Of a stretch of DNA of 64,000 nt, positions 1 through 64,000 are shown piece by piece. The notes beneath the pieces are model-generated. The model made no database searches, was not told the DNA's origin, and saw only the letters and a list, made by a program, of their open reading frames with translations. Positions within the stretch are counted from its first letter, which is position 1. The number at the start of each line of letters is the position of its first letter. The stretch comes from Candidatus Poribacteria bacterium (GTDB lineage: Bacteria; Poribacteria; WGA-4E; WGA-3G): NCBI GenBank assembly GCA_963665235.2, contig CAXXLX010000001.1, forward strand, positions 1,728,001 to 1,792,000. The letters run 5' to 3'. Made by a program: the position numbers and the translations under genes.

Positions 1-235
1 AGGGTTCATGCGCTCTATCACGCCAATGCTCGCCAAGGGATGTACCGGGCTGGGGTGGTTTGAGCACGTCTTGTGCGGCACTTTGCCCAGCCTGTTCCTT
101 CAGCAGGTTTTTGGTTTCCTCACTTAAGACGATTTTCGGTTCGGTGTCGATATTCCGCTGTGTAAGTAGGAAAACACCGGCCATTGCAAGTATAACAATG
201 AGGCCAGCGAGCCCCCAGCTCCATTTCCATTTCAT
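1..235 (-). CDS. Membrane-anchored hypothetical protein (3' end runs off window)
   Basis: Translated by hand (absent from ORF track): AGGAG RBS, then MKWKWSWGLAGLIVILAMAGVFLLTQRNIDTEPKIVLSEETKNLL...KPPQPG, open to position 1; N-terminal TM helix. Confidence 0.65.
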   Translation of the reverse strand, partial: MKWKWSWGLAGLIVILAMAGVFLLTQRNIDTEPKIVLSEETKNLLKEQAGQSAAQDVLKPPQPGTSLGEHWRDRAHEP

Positions 236-307
236 GAGAAATTTCTCCTATGGTTTGTGACATGTCCTCCTTGGGGTGTCGTTTGTATAATGAAAACGGA
301 TATGCCA

Positions 308-544
308 CTATTTCACAGTGTACCGCGTGCAGGGAGGGGGGACCGAGTCAGGTTCCGGACAAGGCATTTCTTGTTTCCCTATTGTACACTCTGGAACCCG
401 TATCCATTCTGGACAGGGGATATCTGTCTGTGTCACATCCATACTTTGGATCATTATAGCACAAAACAGCAGTATCCTGAAACAACAAAATATGAAATAA
501 ACAAATGATAGATTAAGAAAATTTCCCTCTAGTTTGCGACACAC
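308..544 (-). CDS. Small Cys/Pro-rich peptide with hydrophobic N-region (start uncertain)
   Basis: IPCPEWIRVPECT and MPCPEPDSVPPPCTR motifs resemble the C-terminus of 565..753; GTG start with weak RBS. Confidence 0.3.
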   Translation of the reverse strand: MCRKLEGNFLNLSFVYFIFCCFRILLFCAIMIQSMDVTQTDIPCPEWIRVPECTIGKQEMPCPEPDSVPPPCTRYTVK

Positions 545-564
545 TCATGTAGACCTGTCGTTTA

Positions 565-753
565 TTAACGTGTTAATGTACAAGGGGGTATCGCGGGACC
601 GCACGGAATACCGCTATCCGGGTTGCTGTTCCCATTGATCACCTTGAATATTCCAATGAGTATCACCGCAATAATGAGACTCACGCTGATTATAGCCCAG
701 CACCTCCGATACCCGGCTGTCTGCTTCAATTGGGATAGTTTACTGCTGTTCAT
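565..753 (-). CDS. Small membrane peptide with Cys/Pro tail
   Basis: GAGGTG RBS before ATG; TM segment WAIISVSLIIAVILIGIF; tail PDSGIPCGPAIPPCTLTR. Confidence 0.55.
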   Translation of the reverse strand: MNSSKLSQLKQTAGYRRCWAIISVSLIIAVILIGIFKVINGNSNPDSGIPCGPAIPPCTLTR

Positions 754-983
754 CTCTCACCTCTCTTTGGGGTAAGACGGACCCAAGCTAAGGGGTTAGG
801 TTTGTAAAGGCGAAATGCACATTTGTGGCTACTATTCCCGTTTAGATGCTGTCCATCACTTGTCTATATTCGGGTGCATCCCGTTTCCACTTCTCCGAAT
901 GCTGCTGCGTATGTCGCTAGCACCGAAGTGGATATCGACTTGGAACCCCCTGCTGGGTGTGTCGTGAACAGCACTTTTCACAA

Positions 984-1012
984 ATGATAACATGTCCTTT
1001 GTAAAATGTCAA
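984..1012 (-). promoter_or_regulatory. Sigma70-type promoter
   Basis: Minus strand TTGACA-17 nt-TATCAT. Confidence 0.6.
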
Positions 1013-1058
1013 TCAAAAACAGAATAGATGAACCATGACGATTCAACACAAATCACAT

Positions 1059-1748
1059 CTATTTTTCAGTAAGCAGTTGAATTAATTTGTTGCTTAACTG
1101 CTCTTCGGCTATCTCCGGGTATTTGGTTCTGAGCCGCTTTTTCAGCTCTTTTCTAGCCCGATGCACCCTAACCTCAACGTTGCCAACTTTCAGATTCAGC
1201 ATGTCGGCAATTTCTTTGGAAGACAACTCTTGGGCTATCAACTGCATCACGTCCCGCTGCTTTTTTGGAAGATTCGCTATCAAACCGTAGACGATTGATA
1301 GTTGTTCTTTATCCGTCGCGATACGCTCAGGCTGCGTGCTCTCAGGTTGCTGATACGGATATGATGCTTGAATCCCTATTTCCGCCAATCTGTTCCCAGA
1401 ACTGCTACCAGCGATTTCATGAACCTCCCATCTTAGCGGCTCTCTTTCCAGCTCTTTTCTCTGTGCTTCGAACCATTTTGCCCTTTTTCTTTCGGCAATG
1501 GTGAAAAGCCACGCTTTGAAACTTTTAGGTCTCCGAATTGTGCCTATCGATTTAAACGCTTCAAGGAGCGTATCTTGGGCGAGCTCTTCTGCATCCTCGT
1601 GCACGACGCCCTTGTTTTTGAAGAAACCGATAAGTTGTGGACGATATTTAAAATAGAGAGCATTCCATGCCGTTTCATCACCGGATTGGCAAGCTACTAC
1701 GTATTTTGCATCTTCTTCTGCATTCTTCTTGTCTGATTTCGATTCCAT
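1059..1748 (-). CDS. ECF RNA polymerase sigma factor
   Basis: Region 2 (GDETAWNALY...AEELAQDTLLEAF...FKAWLFTIA) and region 4 (LPKKQRDVMQL...SSKEIADML...VEVRVHRARKELK). Confidence 0.92.
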   Translation of the reverse strand: MESKSDKKNAEEDAKYVVACQSGDETAWNALYFKYRPQLIGFFKNKGVVHEDAEELAQDTLLEAFKSIGTIRRPKSFKAWLFTIAERKRAKWFEAQRKELEREPLRWEVHEIAGSSSGNRLAEIGIQASYPYQQPESTQPERIATDKEQLSIVYGLIANLPKKQRDVMQLIAQELSSKEIADMLNLKVGNVEVRVHRARKELKKRLRTKYPEIAEEQLSNKLIQLLTEK

Positions 1749-1898
1749 TGATTACTTTGGCATTATGAAATAATCACGTGTGCCTATTTTGTTAGGTTTA
1801 TTATAATAAGTGGCAAATTTTCTACAAAACCTTACAAAAATCTCATTTTTTAGGAGATGTTATTTTGTGAAATCCAAGATAGAAGTTGCATAATCCCT

Positions 1899-1947
1899 TT
1901 CCGCGTTTTCCGTGTTCTCCGCGCCTTCCGCGATTCAGACAAAAAAG
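1899..1947 (+). repeat. REP-like dispersed repeat family A (TCCGCG-rich...CGCGATTCAGACAAAAAA)
   Basis: Related copies at ~43907-43957 and, inverted, ~9367-9470. Confidence 0.7.
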
Positions 1948-1980
1948 ATGTAACATAAGGACAAAAACTTTACACACTCT

Positions 1981-2506
1981 GGGTGTGTAAAGTTTTTGTA
2001 CGTCTGCGATATTTTTTCTGAAGAAAAATCAAACCATTCGCAACTAACATAACAGAGAACCAAAACATTTTTCGGAGGCAAGCGGTGCGTTTGCAACTCA
2101 CCTGACCAGACATCGATAGCGAAAGTGTAACATTTCATTTTTTTTGGGAAATCGTCCAAGGGGGGTGTAAACGGCTTACAAAGCTATGCGTGGCGGGCGT
2201 TCAGACACATTCAGAACCGAGAACCAAATGTTACACTTTGTGTCAAAAGTGTAACATTTTCCCCTGAACCGGTGTCAAAAAGTAGGCGGCAGAACGGTAA
2301 GAAAAGTTGTCAGGAGTGATACCCGAAATCGGCGGTTGAAATGTCACAATGCGTTTTTTTTGTGTTGCGAAAAAGAGAGGTCGAAAACGCTTACAAACAT
2401 AGATGGGGCGTGCGTTCAGGCACATTCAGAACCGGAAACCAAATGTTACACTTTGTGTCAAAAGTGTAACTTATGCACCGGTTTTGTACAAAAACTTTAC
2501 GCACCC
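1981..2506. mobile_element. MITE (non-autonomous), 21-bp TIRs, 9-bp target-site duplication
   Basis: Left end GGGTGTGTAAAGTTTTTGTAC, right end GTACAAAAACTTTACGCACCC (1 mismatch); ACACACTCT flanks both sides (1972-1980, 2507-2515); no credible ORF inside. Confidence 0.8.
2169..2470 (+). repeat. Two ~87-bp direct repeats inside the MITE, each ending in a palindrome
   Basis: 2169-2255 and 2384-2470; both end in GTTACACTTT-GTGTCA-AAAGTGTAAC. Confidence 0.85.
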
Positions 2507-2522
2507 ACACACTCTTAATTGC

Positions 2523-2551
2523 TTGATTTATTTGAAAAAATATGATAGAAT
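2523..2551 (+). promoter_or_regulatory. Sigma70-type promoter
   Basis: TTGATT-17-TAGAAT with extended TG, upstream of the 2593 CDS. Confidence 0.5.
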
Positions 2552-2592
2552 AGGTATCAATAAAACAGATTTAGATTCATAGGAGATTTTTC

Positions 2593-3183
2593 ATGGGTGT
2601 AGCATACACATCGGCAATTGCCGAAGTTATAGAAAAATTAGAGGCGGGCAATCCGCTGCCCCCGCTTGTTCCAGAAAACCCGTGTCATGCTGAATTGACA
2701 GGGACGCTGCAAGACCTGTCGCTTGATGACCTTTTCGAAGGGGAATCGCTAAAAAATGCAACCTTCGGAGAGGCACTGAAAAGCGGTCTGCTGCTCTGGA
2801 ACGATGCCTTAGACGCTTCACATAACATTTCGCAGGGGTTAGGGAACAACACGGGCAGCTATTGGCACGGTATTATGCATCGGCGGGAGCCGGATTACAG
2901 CAACGCGAAATATTGGTTCGGTCGGGTCGGAAATCATCCGATTTTTCCTGCACTTCGCGAACGCGCGGTAGCACTTTTGGAAGAAACACCGAACCGCTCG
3001 GATGCACTCACAGCTATTGCACAAACTATTGAGACACAAGAACACTGGGATGCATACCAATTTATCGATTGGTGCCAAGCCGCTGAAAATGAGTCCACTG
3101 CTGACGTAACCCATTTCTTGCAACAGGTACAGGCAGAAGAGATTAAACTGCTACTGGCGTATTCCTATCAGAACGCGCTGTAG
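2593..3183 (+). CDS. Conserved hypothetical protein
   Basis: AGGAG RBS; motif [20 protein letters not shown]. Confidence 0.8.
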
Positions 3184-3282
3184 CGGATGTGTCCAAATCA
3201 ACGCCATAAGTGCATGGCAGAAGGCACGTATGGAAACCTACTACATGATTCTGCCAAACCTTAGAACTGAAGGAGGATAACG

Positions 3283-4266
3283 ATGTTTTTCCGAAATAAA
3301 CCCACCTGGTGTTATCTTGTTATGCTATTGGCGGGGGGTCTCCTGCTAAGCTCCTGTGTACCCACGACGCTTGATACCGCAGGAACAGATAAGCGTCCAG
3401 CCGCCGAGAAGTATATGGAGATTAAGACACTCAATGAAACAGTTTCAAATAGCGACGAACTGGCCGCTGCGGATACGCTAATCCAGAAATCGAAGGCTTT
3501 TGTTAATCGGCATCCAAAATATGAGCAGGTAGATGAGGTCTACCATATTCTCGGCACCACGTTAATTTCGTTTGAACGCACCGAAGAGGGGATTGCTGTC
3601 TTGGAAGAACTGATTAAATACTATCCAACTGCGGACTACGCTGAGAAGGGTATGTTGGCGTTAGGGTTAGCGTACGACAAAACCAAACAGCATAATAAAG
3701 CAGATGTTGTCTACAAAAAGTTGGTGAGAAAATTCCCATTCAAGGATAGCGGTAAGGCTGCCCAGCGGCTGCTTGAAAAAGAGTGGAGCGCGCGAACAGG
3801 CGAATCGCCAATACCAACTGGCAACCGCTCAGACCCAAACGCATGGGTTGGAAAACCGGCACCCGATTTTCAGGTGGCGACTTTGACCGGCGAAGACCTC
3901 TCGTTGGAGAAATATCGCGGGCAGGTTGTGCTGCTTGATTTCTGGGCAACATGGTGCGGCCCCTGTATCGCCGAGATGCCGAACGTTAAGAGAACTTACG
4001 AAAAATACAAAAATCAGAAATTTGAGATTATCGGTATCAGTTTAGACAGGTCAATGTCAGCACTTAAGGGGTATATTGATAAGGAAGGAATCGCGTGGCC
4101 CCAATATTTGGACAGCGGGAGCCGACTTGGCGATATGTACCAGGTGCGATCAATTCCGTCCACTTTCCTAATTGATGGTAAAGGGATTATCCGGAAGACA
4201 AATCTCCAGGGCGGCGCACTTGAGACTGCCGTTGGGGAATTGGTTCGGGCAAATCAGGCTCAGTAA
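3283..4266 (+). CDS. Lipoprotein: TPR-like domain + TlpA/ResA thioredoxin-like disulfide reductase
   Basis: Lipobox LLSSC; TPR-like helices; LDFWATWCGPC and cis-Pro loop IPSTFLID. Confidence 0.9.
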   Translation: MFFRNKPTWCYLVMLLAGGLLLSSCVPTTLDTAGTDKRPAAEKYMEIKTLNETVSNSDELAAADTLIQKSKAFVNRHPKYEQVDEVYHILGTTLISFERTEEGIAVLEELIKYYPTADYAEKGMLALGLAYDKTKQHNKADVVYKKLVRKFPFKDSGKAAQRLLEKEWSARTGESPIPTGNRSDPNAWVGKPAPDFQVATLTGEDLSLEKYRGQVVLLDFWATWCGPCIAEMPNVKRTYEKYKNQKFEIIGISLDRSMSALKGYIDKEGIAWPQYLDSGSRLGDMYQVRSIPSTFLIDGKGIIRKTNLQGGALETAVGELVRANQAQ

Positions 4267-4399
4267 GTCTGCGTGCGCGCGATATGTACCGGACAGTTTC
4301 GACGATACCGTAGCAGGCGCGAGAGAGTCCGCCTCGCGCCGCTACTTTTCCACACATCCGACACAAACACCCAGCCAAAACAACGCGATTTTTTGAAGA

Positions 4400-4595
4400 A
4401 AAATGAAACCGTTCGCAACTAATACCATTTTTATTAATTATTCTACCATTACCAGTTGTTAGAAATGAAACGGAGAACGGCACAAACTGGAAGTTTATGC
4501 TACAAGAAAGAGACATTTTCAATTAGAAATGGTATAACATGACAGAACGCCAAAGCTTTTTTCAAAGGAAAATGAAACCGTTCGCAACTAATACC
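4400..4595 (+). repeat. 27-bp exact direct repeat bracketing a family-B REP-like element
   Basis: AAAATGAAACCGTTCGCAACTAATACC at 4400-4426 and 4569-4595; 4422-4505 nearly identical to 43999-44118. Confidence 0.8.
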
Positions 4596-4609
4596 GAAGG
4601 AGGTTTACG

Positions 4610-6922
4610 ATGTTGTCCCGAAATAAGATAGACTCAAAGCAGAGAGAGAAGATAGGTTTCTGTGCACGCTTTATTAGCGTGCTCACATGCCTTGTGCTAA
4701 TAGGTTTTTGTGCTAATCTCGCCAGCGGGGCGGATTCGATGAAAACCGCTTACAAATATCAGGAAATTAAAGCACTCGCTAAAAAACTGGAGAAAAACCA
4801 GAGCGACTCTGAAGATTTAGAGACGTTGGCTGCGAAATCAAAAGCCTTTATTGCAGCACATCCGACATACAAACGCGTGGATGAGGTCTACTATGCCCTT
4901 GGCAACGTTTTGATAGAACTGGAAAAAGTTGAAGAGGGTGCTAAAGTTTTTGAACAACTGATTACGAAACACCCAGAGGCGCGAAAGGTTGAATCAGGAC
5001 TTTTAGGATTGGGCTTGGCTTACGACAAGCTCGGCAAACACGATAAAGCGGATGCGGTGTATAAAAAACTGATTGAGCATCCGAAATTCGGTTCGCGTTC
5101 TCAGGCGAAAATTGCTCAAAAAATTCTTGAACAGGATAAAGCGTCTCGAAAAGGCGAATCTCCGATACAGCCCCGGGCAAGTTCAGGCAGAACTGAATGG
5201 GTCGGTAAACCGGCACCCGATTTTGAGGTAACCGATTTGAAGGGTAAAAAACTTTCTTTGAAGAAATATCGCGGGCAGGTTGTGCTGCTTGACTTCTGGG
5301 CAACATGGTGCGGCCCCTGTATCGCCGAAGTCCCGAACGTGAAGGCGACTTACAAAAAATACAAAGACCAGAAGTTTCAAATCATCGGTATCAGCCTCGA
5401 TAACTCGAAAGCAGCACTTGAGAAATACATCGCGAAAGAAGGGCTCACATGGCATCACTATTTCGATGAAAGCGGAAAGTTGAGCACGTTATATAAGGTG
5501 TCGGGAATTCCATCCACTTTTCTGATTGACGGTGAGGGGGTTATCCGAAAGGCTGATCTCCGCGGGCACACGTTGGAAACTGCTGTCGCGGAATTGGTGA
5601 AAGAAAATCTCGCGAAACCTGCCGGGACCGCCGGCGACACCCCTGAGGCCGGTTCTAAATCGAAATCAATACCCGCAACAAAGCTGATTAAACCGAAAGG
5701 CGACCCCGCCAAACCGGCGGAGGCACGACCCAAGCCGGCTGAATGGGTCGGTAAACCAGCACCCGATTTTGAGGTAACCGATTTGAAGGGTAAAAAACTC
5801 GCCTTGAAAGATTATCGTGGGCAGGTTGTGCTGCTTGACTTCTGGGCAACATGGTGCGGCCCCTGTATCGCCGAGATGCCTAAAGTGAAAAAGGCTTACG
5901 AAAAATACAAAGAGCAGAAATTTCAAATCATCGGTATCAGCCTCGACAGGTCGCAACCCCCCCTTGATGCCTATATTGAGAAAGAGGGGCTTGCATGGCA
6001 TAACTACTGGGATAAAAGCCGTGAGGTGCGGAATCTATATAAGGTGTGGGGAATTCCAACAACCTTTTTGATTGACGGTGAAGGGGTTATCCGAAAGGCA
6101 TCCCTCGGCGGCTCTGACATTGAAACCGCTATTGCAGAATTGGTAAAGGAAAATCTCGCGAAACAGGCTGATTCCACTAAAGACACGCCTGTCGATTCTC
6201 CGGAAGAAACAGAAAAAAGTATTGAGGCTACTGTCGATGCAAAAGCACAAAAAATTATCGATGCCGCTGTCGATGCACACGGCGGACTTGAGAAACTACA
6301 AGCCGTGAAAAGCATTGTAATGGTATACCGTAGCTTGGAATACCACCCGGATGACAGTATAGACGATGAAGGCATAACAAAGATATACCGCTACCCTGAC
6401 AAATTCCGCAGTGATTGGTATTGGAATGACGAGGTACGGAGCCTTATCTTCGATGGCAATTCGGTGTTTATGATAGAAGAAGATGGAGAAATCGAACATG
6501 CACCCCCTGATGCGGCTAAAGACGTTATAGACTACTATAAAAATACCGATTTCAGGGAAGCAATTTGGCCGCTGACAACACTCCTAAAAAAGGATGTCAA
6601 CGTTCAATATGTGGGCACGGAAAAGGTGAAAGGTGTTCCCGCATCTGTCCTGCTGGTTACAGAGCCTTCCGGAAAAGAGAGCAAATTCTTCATTAGCGAA
6701 AAGACCCATTATGTAGTCAAGAAGGATTATAGCATGGGGAGGGGTGAGGAAGCGATGGACGCGGTAACGTACTTAAGCGATTATCGGGATGTCGATGGCA
6801 TTAAAATCCCGCACCATACTGCCACAAAAACCTTTGAACATCGCGAAATTATCATTACGGAGATTACATTAAACGCTGACATTGACGAAGCACTGTTCAA
6901 ACCTAATCAGGAGAAACCATGA
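4610..6922 (+). CDS. Secreted protein: TPR + two TlpA thioredoxin domains + C-terminal LolA-like/lipoprotein-sorting domain
   Basis: Signal peptide; two FWATWCGPC motifs; C-terminal AHGGLEKLQAVKS...SDYRDVDGIKIPH...NADIDEALFKP. Confidence 0.85.
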   Translation: MLSRNKIDSKQREKIGFCARFISVLTCLVLIGFCANLASGADSMKTAYKYQEIKALAKKLEKNQSDSEDLETLAAKSKAFIAAHPTYKRVDEVYYALGNVLIELEKVEEGAKVFEQLITKHPEARKVESGLLGLGLAYDKLGKHDKADAVYKKLIEHPKFGSRSQAKIAQKILEQDKASRKGESPIQPRASSGRTEWVGKPAPDFEVTDLKGKKLSLKKYRGQVVLLDFWATWCGPCIAEVPNVKATYKKYKDQKFQIIGISLDNSKAALEKYIAKEGLTWHHYFDESGKLSTLYKVSGIPSTFLIDGEGVIRKADLRGHTLETAVAELVKENLAKPAGTAGDTPEAGSKSKSIPATKLIKPKGDPAKPAEARPKPAEWVGKPAPDFEVTDLKGKKLALKDYRGQVVLLDFWATWCGPCIAEMPKVKKAYEKYKEQKFQIIGISLDRSQPPLDAYIEKEGLAWHNYWDKSREVRNLYKVWGIPTTFLIDGEGVIRKASLGGSDIETAIAELVKENLAKQADSTKDTPVDSPEETEKSIEATVDAKAQKIIDAAVDAHGGLEKLQAVKSIVMVYRSLEYHPDDSIDDEGITKIYRYPDKFRSDWYWNDEVRSLIFDGNSVFMIEEDGEIEHAPPDAAKDVIDYYKNTDFREAIWPLTTLLKKDVNVQYVGTEKVKGVPASVLLVTEPSGKESKFFISEKTHYVVKKDYSMGRGEEAMDAVTYLSDYRDVDGIKIPHHTATKTFEHREIIITEITLNADIDEALFKPNQEKP

Positions 6923-7039
6923 TGCGTTTAAGTTTGATGGCAATCGTAACCGTCTATATGAGTATATCCGCCGGTACCGCGCTGGTTTTGTAGTTGCGTT
7001 AATCCTACTGTCGCTTCGGAGCATGCATGAGGAGAAGCA

Positions 7040-8143
7040 ATGGCACACGTTACGTTGAACAGGGTCACCAAAGTTTACGAGGGTGATGTCCTTGCAGTTG
7101 AAGAAGCAGATTTTGAGATTCCGGATGAATCGTTTACCGTGCTTGTCGGTCCGTCAGGCTGCGGCAAATCGACCATTTTGCGGATGCTCGCCGGGCTGGA
7201 GGCGGTGACCGAAGGGGATATCTATATCGATGGCGAACGTGTTAACGACATTCCACCTAAAGATAGGGATATCGCCATGGTCTTTCAAAACTACGCGCTG
7301 TATCCGCACATGACGGTGTATAAAAATATGGCGTTCGGACTGAAGCTGCGCAAATACCCGAAAGCGGAGATAGCGCAGCGCGTCAACGAGGCTGCGGAGA
7401 TTCTAAGCATTTCGCATCTATTGAACCGCAAACCGAAACATCTCTCCGGGGGCGAACGTCAACGCGTGGCAGTCGGAAGGGCAATTGTTCGACAGCCGAA
7501 GGTATTTCTATTTGATGAACCGTTGAGCAATCTCGATGCAAAGCTGCGTGTGCAAATGCGGATGGAAATTAGCCGCCTGCATGACCGACTGAACGCTACC
7601 ATCGTTTACGTCACACACGACCAAGTAGAAGCGATGACAATGGGTGACCAGATAGTCGTGCTCAATACGGGAAAAATCCAGCAGATAGCCGACCCTGGAA
7701 CGCTCTATCACAACCCCGCTAATCAATTTGTCGGCGGTTTCATCGGCACACCCCCGATGAATTTTATTGAGACACATATTGTCAATAACGGCGGCAATCC
7801 GACACTCCAGTTTGAAACCTTTGAGATTGAATTGAATACACACCTGCGCGCAGCCCTGGATGGATTTCCGGGCGATTCAGTGACGCTCGGCATCCGACCG
7901 GAGGACATTCATGTCAGTGAAGATGGGACATTTAGCACAAACCAGGTCTTAACACAGGTGGAACTTGTTGAACCGCTCGGAAACCAGGCACTCCTGTACC
8001 TACGGACAGAAAAGAACAATTTCGTTGCCCAATCTGCCCTCGTCGATATGCCACAGCACAACACACCGCTAACGGTCAACTTCAACATAGATAAAGCGCA
8101 CCTATTTCACCCAGAGACAGGCGACTCGTTGACAGCAGCTTAG
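7040..8143 (+). CDS. Sugar ABC transporter ATP-binding protein (MalK/UgpC family)
   Basis: GPSGCGKS, FQNYALYPH, LSGGERQR, DEPLSNLD, VTHDQ; C-terminal TOBE domain. Confidence 0.95.
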   Translation: MAHVTLNRVTKVYEGDVLAVEEADFEIPDESFTVLVGPSGCGKSTILRMLAGLEAVTEGDIYIDGERVNDIPPKDRDIAMVFQNYALYPHMTVYKNMAFGLKLRKYPKAEIAQRVNEAAEILSISHLLNRKPKHLSGGERQRVAVGRAIVRQPKVFLFDEPLSNLDAKLRVQMRMEISRLHDRLNATIVYVTHDQVEAMTMGDQIVVLNTGKIQQIADPGTLYHNPANQFVGGFIGTPPMNFIETHIVNNGGNPTLQFETFEIELNTHLRAALDGFPGDSVTLGIRPEDIHVSEDGTFSTNQVLTQVELVEPLGNQALLYLRTEKNNFVAQSALVDMPQHNTPLTVNFNIDKAHLFHPETGDSLTAA

Positions 8144-8155
8144 AGCGGCTGACAA

Positions 8156-9223
8156 CTACAGAAGTGCTTGGAGCTGCTGCCACGTCTCTGTGTCTATCGG
8201 AATGCCTTCCCGTTCCCGTTTGTGCTGTTCCTGCCAACCGCGTTCCCCCGGCACTCGAATTTCGTCAAATCCAGCAGCACGTTTTGCCGATTTCAGATAT
8301 GCTATAAACCGTTCTATCTCGGCACTGAACCCCGGAAACGTTCTAAAACTGGCGACGTTAATCACGAACACGAATAGTCCGTTGCCGACGCGTGCATCTT
8401 CGCTACGACTACACCCTGCCCCCGTTAGAGCTCCTGCAAGAATATCCACAATCACACTGAGACCGAATCCTTTGTGTGCGGCAATCCCGCCGAACGGCAG
8501 TAGTGCCGCAGGCGGTATTCCGTAGAAATCGGCGGCATGTGTCGTTGGCTGCCCCGCCGCGTCAATGAGCCATCCGTGTGGCAGTGCCTCGTTCTGATGC
8601 TGTTTGACACGAATCTTTCCAGACGCAACAACGCTCGTAGACATATCCAAAACAATTTCAGTTCTGCGGGTTCGACCTGAACGTGCCTCGGTGCCACTCG
8701 TCGAAGATGTTTTGACTAACGGGACTGCACATGCAATCGGATTGGTAGAGAGCCGCCCTTCAATCCCGCCGTGCGGTGCAACGCACGTGCCGCCTCCGTG
8801 GTCGTTCGCCATGAGCATCCCAATCATCTCGGCATCCGCTGCGAGACATGCATATCCGCCTAATCTGCCCACCTCATTGCATCGCGACACAGCAACGGCA
8901 CTGATATCTGTCTGTTTCGCCTTCTGAATTGCCAACGCAACGGCATGCGTCGCAATCACGGGGCCGAATCCCCAATTGCCATCTAATACCGCAATGGATG
9001 CGGATTCGTGAAGTGTTTCTATCGGTGCCCCGGGCTGGATTAACCCCGCTTCCAATTCCTTCACATATTTCGGTAGATGAATAACCCCGTGTGAGTCGTG
9101 TCCGACAAGATTTGCCTCCACCATGGAACGGGTTACAATTTCCGCTTCTGCTGCGGGGATGTTCCGTTTTTGAAAGACGTTGAGACAAATAGTGGTGAGT
9201 TCTTCTGCTGTCCTATTTGGCAT
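8156..9223 (-). CDS. Ldh_2 family (malate/L-lactate/sulfolactate) oxidoreductase
   Basis: GHDSHGV, STNPI, LDMSTS, HKGFGL, VPGE; start moved to MPNRT (AAGGAG RBS; TTGACA-17-TAAAAT at 9280-9252). Confidence 0.9.
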   Translation of the reverse strand: MPNRTAEELTTICLNVFQKRNIPAAEAEIVTRSMVEANLVGHDSHGVIHLPKYVKELEAGLIQPGAPIETLHESASIAVLDGNWGFGPVIATHAVALAIQKAKQTDISAVAVSRCNEVGRLGGYACLAADAEMIGMLMANDHGGGTCVAPHGGIEGRLSTNPIACAVPLVKTSSTSGTEARSGRTRRTEIVLDMSTSVVASGKIRVKQHQNEALPHGWLIDAAGQPTTHAADFYGIPPAALLPFGGIAAHKGFGLSVIVDILAGALTGAGCSRSEDARVGNGLFVFVINVASFRTFPGFSAEIERFIAYLKSAKRAAGFDEIRVPGERGWQEQHKREREGIPIDTETWQQLQALL

Positions 9224-9546
9224 TCCGCTGCTCCTTGTCTGATATACCGCTATTTTATACGTTCCTGTTAGCATTGTCAAGCGCGAATCTATTCAGGGGT
9301 GTATAAGGTTTTTGTACAAAGGATAGATGGAAGGATGGAAGAGTGGAAGGGCGGATTTCGCGTGTGTTGTCTGAATCACAGAGGACACAGAGAACACAGA
9401 GAGCGCGGAAAAAGAGGTTTTTTGCTAACATCTAACCATTTTGTGTCTAAATCGCGGATTACACAGAGGACGATGAAAGAGGAATTAGCATACCATAAAC
9501 CATTTCCAGCAGGAGTGCCTAATCTGGGAGCCAACGTACTTTACAA

Positions 9547-10125
9547 TCACCAGATGTTAGCGAGACCGTAAGTTAACTCAATATGTGCTTTCATGCCTTT
9601 ATCTGTGACCTTAACAAGATTTTTGAAGAACGCCTCAGTCTCTTGAATACCTCTACTTGTTAGGCGATTTCTCTTGCTAAGAGATTGAGTCCAAGTATTA
9701 GAGGGTATATCAAAACCGTGTGCGAAACTATGGCGTACCTCTACTATATCATCTAATTTCTGGCGTTCGATCCAGAGCAAAGTGTTGCTTGGATCATATC
9801 CTGTGTACTGGATAAGTATATTTCGGGTATTTTCAGCATTTGGCGTATTAAACCTTTTTAAGACGTTTTCTGCCCTTTGTCGGGCAATTGTGTAAATAGC
9901 TTGAAATTTAGGGGCCGACGGATCCGCTATCACGTCGTAGAAGTCACGCACAAGATTTTTTATATATGCATTCCACGCTCCAACATAAGCCGTGAGTCCT
10001 GCATGATAGTAAACCTGGACTTCATCATACGACATAGGGCGCAATCGTTTATCTGTTGCTGCTCTGCGAAGTATTTGTATACGATTCACTGAGGTTGTGT
10101 AAGTTGATGCTGCTGGTGATTTCAC
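9547..10125 (-). CDS. HEPN-domain protein (putative RNase)
   Basis: R-X4-H motif VRHSFAHG; N-terminal AYVGAWNAYIKNL helix typical of HEPN. Confidence 0.7.
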   Translation of the reverse strand: MKSPAASTYTTSVNRIQILRRAATDKRLRPMSYDEVQVYYHAGLTAYVGAWNAYIKNLVRDFYDVIADPSAPKFQAIYTIARQRAENVLKRFNTPNAENTRNILIQYTGYDPSNTLLWIERQKLDDIVEVRHSFAHGFDIPSNTWTQSLSKRNRLTSRGIQETEAFFKNLVKVTDKGMKAHIELTYGLANIW

Positions 10126-10134
10126 AGGGAACCC

Positions 10135-11241
10135 TTAAAGACAATTGACAAATTCAGTGAGTGCTTTTCGATACCGCTCTAAAGGTTCAGAATTGATTTG
10201 AACCTGTTTACCGTGAACCTTATGTGGTCCGGCTCGAAGACTATTTAACGGTATTCCTTTGAGTGTCATAATCACACATGCACTGTGATAGTCAGGTATC
10301 TCTATGAACCTCTCACTTGGTAACTCTTTAGGGTTCGCATAGATCAGACGATGCTTTTCATGGAGGCTATCTAACGTTGTCTTAATAGACTCACTCACAG
10401 CCTCAAAAGCTCTACTTGCTTTGCCACGATAGATGGTTACTCGGTTACTAACAAAGGTGTGGAGTTTCGGAATATCTAAACCCTCTTCCTTTGCCCTATT
10501 GGCAAAGTTGATTCTTGCATAAGTTGCCATCTTCGGGTCGGTTTCCATACTGTGACCATAAAGCAGCGCGACGACATTCCCAACAGCCCTGCGCGAACTA
10601 TCATCAGGTGTAAAAGGCACAACAAGATTTTCAGATGCAGCGAATGCTAATTGAGTATAGATAGCAAAACTCGGATTACAGTCAAGGATAAAAAGTGTAT
10701 CTCTGTCCCCGCTCCGTTGACGTAAAGCGATTGTCAAGTCTTTAATCCAACTGAGCACTTGTCTCCATGCAGTTACTGGAAGGGCAAGCTGAGATGTTTG
10801 GCGAATCGCTTCTGAAAGGATTTCCAACAGGTAGTCGCCGCATACTAAAAGTAAATTGCCTGGCAGTTTCGCGTTGAAGTTCCGAGGTCGACACACATAG
10901 GGAGACACATTCTCGATAGGATGGAACGGAGAATTCAACCGTGCTTCAAGGTAACCTGCGACTGTAGCACGCGGTTTTTTTCCTATCAGTTTGTTTATCA
11001 CATCATAATTTTTGTGAATTACATCATAATTTTCGTCGTCGGACATTTCATCGTTAGCATCGGTCCTGATTGAGATGTCAGAATCCAGAAGCAACATCTC
11101 AGAGACACTTGCCTGCGGGCAAAGGTCTATCACATAGATATCGGTGTCCGGGTAAGTGCGGGCATATTCGGTGGCTGCGACAAAGCTTAAGAAACTTTTA
11201 CCAACCCCGCCTTTATTGTTCCAAAACGCATAAGCTGTCAT
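10135..11241 (-). CDS. ParA/Soj-like ATPase
   Basis: YAFWNNKGGVGKS deviant Walker A, IDLCPQAS, LDCNPSF. Confidence 0.88.
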   Translation of the reverse strand: MTAYAFWNNKGGVGKSFLSFVAATEYARTYPDTDIYVIDLCPQASVSEMLLLDSDISIRTDANDEMSDDENYDVIHKNYDVINKLIGKKPRATVAGYLEARLNSPFHPIENVSPYVCRPRNFNAKLPGNLLLVCGDYLLEILSEAIRQTSQLALPVTAWRQVLSWIKDLTIALRQRSGDRDTLFILDCNPSFAIYTQLAFAASENLVVPFTPDDSSRRAVGNVVALLYGHSMETDPKMATYARINFANRAKEEGLDIPKLHTFVSNRVTIYRGKASRAFEAVSESIKTTLDSLHEKHRLIYANPKELPSERFIEIPDYHSACVIMTLKGIPLNSLRAGPHKVHGKQVQINSEPLERYRKALTEFVNCL

Positions 11242-11288
11242 AATCCCTTCCTTTCTCAAAAAAGTGAAAACGTTTAACCTCGTTTAGA

Positions 11289-11317
11289 ATTTTAACACAA
11301 ATTGGTACGAATGTCAA
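11289..11317 (-). promoter_or_regulatory. Sigma70-type promoter of ParA-HEPN operon
   Basis: Minus strand TTGACA-17-TAAAAT. Confidence 0.6.
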
Positions 11318-11425
11318 AAGATTTTTGCCTTTTGTTTTTGAAAAAAAATCGTCAATTTCACAGAAACGTGATATAATGTTTATCAGAAACCTATTTAGCG
11401 ATTAAAAGTTTGGAGATGTGAAAAA

Positions 11426-13017
11426 ATGCGTCGTTTCGAAACTCAAGGCCGTGTGTATCCTGAACATAACTACTTCGTCCCTCGCACCTCGGAGGTCAAG
11501 GATTTTATTGCCCGTGCCAAAGCGGGACGGTATATCGTCCTCTTCGCACCACGACAGACCGGGAAAACAACCTTCTTCCGATTAGCACTTGATGAACTCG
11601 CGCACAACGATGCAACCTATCTTCCAATTTATCTCAATTTTGAGGTGTACGAAGACTGCACACCTTCAGATTTCTACGGGGGCCTTGCAGAGGATATACA
11701 TGAGAAAATTGTGGAGGTTTTTCAGACGCAGGGAGAGGCGTTGCCGGAGACGCTAACGCATTTTTTAGAGAATGCACAGCTAACAGACCAACTTTCAATG
11801 CGAAGATTCTTCAGAGAATTGGCACGTTTTCTGAAGGACCGGCGGGTTGTCCTCATCATTGACGAGTTTGATGCCATTCCGCGTGGTGCATTGAAAGGAT
11901 TTCTCCGTTGGCTCCGGGATACCTATCTATCGGGCAAGACGCGATGTCCGCATAGCGTCTGTCTTGTCGGCGTTAAGAGCATCATGCAACTTGACTATGA
12001 CAGGTCCATTTCCCCCTTCAATATCCAAGATGAGTTTCACCTACCCAATTTTACGTTGGAACAAGTGTGCGAACTCCTATCACAATATACTGATGAAGTC
12101 GGACAAGCCTTCGCATCGGAGGTCATCACGTCTCTCTATAAACAGACTGCCGGGCAACCCTTCCTCGTCAACCGAATAGCGCAAATACTCACTGAAGAAT
12201 TGGATATTCCGAAACGGAGACGCTGACAATGATGCACTTCGCACGGGCACACAAGCAACTCCTAACGGAAAGGAATACGAACATTGAGCATCTAAGAACG
12301 AATGTCCGACGGGACCGGCGTTTTGAAAAGATTCTATTGCGTATCGCTTCTTATGAAAAAGGTCTACGCTTCAATCCAGATGATGACCTTATGAACGACC
12401 TTGTAACTTATGGGGTTATCAGGGAAGCGGCTGATGGTATGTGTGAGATTATCAACCCAATTTATCAGCATCGTATCCTACAGATATTCAAACCGACCTT
12501 TAACGGACTTGAAGACATATACTTCCCCGAAGACTCCGATGTGAATTTTATTGATTATCTCACATCTACAGGTGAACTCAAGATGGAGCCGCTACTCAAT
12601 AATTTCCAAGCGTTCATCGCACGCGCTGGGTTCCGTATCCTACAGGTGCCGAAGACACCTCAAGAATATGTCGGGCAAAATCTACTTTATGCCTATCTGG
12701 ATCACTTTGTTCATATTGTGGGCGCGGCTATGTTTTTAGAAGTTCAAACGGGACGGGGTAGAATAGACCTCCTTATTCTCCACAATCAGCAAAAGTACAT
12801 CATTGAGACAAAGATATGGGAGGGAAATAGCTACTACCAAGCTGGTAAAAAGCAGCTATCAGCCTATCTCAAATTGGAGGGGGCAGCCGAGGGATACTAT
12901 ATCGTCTTCGACCACCGCATGAATTCAATACCGCAGAGAGAAATAGAAACCGTGGATGGTGTGAAGATTCGGAGTTATGTCATTCCTGTGATGCAAGAAC
13001 GTCCCTCAGCCGTTTAG
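11426..13017 (+). pseudogene. AAA ATPase + PD-(D/E)XK nuclease, split by a 1-nt frameshift (ORFs 11426..12226 and 12229..13017)
   Basis: APRQTGKT, IIDEFD, GRIDL..IETK; CCGAAACGGAG here vs CCCAAAACGGAG in the intact paralog. Confidence 0.75.
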
Positions 13018-13147
13018 ATGAAAAAGGATTTTGGACTTACGTCTCTTCTGCTTCTGGAAAGAGCGCAGCTAACCGCGCATTCACAGAAACGTGATATAAT
13101 GTTTATCAGAAACCTATTTAGCGAGCAAAACCTGGAGATGTGAAAAA

Positions 13148-14740
13148 ATGCGCCGTTTCGAAACTCAAGGCCGTGTGTATCCTGAACATAACTACTTTGT
13201 CCCTCGAACCTCGGAGGTCAAGGATTTTATTACCCGTGCCAAAGCGGGACGATATATCGTCCTCTTCGCACCCCGGCAGACCGGGAAAACAACCTTCTTC
13301 CGATTAGCACTTGATGAACTCGCGCACAACGATGCAACCTATTTTCCACTTTATCTCAATTTTGAGGCGTATGAAGACTGTAACCCTTCAGATTTTTACG
13401 GGGGACTCACAGAGGATATACATCAGAAAATTGTGGAGGTTTTTCAGACGCGGGGAGAGGCGTTGCCAGAAACACTAACACATTTTTTGGAGAACGTTCA
13501 ACTAACCGATCATCTCTCAACGCGAAGATTCTTCAGAGAATTGGCACGTTTTCTGAAAGACCAGCGGGTTGTCCTCATCATTGACGAGTTTGATGCCATT
13601 CCGCGTGAGGCATTGAAAGGGTTTCTACGTTGGCTCCGCGATACCTATCTATCGGGCAAGACACGATGTCCGCATAGCGTCTGTCTTGTTGGTGTTAAGA
13701 ATATCACACAACTTGACTATGACAGGTCTATTTCGCCTTTCAATATTCAAGAGGAGTTTCACCTGCCCAATTTCACGCTTGAACAGGTGACCGAACTCTT
13801 ATCACAATATACCGAAGAAGTCGGACAAGTCTTTGCATCGGAGGTCATCACGTCTCTCCATAAACAGACTGCCGGGCAACCCTTCCTCGTCAACCGAATA
13901 GCACAAATACTCACTGAAGAATTGAGTATTCCCAAAACGGAGACAATCACCCTATCCCATTTTGCGACAGCACACGCGCTACTTCTTGAGGAAGACAATA
14001 CGAACCTCACACACCTGATAACCAATATCCGTAGAGACCGCCGTTTCGAAAACTTCCTCATGGAAATTCTCAATTCCGATGAAGGGGTCCGATTCAACCT
14101 ACGGAATCCACTTATTAATGAATTAGCCACTTATGGGGTCATCACAAAAGGTGCGGACAATCTTTGTGAAATTGTTAACCCGATTTATCTCTATTGCATC
14201 ATTCAGGCGTTCAAACCAGCAGTGAATGGATTGGAGCGGGCTTATTTCCCTGAAGGACAGCTGACCGGCTTTCATACATATCTCACCTCTACCGGAGATG
14301 TTGCTATGGAGGCGTTATTGGATAACTTCCGAGATTTCATCGCACGCGCAGGATATAAGATATTGGAGGTTCCAGAAACGCCACAAGAATATGTCGGGCA
14401 GCACCTGCTCTTTTCCTATCTTGAACTATTTGTCGGGATAGTAGGCGGGGGGTTGTTCCTTGAAGTCCAAACTGGGCGTGGTAAAATAGACCTTCTCATT
14501 AGTCACAACCATCAAAAATACATCGTTGAGACGAAGATATGGCGGGGCTTAGTTCACTATGAGGCGGGCAAAAAACAGCTTGCCGCGTATGTGAATTTAG
14601 CGGGTGCGGTAGGTGGATATTATATCATTTTTGACCATCGGCACTCCCCAGAATCGCGGATAGAAACAGAGACGATTGACGGTGTAAAGATTCGGAGTTA
14701 TGTCATTCCTGTGATGCAGGAACGTCCCTCAGCCGTTTAG
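13148..14740 (+). CDS. AAA ATPase with C-terminal PD-(D/E)XK nuclease domain
   Basis: APRQTGKT, IIDEFD, TAGQPFLV, EVQTGRGKIDL...IVETK. Confidence 0.88.
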   Translation: MRRFETQGRVYPEHNYFVPRTSEVKDFITRAKAGRYIVLFAPRQTGKTTFFRLALDELAHNDATYFPLYLNFEAYEDCNPSDFYGGLTEDIHQKIVEVFQTRGEALPETLTHFLENVQLTDHLSTRRFFRELARFLKDQRVVLIIDEFDAIPREALKGFLRWLRDTYLSGKTRCPHSVCLVGVKNITQLDYDRSISPFNIQEEFHLPNFTLEQVTELLSQYTEEVGQVFASEVITSLHKQTAGQPFLVNRIAQILTEELSIPKTETITLSHFATAHALLLEEDNTNLTHLITNIRRDRRFENFLMEILNSDEGVRFNLRNPLINELATYGVITKGADNLCEIVNPIYLYCIIQAFKPAVNGLERAYFPEGQLTGFHTYLTSTGDVAMEALLDNFRDFIARAGYKILEVPETPQEYVGQHLLFSYLELFVGIVGGGLFLEVQTGRGKIDLLISHNHQKYIVETKIWRGLVHYEAGKKQLAAYVNLAGAVGGYYIIFDHRHSPESRIETETIDGVKIRSYVIPVMQERPSAV

Positions 14741-14759
14741 ATGAAAAAGGATTTTGGAC

Positions 14760-15587
14760 TTACGTCTCTTCTGCTTCTGGAAAGAGCGCAGCTAACCGCG
14801 CAGCAAAACGGAACGCGCTATTGTCCTCTGGCGCATAACCTATGACCTTCCGGGCATTGGTAATACTCCAGAACTTATGCGAATTGTCGCTGATACCGTA
14901 GAAAATCTGGAACGGAATTCCGTTTTCGTCCGTTATATCTTCTGTTTCAATACTCTTAACGAAGAGTTGCACCTGATCACGGCTGCTTAAGTATGCCCCA
15001 AGTGCGCGGTGCATCTTCTGATAATTGTCTTCGGTGACATCCTCCATATCTGTCTCTCGCGGAGCCCCGATACGTATCTGTATATTCTGGAGTTTCTTAC
15101 TTTTTCTGTGTCCCGAAGCGAAAACGAACCCGAGATGCTCGTAAGCCTCTTTTGCCCACCCGTAAAAGTTATCTGACAACGGACGCATCTCCGGGGTAAC
15201 AAAATCCCATTTGCCTGCCCAGATGAGCCGTTCATAGTAGTCGGCGGCGTGATTGGAACTACAGACAACGACGCGCCGAACATCGGTGTCAAGACTGGTT
15301 TGATAGATGTTATATGCCATCTGAATATTGTTGAGTTCGTCTTGAAATCCGCCGCCTCGGAACGCACAGTGAATGACTGCGTCAACCCCTTCGAAATGGT
15401 GTCGATATATGTCCCTATTGGGGTCGCTCAGTTCAGCGATTTGGATACCTTCGACCTCCTCGCCTTGCCGATTCGTTGTTTTCACGTCTAGGAGGATAAG
15501 TTCGTACCGTTCGCGAAATGTGGGGAGCATTCTTCCGGCAATATAACCAGCGGCTCCGGTGATTAGGACTTTTCTACGGTTTTGCAT
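14760..15587 (-). CDS. NAD-dependent epimerase/dehydratase (uronate dehydrogenase-like)
   Basis: LITGAAGYIA, SSNHA, YGWAK; start MQNRRK after AAGGAG. Confidence 0.85.
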   Translation of the reverse strand: MQNRRKVLITGAAGYIAGRMLPTFRERYELILLDVKTTNRQGEEVEGIQIAELSDPNRDIYRHHFEGVDAVIHCAFRGGGFQDELNNIQMAYNIYQTSLDTDVRRVVVCSSNHAADYYERLIWAGKWDFVTPEMRPLSDNFYGWAKEAYEHLGFVFASGHRKSKKLQNIQIRIGAPRETDMEDVTEDNYQKMHRALGAYLSSRDQVQLFVKSIETEDITDENGIPFQIFYGISDNSHKFWSITNARKVIGYAPEDNSAFRFAARLAALFPEAEET

Positions 15588-15622
15588 TTTCGACTCCTTC
15601 CAGCATTGTTTTGAGACCATAT

Positions 15623-16429
15623 TTAGGAAGTTGATTTTTGTGCTGCGATTTTTTGTTTTTGCTCCCTCAGTTTTTCTTGTATTTCGAGTTTTAGCCGAGA
15701 GAACAATTGATCCGATTCAGGTAACGTAATTGCATCGTTGTACAGACCATGGTAACTAACAGTAGCGTTCCGAAATCCCTGACTGGGTTTATTTAGAAAA
15801 CGAACGAGTAACTCAAAAAGCAGCTTTCCTCGAAGTTGAAGATTATATGCTGCCCTTATGTCTTTAACCCTCTGATGCTCTAAAGGGAGAAAATCTAAAC
15901 CAGATGCCAAAGTAGTTTTTCCAAGCGGAATAACTTTATTTAAACGATGTGCAACCTCCACATATTCCTCATCTCGGATGGACTTAAAGGTTTTTCCTAG
16001 GTTCTTCCCTAAATATTCTTCCACTTTATAGGCAAACCACATGCTAATTGAATCTAGCGTTTGATTGTATTCTATCTTATTTCCTACGCGACCCTTTAAA
16101 TTGACATGTGAGTACAGATCGTTTTCAATGCTATATCCTTCTGTCCAAATAATGTCGTTATATTGAGCCGGGATGCCTCTGAATAACCACATATCCTGAT
16201 CTGCGATAAAAGCAACAGGCACGTTGGCAAATTCACTTCTGCGCTCATAAACCTGAAGTAATTGTGGCCTTCCCCCTGCATACAGAACTTCTGCTGTTAT
16301 TTCCATTCGTTCGATTAATTCTCGATAGATGATTTGATCATCTTTCCCCTCAACGACAATATTAGGTACCCCAGAATGTTTCAGAGCCCCAACTACTACG
16401 TTTACTGTCATAGGATTTGGTGTTGGCAT
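15623..16429 (-). CDS. DUF4435/TOPRIM-like nuclease (PARIS AriB-like)
   Basis: IVVEGKDD, FIADQD, YSIEN, LRGK motifs; directly downstream of an ABC ATPase. Confidence 0.78.
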   Translation of the reverse strand: MPTPNPMTVNVVVGALKHSGVPNIVVEGKDDQIIYRELIERMEITAEVLYAGGRPQLLQVYERRSEFANVPVAFIADQDMWLFRGIPAQYNDIIWTEGYSIENDLYSHVNLKGRVGNKIEYNQTLDSISMWFAYKVEEYLGKNLGKTFKSIRDEEYVEVAHRLNKVIPLGKTTLASGLDFLPLEHQRVKDIRAAYNLQLRGKLLFELLVRFLNKPSQGFRNATVSYHGLYNDAITLPESDQLFSRLKLEIQEKLREQKQKIAAQKSTS

Positions 16430-16449
16430 TTAGATTCTCCTTTGATATA

Positions 16450-17574
16450 TTACGACTCATCAAACGGAAGTTCCTTGTCCGGGTACTGGGTATAGATAAA
16501 AGGTGAGTGTGTCGCGATGAAAAATTGATTGCCTGTCGCTTGTTGAAGCAAAACCCGTAGCAAGGAACGCTGCCAGTCCAAGTGCAGGCTTAGCTCCGGT
16601 TCATCAATGAAAATCGCTGTATCACTACTAAACGCGTTGTAGCACAGAAAACTGAGCATCTGTTTCTCCCCAGAAGAGAGCTGATCTGAGGGTCTGGTAC
16701 CGTTTTCCTTTCCAAGCGTAAACCCTTCAGCGACTTTAATTCCACTAGAAAAAATCCTATCAACAAAATCGTTTAAAGACGTTAAGGGTTTGCGTAACTC
16801 CTCTACCTCAGAAGCAGCTTCAGCAAGCTTTTGGCGAATCTGCTCCAAGATAGAATTAGTCTCTTGGAGTTCTGAAATAGGGTTGGCGGGGATTTTTTCT
16901 TCAAACTCACCTGACAAGTCTGCATAGATTGCATTTATCTTCTCAGAAATCTCAATATGTTCCTGCGGAACCAGTTCGACTATATCGTTTGTTGAAAATG
17001 AAACAACGAATTTATGATTGCCGACAGATCTCATATCCGCGAATTGTGCTATTACATCTTGAAGTGTTTTTGTTTCCCTTGTCGGGGCGTGTCCAGAACT
17101 CGTTTCTCGTCTTATTCGTCCAGGGGAACTAGATTCTGGAATTCGAGAAAAACCGCCTTCAATTCTTCTAAAACTTGGAAAGAATAGGCTGCTCTTCATA
17201 GTTTCCATTATACCTGCTTTGAGATCTGCACATTTCGTGTCAACATCTTCGTAATTGGTAATTAGCTCCTGGTCATATTCGTAATCGGTAGCTAGCTCAG
17301 GTTCATGTTCACCCGAAAAAGACCATCTAATAAGAAATTTATCGGCCTCATTGGTAATAGATAATTTAAATTGGCTGGTAGCAACCGAAACGAAGTCAAA
17401 CCTGATGCCAAGGGCACGTTCAATTTGGCCGCTGAAGAGGTACCATATTAGTTGCAGCAGCGTCGTCTTGCCTGAACCGTTTGCTCCGGTAATAATGTTC
17501 AAGTCTTCATTGAATTCTAACGTTGTGTTAACCTCGCCATTCAAGCCTTCAACTTCAAATCTTTCGATAATCAA
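16450..17574 (-). CDS. ABC-type (AAA_21/AAA_15) ATPase (PARIS AriA-like)
   Basis: GANGSGKT, LSSGEKQ, IDEPELSLH, ATHSP. Confidence 0.85.
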   Translation of the reverse strand: MIIERFEVEGLNGEVNTTLEFNEDLNIITGANGSGKTTLLQLIWYLFSGQIERALGIRFDFVSVATSQFKLSITNEADKFLIRWSFSGEHEPELATDYEYDQELITNYEDVDTKCADLKAGIMETMKSSLFFPSFRRIEGGFSRIPESSSPGRIRRETSSGHAPTRETKTLQDVIAQFADMRSVGNHKFVVSFSTNDIVELVPQEHIEISEKINAIYADLSGEFEEKIPANPISELQETNSILEQIRQKLAEAASEVEELRKPLTSLNDFVDRIFSSGIKVAEGFTLGKENGTRPSDQLSSGEKQMLSFLCYNAFSSDTAIFIDEPELSLHLDWQRSLLRVLLQQATGNQFFIATHSPFIYTQYPDKELPFDES

Positions 17575-17740
17575 CGGTATGCCCTCTCAATCTGAATGTT
17601 CACAAATCTAACTACGGGATAGTCCTCGTCAGTACTAGTCAGTACTAGGAAGGGACGTAGAGTTCTCACAAGCAAGTGTTTTTTGAAAAAACTATACCTA
17701 TACCTAAACTTACGTTTCAAGTGAAGAGTCAGAAATTTTC

Positions 17741-19161
<1,421 letters not shown>

Positions 19162-19230
19162 GGTTCAAAACCCTGCCTTGTATCAGCTAGCGATTTGATT
19201 TAAAGCCAGGGAAAACGAAGGAACGCCGGC

Positions 19231-20409
19231 ATGAAACAGAAATATCAGATTGAAACTGTCACGCCTGTTCACATCGGTTCAGGTGAAACGTTGAACCATA
19301 TAAATGGTTACTACACCAACGGGAAGTGGTATCACATCGATTTGGAACGCGTCTTGGCGCATCCAAGTGCCGATGCCAATGTCTTAACGAGCGACATGGG
19401 GCAACGCAATTTCCGGTGGGAACGTTACCTTCGTCAGCACAATATGAATCCCGCGGAACTTTCTGCTTCTAGTTTTCCATGTCCACAAAACCCCGAAGAG
19501 GTTGAAATCCGGGAGGCGATCAAGGTGACTCATGATCAGCCTTTTATTCCAGGAAGCACACTCAAAGGTGCAATTCGGACAGCCCTATTATGGGAAATCC
19601 TGAATCAAAGCAGTGACGTTTATGAAAAGAGTCAAGAGCATTTGAACGAACTGATAAAGCGAGGCTCTCGTGGGAATCCCAGAAGAGAGCAACCTGCACG
19701 GCGGATAGAGACTCTCGCTTTCAGTAGTGATCCGAAACGCGGAGATCCGAATAGAGACCTTTTCCGCGCGTTACAGGTGAGTGATACTGCCCCACTTGAG
19801 AGTGATGCGCTTGAGATTGGCATGGCCTGGACGATGACGATTAATCGAAACAACAAACTCGTCCAGAAAATAGACAGAGGACGAGAGTATAAAAACTTCG
19901 TGCAGCAGATTCAAACGGGGCAGCGTCTGACGTTTACTCTCAAGATTGACGAGATGCTTTTCCGAGAAGACGAAAAGAATCGACTCAGTTTTACTGACCT
20001 ACAGCAGAAAACGCTCCAAGATATAGCGGAGGTGTGTCGCTCGGTAACCGACCAGCTCATGAAAAGTGAACGGGACTTCTTTTCCTACTATAGCCTCCCA
20101 GAAATCGCGAACATCTATGATAAACTCATCTCTTTAAATAGGAACCTCCCAGAAGGGGCATTCCTTTTGCAAATTGGGTGGGGCACCGGCTATCAAGCCA
20201 AAACCGTTTCGGCTGTTTTTACAGATGACGCAGAATTGCCTGTAAACTGGATGGACCTGCGTGAACGTTTTCGGTTAGGTGAGAGTCGTTCCCGACGCGG
20301 GCACTACGACGAACGCGAGTTCCCAAAAACACGGCGGATTTTATATCGTGGACAAAATCCGATTGCCCCCTTCGGTTGGATTAAAATTTCACCAGATGAA
20401 ACTGCTTGA
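19231..20409 (+). CDS. csm5: Type III-A RAMP Csm5
   Basis: TPVHIGSG, PFIPGSTLKGAIRTA, LQVSD, IGWGTG, PKTRR, PFGW. Confidence 0.92.
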   Translation: MKQKYQIETVTPVHIGSGETLNHINGYYTNGKWYHIDLERVLAHPSADANVLTSDMGQRNFRWERYLRQHNMNPAELSASSFPCPQNPEEVEIREAIKVTHDQPFIPGSTLKGAIRTALLWEILNQSSDVYEKSQEHLNELIKRGSRGNPRREQPARRIETLAFSSDPKRGDPNRDLFRALQVSDTAPLESDALEIGMAWTMTINRNNKLVQKIDRGREYKNFVQQIQTGQRLTFTLKIDEMLFREDEKNRLSFTDLQQKTLQDIAEVCRSVTDQLMKSERDFFSYYSLPEIANIYDKLISLNRNLPEGAFLLQIGWGTGYQAKTVSAVFTDDAELPVNWMDLRERFRLGESRSRRGHYDEREFPKTRRILYRGQNPIAPFGWIKISPDETA

Positions 20410-20434
20410 CAAAAAATGCCAGAGATGCTAAATT
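20406..20434 (+). promoter_or_regulatory. Internal promoter upstream of cas10
   Basis: TTGACA-17-TAAATT with extended TG. Confidence 0.45.
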
Positions 20435-20519
20435 TAGTGTCCTAGCTTTGATAGTTCCGCGCCTCAAATATTGGTGCCGGAAGCACGGACACCTTAAACA
20501 ATTAACTGGACGAAACATC

Positions 20520-22841
20520 ATGAATCCTATTCTAAAATGGGCTCTACAGATCTTACGACAAATAGAAGAAACATCCATCGACAAAGACGAATCGGTGTCC
20601 GATGCATTGGAACTTGTAGGTATTGGAGCTGATCAGGTTCAAGTCAATCGCCAACCCTTACATTCCATCTTCTCGGTGACTGGTAAGAATCCCTCGGTCG
20701 TTAAGAAAGATATTCCCTGGCAGGTGTTGGACCCGCAAGAGATTGTTTATCCAACGGAGGATGCCGATAACACCGCGTTGAACATTCCTGAGCTTGAGCC
20801 GGATTGGGAAAGGTTTCTAGCGAACGAAAATCTCGCGCTTGTCCTAATCGAAAAGTATGGCACGTTTCTATCCATTTCACGTGATGTTCCGCACATCTCC
20901 TTCTACGATGCGGTTAAATCCGCAGCGGCGATTCACGATTGCCTTGTCCGTGATTCGGTAGATAAGGAGAAACCTTTTTTATTAGTTTCCGGGGATTTTT
21001 CTGGAATACAAGATACAATTTACACGATCGCCTCAAGTGGTGCGTTGAAAACGCTACGTGCACGTTCGTTCATGTTAGAACTTCTAACAGAACACATCAT
21101 CTATGAAATTCAGCAGCCTACGGGTTGTGGTCGCTATAGTCTTATCTTTTCAGGCGGTGGTGGGTTTAGTCTTCTCGTTCCGAACACAAGTGAGAATCAA
21201 GAGGCAATTGGCGATTTTATAAAAATTGTCAATAATTGGATGCTTGAGCAGTTTGGCTTGCAGCTATTCCTCGCTGTGCATTGTGAGCCTGTGAGTAAGG
21301 CAGACATCACAGGTAAAGGGTTCAAAGACATTTGGGAGTCCATGGCGGACAAGATGGCGAAGCAGAAGAAGCGTAAATTTTGGGATACCCCTGACTTTGA
21401 CAACCTATTCTGTCCAAAGATGCCGAAGCAATTGACAAACCGAGAGGCTTGTCGGATCACACATCGTGATGATCTACCGAATAGCGAAATGACTGATTGG
21501 GATGATGAGCCAAATGAGGAGGGTGAGAAGAGGCGCGTAAGCAAACTTGCCTACCGTTTGTGGGAATTAGGGGATCGGTTGACAGAGTTCAAGTACATCT
21601 TTAGACGTTCTTCACCCGTAGATGATTTTAAGGATGGGACGCTCCTATTTCCGACACATGATGGTTGCCAGGCAGAATATCAAACAACCGCTGATTTTGC
21701 ACAGATTAGTGATTATGAGGTTCGATGGTTTGTGAACAGTTGGGACGTTGGAAGTTACAAGGATAACAAGACCTTCCCGTTCCTCTTTGGTAGTTATGTT
21801 AAATCTGTAGCTGATTTACCGGGCGAAGTGCAAGACCATGAGAAGGAAGAGTACTTAAAAGACCACGGAAAGCAGATGCACCAACCAAAACGTGTAACTG
21901 CGTCTTTCTCTGGATTGGCAAAAGCGGCGAAGGGGATAAAACTCATCGGCTGCTTACGGATGGATGTGGACAATTTTGGTGAGCTGTTTTCCGGCGAGCT
22001 AGTGAAATCAGGTATCGCTGGACTCTCAAATCTCTCGCGCAGCATGAATCTGTTTTTTAAGGGGTACCTCAACGAAATTTGCGGCATGAATTTAGGTGAT
22101 TTGACGAAGGAGGGTTATCCGCTTGATATCACCGGAGAAAAACTGTCCCAAACAGATCGAAACCATCGGTACGTATCTATCGTCTATGCAGGCGGTGACG
22201 ATTTGTTTATCGTTGGTGCTTGGGATGATGTCGCCGAATTAGCGTTTGATATTAACACCTGTTTCAGAGAATTCTCCTGTTGCAACTCTGAGGTTCACCT
22301 TTCCGCCGGCGTAACGCTTCACAAGCCGAAGTTCCCACTATATCAGATGGCGAAAATGGCAGAGGATGCAGAAAAGGCCGCAAAGGCAAACGAAGAGAAG
22401 GAAAGTCTCTCGCTATTCTATACGGATACTCTCAGAAGATATAATAAGTTCCTGAATGACCGCATTAAGCAGGAAAACCGAAGGCGTACGAGTGCTGGTA
22501 AACAGTCTGATGATAGAATCGCGCTGGCTTCTAGATGGGATGAATATGACAGTGTTATTCAATTGACAAAGCAGTTGTACAAGTTGCGCCCGGATGTTCC
22601 GCATGGCCTCTACCGAAAACTGTTTGAGACGCTCAGAATTTGGCAAGAGGAAGGACCTTTGTATATGCCAATGCTCTCCTATACCAAATATCAGTTTGGC
22701 AAACAACAGGAAGGAACACCAGAAGCGAAAGAGTTAAAGGCGTTGCTAACAACCCTATTTCAGTCCGATCAGATGCGGAAATTACATATTCCGCTACATT
22801 GGGTGGAATATTTGAGTCGAGAAGGTGGAGGAGAAAGTTAA
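20520..22841 (+). CDS. cas10: Cas10/Csm1, HD-less, cyclase motif intact
   Basis: GDFSGIQ..IY, LRARSF, RMDVDNFG, YAGGDDLFIVGAW. Confidence 0.93.
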   Translation: MNPILKWALQILRQIEETSIDKDESVSDALELVGIGADQVQVNRQPLHSIFSVTGKNPSVVKKDIPWQVLDPQEIVYPTEDADNTALNIPELEPDWERFLANENLALVLIEKYGTFLSISRDVPHISFYDAVKSAAAIHDCLVRDSVDKEKPFLLVSGDFSGIQDTIYTIASSGALKTLRARSFMLELLTEHIIYEIQQPTGCGRYSLIFSGGGGFSLLVPNTSENQEAIGDFIKIVNNWMLEQFGLQLFLAVHCEPVSKADITGKGFKDIWESMADKMAKQKKRKFWDTPDFDNLFCPKMPKQLTNREACRITHRDDLPNSEMTDWDDEPNEEGEKRRVSKLAYRLWELGDRLTEFKYIFRRSSPVDDFKDGTLLFPTHDGCQAEYQTTADFAQISDYEVRWFVNSWDVGSYKDNKTFPFLFGSYVKSVADLPGEVQDHEKEEYLKDHGKQMHQPKRVTASFSGLAKAAKGIKLIGCLRMDVDNFGELFSGELVKSGIAGLSNLSRSMNLFFKGYLNEICGMNLGDLTKEGYPLDITGEKLSQTDRNHRYVSIVYAGGDDLFIVGAWDDVAELAFDINTCFREFSCCNSEVHLSAGVTLHKPKFPLYQMAKMAEDAEKAAKANEEKESLSLFYTDTLRRYNKFLNDRIKQENRRRTSAGKQSDDRIALASRWDEYDSVIQLTKQLYKLRPDVPHGLYRKLFETLRIWQEEGPLYMPMLSYTKYQFGKQQEGTPEAKELKALLTTLFQSDQMRKLHIPLHWVEYLSREGGGES

Positions 22842-22911
22842 TGTGCTTCTCTCAAGAAAAGATTAATCCTCAGTTGAAAAACGGACTTACGCAATGGAGG
22901 AGTGACACAAA

Positions 22912-23964
22912 ATGGGTGATTTAAGAATCGTCAAACTTCGCTTCAGGTCAGCACTTCATTTAGGGACAGATATCCCTGGAATCGGGATTGAGGACAGTCT
23001 GACAATGGCTCACTCGGATACGTTGTTCAGCTGCCTAATCAATGCCTACGCCGAACTTCACTCCGGAAATCCAAACGCTGTTGACCCGTTGTTGGCACCG
23101 TTCCATGAGGGAAACCCTCCGTTTCGTATTTCGTCAGCGTTTCCATTCCAACAGAGTGAAAATAAAGTAAGGTATTATGTTCCGAGACCTCTGATAGATC
23201 CGCTAGAATTTTATGACCCCGGAGATGGACAGAGTGTTAGAAAGCTTTACGGTAAATTAGTCCGAAATCTGCCGTTCGTCAGTCTTGAGAGATTCAAAGG
23301 TTATTGGCTAGGCGAAGGAACAGATATCAATCTGGAAAAAAAAGGCTTAGAAACCGCAAATCAGGAAGTTCGCGGCTTATACGAACAAACAATTCGTCCA
23401 CAGCATACCAGGGACCGATTAACTGATACCACAGAAATCTACCATACAGGCTTAGTTTATTTCGCTCCTAATTCTGGATTGTATTTCCTGATTGAAATCA
23501 ACGATACATCCATCTTAAGTTGGGAGGACTTCCGGGCAGTCCTTGACTTGGCAGCATCAAACGGATTGGGGGGACGCCGCAGTCATGGAAATGGGGCTTT
23601 TGAGGTTAGAGAAATTGAGGAATTAGATGAAACATGGCAAGACTTATTTAAGCAGAAACAGGATGGATTCGTTAATCTGTCGCTCTATTGGCCTAAAACT
23701 CCTGGTCGCCTTGATCCAGTGGCATATCAGTTGGTGCCTCGACAGGGATGGTGTTATTCATCGGTTACCCCAACGCAGATGAAACGTAAAGCAGTCACAA
23801 TGTTCGGTGAGGGGTCCGTTTTCCGTAACGAGCCGAAAGGCGCGCTTGCAGACGTAACACCGGACAAGGGATTCACAGCACATGGACTCTATCGGTCCGG
23901 AATTTCAATTTCGTTGCCGATTAAGATCTTGGAAAAAGAAGATAAGGAAGATACGGAGGAATGA
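22912..23964 (+). CDS. csm4: Type III-A RAMP Csm4 (Cas5)
   Basis: HSDTLFS, ISSAFP, GLGGRRSHGNG, MFGEGSVF. Confidence 0.93.
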   Translation: MGDLRIVKLRFRSALHLGTDIPGIGIEDSLTMAHSDTLFSCLINAYAELHSGNPNAVDPLLAPFHEGNPPFRISSAFPFQQSENKVRYYVPRPLIDPLEFYDPGDGQSVRKLYGKLVRNLPFVSLERFKGYWLGEGTDINLEKKGLETANQEVRGLYEQTIRPQHTRDRLTDTTEIYHTGLVYFAPNSGLYFLIEINDTSILSWEDFRAVLDLAASNGLGGRRSHGNGAFEVREIEELDETWQDLFKQKQDGFVNLSLYWPKTPGRLDPVAYQLVPRQGWCYSSVTPTQMKRKAVTMFGEGSVFRNEPKGALADVTPDKGFTAHGLYRSGISISLPIKILEKEDKEDTEE

Positions 23965-23968
23965 TACA

Positions 23969-25774
23969 ATGAACTTGCGGGAAATACTTAATAATTTTAA
24001 CAAAGAAGTCGCTTGGCGCGAATTTCGAGATAGAATAGTAGATGCTGTGCTAGACTACAATGAGGCGATTGCGGACGAAGTCGAAAACCCAGGAGATTCT
24101 CTAAATGGACTTCTACCTATATATTGGCAAATTGTACGGGCGCATAATACCTATAAATGGCCTATTGACCTCAAATTTATTCGCGAAAATCCAGAAGCTG
24201 CTCGAAAGATGTTAAGAGACCACAACCTTGCGGAAAAATTGGACCGGCTGATCGAATTGGACACACAGTGGCGCAAACTCTCCCAAAAAATCGAGGAGCA
24301 AACCGAGCCCGCGAACACACTCAAAACTGAAATAGATACCATCTTGTCGACAATTTCGGATCTGCCTGGCGTAAATTCCCACCCAAGCAATTCTGGCTAC
24401 GATGTTGGCATCTTTCTTGTTGGTTTTAGGAGTCTTCCGATTGTTCTTAGCCTTGCGGAGATTCAACCGCGCCAGGAAATTTATTTCATCCACTCAGAAG
24501 AGACTGGTACAAAGTGCGACGAGATTGCTAATAGAATTGAGGAGATGCTTGAATGTCCTCCTAATCCTTTAAAACCGTTAATCTCCGCCACGGACGCGAC
24601 AGCATTAATTAATCGTGTCCGAAGTGCCAATCGGTGCAAAATAGCGAATCCCTCCGATCCGGTCGAGACATTCAAAGAGATTAAGCGAATCATTGACAGT
24701 CTTGCATCCGACAAAAAAATTGCTCTTGATCTCACGGGTGGAAAGAAGACAATGATTGGCGGCGGTTTCACAGCCGGTTCAATATACTCTCTGTCGCCTA
24801 AATGCGATATGTTTTACGTTGATTCATCGGAGTACGACTCATATCAGGGTGCACCTAAACCAGGGACCGAATTCTTGAGTCAGCTTGACAATCCGTACAA
24901 TGTTTACAATGTGCAGAGCATCCGCGAAGCTGAAGCACTTTTCGATGGACACAATTATGAGGCAGCAGCTAGTTTGTGGGACACTGCTAATGAAAAACTT
25001 AATACCTATGCCAAACAATACGGTTTGCAACATGAGCAGGCTACAGTTCAAAAGAATCTTTATATGGCAAACTGTTACCGTTCTTGGGATGCTTTTGATT
25101 ATTCTGAGGCTCAGAGGCACAAGAATGATAACGGAAACCTATGGAGCTACCATACTAAGCACATTCACAACATTCACAATGATGTTCTTAACATTTTGGT
25201 AGAAGTGAATGATAAACAAACGCTTTTTGCCGATGAAAAAAGAGTTATCCATTTCGCCGTAGATCGATACCAGAATGCAATCAGACGAAAAAATAGTGAC
25301 AAACTCGAGGATGCAATCCTCCGCTTTACACAAGTTGTGGAAATCCTTTGCAACTATAAGATCCGTCAAATCGCACAAGGCGGAGACCTGCTTAACGAAA
25401 ACGGCTCAGTGATAACAACACCAAACACCCAATGGCGGAACTTTAAACTAATCCCCTTTTTGTTTGGAGCCGACCCATCAAGGTATGAAAGAAACGGAGG
25501 AAGATACTTCCAATTTCGAAGAGGGGCAAATGTGTGTTTGGAACTTGAGGATTATCCCGATTTCAACGATATTGGTGAAATAATGGTGCTGATCGAACGT
25601 AGGAATGATTTCGTTCATTTCAATCGTCCTATAGCGGACGAAGCGGAGGAAACAGCGGAAAAATTAAAAAATTTAGCATATCAGTTTCTTCTGAACTTCT
25701 CAACGACCTATCTTCAGAGGATGCGCCTAAATTTCTGCCGTTTATTAGAGCTTCATGAGTTTCGTCTATCCTAA
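23969..25774 (+). CDS. CARF-HEPN effector (Csm6/Csx1-like) with N-terminal SerRS-arm-like segment
   Basis: CARF: FLVGFRSLPIV...ALDLTGGKKTM; HEPN: RRNDFVH; IDLKFIRENPE...ELDTQWRKL...ILSTISDLP near the N-terminus. Confidence 0.85.
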   Translation: MNLREILNNFNKEVAWREFRDRIVDAVLDYNEAIADEVENPGDSLNGLLPIYWQIVRAHNTYKWPIDLKFIRENPEAARKMLRDHNLAEKLDRLIELDTQWRKLSQKIEEQTEPANTLKTEIDTILSTISDLPGVNSHPSNSGYDVGIFLVGFRSLPIVLSLAEIQPRQEIYFIHSEETGTKCDEIANRIEEMLECPPNPLKPLISATDATALINRVRSANRCKIANPSDPVETFKEIKRIIDSLASDKKIALDLTGGKKTMIGGGFTAGSIYSLSPKCDMFYVDSSEYDSYQGAPKPGTEFLSQLDNPYNVYNVQSIREAEALFDGHNYEAAASLWDTANEKLNTYAKQYGLQHEQATVQKNLYMANCYRSWDAFDYSEAQRHKNDNGNLWSYHTKHIHNIHNDVLNILVEVNDKQTLFADEKRVIHFAVDRYQNAIRRKNSDKLEDAILRFTQVVEILCNYKIRQIAQGGDLLNENGSVITTPNTQWRNFKLIPFLFGADPSRYERNGGRYFQFRRGANVCLELEDYPDFNDIGEIMVLIERRNDFVHFNRPIADEAEETAEKLKNLAYQFLLNFSTTYLQRMRLNFCRLLELHEFRLS

Positions 25775-27418
25775 ACCGATGCTGTCGGATAACAACTTCT
25801 CTCGCGCCTCCAATACCTTTGAAACTACTGTTTTGACATCATCTTCATCAACAAACGGGGAGAGAATAAAAGACTTTAAACCGACAATTGGTTCGCCATA
25901 GGTCGTATGTCGGTAACAGTCGGTTGTGGAAATGACGACACCTCGGCCTTCCATCGCCTCTGAATGGACGTATTGGAAGATGTCCCTATTGTAGGCATTA
26001 TGTGTAAGTAGACTTTCGCGATTAGCGGGGTTCTCAAATTCGTCCTGCTTAATTGAAAAGGTATCCACGCCGACAGGATATACCCGGAAAACGGTGACAG
26101 TGCCGAAGTTATCGCGATTCAAGACGGTTGTGCCTTCATGCCCCTCAAGATGTTCGCGCAGGAGTTGCGTCATTTCGACGATGTGTCCGAGGATAGTTTG
26201 TAACCCTTCCCGCCCAAATAGGCGTAGATTGGCAAGGGCTGCAAGGGGGCCCGTCCCCGCTCTGGAGGTCTCTAGGGTGTACATACCGGGCTTATAGTCC
26301 CCAAAGTGATAAAGGTAGGGCATCTGTTCCGGGTGCCGTTTCACTAAAGCCAGCTCAGCTTCGTTTTTCACAAGAAAGAGGCTGGAAATATAGGGGGCAA
26401 AACCGGTTTTGTGGAAATCAATACCGACGGAATCGGCGAGTGATAGATACCTGATCCGGCGGCATGCCCCTGCCAATGCCCGAACAGTCCGCGGGCGGAA
26501 CCCTAGGGGATTCTCTTCAAAATCATAGTCGTTAAACACAGACCATGCCCATCCGATAACTGCATCCGCGTGAATATGCGGTTTGTAATCAAGCTCGAAT
26601 TCCTCAACGAGCGTATTGCGTAATGTCACAATACTCTCCAAATCGTCCAACCCGAATGCATCTGTTGTGCCCAAAGTTGCAATAATAGCGGCAATTTTCT
26701 TTCCGTCTGTGAGTGCTTTTCGAGCTGCCTGCTCTAATTGCTCAAGGTCCATTTCGTTCTGTGCGGTTGTCGGAATAGTAATGAGATTATTCGTTCCGAT
26801 GCCGAGCCATCCGACGATGCTGGTTGCACAATAATGCCCGGCATCTGACACGAACACGACCACCTCTTCGGGGGTGCCGTTTTGGATAGTCCCTGGGCAC
26901 GCCTTCTCTAAACCGATTTTCACACCGTAGAGCGTTGTTCCGGTGCCGCCGAAGGTAAACACACCACCTGCCTGTTCTGGCTTATAACCAATCATCTGTG
27001 CGGTTATTCCAACTGCTTCAACTTCAGCCAACGCTACCAGACGACTGTATTCATCCCAAGCGATATTAGGATTGTAGAGGGAAGCGATGAGTACCCCAAT
27101 GACGCTTGGAATCGTCGGAGGGGGCACAACGTTCTGTTGTGTGCGAGGATGTCCGAAGATGCTCATCCCGCGCAGATAGCTGACGAGGTCAGCCGTGACA
27201 TTTTCAACGGAGGATATAGTTTCAGGGAGTGTTGTGTAGCGTGCTGCTTCAAAGTCCCCTTGGACAATGTCGCCGAGCATCGGTAGATGGGTTTTGAGCG
27301 CGTCCACCTGGTCCAAGGCACGCATAATGGAGTGTACAAAATAGGAGTCGTGAATCGGATCGGATATGGGCTGCGGGAAGGTGAGCCGGATTTTGTTTAA
27401 GATGTCGCGATATGTCAT
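25766..27418 (-). CDS. PLP-dependent group II amino-acid decarboxylase
   Basis: FTFGGT, TLGTTD, HADAVIG, DFHK (PLP lysine). Confidence 0.88.
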   Translation of the reverse strand: MTYRDILNKIRLTFPQPISDPIHDSYFVHSIMRALDQVDALKTHLPMLGDIVQGDFEAARYTTLPETISSVENVTADLVSYLRGMSIFGHPRTQQNVVPPPTIPSVIGVLIASLYNPNIAWDEYSRLVALAEVEAVGITAQMIGYKPEQAGGVFTFGGTGTTLYGVKIGLEKACPGTIQNGTPEEVVVFVSDAGHYCATSIVGWLGIGTNNLITIPTTAQNEMDLEQLEQAARKALTDGKKIAAIIATLGTTDAFGLDDLESIVTLRNTLVEEFELDYKPHIHADAVIGWAWSVFNDYDFEENPLGFRPRTVRALAGACRRIRYLSLADSVGIDFHKTGFAPYISSLFLVKNEAELALVKRHPEQMPYLYHFGDYKPGMYTLETSRAGTGPLAALANLRLFGREGLQTILGHIVEMTQLLREHLEGHEGTTVLNRDNFGTVTVFRVYPVGVDTFSIKQDEFENPANRESLLTHNAYNRDIFQYVHSEAMEGRGVVISTTDCYRHTTYGEPIVGLKSFILSPFVDEDDVKTVVSKVLEAREKLLSDSIGLG

Positions 27419-27434
27419 GTGGCCGTCCCATTTT

Positions 27435-28922
27435 TCAGAGATGTGCTATTGCGTTCCGAACTCGCTCTAGAACCGTGTCTCTGCCGAGTAGGATAATAAT
27501 ATCAAACAGGCTTGGTCCGAACGATGTGCCTGTCAGCGCAATTCGCAAGGTTTGCATTGCTACAACCCGTTTGATGTCGTTCTCATCCGTGTATTTATAG
27601 ATTGCAGTTTCAACTGTCTCCGCGTCAAAAGCGGGGATTTCTTCCAAAATCTGCAAGAGATTTGTCAGGATTTCAGCCGTTTTCTGCCGTTTTTCTGCGG
27701 AGCTGCCCCACCATTTTTTGACCGCCTTCTCTTCGTATTCATCAACGTCCGCAAAGAAATAACGGGTTTGTGGAACGATATCCTCTAACGTTGTGAGCCG
27801 TTCGCCGACAGCCTCAACGAGCTTCTCAAGGTGGGTGCGACGTTCCATTGTCAAGTCGGCTGTCTTGACCAAACCTGCTTCCTGCCAAAAGGGTATCACA
27901 GCATCGGTTCGAGCGGAAAGCGAGAGTTGGGCGATGTAGTGGGTATTGAGCCATTGCAATTTTTTTATATCAAAAACACTGCCGCTTTTGCCAACGCGCG
28001 CGAGGTCAAATTTCTCTATGAGTTCCGTAACAGAGAAAATCTCCTGTTTGTCGTCGTAGGACCACCCGAGTCTGGCAACGAAGTTAATCATCGCTTCAGG
28101 CAGATACCCCTGTTCACGATACCGATTGACAGCGACAAGGTCACCGTGATGACGTTTGCTTAGCTTCCTGCCAGTCTCATCCAAGACAAGGGGGATATGT
28201 GCAAATTTAGGTGGTGTAAAACCTATTGCGTTCGCAATAGCAATCTGTTTCGAGGTGTTATTGAGATGCTCTGTTCCGCGGATGACATGTGTAATCCGCA
28301 TGTCCGCATCGTCTATAATCGAGGCAAAATTGTAACTCGGCATTCCATTTGAACGGACGATAACCTCATCCTCTAGGGTGTTTGCATCTATATCCCGCGT
28401 GCCGAGGATAAGGTCAGGGACGTGTATCGGGTCGTCAGGCATCTTAATTCGGACTGTAGGTTTTCTGCCCTGCGCGGAAAAACGTTGTTTGTCTGCGAGC
28501 ATCAGGTGTCGGCATCTCCTGTCATAAGAGAGGGTCTGCTTTTCAGCGCGCGCTTGCGCCCGAATTTCTGCTAACTCCTCAGGTGTGCAGTAGCAGTGAT
28601 AGGCGTTTTCCTCTTGAAGCAGTTGTTCGACGTAAGGCTCGTAAATATGTCTCCGTTCTGATTGTACATAGTGCTCGGTCCAGTCGATGCCTAACCATTT
28701 GAGGGATTCGTAAATATGGCGCATAGATTCATCGGTAGACCGTGCTGTATCGGTATCATCAATGCGGAGTATGAACGTGCCGTTGTGCTGTTTGGCAAAT
28801 AACCAATTGAATAACGCGGTGCGTGCGCCGCCGATGTGTAAGAAACCGGTGGGGGATGGTGCCATTCGGACGCGGACGTGGTTTTTCACTGGGGTTGTTG
28901 CGTTGCTAGATGTTTCGGTCAT
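27435..28922 (-). CDS. gltX: Glutamate--tRNA ligase
   Basis: [19 protein letters not shown]; ATG overlaps the glnS stop. Confidence 0.96.
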
Positions 28923-30667
28923 TTCCGTGCCCCCTGAATTTTTGCCCAAGTATCTCGAAGTGGTACTGTCCTATTGAATACCAATTTTTCTTGCGTTGTA
29001 TCCACATCGACACAAAAGTATCCCATTCTGAGGAACTGATATCGTGTTTCGGGGGGTGCGCCGTTGAGACTCGGTTCAACTTTGCATCCATCTATAATCT
29101 CCAAGGAGTTCGGATTGATAAACTGTGTCCACTCCGTGCCATCCGCTGCGTTTTCTGGTTCGCGTTCGGTGAATAGGGTGTCGTAGAGGCGGACTTCAGC
29201 GTCCACGGCGTGTTGGGCAGAAACCCAATGTAACGTGCCTCGTACCTTGCGTCCATCTTCGGACCAGCCGCCTCGTGTTTCGGGGTCATAAGTGCAATGA
29301 ATCTGAACGATTTCGCCTGTGTTTGGGTCTTTGACAACGCGTTCGCAACGGATATAGTAAGCGTGCTTGAGGCGTACTTCTCGTTCTGGTGCCAATCGGA
29401 AAAATTTTCGGGGTGGGTTTTCCATAAAATCTTCGCGTTCTATGTAGAGTTCACGTGAGAACGGAATTTTGCGTGTGCCGGCGTTTTCATCTTCAGGGTT
29501 ATTGTCAGCGTCAAACATTTCCACTTTTCCATCTGGATAGTTGTCAATGATAACTTTAACAGGATTAAGGACAGCCATGACGCGCGGTGCACGCTGATTC
29601 AGGTCACTCCGTATAGAATACTCAAGTTGGCTCATCTCGATTAAATTATCTGCCTTTGAAACCCCGATTCGGTTGCAAAAATCACGAATGGCTTCTGGCG
29701 TATACCCGCGGCGACGCATTCCGGCGAGCGTAGGTAACCTTGGGTCATCCCAGCTGTTGACGTGTCCTTCCTGTAAGAGGACTTTGAGCTTCCGTTTGCC
29801 GAGCACGGTGTATGTGAGATTTAAGCGAGCGAATTCTATCTGCCGGGGTTGGTAAATCTCAAGTTCCTTCAAAAACCAGTCGTAGAGGGGGCGGTGGTCT
29901 TCAAACTGAACGTCACATAAAGAGTGTGTTATGCCTTCGATGGAATCGGATTGTCCATGGGTAAAGTCGTAGGTTGGATAGATACACCATGCGTCGCCGT
30001 GTCGATAGTGGTGTGCTCGGAGGATACGATACATGACAGGGTCACGCATATTTAGATTTGGACTGGTCATGTCAATTTTTGCGCGGAGCGTTCGGGCTCC
30101 GTCTGGAAATTCGCCGTTGCGCATCCCGCGGAAAAGCGTTAAATTCTCCTCTACTGTCCGGTTTCGGTAAGGGCTGTCTTTGCCGGGGGTCACTAAAGTG
30201 CCGCGATACGTTCGCATTTGGTCGGGTGTTAGGTCACAAACGTAAGCCTTGCCTTTTTCGATGAGTTTGATAGCGTATTCATAGAGAGTTTCGAAATAAT
30301 CTGATGCGTGATATTCGCGTTCTTTCCAATCAAACCCGAGCCATCGGACATCGCGTTTAATTCCCTCTACATATTCAATTTCTTCTGTGAGCGGGTTGCT
30401 GTCATCAAATCGTAGGTTGTAAAGTCCGCCATAATTTTCGGCGATTCCGAAGCTGATGCATATAGCTTTAGCGTGGCCGATATGAAGATACCCGCTGGGT
30501 TCCGGTGGAAATCGGGTGTGGACCCTGCCTTCATACCTATTTGCTGCGATGTCTTCTTCGATTGCTTGCTGTATAAAGTTAGTGTCCGAGGCGGTGTTAG
30601 TGTTTTCTTGTGCTTTCGTGTTCGGTCTGTTTTTGGAGGCCTTTAAGTTGGCATCTGCATGTTTCAT
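28919..30667 (-). CDS. glnS: Glutamine--tRNA ligase
   Basis: [34 protein letters not shown]. Confidence 0.96.
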
Positions 30668-30956
30668 AAAAAACCTCTTGTGTTAATATCATTAAAAACG
30701 GTGTGGAATTTCGTTGCGTTCAACAGGAAATGGCATCCAATTACCATTTGCTAATAGCCTTATGTCGGTTTTCCGTTCGTTATCAATATATTATACCCTT
30801 AAAATGGTCTAAAGTCAAAATTTTTAGTTGAGAGTAAACATATCGTCCATACGGGGACTAAATTAATGAAAAAATGAAACCCCTTCCGTAACACATTCGT
30901 TAATTTCATTGAGAAAAGGAAAAAAATCATTTTTAACGAGAAGGGAGTATGAATAT

Positions 30957-31166
30957 ATGTACACAGATTCCACGCAGCAATCTATCACACAGCAGCAGTT
31001 AGCTGATAGAAAACTCAATTACTACGAATTGGCAGTGTGTTTCGCAGCGGCAAAAGCACAAGAGGAAGAATTTCGGTGGGAGCAATTTATTGATAACCTA
31101 TCCTATATTTGCGACAAATTTGCTTCTCACATTGAGGTAAACGGTCCATCTAATTCGGGTTCGTAA
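30957..31166 (+). CDS. Small hypothetical protein
   Basis: GGGAG RBS region; possible ECF promoter TGAAAC-17-CGTT at 30875-30901; terminator follows. Confidence 0.5.
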   Translation: MYTDSTQQSITQQQLADRKLNYYELAVCFAAAKAQEEEFRWEQFIDNLSYICDKFASHIEVNGPSNSGS

Positions 31167-31217
31167 CATTTCACATACAAACGATAGCAGGCGTAAATCT
31201 GCTGATTTAGAAAACGA

Positions 31218-31254
31218 GGGGTATGTTTTTCGGAAACTGCCCCTATTTTTTTTT
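31218..31254 (+). terminator. Rho-independent terminator
   Basis: AGGGG...CCCCT hairpin followed by a long T run, between convergent genes. Confidence 0.65.
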
Positions 31255-31257
31255 GAC

Positions 31258-32487
31258 CTAAGTTGATTCGTTCAGTTTTGGGTGTTTCCTAAAAATTTTA
31301 ACAAGACTTCGTACCAACTTTTCCGGGTCGTGGCGGATAACGTTCATTTGAATTCCGCGCTCTGTAACAACCATTCCAGAAATGAGGTCATCTTCAATGA
31401 CTGAAATCCCTTCCGCTTCAAGGTTTTCGCGTTCCCGATTATAGGAGACCTGTACCTTTGAGACATCGGCAACCTGCATAGTTTCGGCAGAGAGCTGCGA
31501 GATATGCTTTGCAAGCCCCAGCACATCCATTGGGTGTGCTCTATTTTCATGAAGGAGAGAGAGCCCCTCATCCGATAAGGCGCGGATGCGCGTTAATTGT
31601 GAAACCAACTCTTTTCGGACATATTCCTGAATAATATCTGTCGGTGCTGGCTGTTTGTTGGCTAGTACATAGTGTAACGAAATTTTTGCATGGTCAAGGA
31701 CAGCGTTGACGTGGTCGGTTACAGCGTAGCCGTCGGTTTCCCCGGGTTGCGTCATAACGTTACAGATGTAGATTTTCATGGCTTTGGAGCGTTGAATGGC
31801 TTCAACGATACCTTTAACGACAAGGTTGGGCATGATGCTGGTATAGAGGCTTCCAGGACCGATGATAATGATGTCGGCACTAACGAGTGCGTCAACGGCG
31901 GCTTCATGTGCCTGGCATTCATAAGCTTCGCCGGTGTCGTGAGGTGTTTTTCCGTTTTCGCGGGGTTCAAAAAAGACACGTTTAATAGGTTCACGATTTT
32001 CTCTTTGGGGAATAGTGGATTCGCCTCGTACGATTTCACCATCTGCAAGTTCTGCACAAAGGACAATGTGATCGAGAGTGACAGGAATGATTCTGCCGCG
32101 TACTGCAAGAAAGCGGGATGCTGCTTGGATAGCCTTCGGAAAATTTCCGTTATTCAATTCAATGAGGGCCGTCAGCAGGATATTTCCTATGGTATGTCCG
32201 CCGAGCTCGCCATTGCTTGAGAAGCGATGTTCAAAGAGCTTAGCGAATTCATCTTCGTCGGATAGGGTGAACAGGAGTCTGCGGATATCTCCAGGGGGTG
32301 GTACATCGAACTCGTCAATGAGGCGTCCCGAGCTTCCGCCATCGTCAGAAACGGTAACGATTGCCGCTAGACTGTCCAAATCAAGGATATTATCGTTAGC
32401 TGTTGCATAATCGGCATAGTGTTTAATGCCGCTGAGCAGTGCTGATAATCCACTTCCACCGCCTATGCAAGCAAGTTTCAAAGTCAT
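31258..32487 (-). CDS. YvcK/GlmR (UPF0052) gluconeogenesis factor
   Basis: IGGGSGL, DDGGSSG, GPGSLYTS, MTQPGET, RHD. Confidence 0.9.
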   Translation of the reverse strand: MTLKLACIGGGSGLSALLSGIKHYADYATANDNILDLDSLAAIVTVSDDGGSSGRLIDEFDVPPPGDIRRLLFTLSDEDEFAKLFEHRFSSNGELGGHTIGNILLTALIELNNGNFPKAIQAASRFLAVRGRIIPVTLDHIVLCAELADGEIVRGESTIPQRENREPIKRVFFEPRENGKTPHDTGEAYECQAHEAAVDALVSADIIIIGPGSLYTSIMPNLVVKGIVEAIQRSKAMKIYICNVMTQPGETDGYAVTDHVNAVLDHAKISLHYVLANKQPAPTDIIQEYVRKELVSQLTRIRALSDEGLSLLHENRAHPMDVLGLAKHISQLSAETMQVADVSKVQVSYNRERENLEAEGISVIEDDLISGMVVTERGIQMNVIRHDPEKLVRSLVKIFRKHPKLNEST

Positions 32488-32627
32488 GATTTCTCCAAAC
32501 CGCTACTAAGGCGATTTTAACTCCTATCGGCAAACTTCGTGAATGCATAAGGCACTCAGGAAAAGATGGATGCGAATTGTTAAACATCTAACCCGTGGGG
32601 GTTATTGCTTTCATATAAGGATTAATT

Positions 32628-32772
32628 TATTAATTCGGTAATTCTAATTCGGTAATTTTCTGTCCGGTTTGGCAAATTATAACTCCGGGTGTTCAAAGCT
32701 ATAACTCCGGACGATGAAGCTGAAACCCTATGCCAAAGGGTTTCTAAAATTACACCGATTACTGAATTATTT
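32628..32772. repeat. Family C inverted-repeat element (AATTCGGTAATT...ATTACYGAA)
   Basis: Same ends at ~56004-56085. Confidence 0.5.
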
Positions 32773-32868
32773 CCTTAAAACTGCTATGAAAAACGACCGC
32801 ACTCACCTTTTACATGAGTGTTTAAATTATAGCAAGTATAATTAAATTGGTATAATTAAATAACGCAA

Positions 32869-34296
32869 TTAACGGTTAATCGGTTTCATTAAAATTTTTA
32901 AGGTATCCATGGTTTCATCACATAAAGCCGCTGCTTGTGCGAAAGTGGGGGCTTCACTAAAAATCCGTATGACTGGTTCTGTTCCAGATTTACGGATGTT
33001 GACCCACCGGTCCTCCCAAACCCGTTTAATACCATCTGTTAGCTCAAGCAGCGGTGCGGAATTGCTGTCGTTGTTGGCTTGGTATTTTTTTAAGGCAAGG
33101 TCAAGGAGCTGTGTTGCGATTTCCTGCGATGGAATTTCCAATTTCTTCCGGCACATTTCGTAATGTGGCACGTTTTCCACAAGTGCACTGATAGTGGTAT
33201 CCGATTCGGCAAGGTGTTGCATAATTGCTGCGATAGAAGCGATGCCATCGGTAGTGTAATGAAGCGTGGGGTAGATAACGCCCCCGGTGCCTTCCCCGCC
33301 GATGCTTGCGTTAATTTCGTGCATCTTTTCGACTACCCACCCCACACCGACTTTGGTTCGATGGAGTTTTACTCCATGTTTTGCAGCGATATCGTCCAGC
33401 ATTCGACTTGTTGAAACTGTGGCAACGATATCTGCTTTCTGTTGTGTACCAGTAGCGGCGGGTTTCGACTTACGCAGAATAAAATCTGCAGCGAGCGCGA
33501 ACGTCCATTCACCACTGAGGGCCACGCCGGAATCTGTAACAATTACAACCCGGTCAGCATCGCCGTCGTGTGCAAAGCCGATATCCGCTTGTGCGGTACG
33601 GACGGTGTTGCAAAGCTCTTCTAACGTTTCAGGTGTTGGTTCCGCCGGCCGGCGGAAGTGGCCATCGGGTACACAATTGAGTCTGATAACCTTGCAGCCG
33701 AGTTCGTGCAATAGGGCAGGACTAATTACGCTGCCAGCCCCGTTACCGCAATCAAGGACAACTTTGAGATTAGCATTTCGGATTAAATCCACGTCAAGCC
33801 ATGGCGCGTTAAGAATCTGCTGAAGATGGTGTGTTGTGGCATCGGTAAATATTTCAAGTGTGCCTTGTTCGTTCCACGGGGCGAGTGTGAAATTTTCCGT
33901 TTCATAAATTTGTATCAATTTATCCCGTTCCCCCTGCGTCAGGAGTTTTCCGGATTCGGAGGCAAACTCAATGCCGTTCCAATCCACAGGGTTGTGACTA
34001 GCTGTGATAGTAATACTTCCTTGTGCTCCAAGCGATTTCGCCATCATGAGAACAGTGGGGGTTGGACAGAGCCCCACGTCAATAACACGACACCCAGTGG
34101 CGAAAAGACCAGCGAGCACGGCGTGTCGAAGCATGGGACTTGAGGTGCGCGAATCGCAACCGATAACGACGGTTCTGCCGCCAATAAATGTTCCGAAAGC
34201 TAGCGCGAACCGTGTAATCACACGGACATCAAGCGAGACACCAACCTGTCCTCTAACACCTGAAACGCTGATAATGGGGGTTTGCGTTTTATCCAT
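32869..34296 (-). CDS. glmM: Phosphoglucosamine/phosphomannomutase
   Basis: TASHNP, DGDADR, GGEGTGG, RKSGTEP; substrate specificity uncertain. Confidence 0.8.
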   Translation of the reverse strand: MDKTQTPIISVSGVRGQVGVSLDVRVITRFALAFGTFIGGRTVVIGCDSRTSSPMLRHAVLAGLFATGCRVIDVGLCPTPTVLMMAKSLGAQGSITITASHNPVDWNGIEFASESGKLLTQGERDKLIQIYETENFTLAPWNEQGTLEIFTDATTHHLQQILNAPWLDVDLIRNANLKVVLDCGNGAGSVISPALLHELGCKVIRLNCVPDGHFRRPAEPTPETLEELCNTVRTAQADIGFAHDGDADRVVIVTDSGVALSGEWTFALAADFILRKSKPAATGTQQKADIVATVSTSRMLDDIAAKHGVKLHRTKVGVGWVVEKMHEINASIGGEGTGGVIYPTLHYTTDGIASIAAIMQHLAESDTTISALVENVPHYEMCRKKLEIPSQEIATQLLDLALKKYQANNDSNSAPLLELTDGIKRVWEDRWVNIRKSGTEPVIRIFSEAPTFAQAAALCDETMDTLKILMKPINR

Positions 34297-34310
34297 AAAA
34301 CTCTCTCTAG

Positions 34311-34392
34311 ATTGGCAATTGGCAATTAGCAATTAGCAATTAGCAAGAGAAGAAATTGTTTTCTTTCTTTGGTTTTCAATAGCCAACAGCCA
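34311..34392. repeat. Heptamer tandem repeat (TTRGCAA)n / (AAYAGCC)n REP-like hairpin family D
   Basis: Related blocks at ~38942-39050, 48158-48280, 49690-49826 and 56387-56417, all intergenic. Confidence 0.75.
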
Positions 34393-34420
34393 TTGTGGGT
34401 TTTTCTGCGTTCAACCCGAC

Positions 34421-35197
34421 CTATAAACACAATTTTAATGTGGACAAACTCCTAGATATTCGCGAGGCACCTAAAAGGCAGCCGCCGCCTATCAAAAGTT
34501 GTCCGAAACCGATAACGTACCACGCGGGATACGTGAAATCGTAAGATGGAATCAATGTCAACTCGTAGAGCAGCGGGGTTCTAAAAATGTTCCACCCTTC
34601 GAATATGCTGCAGACAGCAATAAGTGGGTTTGCATGAAGGACAATTGGCACAAGAGGCTGGACGTTGTCGATATGACGTTCCACGGGGGTCAGCAGAAAC
34701 ATGCTGCCGACGAGAAAACCCCACAAAATATAGGCAAATTCTGCTGCGAAAAGTCTGTCCCGGAAAACTTGTGCTCCCCATAATCCGACAGCTCCCGCTG
34801 AAAAACTATAAATGGTTAGCACCCCCAACATTTTTAACGCCTGCACGAATGACATATCCGCGGTAATTAAAATGAAACCGATGGATAAAAATGCCCAGCC
34901 TAAAATAGGAAGCTGACTGATGACGAGCGTTTTCAACAAGCGAAGCCTTTCGGAATTAGGGCTGAGTGCCAATAGCTGCGTTGATGGAACCGTCGTATCC
35001 CCGGAACGTGCTGCATAAGCGGCCAAATAGGGTGCAACGACAAGGACAACGCATACCTGCGCGAGTGAAAAACATTCCGCGGGTAAACCCAGCTTTGCAC
35101 GTACCAATAGCTCGTAAATTATCCACTGTAGAAAAGTGGCGATGAGGATGCAAATCAAAAAGATTTTTTTATTGTAAGGCTTCGTTGCCATAAACAT
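34421..35197 (-). CDS. Multi-pass membrane protein (ABC permease-like)
   Basis: About 6 hydrophobic helices; ANPLIAV motif. Confidence 0.7.
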   Translation of the reverse strand: MFMATKPYNKKIFLICILIATFLQWIIYELLVRAKLGLPAECFSLAQVCVVLVVAPYLAAYAARSGDTTVPSTQLLALSPNSERLRLLKTLVISQLPILGWAFLSIGFILITADMSFVQALKMLGVLTIYSFSAGAVGLWGAQVFRDRLFAAEFAYILWGFLVGSMFLLTPVERHIDNVQPLVPIVLHANPLIAVCSIFEGWNIFRTPLLYELTLIPSYDFTYPAWYVIGFGQLLIGGGCLLGASRISRSLSTLKLCL

Positions 35198-35200
35198 AAC

Positions 35201-35854
35201 CTATTCGCGTTGTAGCTCGCTTCGCAGCTGCAAAATTGCCTCGGCAATTGAGATAAGGTTCGGATTAACAATCAGTGCTTGTTTGTATGCCTCAATTGCT
35301 TCGTTAATTCTTCCCAGTTTCAAATAAACGTGCCCCATGCCGGCAAACGCGCCGAAGTGATGCGGATTGCGTGCGATTGTCCGTTTGCAATCTTGGAGGG
35401 CATTGTGCCATTCTTCCAACATGAAATAGGCAATTGCGCGTTGATTGTAGCCTTCGGCGAAATTCGGTGCAGCTTCAATTACCGCGGTAAACTGTTCAGC
35501 TGCCTGCACGTATTTCTCATTTCTAAGGAGCATTTTTCCTGCATTGAGCATTTGGTCTACGGATGCATCCCCGGAGCGGGACCAAATGTTCCACAACGCA
35601 TTCTCCGCGATGAGGCGGGTGCGCGAATCATCACACTTAAGGGTATCCACCAGGACAGGGACAACTTCGGTGTCGCCAATGAACCCGAGGGCAGATATCG
35701 CAGCCCGGCTGACAAGCGGCTCGGGGTTTTGAATATAGTCCACCAGCTCGACGGCTGCGTATTTGGATTCCAATACCTGTTTAAGTGTTTCCTCGTCCTC
35801 CGAATTTTTGTGCATCAGAATTACTAATTCGGAAAACCCGTTATGTGTGGCCAT
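35201..35854 (-). CDS. HEAT + TPR repeat protein
   Basis: AENALWNIWSRSG, PNFAEGYNQRA, NPHHFGAFAGMG. Confidence 0.85.
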   Translation of the reverse strand: MATHNGFSELVILMHKNSEDEETLKQVLESKYAAVELVDYIQNPEPLVSRAAISALGFIGDTEVVPVLVDTLKCDDSRTRLIAENALWNIWSRSGDASVDQMLNAGKMLLRNEKYVQAAEQFTAVIEAAPNFAEGYNQRAIAYFMLEEWHNALQDCKRTIARNPHHFGAFAGMGHVYLKLGRINEAIEAYKQALIVNPNLISIAEAILQLRSELQRE

Positions 35855-35890
35855 GGTTACGCTCCTTGTCCTCTCCGTTTTAATCGCCAA

Positions 35891-36187
35891 TTAGAGATTG
35901 GGGTCGCACAGTGCATCGGCATGTTTTGCCAATTCAAAGTCCAATTCGCTGATGCCTCCCGCATCGTGTGTCATTAGGTCAATTGTCACGCGGTTATAGA
36001 CGTTGAACCATTCCGGATGATGATTCATGGATTCGGCAATCAGGGCGAGTTGTACCATGAAACCGAACGCGGTAACGAATGTATCAAATTGCAATTCTTT
36101 GTGCAATTTTCCGTTTTCGACAGTCCAGCCGTTGAGTTGTTCCAAATTCTTCTGAATTTCGGTATCCGTGAGTTTTTTTCTAGCCAT
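35891..36187 (-). CDS. phhB: Pterin-4a-carbinolamine dehydratase
   Basis: AESMNHHPEWFNVYNRV, THDAGGISELD. Confidence 0.93.
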   Translation of the reverse strand: MARKKLTDTEIQKNLEQLNGWTVENGKLHKELQFDTFVTAFGFMVQLALIAESMNHHPEWFNVYNRVTIDLMTHDAGGISELDFELAKHADALCDPNL

Positions 36188-36319
36188 CAAATTACCTCCT
36201 TAAGGGATATGCTAAATTTTTTAGTGGAATATATGCTAATATTAAGTTAAAATTATAATGAAAAAGTAGGATAAAATCAAGTTAAAATATCTGATAACTT
36301 AGAAAAGAAGGAGAAATGG

Positions 36320-37546
36320 ATGGCACTTGCAACAACACTATATTTTCCGGAGGTAGGCCCGCAGTGGGAAGACTGGATCCAAGTGATCAATGTCGGTCCC
36401 GAGGAAACCCGCGTGACAGGCATTGCCCGGCACGCTGCCAATGGGCAGCCGACATGGTCGGATGAGCGGGAGATATCCCCGTTTGAATGTTGGACCCCGA
36501 ACGTGGAGGCGATTAAACAGAATTCCTCTATGCAGCTAACCGCTGACCAACCGATTGCAGCGGAACGCCACATGCACAACAAAACAAATATTCTCGATTT
36601 TGCGGGTGCAGCGGAGGAATATGAAACGGTCGGTTTGCGTCTGTTTTTTCCTGAATTGGTTTCCGGTGCGTTAGACTGGTTCCGATTTTTGAACGTTGGC
36701 GAGGCGGATGCGTTGGTAAACATTATTATCCGGAACCGACGGGGTGATATTGTTCGGCAACGGCATCACTCAATCAAACCGCAATGTTGCTGGGATCTTG
36801 CCGAGGGGTTAATGGGAAATGTCACCGGCACCGTTGAGGTGCAAAGTACACAACCCATCGTTGGGGAACGGCATCTCCACTATCAAGGCGGAAAAACCTG
36901 TGTAGGACAATACGGACAAGTGATCTCGGATGCCCCACGGACGCTCTATTTTCCAGAGGTCGGCCCGGCATGGCAGGACTGGGCAGTCATTGTGAATGTG
37001 GGGAGAGAACGGGGTAAGGTAACATTGATAGCGCATGAAGATGGGACTGGCGACCCGGTAACAACGATGGAACACGATTTGGATCCTTTTGAATGCTGGA
37101 TGCCGAGGATGGATGATATTAAAATTAAATCTTCTATCTTAATACGGTGCGATCAGCCGATTGTCGCAGAACGACACATGCACAGCGGTACCGCTGTCAT
37201 CGACCTTCCTGGGGCATCAGAGGAGGGGGGACAGGTTGGGCTTCGTCTGTTTTTTCCTGAAGTTGCAAGTGGGGCGCGCGACTGGTTCCGTTTTCTCAAC
37301 GTCGGCGAGGTGGATGCGTTTGTTAACCTCATTGTTCGTAATAAAAAGGGGGACATTCGTCGGCAGCTGCATCGTCAGATTAAACCCCGGTGTTGTGTGG
37401 ATGTAGACGAGGGCGCGATGGGAAACGTAAGAGGCTCGGTTGAGGTGCAGAGTACACAACCTATCGTTGGGGAACGGCATTTGCATTATCAATCAGGACA
37501 CAGAGGGGCAGTTGTCGGTCAATACGGCATCGTCATTGGTGAGTAA
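36320..37546 (+). CDS. Internally repeated beta-rich protein (DUF5719-like)
   Basis: Four LY/FFPE...QPIxxERH units arranged as two ~200-aa halves. Confidence 0.75.
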   Translation: MALATTLYFPEVGPQWEDWIQVINVGPEETRVTGIARHAANGQPTWSDEREISPFECWTPNVEAIKQNSSMQLTADQPIAAERHMHNKTNILDFAGAAEEYETVGLRLFFPELVSGALDWFRFLNVGEADALVNIIIRNRRGDIVRQRHHSIKPQCCWDLAEGLMGNVTGTVEVQSTQPIVGERHLHYQGGKTCVGQYGQVISDAPRTLYFPEVGPAWQDWAVIVNVGRERGKVTLIAHEDGTGDPVTTMEHDLDPFECWMPRMDDIKIKSSILIRCDQPIVAERHMHSGTAVIDLPGASEEGGQVGLRLFFPEVASGARDWFRFLNVGEVDAFVNLIVRNKKGDIRRQLHRQIKPRCCVDVDEGAMGNVRGSVEVQSTQPIVGERHLHYQSGHRGAVVGQYGIVIGE

Positions 37547-37548
37547 AA

Positions 37549-38121
37549 ATGGCCTGGATTCAAACGGTAGATGCAGCGGAAGCAACAGGCATCGTAAAAG
37601 CGGAATACGATGCGGCAATGGAACGGGCAGGACAGCTCTATAATATCGTTAAACTTTTTAGTGTCCGTCCGAAAAGCATGAAAGTCTTTTTTGAACTCTA
37701 CAAAGTTGTCATGCATGATGATGAATCGCCGCTGAGTCGAGCGCAACGTGAAATGATTGCCACCGTTGTCTCAAAAGTGAATCAGTGCCATTACTGAATC
37801 GTGGTACATGAAGATGAGTTGCGTGACCAACTCACAGATACGGAACTTGTGAAGGATATTGTATCGGATTTTCGAACCGCGGCTATTGACGATACCACGA
37901 AAGCAATTCTCGAATTCGCAGTGAAGGTGACAGAGTCCGCGCATGCTGTCACCCGCTCCGATATAGAGCATCTTCGGAGTTTTGGGCTCAGCGATGAAGC
38001 ACTGTTTGCAATTGTTGAGGTGGTTGGATTTTTTGGATACGTCAATCGGCTAGCGAGCGCATTCGGCATCGAATTAGACGAATTTTTAGAACAGAGGGAC
38101 CCGGATGAATCTGAACAGTAA
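37549..38121 (+). CDS. AhpD/CMD-family peroxidase-related selenoprotein (in-frame UGA at 37795-37797)
   Basis: ORFs 37549..37797 and 37801..38121 are in the same frame; LSRAQREMIATVVSKVNQCHY-U = CxxU; SECIS-like hairpin downstream. Confidence 0.85.
37815..37834 (+). promoter_or_regulatory. Bacterial SECIS-like hairpin
   Basis: TGAGTTG-CGTGAC-CAACTCA; loop 24 nt after the UGA with G at loop position 2. Confidence 0.7.
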
Positions 38122-38941
38122 AATCGCTATTGTGACAGGCGCGGGACAAGGCATCGGGAAAGCTATTGCACTTAGACTCGCGAAGGCGGGGGCTGATATT
38201 GTCCTAATGGATATAAGTCTTGCAGATGTCCCAACGCAAACAGGTGAGGACAGCGCAATTACGATATGGAAATCACCCTCCGATTTGAACATCGTGCCGG
38301 ATTCTCATGCGGCCCCGGCACTTCACGTGGCTGAAGAAATTGCTGCCCTCGGTCGCCGAGTCATACCGATAGGGGCGGATGTTTCTCTATCCCCCCAAGT
38401 TGACGCTGCAGTCCAGCACGTGCTTTCTGAATTTGGACGCGTGGATATTCTCGTAAACAATGCAGGTATCGCTGGCAGAACATTACCCCTAACAGATTTG
38501 GAAGAATCGGACTGGAACGCAGTGATAAGCGTGAATCTAACCGGTGTTTTCCTCTGCTGTAAGGCGGTTATTGGAACAATGATTGCACAAGATTACGGCA
38601 GAATTGTGAATATCGCTTCAATTGCTGGTAAAGAGGGTAACCCGACACTGATACCGTATTCGGTCTCTAAGGCAGGCGTTATCTGCTTGACGAAAGCCCT
38701 CGCTAAGGAGGTAACGGACTATAACATCCGTGTGAATGCCGTATCACCCGCGGTGATTGAAACTCCGATTTTAGAAGGTATGGCACAGTCCACAATTGAT
38801 TATATGGTCAGTAAGATTCCGTTGGGACGGGTTGGTAAACCGGAGGAGGTTGCCGCTGTTGTCAATTTCTTAGCTTCGGATGAGGCAAGTTTTGTGACGG
38901 GCCAGTGTTACGATGTGAGCGGCGGTAGGGCAACGTATTAA
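38105..38941 (+). CDS. SDR family oxidoreductase (FabG-like)
   Basis: TGAGQGIG, NNAG, YSVSK, VSGG. Confidence 0.92.
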   Translation: MNLNSKIAIVTGAGQGIGKAIALRLAKAGADIVLMDISLADVPTQTGEDSAITIWKSPSDLNIVPDSHAAPALHVAEEIAALGRRVIPIGADVSLSPQVDAAVQHVLSEFGRVDILVNNAGIAGRTLPLTDLEESDWNAVISVNLTGVFLCCKAVIGTMIAQDYGRIVNIASIAGKEGNPTLIPYSVSKAGVICLTKALAKEVTDYNIRVNAVSPAVIETPILEGMAQSTIDYMVSKIPLGRVGKPEEVAAVVNFLASDEASFVTGQCYDVSGGRATY

Positions 38942-39218
38942 ATGGCGATTGGCTGTTGGAAACCATTGGAAACCATTAGCAAGAGGAAGAAAAACAAAGA
39001 GGAAGAGCCGTCTTCTCTTATACTTTTTGCTAATGGCTAATGACTAATCTAGTATTCGGGCAAACAGCCCGCTTCTCTGTAGGGTAATTCATTGTCCGTT
39101 GTCAACTTCAGAAATACCGCACCCTATCTTAAAGCGATCTTGATAATAAATGTCCATTTTTTGCTAAAACTACCAGAGAACGCTGTGTGTGAAAACTTCT
39201 TTCAAACTCACGTTAACC

Positions 39219-39494
39219 TTACCTAAGAGTTTGTCTAGCGAACCCCTCAGTGAGCGGTTCCAAAGCAGCAGGATTCCAATCACCTCGCTGTCGAATCGAA
39301 GGTTTAAGAAAAACGCTGCCACGTAACTTTAGGCGGTTCTGTGAGAAGTCTACGTACTTTATCCCTTGCTTCATCCGTTCCTCCTGCCGCTGGAGGACAA
39401 AGTCAAAGTATGCTGTCCAATCACCGAACTGATTGATAAGTTTTGCGTGTGCTTCATGCTTTTCCTTCACGGGGTCAAAATTATTGTTAGACAT
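39219..39494 (-). CDS. Putative antitoxin (downstream of PIN toxin)
   Basis: Small ORF coupled by TAATG; DPVKEKH...FDFV pattern of PIN partners. Confidence 0.55.
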   Translation of the reverse strand: MSNNNFDPVKEKHEAHAKLINQFGDWTAYFDFVLQRQEERMKQGIKYVDFSQNRLKLRGSVFLKPSIRQRGDWNPAALEPLTEGFARQTLR

Positions 39495-39961
39495 TAGAAT
39501 TTCTCCAATATTGCCTTTGGGGAGTCAATGCAGGGTGGTTTATATCCAGTCTCCCTACAAATTCGTTCAATTTCAGGTCGAGTCTGTGGGTTCGCAAGGT
39601 GCCTAAAGTTCCAAGTCGCAAGATAAGGAATAACATTTCTTGCTGCGACAGCTACGTGCACGGCATCAATGAACGCCTTCTCAGGCATTGCTTTAGGATT
39701 GATTAACCGCTTTGCAAGATCAATATCTGCTTTCTTCACAAGCAAGCGAGGGATTCCTTTAATTGCTTGCAACCTCTTAGCTGCTTGAGTTTTATTCCCT
39801 TCTTCTATTTCGTCAATAACATAATCCGAGAGTATAAATTTGAAGCGAGCATCGTTCCAAAACCGATGTGTGATTCTCTGCATCTCCGCTATTTTAGGGT
39901 TGTTACTCTGCCTAGCTACCAGATAACTCGGTATCGTTGCATCAATATAAACCCGATTCAT
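39494..39961 (-). CDS. PIN-domain (VapC-like) toxin
   Basis: VYIDATIPSYL, VIDE, DAVHVAVA, TWNFRHLAN. Confidence 0.85.
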   Translation of the reverse strand: MNRVYIDATIPSYLVARQSNNPKIAEMQRITHRFWNDARFKFILSDYVIDEIEEGNKTQAAKRLQAIKGIPRLLVKKADIDLAKRLINPKAMPEKAFIDAVHVAVAARNVIPYLATWNFRHLANPQTRPEIERICRETGYKPPCIDSPKAILEKF

Positions 39962-39996
39962 CTTATTCCTTTCAGTGAACTCACGAACTCGCTTCG

Positions 39997-42216
39997 TTAC
40001 CTTTGGATGTTGAGTTCTTGGATGCGACGTTGAATAGCAGCTTCAAAAGGATGGTACTTTTGCTGCTGTACCAATTTTAATGCGATTTGGAAATCCAACT
40101 TTGCTTCTGCAATATAATTTAGGCTCACCTTTGCTTCACCCAAGTTGATGTAAGCTTCTATATAATGAGGATTCAAATCGAGTGCCTTCTGAAGATCAGT
40201 AATAGCGTCGTGATATCTGCCTAGCATAGATTTTACAAGCCCTCGGTTGTTGTAAACTTTAGCAAATGTCGGCAGCAACTGTAGTGCTTGATCGTAGTCA
40301 GCAATAGCGGCTTCGTAATCCTCTAACTCGGAATTCAGATCGCCTCGATTCGCGTAAGCACCGGGGGACTCTGGTTTTAGACGGATAGCTTCGTTCAAGT
40401 CGGCAATAGCTTCTGCATATTCACCAAGTTCAATCTTCGCGCCCGCTCTGTTTTGGTAAGCCCCTGCAAGTTCAGGGTCTAGTCGGAGTGCCGTATCAAA
40501 ATCAGCAATGGCGGATTCGTTTTGACCGAGCAGCATTTTCGCCGTGCCTCGGTTGCAGTAAGTAACGGGAGAATCCGGTTGTAATTGAATAGCTTGAGTT
40601 AAATCAGCAACGGCCCCATCATGTTTACCAAGTACTGTTTTCGCCCGGCCACGACCAATGTAAGCATTGACAGAATCGGGTTTCAATTGGAGTGCCTCGT
40701 CATAACTAACAATGGCTTCCTCGTATCGCCCAAGCGTGTTCTTCACGTCGCCTCGATTGATGTATGCACTCACGAGATTTGGATTTAACCGAATTGCTTG
40801 ATCGAAGTCGCCAACCGCCTCTTCATATTGTCCAAGTAAATTTTTTGATACGCCTCGATTGTTAAAAGCACTGGCAAAATCCGGTTCAATCAGGATTGCT
40901 TTATCAAAATCAGCGATGGCGGCCTCATATCTAGCGAGTTTATTGTTAGCGTTCCCTCGATTGTAGTAAGCGTCAGCATAATTCGGCTCCAAATCGATTG
41001 CATGCCTAAAGTCAGCAATAGCAGCTTTATATTCTCCAAGCTCCCCCTTTATAGAACCTCGATTGTTATAGGCGAGTGCAAAAGTCGGATCTATACGAAC
41101 TGCCATATCGTAGTCTTCGATGGCGGCCTTCTGTTCGCTGCGCAGTGCCCTCAATCCGCCCCGGTTGTTGTAAGCATGGGCATCATTAGGATTGATGCCT
41201 ATCGCAGCATCATAGTCGGCAATCGCTTCAGCATATAACCCCTGCTGTTCCTTCGCAAGTGCTCTATTTCTGTAAGCGTCGGCATAATCTGGCTTAATGT
41301 GAATCGCCTCACTATAATCAGCGATCGCTCCCATATATTCACCCAAGTGCGCCTTCGCGTTTCCACGATTGGTATAAGCCATCGCCGAATTCGGGTCTAA
41401 CGCAATGGCTTTGTCCGCATCAGCAACAGCTGGTTTGTAAGATCCAAGTATACTGTTTACCGCACTCCGGTTTGTATAACTTGTCGCGGAATTAGGTTCT
41501 AACGCAATGACTTTATCAAAGTTATCAAGAGCCGCATGATACTTTTCAAGCATCTTCTTCGCGATTCCGATATTGTTGTACGCTGCGGCATAATCAGACT
41601 TCAAATGGAGAGCCTCTTCATAATCAACAATGGCTGCTTCAGGTAATTCACATTGTAATTTTGCATCGCCGCGTGCACAGTAGGCTTCTGTCAACTTTGG
41701 ATTTATCCGAATTGCCTCATCGTAGTCGCTAATTGCATCGCTGTATTTACCGAGTAGATAGTTCGCTAAGCCTCGGTTATAATAGGCTTTGCTATAATCT
41801 GGATTTAGTAAAATAGCCTTATTGTAATCAATAATAGAAATTTCATGTTGCTTAAGAGCATTCTTTGCAACACCCCGAGCATGGTAGACTTCAGCGGAGC
41901 TCGAGTTTAGAAGAATTGCTTCATCAAAATCGGCAATAGCGGACTTATATTGCCCAAGTAGCAATTTACTTAAGCCTCTTTTGTAGTGTGCGTCGACATA
42001 ATCCGGTTTTTGAGCGATAAGTAGATCGTAATGGGAAATTCTTTCTTCGAGTTTCTCTTTATCTTCCTTAGCTGGTTCAGATTCCATTTTGGCAAATCTG
42101 CGATTTAGGCTGACGGTATCAAACAGACCTACGGCCAATGGACCCAAAAACTCAATCTCATTTGCAAGAGCACACTTTGCAACTGTTAGGAATATATCGC
42201 GGATCCTGATGCGCAT
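39997..42216 (-). CDS. TPR repeat protein (~19 repeats)
   Basis: Regular AYxNRG...AIADYDxAIxLxP 34-aa repeats; TTGACA-17-TATAAT at 42352-42324. Confidence 0.93.
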   Translation of the reverse strand: MRIRIRDIFLTVAKCALANEIEFLGPLAVGLFDTVSLNRRFAKMESEPAKEDKEKLEERISHYDLLIAQKPDYVDAHYKRGLSKLLLGQYKSAIADFDEAILLNSSSAEVYHARGVAKNALKQHEISIIDYNKAILLNPDYSKAYYNRGLANYLLGKYSDAISDYDEAIRINPKLTEAYCARGDAKLQCELPEAAIVDYEEALHLKSDYAAAYNNIGIAKKMLEKYHAALDNFDKVIALEPNSATSYTNRSAVNSILGSYKPAVADADKAIALDPNSAMAYTNRGNAKAHLGEYMGAIADYSEAIHIKPDYADAYRNRALAKEQQGLYAEAIADYDAAIGINPNDAHAYNNRGGLRALRSEQKAAIEDYDMAVRIDPTFALAYNNRGSIKGELGEYKAAIADFRHAIDLEPNYADAYYNRGNANNKLARYEAAIADFDKAILIEPDFASAFNNRGVSKNLLGQYEEAVGDFDQAIRLNPNLVSAYINRGDVKNTLGRYEEAIVSYDEALQLKPDSVNAYIGRGRAKTVLGKHDGAVADLTQAIQLQPDSPVTYCNRGTAKMLLGQNESAIADFDTALRLDPELAGAYQNRAGAKIELGEYAEAIADLNEAIRLKPESPGAYANRGDLNSELEDYEAAIADYDQALQLLPTFAKVYNNRGLVKSMLGRYHDAITDLQKALDLNPHYIEAYINLGEAKVSLNYIAEAKLDFQIALKLVQQQKYHPFEAAIQRRIQELNIQR

Positions 42217-42395
42217 TCGTTTCTCCTGAATAAACTATCAAATAGACTAACGGGTGGAATCCCTAAAATCCTGAAGATAGGCATGCCTGCAATTTTTAGC
42301 ACTCGGAGTAAATACATAGGATTATTATAACATACAACAGATAACGTGTCAAAGAAGATAATTCTTCAATTCTTCACAAACGGTGAGGGAGGCAC

Positions 42396-43673
42396 TTACA
42401 TGAGAAAAATGAGAACGCCAAATATCGGGATTAAGGCAATCAATACCTTTACCTCAAGTAAGCACTTCCTATATCTTTGAACGGGGGAATTTTCTCCTGT
42501 CGATTTTTCCAAAAATCTGATTCGCCGTTCAAGGGATGGATGCGTATTGAAAATCTCAAGAACAAAACGCGCTAACTTCGGAAGTGAACTGAAAAATCCA
42601 AGGTTTGCTAAGGCGGATTTAAAAACCTCCGGAGCGTTGGTCAGATCTGCAGCGTACAAATCCGCTTGATGTTCAAAACGCCGAGACAGGTAATTAAAGA
42701 AAACGACAAAATAGAACACAAAAAAGAGAATTGAAACAGTGGATAAAAGAATTGGCGCGTCCCATAGGAGTACTTCCAGCGGTTGGACGATTAACTGGTA
42801 AAAGAGCAGATAACTCACTAAATAACCGAACGCGAGAAAAAAGGAGATCAGAAGATGTCTATGGCGGATGTGTCCGATTTCATGGGCGACAATTGTCTCA
42901 ATCTGTTCATCTGTAAAATTACGTAAGAGCGCATCTGTTATAAAGATTTTACGGTTCCGGGGGAGTATTCCCGCTACGGCTGCGTTTGACATAGAAAATT
43001 CGCCAGTTTGCCATACCGCAATATCTCGATATTTCATTCCGCTCCGTTCTGTCAACTGCGCTAATTTTTGCTTCAGTACTGTATTTGTTAGCGGAACCGT
43101 TTTCCACAGAAATTGCATCAGTAGAGGGGAGAGGATGTGCGGAAGCGCGAACAGCGGTACAAGCATCCCGAGCAGAAAAAGACCTCGTACGCTTTCTGGA
43201 AGCAGGTGCGTAAAGTCTTGCACCACATTCAACATAATGAGCGGTATCAGGGGGATGAATAAAAACCTGAAATGGAAGTTGTGAGATTCCCATCGCCGCG
43301 CCCGCCTGGTTCGCCTTCCCTCATGCATAGCGATTCGGATACCAAGTAAACCGATGAAGAGCGGGAGTAGCGATAGAAGATCGCGTGAATGATGCACCAT
43401 CTCCAAAAAGGCTAAATGTTTATTGATGAATATAGGCAGGTTCAACTTGTACAGGGTATACACGTAACATGCTACACTCAAGATTTCAAAAGGAAGTGTA
43501 GCACGTAAGGAGGTTAATCGCCTTGTCAGATAGGCGAGAAACATAGGTGCTGCGGTAAGTATGCATGTCCCGAAGATGATATACGCGCTATTGAATTCAA
43601 CCTCTGTTTGAGGGGGTTCATAGCGAATTAGGAATACGAGTCCTGCGATTAGAACGATGCTGGCGCGTCCCAT
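42396..43673 (-). CDS. M48 family membrane zinc metalloprotease
   Basis: AHEIGH, SRRFEHQAD, THPSLERRI; multiple TM helices. Confidence 0.9.
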   Translation of the reverse strand: MGRASIVLIAGLVFLIRYEPPQTEVEFNSAYIIFGTCILTAAPMFLAYLTRRLTSLRATLPFEILSVACYVYTLYKLNLPIFINKHLAFLEMVHHSRDLLSLLPLFIGLLGIRIAMHEGRRTRRARRWESHNFHFRFLFIPLIPLIMLNVVQDFTHLLPESVRGLFLLGMLVPLFALPHILSPLLMQFLWKTVPLTNTVLKQKLAQLTERSGMKYRDIAVWQTGEFSMSNAAVAGILPRNRKIFITDALLRNFTDEQIETIVAHEIGHIRHRHLLISFFLAFGYLVSYLLFYQLIVQPLEVLLWDAPILLSTVSILFFVFYFVVFFNYLSRRFEHQADLYAADLTNAPEVFKSALANLGFFSSLPKLARFVLEIFNTHPSLERRIRFLEKSTGENSPVQRYRKCLLEVKVLIALIPIFGVLIFLM

Positions 43674-43998
43674 GAGTTGTCTTCAATCCTTTCTCGAACA
43701 TGGCCACAAAAAAAACGTGAGGTGCTCTCTTTCGTAATTACCTGATATTCTACAGAAAATAACAAAAGAAGTCAAGCGATTTTTGTGAAGAGCTCAGGGG
43801 TCATTTAGTTTTACAGATTCACATATACACATATATATGTATATCTTCTTCTGTAGGAGCGTGCTTCGCAAGCGATAGCTTTCTAGATAGGCGGATATTT
43901 CTTAAACTCCGCGTCTTCCGCGTTCTCCGCGATAATCCGCGATTCAGACAAAAAAACGCTAAAACTATAATCCCAAAACTTTGATTGTTACACATCTT

Positions 43999-44118
43999 AT
44001 ACCATTTTTATTAATTATTCTATCATTACCGGTTGTTAGAAATGAAACGGAGAACGGAAGACCCAAACTAAAAGTTTATGCTACAATAAAGAGCACAAAC
44101 TGGAAGTTTATGCTACAA
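43999..44118 (+). repeat. REP-like family B (GCACAAACTGGAAGTTTATGCTACAA)
   Basis: Copies at 4422-4505, two here, and inverted at ~55945-55972. Confidence 0.75.
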
Positions 44119-44402
44119 TCCGGGGACCATGCAGGTCTATAGCTTGTCCCCCAATTCGGTGTGAGATTTCGTGATTCTCCGTTCTTAACAGTAGTAAGCC
44201 AAATTTCACTACCTTCAAACCCAATGTTCAAACCTGATGGTAGGAAACGTTCAGATATCCGCCTTGCTTGATGTCTACGATAATTCTGAACGACAACAGC
44301 AAGCTGATTGCCATCGGGTGAAGCAGCAATTGAATGAGAACGAGAGACAAGTTCTAGGCAAAGAATATCATTAATACTCTCCCGCATATCGGTATACTTC
44401 AT
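44076..44402 (-). pseudogene. Truncated TolB-like/S9-peptidase N-terminal fragment
   Basis: AASPDGNQLAV...NLTPNWGTSYRPAWSPD, then the frame runs into the family-B repeat; AGGAGG RBS. Confidence 0.55.
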
Positions 44403-44431
44403 CATTTCCTCCTTTATCAAGTCTTCCGCTA

Positions 44432-44890
44432 CAAAACCGCCGTGCTTTAGCTGGGGGATGTAGTAGGAACATAAGCTTATGTTTTTAATTTGACTTTTGC
44501 ATTAAAATGTGGTATAATATATATATCATCAGTGGTTCGGATTACCACCTTCAACGCCACCAATGTTGAAGTTCCGAACCTCAACCTATGGTAGGGTTGT
44601 GTGCTGATGTTCTGGCGATACCCAGTCAATATCCACATTTTTGTGCAATGCTTTCGGTATCCAAAAGACGGGTCATGCTGCATTGGATACCAAAGCACTG
44701 ATTCACAAGCATAAAGAAGGTGCGAAGCACGAGGGCAGGGCATTGTCCTTTGAGTTAGGGGCAGTAAGACTTGGAACAGCCCAAGCATCTCCGTTGACGT
44801 TCACACGTCTGAAAACCACAATCCAATAGCTAACGCGTAGCGGAACTTTTTAAAAGAATCTCCCTTGCTTTAGCTGGGAGAGTATGTCAA
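44432..44890 (+). mobile_element. Non-autonomous IS200/IS605-family remnant (tnpB deleted; LE and RE retained)
   Basis: LE CAAAACCGCCGTGCTTTAGCTGGGGGATG; RE GAATCTCCCTTGCTTTAGCTGGGAGAGTATGTCAA; residual TnpB-tail-like peptide EGRALSFELGAVR. Confidence 0.75.
44490..44518 (+). promoter_or_regulatory. Strong sigma70 promoter inside IS remnant
   Basis: TTGACT-17-TATAAT with extended TG. Confidence 0.7.
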
Positions 44891-44913
44891 TCCTACAAAT
44901 GGGTCTTCAAAAG

Positions 44914-46938
44914 TCATATATTTGCGATTCTCTGCCAATCCCACAAGAGAATTGTGCCATCGTATTCACTGCTGCTTGCAAGGAGTGTGCCATCAGGAGA
45001 GAATCTCAATTCCTCAACCCACCCTATATGGGCGGTCAATGTGGATAAAAGGGTGCCGGTAGAGACGTTCCACATTTCAATTTTTTCGAATCCACCACCT
45101 ACAAGGATATGTCCATCCGGCGAAAATGTTAACCCTGCTATCAAATTGAATTTAACGCCTTGTAGTCGGTTTAGGTGCACGTAGGTGTCGCCTGTATCGT
45201 CGAGTCGGAAGATGTTAGCACCATTTGCGAAGGTTTTCCCATCCGATGAAAATGCTAATGCCAGTCTACGTTTTTCTTCTCCTTCAAAAGTAGCGAGCTC
45301 GGTGTTCGTGGATACATCCCACAGGCGAACGGTCCCGTCGGCATTCGCGCTTGCCAATGTTCTGCTATCCGGTGCGAATACTAATCTATAAAACGCCTTC
45401 GTGTGTCCGTGAAGTGGTGGCAACGCGCGACGATTTGTTACATCCCATAGGCATATACTCCCGTCACTATATCCTCTCGCTAAGAGTCTGTTATCTGGGG
45501 AAAGAACTATGTTCCATGCAGATACTTCGCTCGGTTCGCCGTTTTCATTTCTCGCTTTAAGTACAGACAAAAACTGTTTTGTTGTGCCATCCCACAAGCG
45601 TATAGTTTGGTCTATACTTTCAGTAGCGATGAGAATTCCATCAGGTGATATGGCGGAGTAGATGTTTGCATTAAATTCCTCATCGGTTATTTCGGTAGAC
45701 CGTTGTTTACCGGTATCGGTATCCCACACAGAAACGGTTGTGGCTCCAAGGTTCAAACTGATGCTTGTCAGGGTTGTGTCAGTTCGTGAAAAAGCGAACG
45801 TTTGTACGCTGCCTACATGTTGCGTAAGGGTTAATTTTTCGAGGCGGGTCTTTATATCCCAAACACGAACTGTTCCATCGGCACTTGCACTTGCCACGGT
45901 TTTCCCATCAGGCGAAAATGCGATACCCCGGAATCTAAAATGTTCGGCATGTCCCCAGAAGACATCGGTGTGTCTTGCGACAATAGCATCCCAGGCACGC
46001 AGGACTCTTGAAAATGGACTATCCGTTCGGACGTTCCATAGCTGCATTACACCGTATCCGTCCCCGCTTGCTATACGAGTGCCATCAGGTGAGAATACTA
46101 AGGGATAGAGGCGGGTTGAAGTTTTTAACTTTGAAAAGAGCTTTCCGGTTTCTATGTCCCAGAGCTGAATTTGTTCGGAATTTGTCGTTGCGATGGTTTT
46201 GCCATCAGGTGAAAATGCTACCGCAGAAATAGGTTTCGTCGAAGCGGGGCGCAAGGTAGTCACTTGATGCCCTGTATTGATATCCCATAATTCAACTGCA
46301 TACGCACTTTCATGGTTAGATTCACCGACACTCGCGAGAAACCGTCCATCTGCTGAGAGGGTTAGCATCAATCCTGGAGACCCCTGATTATGCGTCAGAT
46401 CTACAACGTTTTCCTGATGTGTGTTATCTGTGGGGTTCCATATTGAAATTTCTTCACACCATTCGGATGTCCCGCCTGCAATAACGAGTTCTGCCCCATC
46501 TGCTGTGAAGGCTAACGTTTTAATTTCTTTCCATTTGCCTACGAAAGCTGATAAAGAGGTGCCTGTTTCCATATCCCACAATCGTACCGCACTTTCAGTC
46601 CCCTGGTATTCAGTTTCGCCAGTTGCAAGCGTTGTGCCATCGGGTGAAAATGCTAACACATTGACTTTTTTGGGGTGCGGAATCAGTGCGATTTCTTTAC
46701 CTGTCTGTGCGTCATAGTGCCAGATTCCGATAGAAGTTGCAACGATTAATTGTGTGCCATCGGGGGAGAATTTTATATCGTGGAGCTCGCCTTTACCTAA
46801 ACGTGCAGTGGCACCTTCGGGAAGATGCCACTGTCTGTAGTTCGGTATGACCGATGCTGAGAGGGTTTCGTCTTTTTTAGCGTTTATTGGCATTTTTGAC
46901 TCGTTTAGAGATGTGGAGGCTTTGCTAGAGACATTCAA
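44914..46938 (-). CDS. WD40 repeat protein
   Basis: WHLPEGATARLGKG N-motif; many FSPDG...ASxxxDGTVRxWD repeats. Confidence 0.93.
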   Translation of the reverse strand: MNVSSKASTSLNESKMPINAKKDETLSASVIPNYRQWHLPEGATARLGKGELHDIKFSPDGTQLIVATSIGIWHYDAQTGKEIALIPHPKKVNVLAFSPDGTTLATGETEYQGTESAVRLWDMETGTSLSAFVGKWKEIKTLAFTADGAELVIAGGTSEWCEEISIWNPTDNTHQENVVDLTHNQGSPGLMLTLSADGRFLASVGESNHESAYAVELWDINTGHQVTTLRPASTKPISAVAFSPDGKTIATTNSEQIQLWDIETGKLFSKLKTSTRLYPLVFSPDGTRIASGDGYGVMQLWNVRTDSPFSRVLRAWDAIVARHTDVFWGHAEHFRFRGIAFSPDGKTVASASADGTVRVWDIKTRLEKLTLTQHVGSVQTFAFSRTDTTLTSISLNLGATTVSVWDTDTGKQRSTEITDEEFNANIYSAISPDGILIATESIDQTIRLWDGTTKQFLSVLKARNENGEPSEVSAWNIVLSPDNRLLARGYSDGSICLWDVTNRRALPPLHGHTKAFYRLVFAPDSRTLASANADGTVRLWDVSTNTELATFEGEEKRRLALAFSSDGKTFANGANIFRLDDTGDTYVHLNRLQGVKFNLIAGLTFSPDGHILVGGGFEKIEMWNVSTGTLLSTLTAHIGWVEELRFSPDGTLLASSSEYDGTILLWDWQRIANI

Positions 46939-47493
46939 TTACTCGGCAGCCTCCTCTATAGCCATGTTAATGATAACGCCTTTTACGCTAATCGGTTGGT
47001 CGGAGATGTGAATAATTTGTCCGCCCGAAATATAGTGCTGATGGTAAACGCCTTTCGTATCCCACCAATATAGGTAGGGGATGGATGTGCCATACGTGCC
47101 ATCATCTTGGACGACTTCGCTTGTGACCATTCCTTCCTGTCCAGCGGAGAATCCGGGCCGTCTCCGTTCCCCGCTCGCGCCAACGACGACAGATGTTGGC
47201 GATAACCGCTTTCCGCTGCTTGTCACTTTTCCTCGGACTGTGGAATAGACGAGGGTTTGACCACTGTAGGCAGAGATTACGTAAAGATGTTTGATGCTTC
47301 CGATTTTGTTATCCATTAGCAACCGGTCACGGATATTTTGTTGCTCGACAGTGATGCCTTCGGCGTTTACGGGAACTTGAACCTGCGTAGGTTTTACCCC
47401 GGAACTGGAAACGGGTTGACGTGGTTCAGAACATCCGCTGAAAACACATAAGAGACCGGTCAGAACTGCAATTAAATAGACGGTATATCTCAT
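46939..47493 (-). CDS. Hypothetical lipoprotein
   Basis: AGGAG RBS, MRYTV...VFSGC lipobox; VRGKVTSSGKRL, DDGTYG motifs. Confidence 0.75.
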   Translation of the reverse strand: MRYTVYLIAVLTGLLCVFSGCSEPRQPVSSSGVKPTQVQVPVNAEGITVEQQNIRDRLLMDNKIGSIKHLYVISAYSGQTLVYSTVRGKVTSSGKRLSPTSVVVGASGERRRPGFSAGQEGMVTSEVVQDDGTYGTSIPYLYWWDTKGVYHQHYISGGQIIHISDQPISVKGVIINMAIEEAAE

Positions 47494-47501
47494 AATTTCT
47501 C

Positions 47502-47954
47502 CTATTTTTCCTGATAGGGTTTGAATTCCCGTGGCAGGGGGGTTTCTGCCCCTTCTGGCAATTGTCCTACATTTGTAAATCGCCAATTGAATTTCGCCAT
47601 CTGTGCGTTATAATCCGCTGCGAGCGTGTTGTAGCTTGCCTTAATACCAGCGACCTCGGATTGCCAGAGATTGTATTGTTCCCTATCTTCCCGTGGCCAT
47701 TCTTTGCGAGACAGGTCTTCATAGTCTTTATCCATTGTGGTAATACGGGTTTGATAGACCTTAATATCTGCCCGTTTTTTATCAAGTTGACTTGAGGCAT
47801 CTTTGAACCACTCATACTTTCGTAGAAGTTCTTTGGGTCCAAGTTCTTCCTGGGCGACCTCTTTCGCTTCACGAAACCAATCGCATCCGCCGCATCCGCT
47901 TAGGAGAATGAGGGCAAGAATGGCGATGTAATTTAATTTCACAGATGTTCTCAT
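47502..47954 (-). CDS. Hypothetical lipoprotein, helical
   Basis: LLSGC lipobox; KYEWFK, YNAQMAK motifs. Confidence 0.75.
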   Translation of the reverse strand: MRTSVKLNYIAILALILLSGCGGCDWFREAKEVAQEELGPKELLRKYEWFKDASSQLDKKRADIKVYQTRITTMDKDYEDLSRKEWPREDREQYNLWQSEVAGIKASYNTLAADYNAQMAKFNWRFTNVGQLPEGAETPLPREFKPYQEK

Positions 47955-47987
47955 ATCTTTTTACTCCAATCGGTTGTATATGTAAAT

Positions 47988-48152
47988 AGGACTTACGCAC
48001 CTGAAGACTATAGGCATAATCGGAGACCTTCTCCATATACCGCATAACACAAATCGCATAAGTTGGGGTTTGTATGCGTAAGTCTCGTGTTATTTGGTTA
48101 TTAGAGTCTACTCAGCTGTAAAAAGATAGTAAAAAATTCATGCTATAAACAT
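47988..48152. mobile_element. MITE-like repeat (AGGACTTACGCA...TGCGTAAGTC) plus conserved tail, copy 1
   Basis: Closely similar to 56096-56278; terminal inverted repeats. Confidence 0.65.
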
Positions 48153-48293
48153 ATAGCGATTGGCAATTAGCAATTGGCAATTGGCAATTGGCAATTGGCA
48201 AGAGGGTTTGAAGGGAAACAGGTCTCTGAAGCGCGTCAGAGTCCTCTTTCCCTTGCCAATAACCATAAGCCAACAGCCATAAAAGGGTTGAGA

Positions 48294-49673
48294 TTATTCT
48301 GCGATGCAGTAGAGATATTGACTGCCGCGCAGGTATAATTCAGAACCGACAATGGCAGGCGATGCATTGAAACTATCGTCGAGTGTGTTTACCGCAAGGA
48401 CTTCAAACTCAGGGCCGTGCTGAACAACAGCTACAGCACCGTTCCGACTTGCTATATAAACGCGGTCAGCAGCCCCGACGATTGAAGCATAGATGCCGTT
48501 TATACCGTTTACCCTTTTAGGCCCGTAATATGGCGTGCCTGTGGCTGTGTTAACAGCTGTGAGGACGTTGTTGCCCTTGAGGAAGTATAGAATACCCTCA
48601 TGTAGGAGTGGTGAAGGCACATAGGGTGTGTCGCGGAGGTATTCCCAAGCAATCGCTTCTTCGGAGCCGGTAATATCGCCTTCGGCATTTGCAAGGTTGA
48701 TAGCTTGCAATGCTGCACTTCTGAACCCGCTAATGAGGTATACAAATCCATCGTCGGCTACAGGTGTAGGGATAACATTTCCGGTCATACCGCCACATTC
48801 CCATAACATGTCGCCGTTTTCCAAATCATAGCTGCGTGAGCGATTTGTAGCAGCCACGATAACCTGTGCTTTGCCATCGCGTTCGACAATAATAGGGGAT
48901 GTCCATGTGGTACGTTCATCGCGGTCAATTTTCCAGAGTTCATCGCCGGTGCGTTTATCCAAGGCGGTGATGTAGGAGGGCCCCTCATGGTCTTGGAGGA
49001 TGACGATTGTGTTCCCGTGGATGATGGGGCAGCTGCCTTCGCCGAAGGTATTCCGTTTGCGCATTTGGCCGATATCCTTGTCCCACTTGATATTGCCCTT
49101 CATATCCAAGCAGTAAAGTCCGCGAGACCCGAAATATGCGTAGATGTGTTCACCATCAGTGACTGGGGAATTTGAAGCGAAGCTTGCTGTACTGTGTATT
49201 CCTTCATGCGGTGCAACTTCACGGAGCGTTTTTTGCCATATAATGTCTCCGTTAGTACGGTTATACGCAATCAGCTCAAATTTATAGGTAGGAAGCGGAC
49301 CGCCGCCTCTTCTGCGTCTTCTTCTGCGTCCAGAGTCTTCGGCGGGTGCTGCCTCTTCTGTGTTCTCAGGCATTTGCCCTTTAATAGCGGTTTGGACGAA
49401 GATTTTATCTTCCCAAATAATGGGTGTGGCATGTCCGGTTCCGGGGATGGGCACTTTCCAACGGACGTTTTCGGTTTCGCTCCAGGTAGTGGGCGGGTTC
49501 GCATTAGCGGCTGCCCCTGTCATATCGGGCCCGCGCCAATGGTGCCAATTTTGTTCTAAATTAGGGGTTTGTTTTGTCTTAGTGGCGTGCTGATCGGCGG
49601 TGGTTTGTGAGTTATAGAGTGCGACCATCGCCAAAGCACAGATACATAGTGCCACGAGTGCAATTCTTTTCAT
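48294..49673 (-). CDS. PQQ-like beta-propeller (BamB-like) secreted protein
   Basis: Signal peptide; NWHHWRGP, WSETENVRWK, ASPAI. Confidence 0.9.
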   Translation of the reverse strand: MKRIALVALCICALAMVALYNSQTTADQHATKTKQTPNLEQNWHHWRGPDMTGAAANANPPTTWSETENVRWKVPIPGTGHATPIIWEDKIFVQTAIKGQMPENTEEAAPAEDSGRRRRRRRGGGPLPTYKFELIAYNRTNGDIIWQKTLREVAPHEGIHSTASFASNSPVTDGEHIYAYFGSRGLYCLDMKGNIKWDKDIGQMRKRNTFGEGSCPIIHGNTIVILQDHEGPSYITALDKRTGDELWKIDRDERTTWTSPIIVERDGKAQVIVAATNRSRSYDLENGDMLWECGGMTGNVIPTPVADDGFVYLISGFRSAALQAINLANAEGDITGSEEAIAWEYLRDTPYVPSPLLHEGILYFLKGNNVLTAVNTATGTPYYGPKRVNGINGIYASIVGAADRVYIASRNGAVAVVQHGPEFEVLAVNTLDDSFNASPAIVGSELYLRGSQYLYCIAE

Positions 49674-49827
49674 CTTTTTGTCTCCTTTTAATTAGCGATT
49701 AGCGATTAGCGTGTTAGCAGTCAGCAGTTAGCGAATAGCAAGAGGTTGTGATTATAAACAGACATCTGAAGTGCATCAGACATTTCTTGCTAATAGCCAA
49801 TAGCCAATAGCCAATAGCCAATTAGGT

Positions 49828-52800
49828 TTATATCAAGATATCCTCAATTGTGAGGGGTTGTGCAAGTTCACTGTTTGCGGCTTCAAGTTTTTCGCGACTA
49901 GAAACGACACAAACAGCTGCGTTATCCATGTTTTCTTCAAAAAGTTGGAGCAGCGCACGTTGGACTTCAGCGGGTGTTGCACTACGGAGTTGATTATAGC
50001 GTTCTTCTTGTATTTCGCGCGTCTGTCCGCTGATGTGGTACCATTGTGCGTTGCTTACTGCTTGGGCTGGCCGGATCGGTTTTTCTGCACCTTTCGCCGT
50101 TGCAATGATAGCGCGGTCGATGTCCGTTTGCGTCCACTCTACCTGCTTGATGTACTCTACCGTCTGCTCAAAGACATTAATCGTGCGTGCCACGTGCGGG
50201 TCTCTGAACGAGGATTGATAAAGTGCTGCGTCGAAAGGACTATAGGTCAATCCTGCCCCGTAAGCGTTCCCTTTAAAACGGATCTCACTCAATATGTAAT
50301 CCATCCGAACGAGATGCGCGCCGATAGTGAGCAGCGTAGAATCGGGATGTGAATAGTGTGGTGCCGGCATTACGTGTGCACAGTGGGCAATCTGAATCGG
50401 TCCCGCCAATCCTTCTCGTGGTGGCGTGTCGTACGGTTGAAATGCAATCGGGTCTGGACTGGTTGCTTCATCTTGCATAGCATTCAACCATTCACCAAGT
50501 TTTGTGTGTGTTGTCTGGTAAGCAGCATCGGAACCGACAAACCCGGCGGTCACCCGTCTACGATTCAGTAAGAAATCTCGAATCTCTTCTATATGACCCA
50601 TAAGGTCAGCATTAAGTTCGTCAAAATTATTGAGCAACGTTTCACTGCTGCGTAGCTGCGGGAGTCCGTTAACAATTTCTGATAGATGTGCGCGGGGTGA
50701 TAGCCCGCGGGAAGCGTGATGAATTGCGGTACTTGAGCCGTTCTGAACCATTCCGGTGCGGTATTCAGCAACGGCTTGCACTAACACATCGTGGAGCCGT
50801 TCTGTATCGCGTGGGTTCACAGCAAAAACGAGGTCATGCAGCACATCAAGCGCGATGTCCATTTTACCATCAAGCGCTTTGAGATGAAAGTATGCGTTTT
50901 GTAGTGAATGACTGGCATCAAGTGCGTGTGTGCGAAAGCCGACCCCGCATCGGATTCCGCCGGTAACCGATGATTTTCGCAGTGCTATCTCTGCAAAATC
51001 CATTTCCGCTGCGCCGAGTTGATGAATCGCTTCGATATATCTCGGTAAGTATGTCCAGAGGTGTTGCGGTAATTCCCGCAGATCGAAATCTATGACAAAA
51101 TAATTCACCCCGTTTGCGAAGACATCACTGTGGAGAAGGTCTTGTCCACAAACTTTCTCTATAGTGGTGGGGATATGTTTCGGTTTATCGGGAAGATCGC
51201 TCACTTGGAGTTGTGGCAGTTTTGCGAGTGCCTCCGGTGGGTTCGGTTGCCCGTTCATCCGTTCCAATTCTGCAGCATCAGCGGCAATCTGTCTCATCTG
51301 TTCATCAGAGAGTTGTGCGCGGATAGCCTTGGTGCGTTGTGCTAATTCAGCGTCCATTCTCGCCTGCATGTTCGGGTCAGGAGAAAGCACATTCGTCAAA
51401 CGGTGTGGATTGTCAACAAGTCGTTCGCGGATCATTTCGTTGAAGATTGCAGGATTTTCCTCCCAACGTTTACGGATAGCAGCAAGGTTCTCTCCCATTT
51501 TCAGAAAGGTTCCTGAATCGTTATTGTATATCCATGTTCCAATCACACGGAAAAGCATGCGGAGCGGGAACATCGGTGCTACTTCTTGGTAGTGGTAGGT
51601 TGACTGTTGGAAAGCTGCTTCTACCAATGCGCTATCTAATTCGTTTTCGGCAAGTTCGGTGAGCGTGTCATTGACCAATTTAGTGAAAGCGTCAACGCGC
51701 TCTGCTTCGCTCCCTTTAAGTCCAACATAAAAAGTGCTATTTGGACCGATAGAGCTTGCGCCAGAATAAATCAGATCTGCTCCCAATTTTGAGTCGATAA
51801 TTGCTTTTTTGAGCGGTGCGGCTTCATTACCCAGAAGAATTAGACTGAGAATATTACACATCGCTGCATCTTCCGGCTCAGTTGCATCACCGATAAACCA
51901 ACTGAGCAATAGATACGTTTTTTCATCAAGGGATTCGTCTGGTGCAACGGGGTAGGTATCGCTCACAATCTGCGGAGATGTCCACCTCAGTTGTTGTGTA
52001 GCTTCCGCATTAAGCGGTTGCATTGAGGCGACGGTTTCATTTTTAGGTATCTTATCCAGTTTGTCAGCGAGAAATGCGAGATAATCACTTGTCGGAATAT
52101 CACCATACAGGAAAAAGTATCCATTGCTGGGATGGTAATATGTTTCGTGAAATCCTTTGAGCTGCTGATATGTCAAGTCTGGAATAGCGTCTGGGTCTCC
52201 TCCAGATTCACAGGCGTAAAGTGTATCAGGGAGGAGTTGGCACGTCCTTAATCGGGATAACCGGGCCTCAGGGTCTGAGAATGCTCCCTTCATTTCATTG
52301 TAGACGATGCCGGTAATCTTCAGAGCACCTGTCGGGTCTTCCGGATCGGCAGGTGCAAGATGGTGACCTTCACGTTTGAAAGTTTCCTCTGTCAGCAATG
52401 GATGGAACACGGCATCAAAGTAGACTTCTGCAAGGTTGAACAGGTCTTTTTTGACGTTGCTTGCTACCGGATAATAGGTCTGGTCAGAGCCTGTCATGGC
52501 GTTGATAAATGTGGCCATGCTCATCTTTATCATTTCAAAAAAGGGCTCTTTGACAGGGAATTTTTGTGAGCCTGCTAGCACCGCGTGTTCAAGGATATGT
52601 GGGACACCGGTATCGTCTGACGGGGGTGTTGGAAAATTAATTGAGAAAAGATTTTCCGTATCAGCTGTATAGAGATGGAGCAGGCGTGCACCACTCCGCT
52701 GATGGGTCAATTCAATCGTCACCGCCCGTAATTCGTCGAGCGGTGTGATAGCTTTTACCTCAAACCCGTGGAGTTGTTGGCCAGGGGATAAGTTAACGGG

Positions 52801-52845
52801 CGGGTGCATTGCCCCGCCATTACCAGCTGCGATTTTTGAATCCAT
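49828..52845 (-). CDS. M16C (PreP-like) insulinase-family peptidase
   Basis: HILEH, INAMT, GIVYNEMKG, EIRFKGNAYG. Confidence 0.93.
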   Translation of the reverse strand: MDSKIAAGNGGAMHPPVNLSPGQQLHGFEVKAITPLDELRAVTIELTHQRSGARLLHLYTADTENLFSINFPTPPSDDTGVPHILEHAVLAGSQKFPVKEPFFEMIKMSMATFINAMTGSDQTYYPVASNVKKDLFNLAEVYFDAVFHPLLTEETFKREGHHLAPADPEDPTGALKITGIVYNEMKGAFSDPEARLSRLRTCQLLPDTLYACESGGDPDAIPDLTYQQLKGFHETYYHPSNGYFFLYGDIPTSDYLAFLADKLDKIPKNETVASMQPLNAEATQQLRWTSPQIVSDTYPVAPDESLDEKTYLLLSWFIGDATEPEDAAMCNILSLILLGNEAAPLKKAIIDSKLGADLIYSGASSIGPNSTFYVGLKGSEAERVDAFTKLVNDTLTELAENELDSALVEAAFQQSTYHYQEVAPMFPLRMLFRVIGTWIYNNDSGTFLKMGENLAAIRKRWEENPAIFNEMIRERLVDNPHRLTNVLSPDPNMQARMDAELAQRTKAIRAQLSDEQMRQIAADAAELERMNGQPNPPEALAKLPQLQVSDLPDKPKHIPTTIEKVCGQDLLHSDVFANGVNYFVIDFDLRELPQHLWTYLPRYIEAIHQLGAAEMDFAEIALRKSSVTGGIRCGVGFRTHALDASHSLQNAYFHLKALDGKMDIALDVLHDLVFAVNPRDTERLHDVLVQAVAEYRTGMVQNGSSTAIHHASRGLSPRAHLSEIVNGLPQLRSSETLLNNFDELNADLMGHIEEIRDFLLNRRRVTAGFVGSDAAYQTTHTKLGEWLNAMQDEATSPDPIAFQPYDTPPREGLAGPIQIAHCAHVMPAPHYSHPDSTLLTIGAHLVRMDYILSEIRFKGNAYGAGLTYSPFDAALYQSSFRDPHVARTINVFEQTVEYIKQVEWTQTDIDRAIIATAKGAEKPIRPAQAVSNAQWYHISGQTREIQEERYNQLRSATPAEVQRALLQLFEENMDNAAVCVVSSREKLEAANSELAQPLTIEDILI

Positions 52846-52871
52846 TTTTACCTCCAGTTTTTGTTCGTTGT

Positions 52872-55800
52872 TTAAATGTCCTCGATGACAAGAGGGCGCG
52901 CCATTTTTTTATTTTCTGCCTCTAATTTCTCACGACTCGCGACAACGCATATTGCAACTTTATCCTGATTTTCCTCAAGGACTTGCAGCAGTGCTCGTTT
53001 GACTTCCTTAGGGGTTGCGCGTCGGAGTTGTGCATATTTTTCTTCAACCACTTCGTGTGTTTGCCCCTTAATATAATGCCAGATAGCATCGGTTGAGGCT
53101 TGACTGGGTCGAATTGTTTTTATGTAATCTGACGATTTCGCAATAATCGCTCGGTCAATATCGGTCTGCGTCCACTCTACCTGTTTGACATAGTCAACAG
53201 CCCGTGCAAAAACGGATAGTGTACGAGCGACGTGCGGATCATACTCCGATCCTTGGTGGATCAAGGATTCATAAGGGTTATACGAGAAATGATAACCGTA
53301 GGCATTGCCTTTAAGACGGATTTCGGGCAACATATAATCATTGGACAAGATATGCGAACCAATTGTCAAGAGTGATGCGTCCGGATGTGAGTAATGTGGT
53401 GCGGGCATCATCTGTGTACAGTGTGCTATTGGAATAGGAGCCGCCAATCCTTCACGGGGTGGTGCCCCAAAAGATTTAAAACCTATCGGTGCTGGAATTA
53501 TCGGTTCGTCACGCATATCGCCAATCCATTCGGCAAACTGTCCTCGAAACACCTGATAAGCTGCATCAGAACCGGTAAAACTGGCAGTCACGCGCCCTTG
53601 AACTAATAGGAACTCACGAATCTGTTCAATATTACCTGTAAGTTCTTCATAAGTTTCGTCAAAACGGTTGTGTAACATCTCACATGTGCGGAGTCGCGGT
53701 AATCCATAGACGATATCTGTAAGAAATCCGCGTTCCGAAAGTCCGCGAGCAGCACGACGGTTTGCAATATGTGCCCCGTAATAGTCGTGTTTAGAAGCAA
53801 CTGCTTGATTGAGGATGTCGTAGAGACGATCTTTATCGCGTGGGTTCACATCGAAAATTAAATCGTGCAAAACGCTCAAGGCATCCTCAATTTTACCATC
53901 AAGTGCTTTGAGTCGAAATTGCATATCCCACACAAGGCGATTCGGATCAACTGCGTGAGTGGTAAAGTTTGGTGAGCATCCAATGCTACCGGTGGCTGCT
54001 GCTCTACGCTGTGCCATCTGTTCGTAATTTGACCCACCAGCCCCGAGTTTGCCAACGGCATCGGTATATCGCGGTAGATACTGCCAAAGATGTTGGGGTA
54101 ATCCTTGCAAGTTGAAGTTCAACGCGAGGTAGTTCACGCCGTTCGAAAAAATATCGTTTCGGAGTAGCGGACAACCGTTGACCGTTTCAACGGTTGTGGG
54201 AATATGTAGCGGTTCATCGGGCAGCTCAGAGACGTGCAGTTGCGGCAACTTCGCTAAACCCTCTGGTGAGTTGGGCTGTCCGCTCAGATGTTCAAGTTCA
54301 GCGGCATCGGCGGCAATCTGCCGCATCTGTTCATCGGTGAGTTGTGCGCGAATTGCTTTCAGACGTTCATTTTCTGTCGCATCAAGCCTCGCTTGCATTT
54401 CTGGGTCAGGAGTCAGGATGGTTGTCAACCGATGTGGATTGTCAAGGAGCCGCTCGCGAATCAATTCATTGAAAATGCGCGGATTTTGCTCATAGCGTTG
54501 ACGAACGGCAGATAGGTGCGTCCCCATCTTTAAAAAGGGGGTCGGCTCCCTTTCATACATCCATGTGTTTACGACACGTATCATCATTTGAAACGGAAAA
54601 CCCGGTGTGACTTCCTGATAGTCATAGGTGATTTGTTGGAATGCGGCTTCCACTATCTCTTTGTCAATTTCTACGTCTGCAATTTGCGTGAGTGTCTTGA
54701 TGACCAATTCTGCAAAAGCGTCAACGCGCTCTGCTTCACTTCCAACTAAACCGACACTAAATGTGCTATTTGGTCCTACCTTACCACCAAAGATATTGTC
54801 CCGTATATCAGTACCAAGCTTTGAATCGATAATTGCCTTGCGGAGCGGGGCCCCTTCATTATCAAGTAGTATCCTGCGTAATATACGGCACAAGATAGTT
54901 TCTTCAGGCTCCGTTGTCCCTCCGATGAGCCAACTGAGCATCAGATACGTCTTTTCAGTGAGGGACTCATCTACACCGATTGGGTAGGTATCCGTTACAG
55001 TCCGTGGCGATTTCCACTTCAGCTGGCGTGTGATTTCCGGTCGGAGCGGGTGTAGAAATCGATAAGTTTCTTTCTTCGGAATTGCCGCCAGTTTATCGGC
55101 GAGAAATATGAGATAATCATGAGTTGGTATATTACCGTAGAAGAAGAAGTAACTGTTGTGTGGATGATAGTAGGTTTGGTGATAAGTTTTCAATTGTTCG
55201 TAGGTTAAGTCAGGCATAATTAGGGAATTTCCAGCACCATTATTGGCATAGCAGGTGTCAGGCAAAAGTCCACCGGCCACAGCAAAAAACAAGCAGTATT
55301 CTGGATGGGACAAACCAATTTTCACCTCATTATAAACGATCCCATTTATTTTTAAATCTCCTGTCGGTTGATCCGGGTCCACAGGTTCAAGATGATGTCC
55401 TTCACGTTTAAAGGTATCCTCGGTTAGTAGTGGATGAAAAACGGAATCAAAGTGGACTTCTGCAACGTTAAATAGGTCTTTTTTCACATTGTTTGAGGTG
55501 TAGTAAAAGGCGTGATCGATATAGTTCATCGCATTGGTACTGTCCCAGGTCGCGAGACTCATCTTCATCATCTCAAATAACGCCCCTTTTATCGGATAGT
55601 TCCGGGATCCTTGCGTTACGGAGTGTTCAAGGATATGCTGCAGCCCGGTATCATCTAATGTTGGGGTTACTGGACTGATTGAAAACAAGTTTCTGGTGTC
55701 GTCTGTCCAGAGATGCATCAACCGTGCGCCGCTATGTGGATGATAGAGTTCTATTGCGACGGCACGCAATTCGTCAATTGGTGTGATGGCTTTAACCTCA

Positions 55801-55883
55801 AATCCGTGAAGCTGCTGTCCGCGGTGAAGGTCAATTGGCGGGTGCATTGCCTCGCCATTACCAGTTGCAATTTTTGAATCCAT
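52872..55883 (-). CDS. M16C (PreP-like) peptidase, tandem paralog
   Basis: HILEH, GIVYNEVK, EIRLKGNAYG. Confidence 0.9.
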   Translation of the reverse strand: MDSKIATGNGEAMHPPIDLHRGQQLHGFEVKAITPIDELRAVAIELYHPHSGARLMHLWTDDTRNLFSISPVTPTLDDTGLQHILEHSVTQGSRNYPIKGALFEMMKMSLATWDSTNAMNYIDHAFYYTSNNVKKDLFNVAEVHFDSVFHPLLTEDTFKREGHHLEPVDPDQPTGDLKINGIVYNEVKIGLSHPEYCLFFAVAGGLLPDTCYANNGAGNSLIMPDLTYEQLKTYHQTYYHPHNSYFFFYGNIPTHDYLIFLADKLAAIPKKETYRFLHPLRPEITRQLKWKSPRTVTDTYPIGVDESLTEKTYLMLSWLIGGTTEPEETILCRILRRILLDNEGAPLRKAIIDSKLGTDIRDNIFGGKVGPNSTFSVGLVGSEAERVDAFAELVIKTLTQIADVEIDKEIVEAAFQQITYDYQEVTPGFPFQMMIRVVNTWMYEREPTPFLKMGTHLSAVRQRYEQNPRIFNELIRERLLDNPHRLTTILTPDPEMQARLDATENERLKAIRAQLTDEQMRQIAADAAELEHLSGQPNSPEGLAKLPQLHVSELPDEPLHIPTTVETVNGCPLLRNDIFSNGVNYLALNFNLQGLPQHLWQYLPRYTDAVGKLGAGGSNYEQMAQRRAAATGSIGCSPNFTTHAVDPNRLVWDMQFRLKALDGKIEDALSVLHDLIFDVNPRDKDRLYDILNQAVASKHDYYGAHIANRRAARGLSERGFLTDIVYGLPRLRTCEMLHNRFDETYEELTGNIEQIREFLLVQGRVTASFTGSDAAYQVFRGQFAEWIGDMRDEPIIPAPIGFKSFGAPPREGLAAPIPIAHCTQMMPAPHYSHPDASLLTIGSHILSNDYMLPEIRLKGNAYGYHFSYNPYESLIHQGSEYDPHVARTLSVFARAVDYVKQVEWTQTDIDRAIIAKSSDYIKTIRPSQASTDAIWHYIKGQTHEVVEEKYAQLRRATPKEVKRALLQVLEENQDKVAICVVASREKLEAENKKMARPLVIEDI

Positions 55884-56095
55884 TTTTGTCTCCAGTTTCT
55901 GATGGTTGTTGGCTTATAGTAAAGCATATAATTATTTGGACATTTTGTAGCATAAACTTTCCAGTTTGTGCCGATGCGGACACAAACTAAATGAAGTTTA
56001 ATTTATTAATTCGGTAATTCTAACTTCCGAATGTGTCAGGTTTCGCTTCGCTCAACACGACCTGCAATATTACCGAAATTATTTTTTAATCTTCC

Positions 56096-56278
56096 AGGAC
56101 TTACGCACCTGCACATTGCAGGCACAATCGGAGACCTTCTCCATACACCCCATAGCACAAATTGCATAAGTCGGGCGTTCGTAGACACACATACGAATGT
56201 GCGTAAATCTCCTGTTATTTGGTTATTAGAGTCTATTCAGCTGTAAAAAGATAGTAAAAAATTCAGGGCTATAAACAT
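56096..56278. mobile_element. MITE-like repeat, copy 2
   Basis: Matches 47988-48152. Confidence 0.65.
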
Positions 56279-56350
56279 ACCGCCCCTACAAGACTAAGGA
56301 GAGGGGTCAGCGCGGTTCTATAAACATACCGCCCCTACGGGGCTAAGGGA
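56269..56350 (+). repeat. REP-like direct repeat CTATAAACATACCGCCCCTAC x2
   Basis: Two copies 49 bp apart, ending in CTAC (GTAG-type REP). Confidence 0.7.
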
Positions 56351-56398
56351 CGGGGGCACCGCGGTTTCTGATACGCATCAAATATTTCTTGCTAATTG

Positions 56399-57706
56399 CT
56401 AATCGCTAATCGCCAAATCAGCACAAACGATTTCGTTGTCATTTCGGACGAAGACGTGTTTGTAAGCAAACGCGGGATGTGCCCACGTGACACCGCCTCT
56501 TCTGTTGAGTTGGTCTCGTGTCGGTTCAATTAATTTTGCACGACTGATAATCTTAAGTCCTTTGGGAGAAAGTTCCGTGATAAGCAGTTCCCCGTGTTCA
56601 TTGAACATCCAGACTTTATCAGCGTTTTGTACGAAGTGGATATTGCTCCACCGGGCTTTTCGGACAGCCGTAAGGTCTTCCCAAATCCGATCGCCGTTTC
56701 GGGCATCTATACATCGGAGTTCTCCATAACTGTCCACGCCGTAAATATAATCGCCAATGCGGACAGGGGTTGCCATGGTGGTATGCAGTGCCTCTGTGTT
56801 CTGTTCGTCTTTACCTCTGCGGTGCCAGCCGAGTTCTACAGCCAACTTATCCTGTGCTAATTTCAGCATAAGTGACCCTTGAATGAAATGTGTCATGAAG
56901 AGTTCGTTTTGATAAAGTACGGGTGTGGCAATTGCAACCTCAAAACGTTTAGGGGGTAGTGGAAAAAGCCAATGTACCGCGCCATTTCTCGGATCGAGGG
57001 CGGCGATGTTAGCCCCGGTCCAGCAAATTAAGACCCGTTCTCCCGCCTGCGTAATGACAATCGGTGCGGAATAGGAGGCGTTATCGCTAAGTGCTCTCCA
57101 TTTTTCCTCACCTGTTTTTCGGTCAAAGGCGACAATACACGCGTCCGGCTTGCCCCCGATTTGGACAATGAGATTATCCGCTTCAACAATCGGTGCACAA
57201 GCGATGCCCCAGATTGGCATATTGATGTTATATTCGGCATTGAGGTCTTTTTTCCATTTGATGTCGCCGGTAGCAGCGTCAAAACAGTGTAGATGTCCCA
57301 TCGCCCCTAGGGCGTAAGCGAGTCCATCGTGTATAGTGACGTTAGCGCGTGGGCCTGCTGCATACTCGATTTTGTATTCGCAATCGTAGGTGTAGGACCA
57401 GATTTCGTCTCCTGTTTTCCAGTCGAAGCAGTGAACGCGTTCGACCTGTTTCGGTTTGGTAAGTCTATCGGTAATGTATACGCGTCCATCGGCGACACTG
57501 GGGCCGCTGTATCCGCTGCCGATGGGCATCCGCCACCGGATCGGAATTTCTGGCCCATCAAATTTTTCGATGATACCGGTTTCTTTCCAAACGCCATCTC
57601 GGTTATCTCCACGCCATTGAGACCATTCATCGGCGGTTGCTATGTGTGCATGCATCGCTCCTATAGCAACAAATAGGAGGATGAGTGGGTATGTCAGTTT
57701 TTTCAT
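56399..57706 (-). CDS. PQQ-like beta-propeller secreted protein
   Basis: MKKLTYPL signal; EWSQWRG, GYSGPSV, TWAHPA. Confidence 0.9.
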   Translation of the reverse strand: MKKLTYPLILLFVAIGAMHAHIATADEWSQWRGDNRDGVWKETGIIEKFDGPEIPIRWRMPIGSGYSGPSVADGRVYITDRLTKPKQVERVHCFDWKTGDEIWSYTYDCEYKIEYAAGPRANVTIHDGLAYALGAMGHLHCFDAATGDIKWKKDLNAEYNINMPIWGIACAPIVEADNLIVQIGGKPDACIVAFDRKTGEEKWRALSDNASYSAPIVITQAGERVLICWTGANIAALDPRNGAVHWLFPLPPKRFEVAIATPVLYQNELFMTHFIQGSLMLKLAQDKLAVELGWHRRGKDEQNTEALHTTMATPVRIGDYIYGVDSYGELRCIDARNGDRIWEDLTAVRKARWSNIHFVQNADKVWMFNEHGELLITELSPKGLKIISRAKLIEPTRDQLNRRGGVTWAHPAFAYKHVFVRNDNEIVCADLAISD

Positions 57707-57879
57707 AATTTTTTTCTCCAACTCCTCAGTCAGGGGCCATCTATTGATGTGCCGCTGTTGTCTGTTTGCGTTCGGTTTTTTGACACTGGGTGCGTTCTTT
57801 CGCATTTCGGTGTGTTTTTACGTTCACCGAAGGCTGTTGTTAATATTTTACCTTTTTTCTGGGGCGTTTGTCAAGAAGA

Positions 57880-57985
57880 ATCGCGTGAACAGCACGCTCC
57901 TACAGAAGACGCTGACGCAGGGTCGCGTGCGCAGCACGCTCCTACAGAAGACGGTGGCGTGTGCAGCTTGCTCCTACAGAAGAGA
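57880..57985 (+). repeat. GTAG-type REP cluster (GCACGCTCCTACAGAAGA x3)
   Basis: Three copies (third degenerate); inverted copy at ~43847-43875. Confidence 0.75.
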
Positions 57986-58064
57986 CAAAGACAGTCGCGA
58001 GCGGAGTGCTTAAATGCCATGCGCGCATTTGGCGTTGATTTGGAAAACTAAATATCTGTAGGTT

Positions 58065-59255
58065 TTATGAGTTCTGGTTAGCCTGTGCAATTGCATGTTC
58101 AAAAGTTTTTTTATAAACAGTGCTATTGAGCCGCTCGATGATGAAGTTTTCAAGATTATGTTTTTCTTCGCGGACTCGACGTGCCTCAAAGTTGAATGTG
58201 TATAAATTATGACAGGCTCGCCGATGAATATGGTTCACTCCATCTCGATCTTCCAGATAGTCTAGGTAAGAAAAAGCATCTGACTCATTCTTAATTTCCC
58301 AAAGACTTCCTTCTTCCCAATTTTTGGGGGTGAATTTTTCTTCACTTATTAATTTCAATAGATGGTTTGCAAACCTACGCCGTATGTGTTCATATTTTTC
58401 AGGGTCTTTTTCTTTTTCACGAGCGGAGAATCTACTCCACGGAAAACCGGGTAATTGAACATTTTTAAATGCGGCACTGAGAATCCAACTTTGTGAATCA
58501 ACGGTGTTAGCTCCACAGTAAAATGCAAATAACATTAGCAGTGCGGACCCTAACGAAAAACAGTGAACGTGAGCGTTTGGCAGCAGTCGGCGGACTGTGC
58601 AGATAATATCAATTACTGTGCGCTTGCTACCGTTACGTGCTAGCGGTGCCAAGCTCCCAATGCCGATGATGGGAGGTTCCTCTCCCCAAATTTTGAAGAT
58701 ATCATCAAAAGAACGTGATAGTGTGTCAGCATCATGTCCATGAAGCACAGGCATTAATTGGAAGTTAGGCGAGACATCTAAGCCCATGAGTTTTTCGAAC
58801 ATTCTTTGCGTATTTGATACGGTATTTGCCCACCGTCTCTCAATTTCGTCCCGATCGGCGTTTGGTAAAAACGGATGATCGAGGACAACTGAGATATCCG
58901 CCTTAAGTTCGATTCCAATTTTAAGAACATCTATCGGATCTATGCTGATTTCGGTCTGTTTTTGAAAATTAAAAGCTCCGGAATCAAGCATCAAGGGACC
59001 ATTAAATTCAATAAACTCATGAAGCTTGCACTGTTTTTCCCTGATTTCTGAGGCAGCTATTCGCGTTCGTGTATTGGCTAATAGATCAAAGGCATTAACG
59101 AGAACAGCTTGGGTATTGGTGATTTCCCAGGGAGCTCGGCGCAACCCCGCACGTGGGTAATCACCTATGCGATAACCGGTAAAAAGGTTTGGTATCTCCA
59201 AAGGGGTCCTGAAAAGAGGGTGTCGTGTGTCACATTTTGATTCATTAATTACCAT
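58065..59255 (-). CDS. tRNA-guanine transglycosylase-superfamily protein (DpdA/TGT-like)
   Basis: LMLDSGAF, VVLDHP, PVLHG, IGIGSL, HVHCFSLG, VDSQSW, CHNL. Confidence 0.8.
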   Translation of the reverse strand: MVINESKCDTRHPLFRTPLEIPNLFTGYRIGDYPRAGLRRAPWEITNTQAVLVNAFDLLANTRTRIAASEIREKQCKLHEFIEFNGPLMLDSGAFNFQKQTEISIDPIDVLKIGIELKADISVVLDHPFLPNADRDEIERRWANTVSNTQRMFEKLMGLDVSPNFQLMPVLHGHDADTLSRSFDDIFKIWGEEPPIIGIGSLAPLARNGSKRTVIDIICTVRRLLPNAHVHCFSLGSALLMLFAFYCGANTVDSQSWILSAAFKNVQLPGFPWSRFSAREKEKDPEKYEHIRRRFANHLLKLISEEKFTPKNWEEGSLWEIKNESDAFSYLDYLEDRDGVNHIHRRACHNLYTFNFEARRVREEKHNLENFIIERLNSTVYKKTFEHAIAQANQNS

Positions 59256-60417
59256 TTTCCACAATCTGTCTCATCCGTTCGCGCATTCTCGGTAGAAAAG
59301 CCCCCGGTAAAACATCTATTTCAGCTTTTTGAGCCTCTGCTTTTAACGAACGGTATTCTTCGGCAACAATTTCTTGTGTTAGCGGTTTTAATTCATCAGG
59401 CCGGGTTACCTCAGATTGTTTTCCCGGGGCTTTGGAATGGACCTCATATCTGTCGCGCTCACTGTTCAGATAGTCGGATACATACTCGATCGCAAGCTCT
59501 TCACTACTTATAGGTTGGAGATTTACCGGTTCGCCTAAACGGTGCTCAATTGCCGGGTACTGTTTAAGGTCTTTCGGTTCAGGCGTAGTTGCAGTGACAA
59601 AAAAAACAGATTCCTTTAATATGTCGAAAAGATGCCGCAGGTCTTGCGCGTATAGTGCTTGCCGTGAACGTGTTAGTGCTTCAAATATCTCCTCAAATTC
59701 GTCAAAGAGCAGGACAACACCATCACATAGGCCTACCTCTTTTAGAACAAGCAGTAATCCGTTCAAGAACCGCATAGCAATTGAAGAGCTGGTGATGTCA
59801 ATAGGTGGCACTCGATCTCCATCATCGGTTAAGAGTCTCTTATCTGCTACCGTAAGTTTTTGCTGCCCTTTTAACCATCGAAGGAAAGCATCTTTCTGCC
59901 GTTCTTCCGGAGACAAAAAGGATATTTGAGCAGGTTTAGCAATAGCTTTAAGTGCCTTCAAAGGTTCACTAGCGGACTTAAACTGTGACGACAAAGTATC
60001 AATTGAATCTGATTTCTGTAGTTCTGCAATCAAGTGATCTAAGAAATGTCCAGCAAGCTTATCGATAATTTGGCGGTGAATAGCAAAGTAGCTCTCCCCG
60101 GGCGCATAGACGTAAATCGGGTAAAAATTCCCGATAAGTTTACGTTCCCTTGCTTCGTCAGTCAACCGTTCAAAGTAGCGTAGGATATTTGTCTTCCCCG
60201 CGCCATTTTTTCCGTTAATACGCAACCGCTTTGCGTCTTCGGAAAAGCTCTGTAACTCACGGACAAACCTATCCTTAATATCATCTTGGTCGGTACAAAC
60301 ATCAAACTCTGTTTCACCGCGTCCTGGGAACGGATTTTTAACGAGAAAATGTTTTTCGTAAGGGGTGGGTTCTCCTGTTTCCGCTTTAAATAGAGAAAGA
60401 TCTTTTATTATTGTCAT
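59245..60417 (-). CDS. AAA+/P-loop ATPase
   Basis: NPF N-motif, GKNGAGKT Walker A, LLFDEFE Walker B, PAIEHRL. Confidence 0.85.
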   Translation of the reverse strand: MTIIKDLSLFKAETGEPTPYEKHFLVKNPFPGRGETEFDVCTDQDDIKDRFVRELQSFSEDAKRLRINGKNGAGKTNILRYFERLTDEARERKLIGNFYPIYVYAPGESYFAIHRQIIDKLAGHFLDHLIAELQKSDSIDTLSSQFKSASEPLKALKAIAKPAQISFLSPEERQKDAFLRWLKGQQKLTVADKRLLTDDGDRVPPIDITSSSIAMRFLNGLLLVLKEVGLCDGVVLLFDEFEEIFEALTRSRQALYAQDLRHLFDILKESVFFVTATTPEPKDLKQYPAIEHRLGEPVNLQPISSEELAIEYVSDYLNSERDRYEVHSKAPGKQSEVTRPDELKPLTQEIVAEEYRSLKAEAQKAEIDVLPGAFLPRMRERMRQIVENGN

Positions 60418-60419
60418 TT

Positions 60420-61343
60420 CTACACCTCCCTTTCCCAGCGAATTAGTTTTAATAGTTTGCCGTTGAGTATCACGCCATCCTCTAAATAGCGATATTCAAT
60501 CCACCGTGATTCTGGCGGTTTGCTATTGTCCAATAGTTTTGCAGCGATTCTTTCGTTAAGGATGTCTTTTCTTGGCCGTATTGAGGTAATTTTGGACCAT
60601 CCTGATAGTTCCCGGCGAAGTGTCGCTGGGGCTAGTGTGATTTCGCCTGGAAACGTCTCTACAAACTGTTTCAGCTTCATCTCAAAAGCCTGAAAGGAAA
60701 TATGTAATTCCTGACAAACGAAATGTGCTACACGTCCGAGGTTTGCATACCCCGATGTTTTATCGGCCTGCTTATACCCCTCTTTAAAAGCTGTTTTGAA
60801 GCATGCCGATGAAGGACGTTCTGCATCCCACTCTCCCCCCCAGTAGAGGATGGATTCAAAGGGTGAACGATAAGCATGTCCTACAGATACCGCCCATGTC
60901 CGAAATGTATCAAACGCTACGAAGGTAATGTCATATTTTTCCTTTAAGTTGCGTCCCAATTCGCTCCGCGCTTCTTTGTCCTGCTTTTTCGGAATTTCGA
61001 TCGCTTGTTCCTGTTTTAGACAATTCAAGAAACGTGCATAAGGCGGATAATTTGCTAATCCTCTATTCATTGGCAACAGGTAATCCCCTGAGTTCCAAGC
61101 CTGAATGAACTCATGGAAATTTTCGGTTAAATGCAAAATATCCTGCGCTTGTGCATTGCGATTAATCCAACGGGACGCTTCGAAGATTCGTAGGATATCC
61201 TTTATCCGGCGTTCAAGGCGTTTTATTGGACCTTGACTCTCTATAATCTCGCGAAGGGTATGTAGAGAGAGCGCGTTTTCAACACGCTCTCTCTCAATAG
61301 CATCAGCAACAGAGAGCAATTTATTGACAGTAATCGGATCCAT
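60420..61343 (-). CDS. Hypothetical protein (possible winged-helix DNA-binding)
   Basis: 307-aa ORF abutting both neighbours; no clear motif. Confidence 0.75.
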   Translation of the reverse strand: MDPITVNKLLSVADAIERERVENALSLHTLREIIESQGPIKRLERRIKDILRIFEASRWINRNAQAQDILHLTENFHEFIQAWNSGDYLLPMNRGLANYPPYARFLNCLKQEQAIEIPKKQDKEARSELGRNLKEKYDITFVAFDTFRTWAVSVGHAYRSPFESILYWGGEWDAERPSSACFKTAFKEGYKQADKTSGYANLGRVAHFVCQELHISFQAFEMKLKQFVETFPGEITLAPATLRRELSGWSKITSIRPRKDILNERIAAKLLDNSKPPESRWIEYRYLEDGVILNGKLLKLIRWEREV

Positions 61344-62426
61344 TTAGCATTCCTCCCTGAGCTCCATCACATCGTAAGCAAAAAAACCTTTACGCGCCTT
61401 CTGTGAATAATAAACAAGTTCATATTTGCAAGACGGGTCCCCGTTTTCAAAACGGATGGTACTGAAGACTTGTGCCAAATCCCACAATAGATAATGGACA
61501 GACGTTAACATGACCCTCTGGTTGTAAGAATCGTATCGAACGGAACTGATTTCCGAAGGTAGAGAGGGAACACCGATATGGAGACTCCCTTGATTCTCTA
61601 ATGTTGCAAGCGAAGCCATATCCTTATCTGCGGTGCAAAGATAAACCCCTTGGTGGAGACCACGGTCCTGTTTGAGATTTTTCACACTTTCAATAATCAA
61701 CCTGTCGATATTTGGGCCGCCCTTGGACTGTCCTAAATGCTCTGGGAGAGTGGTTAGAATTTCCACGGGCCGCCATTGGCGAATGTGGTTTATCTCTCGG
61801 CTAATGCAAGAAACTTGCGGTCGTTGCTCCAAGACATCGCACTTCCCGATTTGGGTTTCAGCCTTTTTTTGGCTGTTTTGCCAAGTAGTATTCAAGTCAT
61901 TTACCTGCCGTTGGACTTCAGTCATTACAAAAACGGGCACAACTGTCCAGATGAGCACGTCGGATAAGATTTTGTGCAAGAAAGAAACCGCTGCCCGGCG
62001 TAACGCGCTTGTATCAGTAACAAGTATCAAGTAACCTTTTTCTGAAAGTCTTTTCATCACCTCTTGAAACCCGAACTTAACATTTTGCTCTTCCATCAAA
62101 CAAAACTCCGGGCGTAGAAGACCGGTTCGTAACGCACTTTCAGCAAGGACATCACGTATGATTTTTTCTGCTCTATCCGCTTGCCCCTCTTCTTTGGACA
62201 ACTCAGAGAAACGACATCTAATTTCTTGACTTGTCGCGGGCTTGAAAGTAAAAGGTAGAATCGGATATTGTCGCGCAGTTTCCTCGGATGCATCAATTGT
62301 GATTTCACCCAATTCGACATATTCACTTTCAGGGAGATGCGTTCCATCTGTATAGGAGACTTCCCATTTGCCCCAAAGTGGATATGCAGCAATGAACCTC
62401 TCTAGTGTAATTGCAGAACTATTCAT
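61344..62426 (-). CDS. PIN-like domain protein
   Basis: LVTDTSAL...VMTEVQ...IDRLII...LCTADKDMA acidic pattern. Confidence 0.7.
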   Translation of the reverse strand: MNSSAITLERFIAAYPLWGKWEVSYTDGTHLPESEYVELGEITIDASEETARQYPILPFTFKPATSQEIRCRFSELSKEEGQADRAEKIIRDVLAESALRTGLLRPEFCLMEEQNVKFGFQEVMKRLSEKGYLILVTDTSALRRAAVSFLHKILSDVLIWTVVPVFVMTEVQRQVNDLNTTWQNSQKKAETQIGKCDVLEQRPQVSCISREINHIRQWRPVEILTTLPEHLGQSKGGPNIDRLIIESVKNLKQDRGLHQGVYLCTADKDMASLATLENQGSLHIGVPSLPSEISSVRYDSYNQRVMLTSVHYLLWDLAQVFSTIRFENGDPSCKYELVYYSQKARKGFFAYDVMELREEC

Positions 62427-62847
62427 CAGAAATTCTCACTTTATAGTCAGCATGTGGGGGGTTCTGTAAAATTTCCTGCACAACTGCTAACAAAATAGTG
62501 CTTGATTGCAGCTCCAGCGTAGAAACCCGATCGGTAACTTCGTCAAGGATTTGATCCGGAGATTCTGCTATGTCCATTTGCGACTTCGCGCGCTCCGCTA
62601 GCTCATAAAGCATCCGATTTTTTATCGGCTCTGGTAGATAGAAATCAACTTCCCTCAGATTCGATGCAGGTTTTCCGGTTTCTGGATCTTCCGAGTCCAA
62701 ATTTTTCACCGTATTTAAGAGGCATTTAAAATCGAGCACAACTTCCTGTTCACCTATCCATTCTTGGAAATCATGCATAAGGAAATTTGGCACAACGTAG
62801 GTCTCGACCGCCTCCCCCGTTGATGGGTTAATAATTTCCACTTTCAT
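62419..62847 (-). CDS. Hypothetical acidic protein
   Basis: AAAGGTG RBS before MKVEII; overlaps next gene. Confidence 0.7.
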   Translation of the reverse strand: MKVEIINPSTGEAVETYVVPNFLMHDFQEWIGEQEVVLDFKCLLNTVKNLDSEDPETGKPASNLREVDFYLPEPIKNRMLYELAERAKSQMDIAESPDQILDEVTDRVSTLELQSSTILLAVVQEILQNPPHADYKVRISDE

Positions 62848-62878
62848 CAAAGCACCTTTCTGCAAGAGCGTCCGGCTC

Positions 62879-63325
62879 CTATTGCCATAACCATCTTTTC
62901 AATTCGGTTTGCTTTTTCCCTATTGGGCCGTCCGCGACAACAGATTCCGTAGACGTTGGAATCAAATCCTGCAAACCCTCAAATACCTTCAGGTAGGTTT
63001 TTCCAAGCACAAAACAGATTGAAGTGTAGTTGGTTCGTAAAATGTCTGAAAACGTTCTTTTGATGTGCGACTGCAACTTGACGACGCGTGACAAGTTCAT
63101 TTTTTGGTCATAAAATTCGGTTTGGAAATCCGCTGGGATAAGTCCATAGGCAGCAGATAAGATGTAGACATCTAATTGCCTTGCCTCTCCTGGACACTCA
63201 CGAAGAAAGCGACGTAAGACGAAAAACAGAGGGCCGTTGTACCGCTCAATTGCGGGTAACGGTTCATCAGAAGTATGTTTCCGCTGTGAGCAAGAGAGAA
63301 TAAGTAACCGTCGTTCACAGTTCAT
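62879..63325 (-). CDS. DUF6884/YaaA(DpdC)-like protein
   Basis: LILSCSQRK, AIERYNGP, ILSAAYGLI, YDQKM. Confidence 0.75.
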   Translation of the reverse strand: MNCERRLLILSCSQRKHTSDEPLPAIERYNGPLFFVLRRFLRECPGEARQLDVYILSAAYGLIPADFQTEFYDQKMNLSRVVKLQSHIKRTFSDILRTNYTSICFVLGKTYLKVFEGLQDLIPTSTESVVADGPIGKKQTELKRWLWQ

Positions 63326-63367
63326 AGCACCTCTTTAAGTTCAAAACGATAAACTGCATCTACAGAT

Positions 63368-63396
63368 ATTATACACCAAACGAATCAATTTTTCAA
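63368..63396 (-). promoter_or_regulatory. Sigma70 promoter of the six-gene TGT operon
   Basis: Minus strand TTGAAA-17-TATAAT. Confidence 0.6.
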
Positions 63397-63436
63397 GGAA
63401 AACAGGATATTTTCTGCGAAATCAAATCTGTCTTGC

Positions 63437-64000
63437 CTAAAACCTTGCCTTCAGTGCGCCCCAGACGATGGTCAATTTCTCGGCAGGTTCAATGTTGAGG
63501 CCGATTTTAGATTTGAAATTACGCATCACTTCGGGCGCGGTGAGTGGACGGTTGTATATGCGAACCTCATCAATAGTACCGGGGAAAAATCGCTCCACTT
63601 TGCCGCGATTGTTCGCTGCACCGATATAGACAGGTTCAACAAACGGCGCGAAGGAGTCTAACTTCTTCTCTTTTCCAACAATAACCTCTTGCGATTCGCC
63701 ATCCATGTAGATATCGATTTTGGGTTTTGCTGCGTCTGTAATTGCAAAAACAACATGATGCCATTTTCCATCCGATAGCGGGAATTCAATTTGAACGGCA
63801 ATATCATTACATCCGGCAGCAGATTTTTGGCGGACATAGTAGTGAACAACATCTTCGGCGAACAGAAATCCGGCTTTTGCACTACGGTTGACATCAATTG
63901 CCCATGCCATATTACAGCCTGCATCAAGCACTTTGAAGAGGGTCGTCCAATCGTTTTTAAAATCGGTTTTGACCCACGCCTCAAATGTTGATTTGCCGAC
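63437..64000 (-). CDS. LamG-like jellyroll protein (5' end outside window)
   Basis: Frame open to the window edge (VGKSTFEAWVKT...); WHHVV, GTIDEVRIYNRPL; C-terminal EPAEKLTIVWGALK tail. Confidence 0.88.
   Translation of the reverse strand, partial: VGKSTFEAWVKTDFKNDWTTLFKVLDAGCNMAWAIDVNRSAKAGFLFAEDVVHYYVRQKSAAGCNDIAVQIEFPLSDGKWHHVVFAITDAAKPKIDIYMDGESQEVIVGKEKKLDSFAPFVEPVYIGAANNRGKVERFFPGTIDEVRIYNRPLTAPEVMRNFKSKIGLNIEPAEKLTIVWGALKARF

Follow-up and report, generated by a model that had tools for sequence, protein, structure and literature searches.

The last gene of a type III-A CRISPR operon in this Poribacteria genome encodes a Csm6-type effector (P0001) that carries, within its chain, a 69-residue segment derived from the N-terminal arm of seryl-tRNA synthetase (SerRS). 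The reading we prefer, with a probability of roughly 0.65, is that the protein is an ordinary Csm6 gated by cyclic oligoadenylate (cOA), carrying a tolerated and probably neutral fragment captured from serS. The initial annotation had envisaged a cOA-activated RNase that may be steered to, or regulated by, specific tRNAs through this arm.

A Csm6 effector at the end of a type III-A operon

Within the window (the whole 64,000-nt stretch of DNA that was analysed), the type III-A genes lie in the order csm2-csm3-csm5-cas10-csm4, with the csm6-type gene last, and all five genes beside it score above the curated cut-offs of their profiles. The features of the operon and of the effector gene are as follows.

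17790–18335, + strand: csm2 (PF03750, 87.3 bits; TIGR01870, 59.8 bits, cut-off 30.6)
18256–19161, + strand: csm3 (TIGR02582, 217 bits, cut-off 90)
19231–20409, + strand: csm5 (TIGR01899, 155 bits, cut-off 38.3)
20406–22841, + strand: cas10/csm1 (TIGR02578, 446 bits, profile positions 67–753 only)
22912–23964, + strand: csm4 (TIGR01903, 243 bits; PF17953)
23969–25774, + strand: csm6-type CARF-6H-HEPN effector, 601 residues (PADLOC, phmmer, Foldseek)
23969–24160, + strand: family-specific N-terminal helical domain, residues 1–64, conserved across the homologue family
24161–24367, + strand: in-frame insertion of 207 nt, residues 65–133; a CCT codon, then serS-derived sequence (24164–24367)
24271–24277, + strand: junction of the 38-codon arm-tip deletion, a 114-nt gap in the nucleotide alignment with serS
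24398–24898, + strand: CARF domain, residues ~144–310, aligning to Thermus thermophilus Csm6 residues 107–251
24728–24748, + strand: CARF motif DLTGGKK, residues 254–260, fully or almost fully conserved among the homologues
24908–25771, + strand: 6H and HEPN region, residues ~314–601 (PF22205 and PF09670 matches below cut-off; R-x4-H motif)
25601–25618, + strand: R-x4-H motif, R545–H550, within the HEPN motif RRNDFVH (residues 544–550)

csm3 probably starts further downstream than the listed TTG. Cas10 presents its cyclase motif, GGDD, at residues 596–599, while its N-terminal HD region is unmatched by TIGR02578 and has no HD dipeptide within the first 120 residues. The 64,000 nt hold neither a CRISPR array nor an Rfam match; the CRISPR arrays are elsewhere in the genome. 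A homologue of the effector in a Poribacteria genome (L021) is likewise the last gene of a III-A operon.

The effector begins at ATG 23969, with GGAGG ~9 nt upstream, and the N-termini of the family align to this start. The reading frame, the peptide and the DLTGGKK and RRNDFVH motifs reported in the initial annotation are all present, and its assignment of the protein as a type III CARF-HEPN effector beside cas10 is upheld by PADLOC (CARF1--CARF_HEPN, 4.1e-53), by phmmer against the PDB (best match T. thermophilus Csm6, 8jbb/5fsh, 1e-10), by Foldseek and by the GGDD-bearing Cas10. The protein is a Thermus-type Csm6. Scores against the Csm6 profiles are nevertheless low (TIGR02710, 68.9, cut-off 83.9; PF22205 (Csm6_6H), 20.4, cut-off 27.6; the Pfam Csm6 HEPN model, 15 bits, cut-off 27), and it represents a divergent Csm6 subfamily, though the top eight Foldseek matches are all T. 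thermophilus Csm6 at probability 1.00, cA4 complexes included. Residues 1–64 match no Pfam entry; in this domain W16, Y30, L49, P50, Y52, W53 and N60 are nearly invariant in the family. In the CARF domain, K260 and Y283 align with K137 and Y161 of T. thermophilus Csm6, both columns being invariant or nearly so, and the HEPN residues R545 and H550 show no variation across 35 aligned sequences and almost none across 120. The catalytic motifs are thus intact and cas10 lies in the same operon; cOA activation and RNase action are inferred, the activator presumably being cyclic oligoadenylate from the neighbouring Cas10, most likely cA4.

An insertion probably derived from the genome's own serS

The insertion falls in the linker that joins the family-specific N-terminal domain to CARF, as judged from a 35-sequence alignment, and in an AlphaFold2 (AF2) model sits directly before CARF strand 1. 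The Seryl_tRNA_N profile (PF02403), which the initial annotation had named as the check on its proposal, matches the protein with 38.8 bits (cut-off 28.2; E 1.2e-9), with residues 66–124 falling on profile positions 2–61 of 108. A false positive from a generic coiled coil is ruled out by a match to the genome's own serS at the level of DNA, made up of one block of 98 nt at 83% identity (E 6.7e-22) and another of ~125 nt at 76% (E 6.3e-18). The proposed SerRS-arm segment is thus real, but it is an insertion inside the protein and not a terminal fusion.

Over the 207 nt the insert is 78.3% identical to the genome's own serS, the highest value among 30 family serS genes, the other 29 genomes giving at most 70.5%. 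The homology begins at serS codon 2, with 27 of 27 nucleotides identical at the 5' end, and rare synonymous codons of the insert are shared with the genome's own serS only. The 30 other family genomes each have one SerRS N-domain match, extra matches occurring only in G000. The insert is homologous to the SerRS N-terminal arm and most probably originated from serS of its own lineage. A foreign serS donor was considered, since a minor strain ~5% divergent (22 differences in 454 nt, from variant contigs) seems to be without the insert; the shared rare codons fit a donor of the same lineage. Branch dS values are ~0.12 for the insert and ~0.17 for serS, with wide errors.

The insert corresponds to serS codons 2–37 and ~76–107, ending at the IPNMP that closes the N-domain. 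Residues ~38–75 of SerRS are absent, and the arm tip of ~40 residues that had been reported missing is this 114-nt gap. A 7-nt direct repeat, GCGCGAA, flanks the corresponding gap in serS; the CCT found at both ends of the insert is a 3-nt repeat of no weight, and the repeats around the insert include nothing that points to a mobile element.

One observation sits uneasily with a passenger: the boundaries (serS codon 2 to IPNMP) match the limits of a structural domain almost to the residue, which is rare for a random fragment and hints at selection for a foldable unit.

We also considered whether serS reads had been chimerically joined into csm6 during assembly or binning. The source is a metagenome-type assembly with 5.65% contamination, and all of the runs containing the sequence (no RNA runs among those listed) come from one study, one of them possibly being the source sample. 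However, the insert is in frame with clean junctions, and its 78% identity to serS, where 100% would be expected of that gene's own reads, excludes a simple chimera because 22% of the positions have diverged. Furthermore, Logan contigs from three runs cross both junctions with 0 differences (X1, 23600–24895; X2, 24040–24721; X3, 24052–24408). An assembly chimera is ruled out on these two grounds, and an artefact of any related kind is extremely improbable. One further contig, of depth 5 and found in one of four runs (X3), reads across an empty site with only 27 nt on one side, where the matching rule asks for 31 nt; it seems that a minor strain living alongside still has the site empty, on evidence that this 27-nt side makes weak.

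Distribution, constraint and predicted structure of the insert

An HMM of the SerRS N-domain matches one of the 120 listed homologues. Residues 65–133 are found only in P0001 in the 35-sequence alignment, and the insert is absent from all 119 of the other listed homologues. A SerRS-arm fusion common to the family is ruled out on this count, and the recurrence among homologues that the initial annotation had looked to is lacking in 119 of 120 listed family proteins. Linker length is 74 residues in P0001, 25 in the closest homologue (P0002) and 0–8 in the other 118. P0002 is rearranged differently at this site: its 25-residue linker, which is duplicated, was considered as a possible remnant of the insert and gave no match to the SerRS N-domain HMM at E <= 10.

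Two further searches returned no other carrier. Among 120 candidates, the region search found only P0001 and six ordinary SerRS. The representative-library search, which was of low power in that full-length SerRS was missed at E <= 0.001, gave 31 matches of 47–213 residues, of which none is internal in a long protein and 30 start at residue 2–6, as SerRS N-terminal fragments do. Across the phylum, PF02403 matches in 164 of 176 genomes, with two matches in four (G000, G099, G133 and G072); the second match in G099 is full length, in a 434-residue frame. A literature search combining CARF with seryl-tRNA synthetase yielded nothing relevant in titles and abstract openings.

The pattern of substitution points to relaxed constraint. 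At nine positions where 29 other family SerRS never vary, the insert has a different residue, the change of IPNMP to ISDLP included, and dN/dS between the insert and its own serS is 0.53, compared with 0.06–0.15 among serS genes. Polarised counts give 20.5 nonsynonymous and 5.5 synonymous changes on the insert branch (omega ~1.06, estimated from ~26 substitutions; binomial p = 0.82 against neutrality) and 8 of each on the serS branch (omega ~0.28), the difference between the branches not being significant by Fisher test (p = 0.098). The insert has kept IDLKFIREN, its first nine serS-derived residues, and also several heptad positions. The insert frame has stayed open over a dS of ~0.4, which is weak evidence for function because loss of frame would also wreck the downstream CARF and HEPN domains. 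On these sequence comparisons the insert is probably neutral.

The 38-codon deletion leaves ~14 residues of arm helix 1, removing most of that helix. In human SerRS, D51, N54, N58 and S61 of helix 1, as well as R9 and R44, are described as contacting the tRNA variable arm (PMC4666401). When mapped to bacterial SerRS by conserved spacing, the invariant contacting Asn aligns with N52 of the genome's own SerRS, within the deleted block, while the FIREN Arg and the Arg following the Trp, which correspond to human R9 and R44, are kept in the insert. Two AF2 models disagree on the fold of the insert, the first giving a short hairpin of 20 + 18 residues (pLDDT 62–87) and the second one long helix (pLDDT 74–88); both differ from the native arm, and on these models the insert does not form the antiparallel two-helix structure of SerRS. 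Residue 114, a newly gained Pro, lies where the new turn is predicted. With a net charge of -3 and a pI of 5.1, the insert is acidic. In SerRS the arm cooperates with the other subunit's catalytic core, and P0001 has no such core.

These results bear directly on whether the captured arm is a working module that docks the cOA-activated RNase on tRNAs with a long variable arm (Ser, Leu, Tyr, Sec), or makes it tRNA-regulated. The true homology to a known tRNA-binding domain, the domain-precise boundaries and the two retained Arg residues speak for such a module, as do reports of tRNAs as recognised targets of HEPN and CRISPR nucleases; Cas10 also seems to be without an HD nuclease region, so that the CARF effector would carry the response. 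Against it stand the single occurrence, a probable empty-site allele in the same community, the loss of most of helix 1 with its variable-arm contacts, the replaced invariant residues, omega near 1, the acidic charge and the missing catalytic core. We thus regard the tRNA-steering module of the initial annotation as improbable. Its closest variant, in which the shortened arm is functional, caught soon after capture, and serves as a tether between the cOA-gated Csm6 and either long-variable-arm tRNAs or the translation machinery, appears equally doubtful.

Co-option of the insert, as a coiled-coil or helical protrusion, for a role unrelated to tRNA is somewhat easier to accommodate, though still unlikely; it could affect how Csm6 oligomerises, inhibits itself, times its ring-nuclease action or binds partners. 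It would fit the helical predictions of moderate confidence, the new Pro at the turn, the largely retained hydrophobic heptad positions and the place of the insert immediately before CARF strand 1. However, a single known allele offers no conservation to assess, omega is ~1, the two predictions conflict, and the operon genes include no evident partner.

Interpretation and comparison with known systems

We favour the captured, neutral fragment. P0001 would be a dimeric, cOA-activated CARF-6H-HEPN RNase that degrades RNA non-specifically, and its insert a diverged copy of serS from the same lineage, starting at codon 2 and stopping where the N-domain ends, minus 38 arm-tip codons, most likely produced by illegitimate recombination or a repair-templated event. 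The insert would have survived because the linker tolerates a helical protrusion, and would now drift nearly neutrally; since the antiparallel arm of SerRS is predicted to form no longer, guidance of the RNase to tRNA by the insert is improbable. The locus is then a natural example of domain gain by a defence protein, in which a domain-sized part of an essential housekeeping gene became inserted, in frame, into the linker between two domains. The donor gene can still be recognised within the genome, and the unoccupied site probably persists in the community. A neutral insert, as the evidence favours, would demonstrate the permissiveness of this Csm6 linker, and the case cautions against inferring function from a domain fusion in a single genome. 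Should the insert be functional, it would give type III effectors a new route to tRNA as a target, and tethering to tRNA would make P0001 the first type III ancillary RNase directed there by a synthetase-derived domain.

Compared with the bacterial SerRS arm (PF02403; 1SER, 6X94), the insert is a true homologue in which the opening IDLKFIREN helix and the arm's base are preserved. Unlike that arm, it has lost 38 codons and had nine invariant residues replaced, is accompanied by no class II catalytic core, and is embedded inside another protein. Aminoacyl-tRNA transferases of the FemA/FemX type also have a long alpha-hairpin like the SerRS arm inserted in an unrelated enzyme fold. The Fem arm is conserved throughout its family, and these enzymes take aminoacyl-tRNA as their substrate, whereas the insert in P0001 is a singleton, under relaxed constraint, in a host enzyme without a known tRNA requirement.

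Immune RNases that act on tRNA have been reported, with Cas13 cleaving anticodons and Cas12a3 cleaving tRNA tails. As these nucleases are described in the sources we draw on, recognition is through their own nuclease lobes and not through a captured synthetase arm, and nothing in the present analysis indicates a tRNA preference of P0001.

The nearest known system is T. thermophilus Csm6 (5FSH, 8JBB, 8JH1), which shares the CARF-6H-HEPN architecture, the R-x4-H motif of the HEPN domain and the equivalents of K137 and Y161, and is also encoded beside a type III-A csm operon. Identity between the two is ~17–19% over the fold alignment, and P0001 differs by an additional N-terminal domain of 64 residues followed by the 69-residue serS-derived insert.

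Effector, operon and neighbouring genes

P0001, a 601-aa Csm6-type effector, is encoded by the last gene of an operon with Csm2, Csm3, Csm5, Cas10/Csm1 and Csm4, all of which match above curated NCBIfam cut-offs (Pfam was also used). A GGAGG motif lies ∼9 nt 5′ of the ATG at 23969; the N-termini of the homologue family align to this ATG and not to the one upstream at 23882. P0001 was classified as CARF1--CARF_HEPN by PADLOC (4.1e-53), and the TIGR02710 and Pfam Csm6 models match it with scores below their cut-offs. The nearest solved relative by sequence is Thermus thermophilus Csm6 (1e-10), entries for which are also the top eight fold matches (probability 1.00). Across the family, K260 and Y283, like R545 and H550 of the HEPN motif, show little or no variation, and a homologue in another Candidatus Poribacteria chromosome (L021, the record of genome G001, from the same GTDB family) is likewise last in a type III-A operon. 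Together, these results bear out the CARF-HEPN type III assignment made in the initial annotation. Family matches are patchily distributed (three of 41 relatives, counting this genome), with that in G001 spanning only query residues 133–598.

Features of the window
9547–10125, minus strand: HEPN_RiboL-PSP protein, beside a ParA-like ATPase
10135–11259, minus strand: ParA-like ATPase
11426–12226, plus strand: AAA_35/AAA_22 ATPase
12229–13017, plus strand: NERD/PD-(D/E)XK protein
13148–14740, plus strand: AAA_35/AAA_22 ATPase
15623–17574, minus strand: AAA_15/AAA_21 ABC-type ATPase (374 aa), then DUF4435 protein (268 aa)
23969–25774, plus strand: P0001 (601 aa)
25766–30667, minus strand: PLP-dependent decarboxylase gene, then gltX (GluRS) and glnS (GlnRS)

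Cas10 (20406–22841) has GGDD at residues 596–599. TIGR02578 aligns to it only from profile position 67 onwards, and its first 120 residues contain no HD dipeptide. There is accordingly no clear sign of an HD nuclease region; this domain may be absent, in which case cOA signalling would remain the main output. No CRISPR array is present in the 64-kb window. Several lie elsewhere in the genome, including an array of ∼96 repeats some 32 kb ahead of the window; the large arrays are at C1:1689050–1696512, C2:140431–156175, C2:254187–257479 and C1:2733943–2735319. Repeats of 30 nt and 37 nt make up at least three distinct types among these arrays, none of which adjoins the type III-A operon.

The ATPase–DUF4435 pair, immediately upstream of the operon in divergent orientation, presumably resembles PARIS (AriA/AriB); in NCBIfam it has only weak PtuA-like matches, far under cut-off. 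Further defence-island content occupies 9547–14740. On the other side, the convergent decarboxylase gene overlaps the final 9 nt of csm6, and gltX and glnS overlap each other by 31 nt; these synthetase genes are near csm6, yet serS is ∼1.4 Mb off. Heptamer tandem repeats of 4–6 copies (TRF) occur at 34311–34346, 48154–48201 and 49792–49822, with two-copy repeats of 49 nt and 32 nt (TRF) at 56269–56366 and 57921–57983.

Origin of the SerRS-like segment

Homology to the SerRS N-terminal arm, as first called from the sequence, is confirmed by both Pfam and a DNA match to serS. The profile check that the initial annotation had proposed, Seryl_tRNA_N, gave 38.8 bits against a cut-off of 28.2 (E 1.2e-9), with residues 66–124 matching profile positions 2–61 of 108. 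PF02403 exceeds its cut-off at only two places in this genome, the true serS (431-aa frame) and the P0001 ORF. Two blocks of the DNA at 24100–24420 match the genome's own serS, one at 83% (E 6.7e-22) and the other at 76% (E 6.3e-18). In the nucleotide alignment, homology starts exactly at serS codon 2 and stops just past the IPNMP codons (the motif closing the SerRS N-domain), where the insert has ISDLP, and is interrupted by a 114-nt (38-codon) gap, in agreement with the original observation that both ends are recognisable and ∼40 aa of the tip are missing. Because a 7-nt direct repeat, GCGCGAA, bounds this gap in serS, deletion via slippage or microhomology would fit. The first 27 nt (24164–24190) are identical to own serS and the rest ∼75% identical, which could reflect chance, constraint or gene conversion. 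The 5′ codons of serS are fairly conserved across the family.

The insert and own serS have 69 codons in common, over which their identity is 78.3%; for the serS genes of 29 other family genomes, identity to the insert does not exceed 70.5%. Rare synonymous codons are also common to insert and own serS (e.g. alignment columns 90 and 93, in 7% of family genes). From this identity and these codons, the donor appears to be the serS of this lineage or of a very close relative.

At E ≤ 0.001, 153 homologous proteins were retrieved, 120 of them listed and mostly ∼540 aa. Alignments of 35 and then of the 120 listed homologues display a conserved ∼64-residue N-terminal domain, a short linker and the CARF domain. 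Between the W64 and P139 columns, P0001 has 74 residues, its closest homologue P0002 (566 aa) has 25, and the remaining 118 of the 120 listed have 0–8. A SerRS N-domain HMM built from 30 family SerRS matches only P0001 among these 120 (4e-18; next best E-value 0.87), while a search with residues 58–142 found P0001 and six ordinary 429-aa SerRS among 120 candidates. A low-power search of 1.84 billion representatives gave 31 matches, all of 47–213 aa and 30 starting at residue 2–6 (SerRS N-terminal fragments), with no internal match within a long protein. SerRS-N matches number one in each of 30 other family genomes and exceed one only in this genome; two PF02403 matches occur in 4 of 176 phylum genomes (this genome, G099, G133 and G072), the second in G099 being a full-length serS. 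The segment is thus an insertion, and in these searches a singleton, and the expectation that homologues would share the fusion fails, with one of the 120 listed carrying it.

The P0002 linker follows the conserved Trp, exactly at the site of the serS insertion, and consists of a 10-residue unit duplicated on both sides of a 10-residue spacer; residues 25–64 are identical to P0001, at an overall identity of ∼59–65%. The shared site and this identical stretch suggest a rearrangement hot spot, perhaps with mosaic recombination.

Logan contigs from three runs (three samples of one study, one possibly the source sample) all contain the insertion without a single mismatch, across 23600–24895 (X1), 24040–24721 (X2) and 24052–24408 (X3), and it is extremely improbable that the insertion is an artefact. 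A depth-5 contig of X3, also bearing two SNPs (24082 and 24109), joins 24160 to 24371 with GGA in between. With GGC (Gly134) at window positions 24368–24370, this contig is most simply read as an empty-site allele, Trp-Gly-Val-Asn-Ser, from which the window would differ by a clean 207-nt insertion at 24161–24367, made up of one CCT codon and 68 codons derived from serS. That is a good hint, not proof, as the contig extends just 27 nt past the joint, under the 31-nt rule, and the joint was seen in one of four runs. The empty-site reading agrees with the family consensus and with the first linker copy of P0002. Other contigs of the minor strain show 22 differences over 454 nt. A depth spike at 24164–24210 coincides with matches to short contigs of other organisms.

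Selection, arm integrity and tRNA binding

The copy is separated from its source by a dS of 0.41. Nei–Gojobori dN/dS is 0.53 for insert versus serS and 0.06–0.15 for serS versus serS over the same columns, and the insert has substitutions at nine positions that are invariant among the 29 other SerRS. Polarised with outgroups (two codons ambiguous), the insert branch carries 20.5 nonsynonymous and 5.5 synonymous changes (omega ∼1.06, no different from neutral, p = 0.82) and the serS branch 8 and 8 (omega ∼0.28); the two branches do not differ significantly (Fisher p = 0.098). Two features speak against pure drift: the insert keeps its first nine residues and many core positions unaltered, and its ends fall with striking precision at the domain boundaries. 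Co-option of the insert for a structural, non-tRNA role is unlikely.

The initial annotation had proposed that the effector may be steered to, or regulated by, specific tRNAs, and had named absence of the fusion from homologues as evidence to the contrary. This functional proposal is not supported, and the fusion is indeed absent from the other listed homologues. Judging from alignments to solved SerRS, the helices of the own SerRS arm probably span ∼24–66 and 68–103. The deletion (∼38–75) is asymmetric, joining ∼14 residues of helix 1 to ∼27 of helix 2, which precludes the native antiparallel pairing. In the full-length AF2 model (mean pLDDT 79), helices occupy 88–107 and 113–130, with a break at the newly gained Pro114; the fragment model with a SerRS alignment (mean pLDDT 77) shows a single continuous helix. 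The two predictions conflict, and a SerRS arm is predicted in neither.

For the human SerRS–tRNASec structure, PMC4666401 describes helix-1 contacts to the variable arm from R44, R47, D51, N54, N58 and S61, with N58 absolutely conserved, and further contacts from R9 and from K104/R107 of helix 2. By conserved spacing, Arg residues kept in the insert would correspond to human R9 and R44. Own SerRS N52 aligns with Asn in two solved bacterial SerRS, and this invariant Asn and its neighbours probably lie within the deletion. Like the native domain, the insert is acidic (net −3, pI 5.1). The same paper has the SerRS arm cooperating with the catalytic core of the other subunit, a core that P0001, unlike SerRS, lacks. 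Genuine tRNA steering by the insert is very doubtful.

The likeliest mechanism, at a probability of roughly 0.65, is that P0001 would work as a standard cOA-activated Csm6 bearing a tolerated, drifting, serS-derived helical insert. Its value is moderate, as a visible domain-capture event and not as a new defence mechanism. Several of the matched Thermus thermophilus Csm6 entries hold cA4 or its product, and K137 and Y161 of that protein, mutated by the depositors, align with K260 and Y283 of P0001.

Follow-up and report, generated by a model that had tools for sequence, protein, structure and literature searches.

Six co-directional open reading frames, designated G1 to G6 from 5' to 3', spanned positions 58065 to 63325 on the minus strand in the ORF listing of the window, i.e., the whole 64,000 nt stretch of a Candidatus Poribacteria contig that was analysed (Table 1). 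The source bacterium was of the sponge-symbiont type. The ORF listing confirmed the initial annotation, which had read these genes as a six-gene operon with tight spacing and some overlaps; however, the distances between genes were computed as 13, -8, 0, 2 and -20 nt, rather than the 0-31 nt it had given. All of its domain assignments (DUF6884, PIN, AAA+ ATPase and TGT, with two genes of no family) proved correct in profile and fold searches. The flanking features were also real: the REP cluster beside the operon consisted of three repeat units, with a 14-nt core that occurred 162 times genome-wide (0.04 expected), and the gene upstream of the operon encoded a Laminin_G_3 (LamG) protein. The G-C content of the cassette was 43.8%, compared with 47.6 ± 1.6% for the genome (2.4th percentile).

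The consensus promoter site upstream of G1 was present, and the same -35 and -10 boxes were kept in five of 11 aligned upstream regions (the window, L002, L003, L004 and L035), although the genes upstream of them varied among loci. Promoter-like sites in the region were not enriched (12, against 9.1 ± 2.7 in shuffles). A single metatranscriptome contig (n = 1) from a relative of approximately 95% identity terminated at 63368, which was a weak hint only. The TTGAAA/TATAAT element probably functions as the promoter of the operon.

Table 1. Positions of the cassette genes and adjacent features in the window.
Feature	Position	Strand	Size	Remark
G1 ORF	62879-63325	-	148 aa	
G2 ORF	62419-62865	-	148 aa	
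G3 ORF	61344-62426	-	360 aa	
G4 ORF	60420-61343	-	307 aa	
G5 ORF	59245-60417	-	390 aa	
G6 ORF as in window	58065-59264	-	399 aa	Corrected extent 58065-59245
Sigma-70-like site, TTGAAA-17 nt-TATAAT	63396-63368	-		Score 11/12; ~43 nt upstream of the G1 start codon
REP cluster	57881-57991		37-nt repeat x3	

The 5' end of G6 differed from that in Table 1. Contigs from all three runs (X1, X5 and X8) had an extra base after 59207; because the window carries this 1-nt gap, residues 1-19 of the 399-aa ORF are an artefact. A public protein (P0001; 393 aa, N-terminus MNQNVTHDTLFSG) corresponds to initiation from the ATG at 59245, which overlaps the G5 stop and is the true start of G6. Residue numbers given here follow the 399-aa ORF; those of P0001 are lower by 6.

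G6 scored 60.9 bits against Pfam TGT (cut-off 26.3; 1.5e-16) and 52.7 against TIGR00449 (cut-off 47.6). It scored 75.6 bits against the archaeosine TGT family TIGR00432 (cut-off 350) and 22.3 bits against DpdA (NF041059, cut-off 200), while the PADLOC DpdA model was matched weakly (1.5e-4). A PDB profile search matched the archaeosine TGT 1iq8 (8.5e-14), of which Asp95/Ser96, Asp130 and Asp249 aligned with D94/S95, D129 and D256 of G6. These residues, together with H347, C351 and H352, were invariant in 18 orthologues, and the CxCxxC zinc motif was absent from G6 across the same set. G6 is a TGT-superfamily base-exchange enzyme, closest to archaeosine TGT, and retains the base-binding residues (Asp94/Ser95 and Asp129) and the nucleophile, Asp256. 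In keeping with the initial annotation it was not the housekeeping tgt, since the canonical gene (544 bits) sits elsewhere in the genome; the host also has a separate TGT+DUF5591 paralogue.

G1 encodes a basic protein (pI 9.1) that matched Pfam DUF6884 at 38.1 bits (cut-off 30) and, within PADLOC, PDC-M57A at 8.5e-9; the DpdC model gave only 0.043. Two motifs named in PMC11701544, CxxxK (C12, K16) and LSAxxG (S57, A58, G61), were invariant in 15 orthologues. YfjM, another DUF6884 member, was found among binders of abasic and RNA-base lesions (PMC11701544), and DpdC itself matches DUF6884 according to PMC12235509. G1, with its YaaA/DpdC-type fold, is predicted to target a 7-deazaguanine that DNA already contains.

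Relatives of the cassette were identified at 40 loci, on Poribacteria-type, Chloroflexota and metagenome contigs. G1 and G6 were conserved bookends, and the block between them (G2-G5) was of type A (15 loci besides the window), of type B (14 loci, plus two partial) or missing, G1 lying directly beside G6 at 5 of the 40. With a full or partial block at 30 loci, far beyond chance, the gene order is conserved elsewhere, as had been anticipated. Identity in G3, G4 and G5 was 31-40% between types, as against 49-77% inside one type, also where the phyla differed. No such split was seen in G1 or G6; the G6 proteins of L006 and L011, for example, were 82% identical, and G6 sequences linked to type B nested twice among those linked to type A (support 98/97 and 95/97). 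In one genome (G171) the two types occurred together, the type-B cassette being complete and the type-A cassette having an IS inserted in its G1. The block G2-G5 was a single co-evolving unit, exchangeable between the bookends, and G5 co-varied with G3 and G4, not with G6. The initial annotation had noted the lack of a DndB-like gene, helicase or PLD nuclease. This was true of the six genes, but not of their surroundings; relatives often had NurA-like and HerA genes (11 loci) or a helicase-PLD gene (an 1840-aa DEAD/MZB/PLD protein in L046) after G6, and in the window's genome a DndB-like gene lay 16 kb upstream of the cassette, within an Ssp/Pbe phosphorothioate cluster.

Within the exchangeable block, G2 is acidic (pI 4.4) and shares the last 8 nt of its ORF with the beginning of G3; it had no match in Pfam, PADLOC, NCBIfam, PHROGs or the ESM Atlas. 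Type-A copies carried a conserved DSxDPETxEPxS...VDFYLPD motif, and in type-B loci an unrelated ORF of 111-118 aa occupied the position. G2 is proposed to regulate or inhibit the PIN protein, G3. The latter scored 22.1 against Pfam PIN_4 (cut-off 21.9), type-B orthologues reaching 2e-8 and 4e-9, and has a central PIN domain (approximately residues 130-290); the domains on its N- and C-terminal sides are of unassigned fold. D138, E170, D241 and D267 did not vary among 28 sequences drawn from the two types, and with these four acidic residues present the domain is catalytically intact. The AlphaFold2 model of G3 (pLDDT 86.8, pTM 0.88) was matched by Foldseek to SiRe_0806 (3.1e-5) and the PIN protein 3i8o (3.3e-5), and by VIA-align to 3i8o (Z 13.1, rmsd 3.4, 132 aligned), 9jxw (Z 12.8, 224 aligned) and 3ix7 (Z 11.6). 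Given that the PIN relatives found by fold, which include SMG6, Nmd4, Utp24 and VapC RNases, are mostly RNases or of unknown function, the target of G3 may be RNA.

G4 is basic (pI 9.0), and had no family match in Pfam, PADLOC, NCBIfam or PHROGs and no sequence match in PDB. The best Foldseek matches to its AlphaFold2 model (pLDDT 88, pTM 0.85) were multi-winged-helix proteins, all with E > 1e-3: UFL1/DDRGK1 (7.8e-3) and FokI (1.6e-2), followed by Dcc1, Hel308, RPC62 and AlkX. VIA-align gave MukF (Z 8.3, 78 aligned), Hel308 (Z 8.1) and many MarR/PadR proteins (Z ~7). On these borderline scores, an array of winged-helix domains is the likely, though unproven, fold of G4, which is proposed to be a nucleic-acid recognition subunit. 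G5 matched Pfam BrxC_BrxD at 35 bits (cut-off 22.2) over residues 170-295 only, as well as generic AAA families, NCBIfam BrxD at 33.6 (cut-off 350) and PADLOC BrxD at 4.5e-9; a PDB profile search gave no match. Walker A (GAGKTN, G72-N77), Walker B (D239, E240) and an N-terminal NPFP were invariant in 16 orthologues. BrxD is a standalone ORC/Cdc6 AAA+ protein (PMC12839542), and G5 is a P-loop AAA+ ATPase of this ORC/Cdc6-BrxD kind with intact ATPase motifs.

Of the 40 loci, 13 had a Vut_1/YhhQ-type preQ0 transporter adjoining G1 (Pfam scores of 117-181 bits), and in L055 the genes for QueC (258 bits), a radical-SAM protein (QueE) and QueD (128 bits) were directly upstream of DUF6884 and G6. The two genomes with YhhQ beside G1 (G176 and G578) had no real QueC (partial matches of no more than 22.5 bits), an absence that may reflect an assembly gap; one without YhhQ beside G1 (G177) had QueC at 205 bits. 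QueC, QueD, QueF and tgt were present in the window's genome and Vut_1 was not, indicating that this host makes preQ0 itself. Islands of dpd genes are reported with preQ0 genes and YhhQ in PMC12235509. Given the YhhQ and QueC-QueE-QueD neighbours, and the DUF6884 identity of DpdC as described there, the deazaguanine link is stronger than the initial annotation could have known.

SspC/SspD/HNH genes abutted G1 at three loci (L002, L003 and L018), and others were flanked by DNA methyltransferases, DarT-Macro, resolvases or IS elements; flanking genes were mostly unrelated from locus to locus. G1, G3 or G5 was broken by an IS or frameshift in five cases (L001, L010, L014, L015 and G097), and the cassette was spread patchily through the phylum (20 of 176 genomes, 10 of 31 genera). 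Patchy distribution, frequent decay, defence-gene neighbours and alternative nuclease modules are the usual marks of defence systems, whereas repair genes are normally inherited vertically and remain syntenic. Phages, plasmids and IMG/VR contigs contained no relative of the cassette that gave a direct clue.

The observed gene content, catalytic motifs, folds, conservation, modular exchange and precursor-supply and nuclease neighbourhood were best explained, with somewhat better than even probability, by an undescribed, horizontally mobile defence cassette resembling restriction-modification, in which G1 and G6 mark DNA with 7-deazaguanine and G2-G5 restrict unmarked DNA. The neighbouring genes suggest that DNA is the substrate. 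G6 would replace guanine in host DNA with the queuosine precursor preQ0, imported in relatives by the YhhQ-type transporter beside G1; G1, as a minimal DUF6884 version of DpdC's, would process the inserted base, perhaps from nitrile to amide as DpdC does. The winged-helix array of G4 and the ORC/Cdc6-like ATPase G5 would load on DNA and sense a missing mark, whereupon G3 would cleave the nucleic acid of the invader, presumably protecting the cell from phage; acidic G2, translationally coupled to G3, would keep the nuclease restrained. Against this reading stand the preference of G6 for the archaeosine tRNA family over DpdA, its missing zinc site, the lack of a DndB-like gene in the operon, the possible RNA target of G3 and the borderline scores of G4. 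The co-residence of types A and B in G171 also fits poorly with both types recognising a single mark.

Another reading, thought unlikely, is a type-IV-like sensor or eraser, where G6 recognises 7-deazaguanine in phage DNA and removes or exchanges the base, G1 binds the lesion, G2-G5 destroy the DNA, and host DNA is unmarked. TGT enzymes perform base exchange (PMC10164549), glycosylases that attack phage DNA containing 7-deazaguanine make up a documented class of defence (bioRxiv 10.1101/2025.10.29.685425), and the lesion binding of YfjM and the failure of G6 to qualify as a DpdA equivalog point the same way. However, modification with restriction fits better because the cassette travels with genes supplying the free base, even in the two QueC-less genomes, which a pure sensor would not need; moreover, G1+G6 pairs without an effector block resemble an orphan modification module. 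It is quite improbable that the cassette is directed at RNA, with G6 placing 7-deazaguanine in host tRNA or other RNA and the PIN RNase cleaving unmodified RNA (e.g., phage-encoded or new tRNA) to abort infection. The best family and structural matches of G6, the RNases among the fold relatives of G3, and the VapBC-type layout of a small gene overlapping the PIN gene from upstream are consistent with this, but G1 shares its family with DNA-acting DpdC and DNA-binding YaaA, its partners are an ORC/Cdc6-like ATPase and a winged-helix array, the downstream NurA-HerA or helicase-PLD alternatives are DNA machines, and the host already has tgt and the TGT+DUF5591 paralogue.

A comparably low probability attaches to regulation by G6, which would bind 7-deazaguanine, or transfer it to a protein or small molecule, and so hold the PIN effector off until infection, leaving DNA unmarked. 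Cap10 of type IV CBASS has a TGT fold, no zinc site and a protein-linked 7-amido-7-deazaguanine (bioRxiv 10.1101/2025.04.06.647259), and TGT-like 'TIM-B' domains have been put forward as negative regulators of the toxins linked to them (bioRxiv 10.64898/2026.10.19.760177). Cap10 shares the loss of the zinc site with G6, and binds a protein-linked base, not nucleic acid. However, the six genes include neither a QueC-like conjugating enzyme nor a CD-NTase, G6 varied independently of the effector block, which speaks against close partnership between the proteins, and G1+G6 pairs stand by very different nuclease modules. Little weight was likewise given to a role outside immunity, as a DNA-repair or epigenetic marking module or a toxin-antitoxin-like addiction cassette stabilising its mobile element. 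The ties of YaaA and YfjM to DNA damage, the G2-G3 layout, the resolvases and IS elements beside several loci and the uninformative phage, plasmid and IMG/VR searches would suit such a role, but the marks of defence described above, and flanks that mostly differ between loci, would not.

No description of the cassette was found in literature searches and, as the initial annotation had expected, no PADLOC model set fitted the six genes, the only matches being those of G1 (PDC-M57A), G5 (BrxD) and, weakly, G6 (DpdA). Membership of Dpd was rejected on the DpdA score, the zinc motif and DpdB/D-K, all of which failed. The DpdA family has a conserved CXCX2CX22H zinc site, which G6 lacks, and DpdA requires the ATPase DpdB in vitro (PMC10164549), whereas the operon has no DndB-like gene; G5 is unlikely to be a dedicated helper of G6, because it co-varies with G3 and G4 instead. 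DpdC shares DUF6884 with G1, and the exchange of types A and B resembles the known pairing of one modification module with alternative restriction modules. Overall, the cassette appears to be a relative of the Dpd restriction-modification system that has yet to be described.

The six minus-strand ORFs of the cassette (G1 to G6) were placed by the ORF listing at positions identical to those of the initial annotation, and family scans of G1, G3, G5 and G6 returned every domain that had been named there. Intergenic gaps from G1 to G6 were 13, -8, 0, 2 and -20 nt. At the consensus promoter proposed upstream of G1, both boxes were kept in 5 of 11 aligned sequences, and the relatives sharing them had differing upstream genes, while the number of such sites in the region was no greater than in shuffles. 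The flanks were as described; the upstream gene encodes a Laminin_G_3 protein (i.e., the LamG neighbour), and the downstream REP cluster comprises three copies of a repeat; the 5.3-Mb genome holds 162 occurrences of the 14-nt core of this repeat. Contig depth of this REP-like element was very high in the sequencing runs. Genome-wide, the G-C content of the cassette ranked at the 2.4th percentile. Contigs from two metatranscriptome libraries of one study (X8 and X9) covered parts of all six genes in a 90–99% identical relative; these are not counted as evidence of transcription, because DNA carry-over is possible and neither strand nor level can be read from contigs.

Features of the cassette and its flanks, by position in the window
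Feature	Position	Strand	Match or remark
G1	62879-63325	-	DUF6884, Pfam 38.1 bits (cut-off 30)
G2	62419-62865	-	no family match in Pfam, PADLOC, NCBIfam, PHROGs
G3	61344-62426	-	PIN_4, 22.1 (cut-off 21.9)
G4	60420-61343	-	no family match in Pfam, PADLOC, NCBIfam, PHROGs
G5	59245-60417	-	BrxC_BrxD 35 bits, plus generic AAA families
G6	58065-59264 (as window ORF)	-	TGT, 60.9 bits
Promoter-like site TTGAAA-17-TATAAT	63396-63368	-	upstream of G1
37-nt REP-like repeat, three tandem-like copies	57881-57991		downstream flank

The gene order was conserved elsewhere, as anticipated. Forty loci (18 from species-representative genomes labelled Poribacteria, Latescibacterota or Chloroflexota, 21 from metagenome contigs and one from genome G171) were assigned to classes by tblastn: 15 carried the middle block of the window (G2 to G5, type A), 14 carried a second type (B), with two more partial, and in five G1 stood directly beside G6 without a middle block. 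The remaining four (L009, L041, L052 and L058) were contig-end fragments with G5 and G6, or G6 only. Identity among G3, G4 and G5 was 31–40% between types A and B, and 49–77% within a type, even across phyla; the identity matrices of G1 and G6 were not divided in this way. In a tree of G6, copies linked to type B nested twice inside type-A copies with good support. Together, the matrices and the tree indicate that the outer genes are a constant pair, and that the four inner genes were exchanged as one block.

Genome G171 carried both a complete type-B cassette and a type-A cassette in which G1 was split by an IS, and IS insertions or frameshifts affected cassette genes in several loci. Another genome (G097) had two near-identical, decayed type-A cassettes (L036 and L037), with G3 frameshifted, G5 cut after about 52 residues and G6 missing, which suggests duplication followed by loss. 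G4, taken as the marker of the cassette, was present in 20 of the 176 genomes that represent the phylum (16 of the 133 of good quality; 10 of 31 genera), and in one of 401 sampled Chloroflexota genomes, this being the starting genome.

The start of G6 required correction. Contigs from three sequencing runs (X1, X5 and X8), one of them near-identical, had one more base after 59207 than the window; the missing base (59207-59208) sits in a short G run of the coding strand. With this base restored, the upstream frame starts at an ATG at 59245, overlapping the G5 stop, and the product is identical to the public 393-aa protein P0001, whose N-terminus, MNQNVTHDTLFSG, is like that of its relatives. 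The window therefore has a 1-nt gap, probably a homopolymer assembly error, and the first 19 residues of the 399-aa ORF are spurious. Residue numbers for G6 nonetheless follow that ORF.

G6 exceeded the cut-offs for the TGT superfamily (PF01702, 60.9 bits against 26.3; TIGR00449, 52.7 against 47.6), and its best solved match in a PDB profile search was the archaeosine enzyme, arcTGT 1iq8 (8.5e-14). The base-binding residues D94/S95 and D129, and the nucleophile D256, were invariant in 18 orthologues and align with Asp95/Ser96, Asp130 and Asp249 of 1iq8. The arcTGT equivalog itself (TIGR00432) gave 75.6 bits, below its cut-off of 350, the match being confined to residues 70–264. Similarity to DpdA was lower still: G6 scored 22.3 bits against the equivalog NF041059 (cut-off 200) and 18.7 bits (E = 1.5e-4) against the PADLOC model, and no solved DpdA chain was among its four PDB matches at E <= 0.01. 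According to PMC10164549, members of the DpdA family conserve the zinc site CXCX2CX22H; the CxCxxC motif was found in none of the 18 orthologues, where only the C-terminal His was kept (H352 in HRRACHNLY). G6 was ruled out as the housekeeping tRNA enzyme, a refuting possibility named by the initial annotation, by a separate canonical tgt (544 bits) at C1:2609893 of the same genome. A further paralogue in this genome is a 648-aa TGT+DUF5591 protein of archaeosine-synthase-like architecture (L030:8682-11802, i.e., G000:C1:3776681-3779801), whose gene has an iron alcohol dehydrogenase as its neighbour, with PhyH and sulfatase genes around the two. The same pair recurs on the 17-kb contig C4 (L031), where TGT and DUF5591 are two ORFs beside a transposase.

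The other constant gene, G1, encodes 148 aa and passed the DUF6884 threshold with the motifs CxxxK and LSAxxG kept; the PADLOC DpdC model (319 positions) matched residues 18–73 only, with E = 0.043. DpdC is itself reported as a DUF6884 match (PMC12235509). A PDB profile search with G1 gave nothing meaningful, and matches in phage genomes were six and weak (27–33% identity, in Burkholderia and Streptomyces phages). Outside Poribacteria-type loci, G1 had a C-terminal extension of about 100 aa (L013:1416-1721, L014, L016 and most metagenome loci) with the conserved motif W-Y-V ... PKWLV ... LTG ... F ... EAR ... L ... QLG, for which there was no Pfam match.

Both constant genes were associated with the supply of preQ0. 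A gene of the preQ0 transporter family (Vut_1/YhhQ) adjoined G1 in 13 of 40 loci, and in L055 a single string ran from QueC through a radical-SAM protein and QueD to a DUF6884 gene and then a 59%-identical G6. Two species genomes with YhhQ beside G1, for which completeness is not given, had no real QueC, while a third, without the transporter, had QueC at 205 bits. The genome of the window has QueC, QueD, QueF and tgt, and no Vut_1. Its QueC (G000:C1:3470074-3470720) lies in two overlapping frames (135 and 106 bits), being either a frameshift or another 1-nt assembly error. The same neighbours, preQ0 genes or YhhQ, are reported for dpd islands (PMC12235509).

Within the effector block, G3 gave a confident AlphaFold2 model (pLDDT 86.8), the centre of which (residues ~130–290) is a PIN domain: in VIA-align, 132 residues aligned with 3i8o at Z = 13.1, and SiRe_0806 reached Z = 12.8; Foldseek E values went down to 3.1e-5, with 3i8o at 3.3e-5. 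The acidic residues D138, E170, D241 and D267 were invariant in 28 G3 sequences; these, the fold and the narrow PIN_4 score place G3 among the PIN nucleases. G2 is acidic (pI 4.4), and its 8-nt overlap with G3 is suggestive of a VapBC-type pair; it had no antitoxin family match in Pfam, no detected relatives outside the cassette and no usable match in the ESM Atlas. The G4 model (pLDDT 88) matched multi-winged-helix proteins only, at borderline scores, and no G4 relatives were found on 72,556 plasmids or in IMG/VR. G5 has intact Walker A and B motifs and a weak similarity to BrxD, itself a standalone AAA+ ATPase of the ORC/Cdc6 kind according to PMC12839542; G5 scored 33.6 bits against the BrxD equivalog NF033438, below the cut-off of 350. 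PDB profile searches with G3, G4 and G5 gave nothing meaningful. A hypervariable recognition domain was sought in type-A G4 and G3; pairwise identity was flat across domains (0.61–0.75).

The flanks of the cassette, mostly unrelated between loci, held many genes of defence and of mobile elements. In 11 loci G6 was followed by a NurA-like gene and HerA, and in L046 by a 1840-aa DEAD/MZB/PLD protein; DarT-Macro, resolvases, IS elements and DNA methyltransferases of large size occurred in other loci. In L013 (10156-12005) a Macro-domain gene and DarT, a DarTG-type pair, came directly after NurA-HerA. Serine-recombinase (Resolvase) genes flanked two Chloroflexota loci (L015:1995-2657; L016:2647-3090 and 13338-13988); those of L016 enclose the cassette, with about 10 kb between them, which points to a small mobile element as its carrier. 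SspC, SspD and HNH genes directly adjoined G1 in three Poribacteria loci (L002, L003 and L018). In the genome of the window, a phosphorothioate-type cluster lies 10–27 kb upstream of G1 on the same strand (L034, i.e., G000:C1:1800001-1818000), with PADLOC scores of 516 bits for SspC, 382 for SspD, 671 for PbeA and 178 for PbeC. It also holds two ORFs of no known family, an HNH protein, an AAA_15 gene split by an IS and a DndB/DpdB-like gene, for which the two PADLOC models tied (39.6 and 39.4 bits respectively). Elsewhere, a DndB-like gene adjoined the cassette only in L003 and L005, PADLOC giving DndB only for both; these two genes may represent analogues of DpdB, or else regulators of Dnd or Ssp. 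A 568-aa HATPase_c_3 protein (MzaB-like, 62 bits by PADLOC) is encoded between the Ssp cluster and the cassette; next to it comes a 162-aa ORF without a family match (L029:7609-9800, i.e., G000:C1:1798609-1800800), and the two may be another defence pair.

The G1+G6 pair behaves like a DNA-modification module that requires preQ0, and the exchangeable blocks like alternative restriction modules; the roles, the substrate and the phenotype are inferred. The combination of a constant, preQ0-linked pair with exchangeable blocks favours a Dpd-like restriction-modification logic, a reading to which we give slightly better than even chances. The pattern of exchange matches that of phosphorothioate modification genes, which pair with different restriction partners. 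G4 and G5 would then form a DNA-reading ATPase complex, G3 would be the nuclease and G2 a putative brake on G3. Several observations raise doubts: G6 resembles tRNA enzymes more closely than DpdA, the zinc site and a DpdB-type ATPase are absent, and the PIN relatives of G3 are mostly RNases. A system directed at RNA is nonetheless improbable. A sensor of modified phage DNA, also offered by the initial annotation, would make the base mark the target of the cassette rather than its product; preQ0 genes or a transporter beside the constant pair fit a product, and the sensor is unlikely. Regulation of the Cap10/TIM-B kind has its precedent in type IV CBASS, where Cap10 is a TGT-fold protein of an anti-phage operon with its aspartates kept and its zinc site lost (bioRxiv 10.1101/2025.04.06.647259). 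G6 shares the TGT class, the kept aspartates and the missing zinc site; in contrast to CBASS, however, the cassette lacks a CD-NTase and the QueC-like Cap9 (neither a nucleotidyltransferase nor QueC was found among the six genes by Pfam or PADLOC), and the partners of G6 are a putative DpdC-type protein and DNA-type effectors, so that little weight is given to such regulation. A non-immune role, considered beside flanks of this composition, has an equally slender chance.

A more specific form of the restriction-modification reading is put forward tentatively, as somewhat less probable than its failure: G1 and G6 would be a second, Dpd-independent lineage of 7-deazaguanine DNA marking, made up of an arcTGT-like insertase without zinc motif or DpdB and a 'mini-DpdC'. 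Recombination would have swapped whole restriction cassettes between or behind the two genes, with the pair itself as a fixed frame for docking; those observed in these positions were the PIN/winged-helix/ORC-ATPase types A and B, NurA-HerA and helicase-PLD. If this docking-frame reading is true, bacteria would have, besides Dpd, a further family of systems that modify DNA with 7-deazaguanines, the PIN-based block would offer the first demonstration of a PIN nuclease that reads a base modification, and a compact insertase, apparently with neither a DpdB-type ATPase nor a canonical zinc site, would bear on the conversion of TGT enzymes from tRNA to DNA. Constant bookends with an exchangeable middle would provide a natural experiment on the coupling of a single epigenetic mark to various restriction machines. 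The block of PIN, winged-helix and ORC-like ATPase proteins is an uncharacterised type of effector, in a system concentrated in Poribacteria-type genomes, and modification-specific enzymes of such a kind have already served well as tools to mark and read DNA.

Comparison with named systems was made at profile level with PADLOC models. Membership of Dpd, BREX, BRC and type IV CBASS was rejected, since the defining features tested failed in each; at this level, the outcome agrees with the expectation that no complete known system would match. No BREX core gene (PglZ, PglX or BrxC) was matched among the six by Pfam or PADLOC. No description of the gene set was found in the literature covered, which excludes the locus tables supplementing PMC12839542 and PMC12235509 and the MMBR 2024 7-deazaguanine review; individual cassette loci may overlap with those in the two supplements. 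Literature on DUF6884 had nothing on the cassette, PDC-M57 had no literature match, and the Dnd reappraisal (PMC10853773) makes no mention of TGT, transglycosylase, deazaguanine or NurA.

The cassette resembles Dpd (dpdA-K of Salmonella Montevideo and others) in joining a TGT-superfamily enzyme to a DUF6884-type protein, in its neighbourhood of preQ0 genes or YhhQ, and in its presumed logic, whereby modification genes are combined with a restriction module of nuclease and ATPase. Unlike Dpd, it has a G6 far below the DpdA cut-off, closer to arcTGT and without CXCX2CX22H, and its block of PIN, winged-helix, ORC-like ATPase and acidic proteins sits between the two modification genes. The initial annotation was also correct that the operon holds no DndB-like gene, helicase or PLD: Pfam and PADLOC found none of DpdD-K among the six genes, the helicase-PLD giant after G6 being restricted to L046, and the only match of the genome to DndB, the family of DpdB, is 16 kb upstream, in the Ssp/Pbe cluster.

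SspABCD pairs with alternative restriction partners, SspE, SspFGH and PbeABCD. The cassette is alike in having a conserved, predicted DNA-modification module with interchangeable restriction modules, and in its proximity to Ssp genes, near the window cassette and beside G1 in the three loci; it differs in that base exchange would take the place of phosphorothioation. In the flanks inspected, 22 six-gene loci had no Ssp gene alongside, and thus, Poribacteria loci aside, the cassette is more than a restriction partner of Ssp.

Among described concepts, BRC (BREX-Related Capture) comes closest. In BRC and the HerA/FtsK capture systems, a TGT homologue occurs with an ORC/Cdc6 AAA+ ATPase, a fast-evolving DNA-binding protein of winged-helix type and effector nucleases, the HerA/FtsK translocase being universal in BRC, with PglZ, DUF6079 and DUF4007; the same source states that a DpdC homologue was not found in BRC (PMC12839542). 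The six window proteins had no match to HerA/FtsK, PglZ, DUF6079 or DUF4007, and the cassette also lacks a STAND NTPase and GNAT by Pfam. It shares with BRC the TGT, the ORC/Cdc6-type ATPase and a putative winged-helix protein, as well as HerA with a NurA-like partner in 11 relatives, but differs in that a DUF6884 gene is one of its two constant genes.
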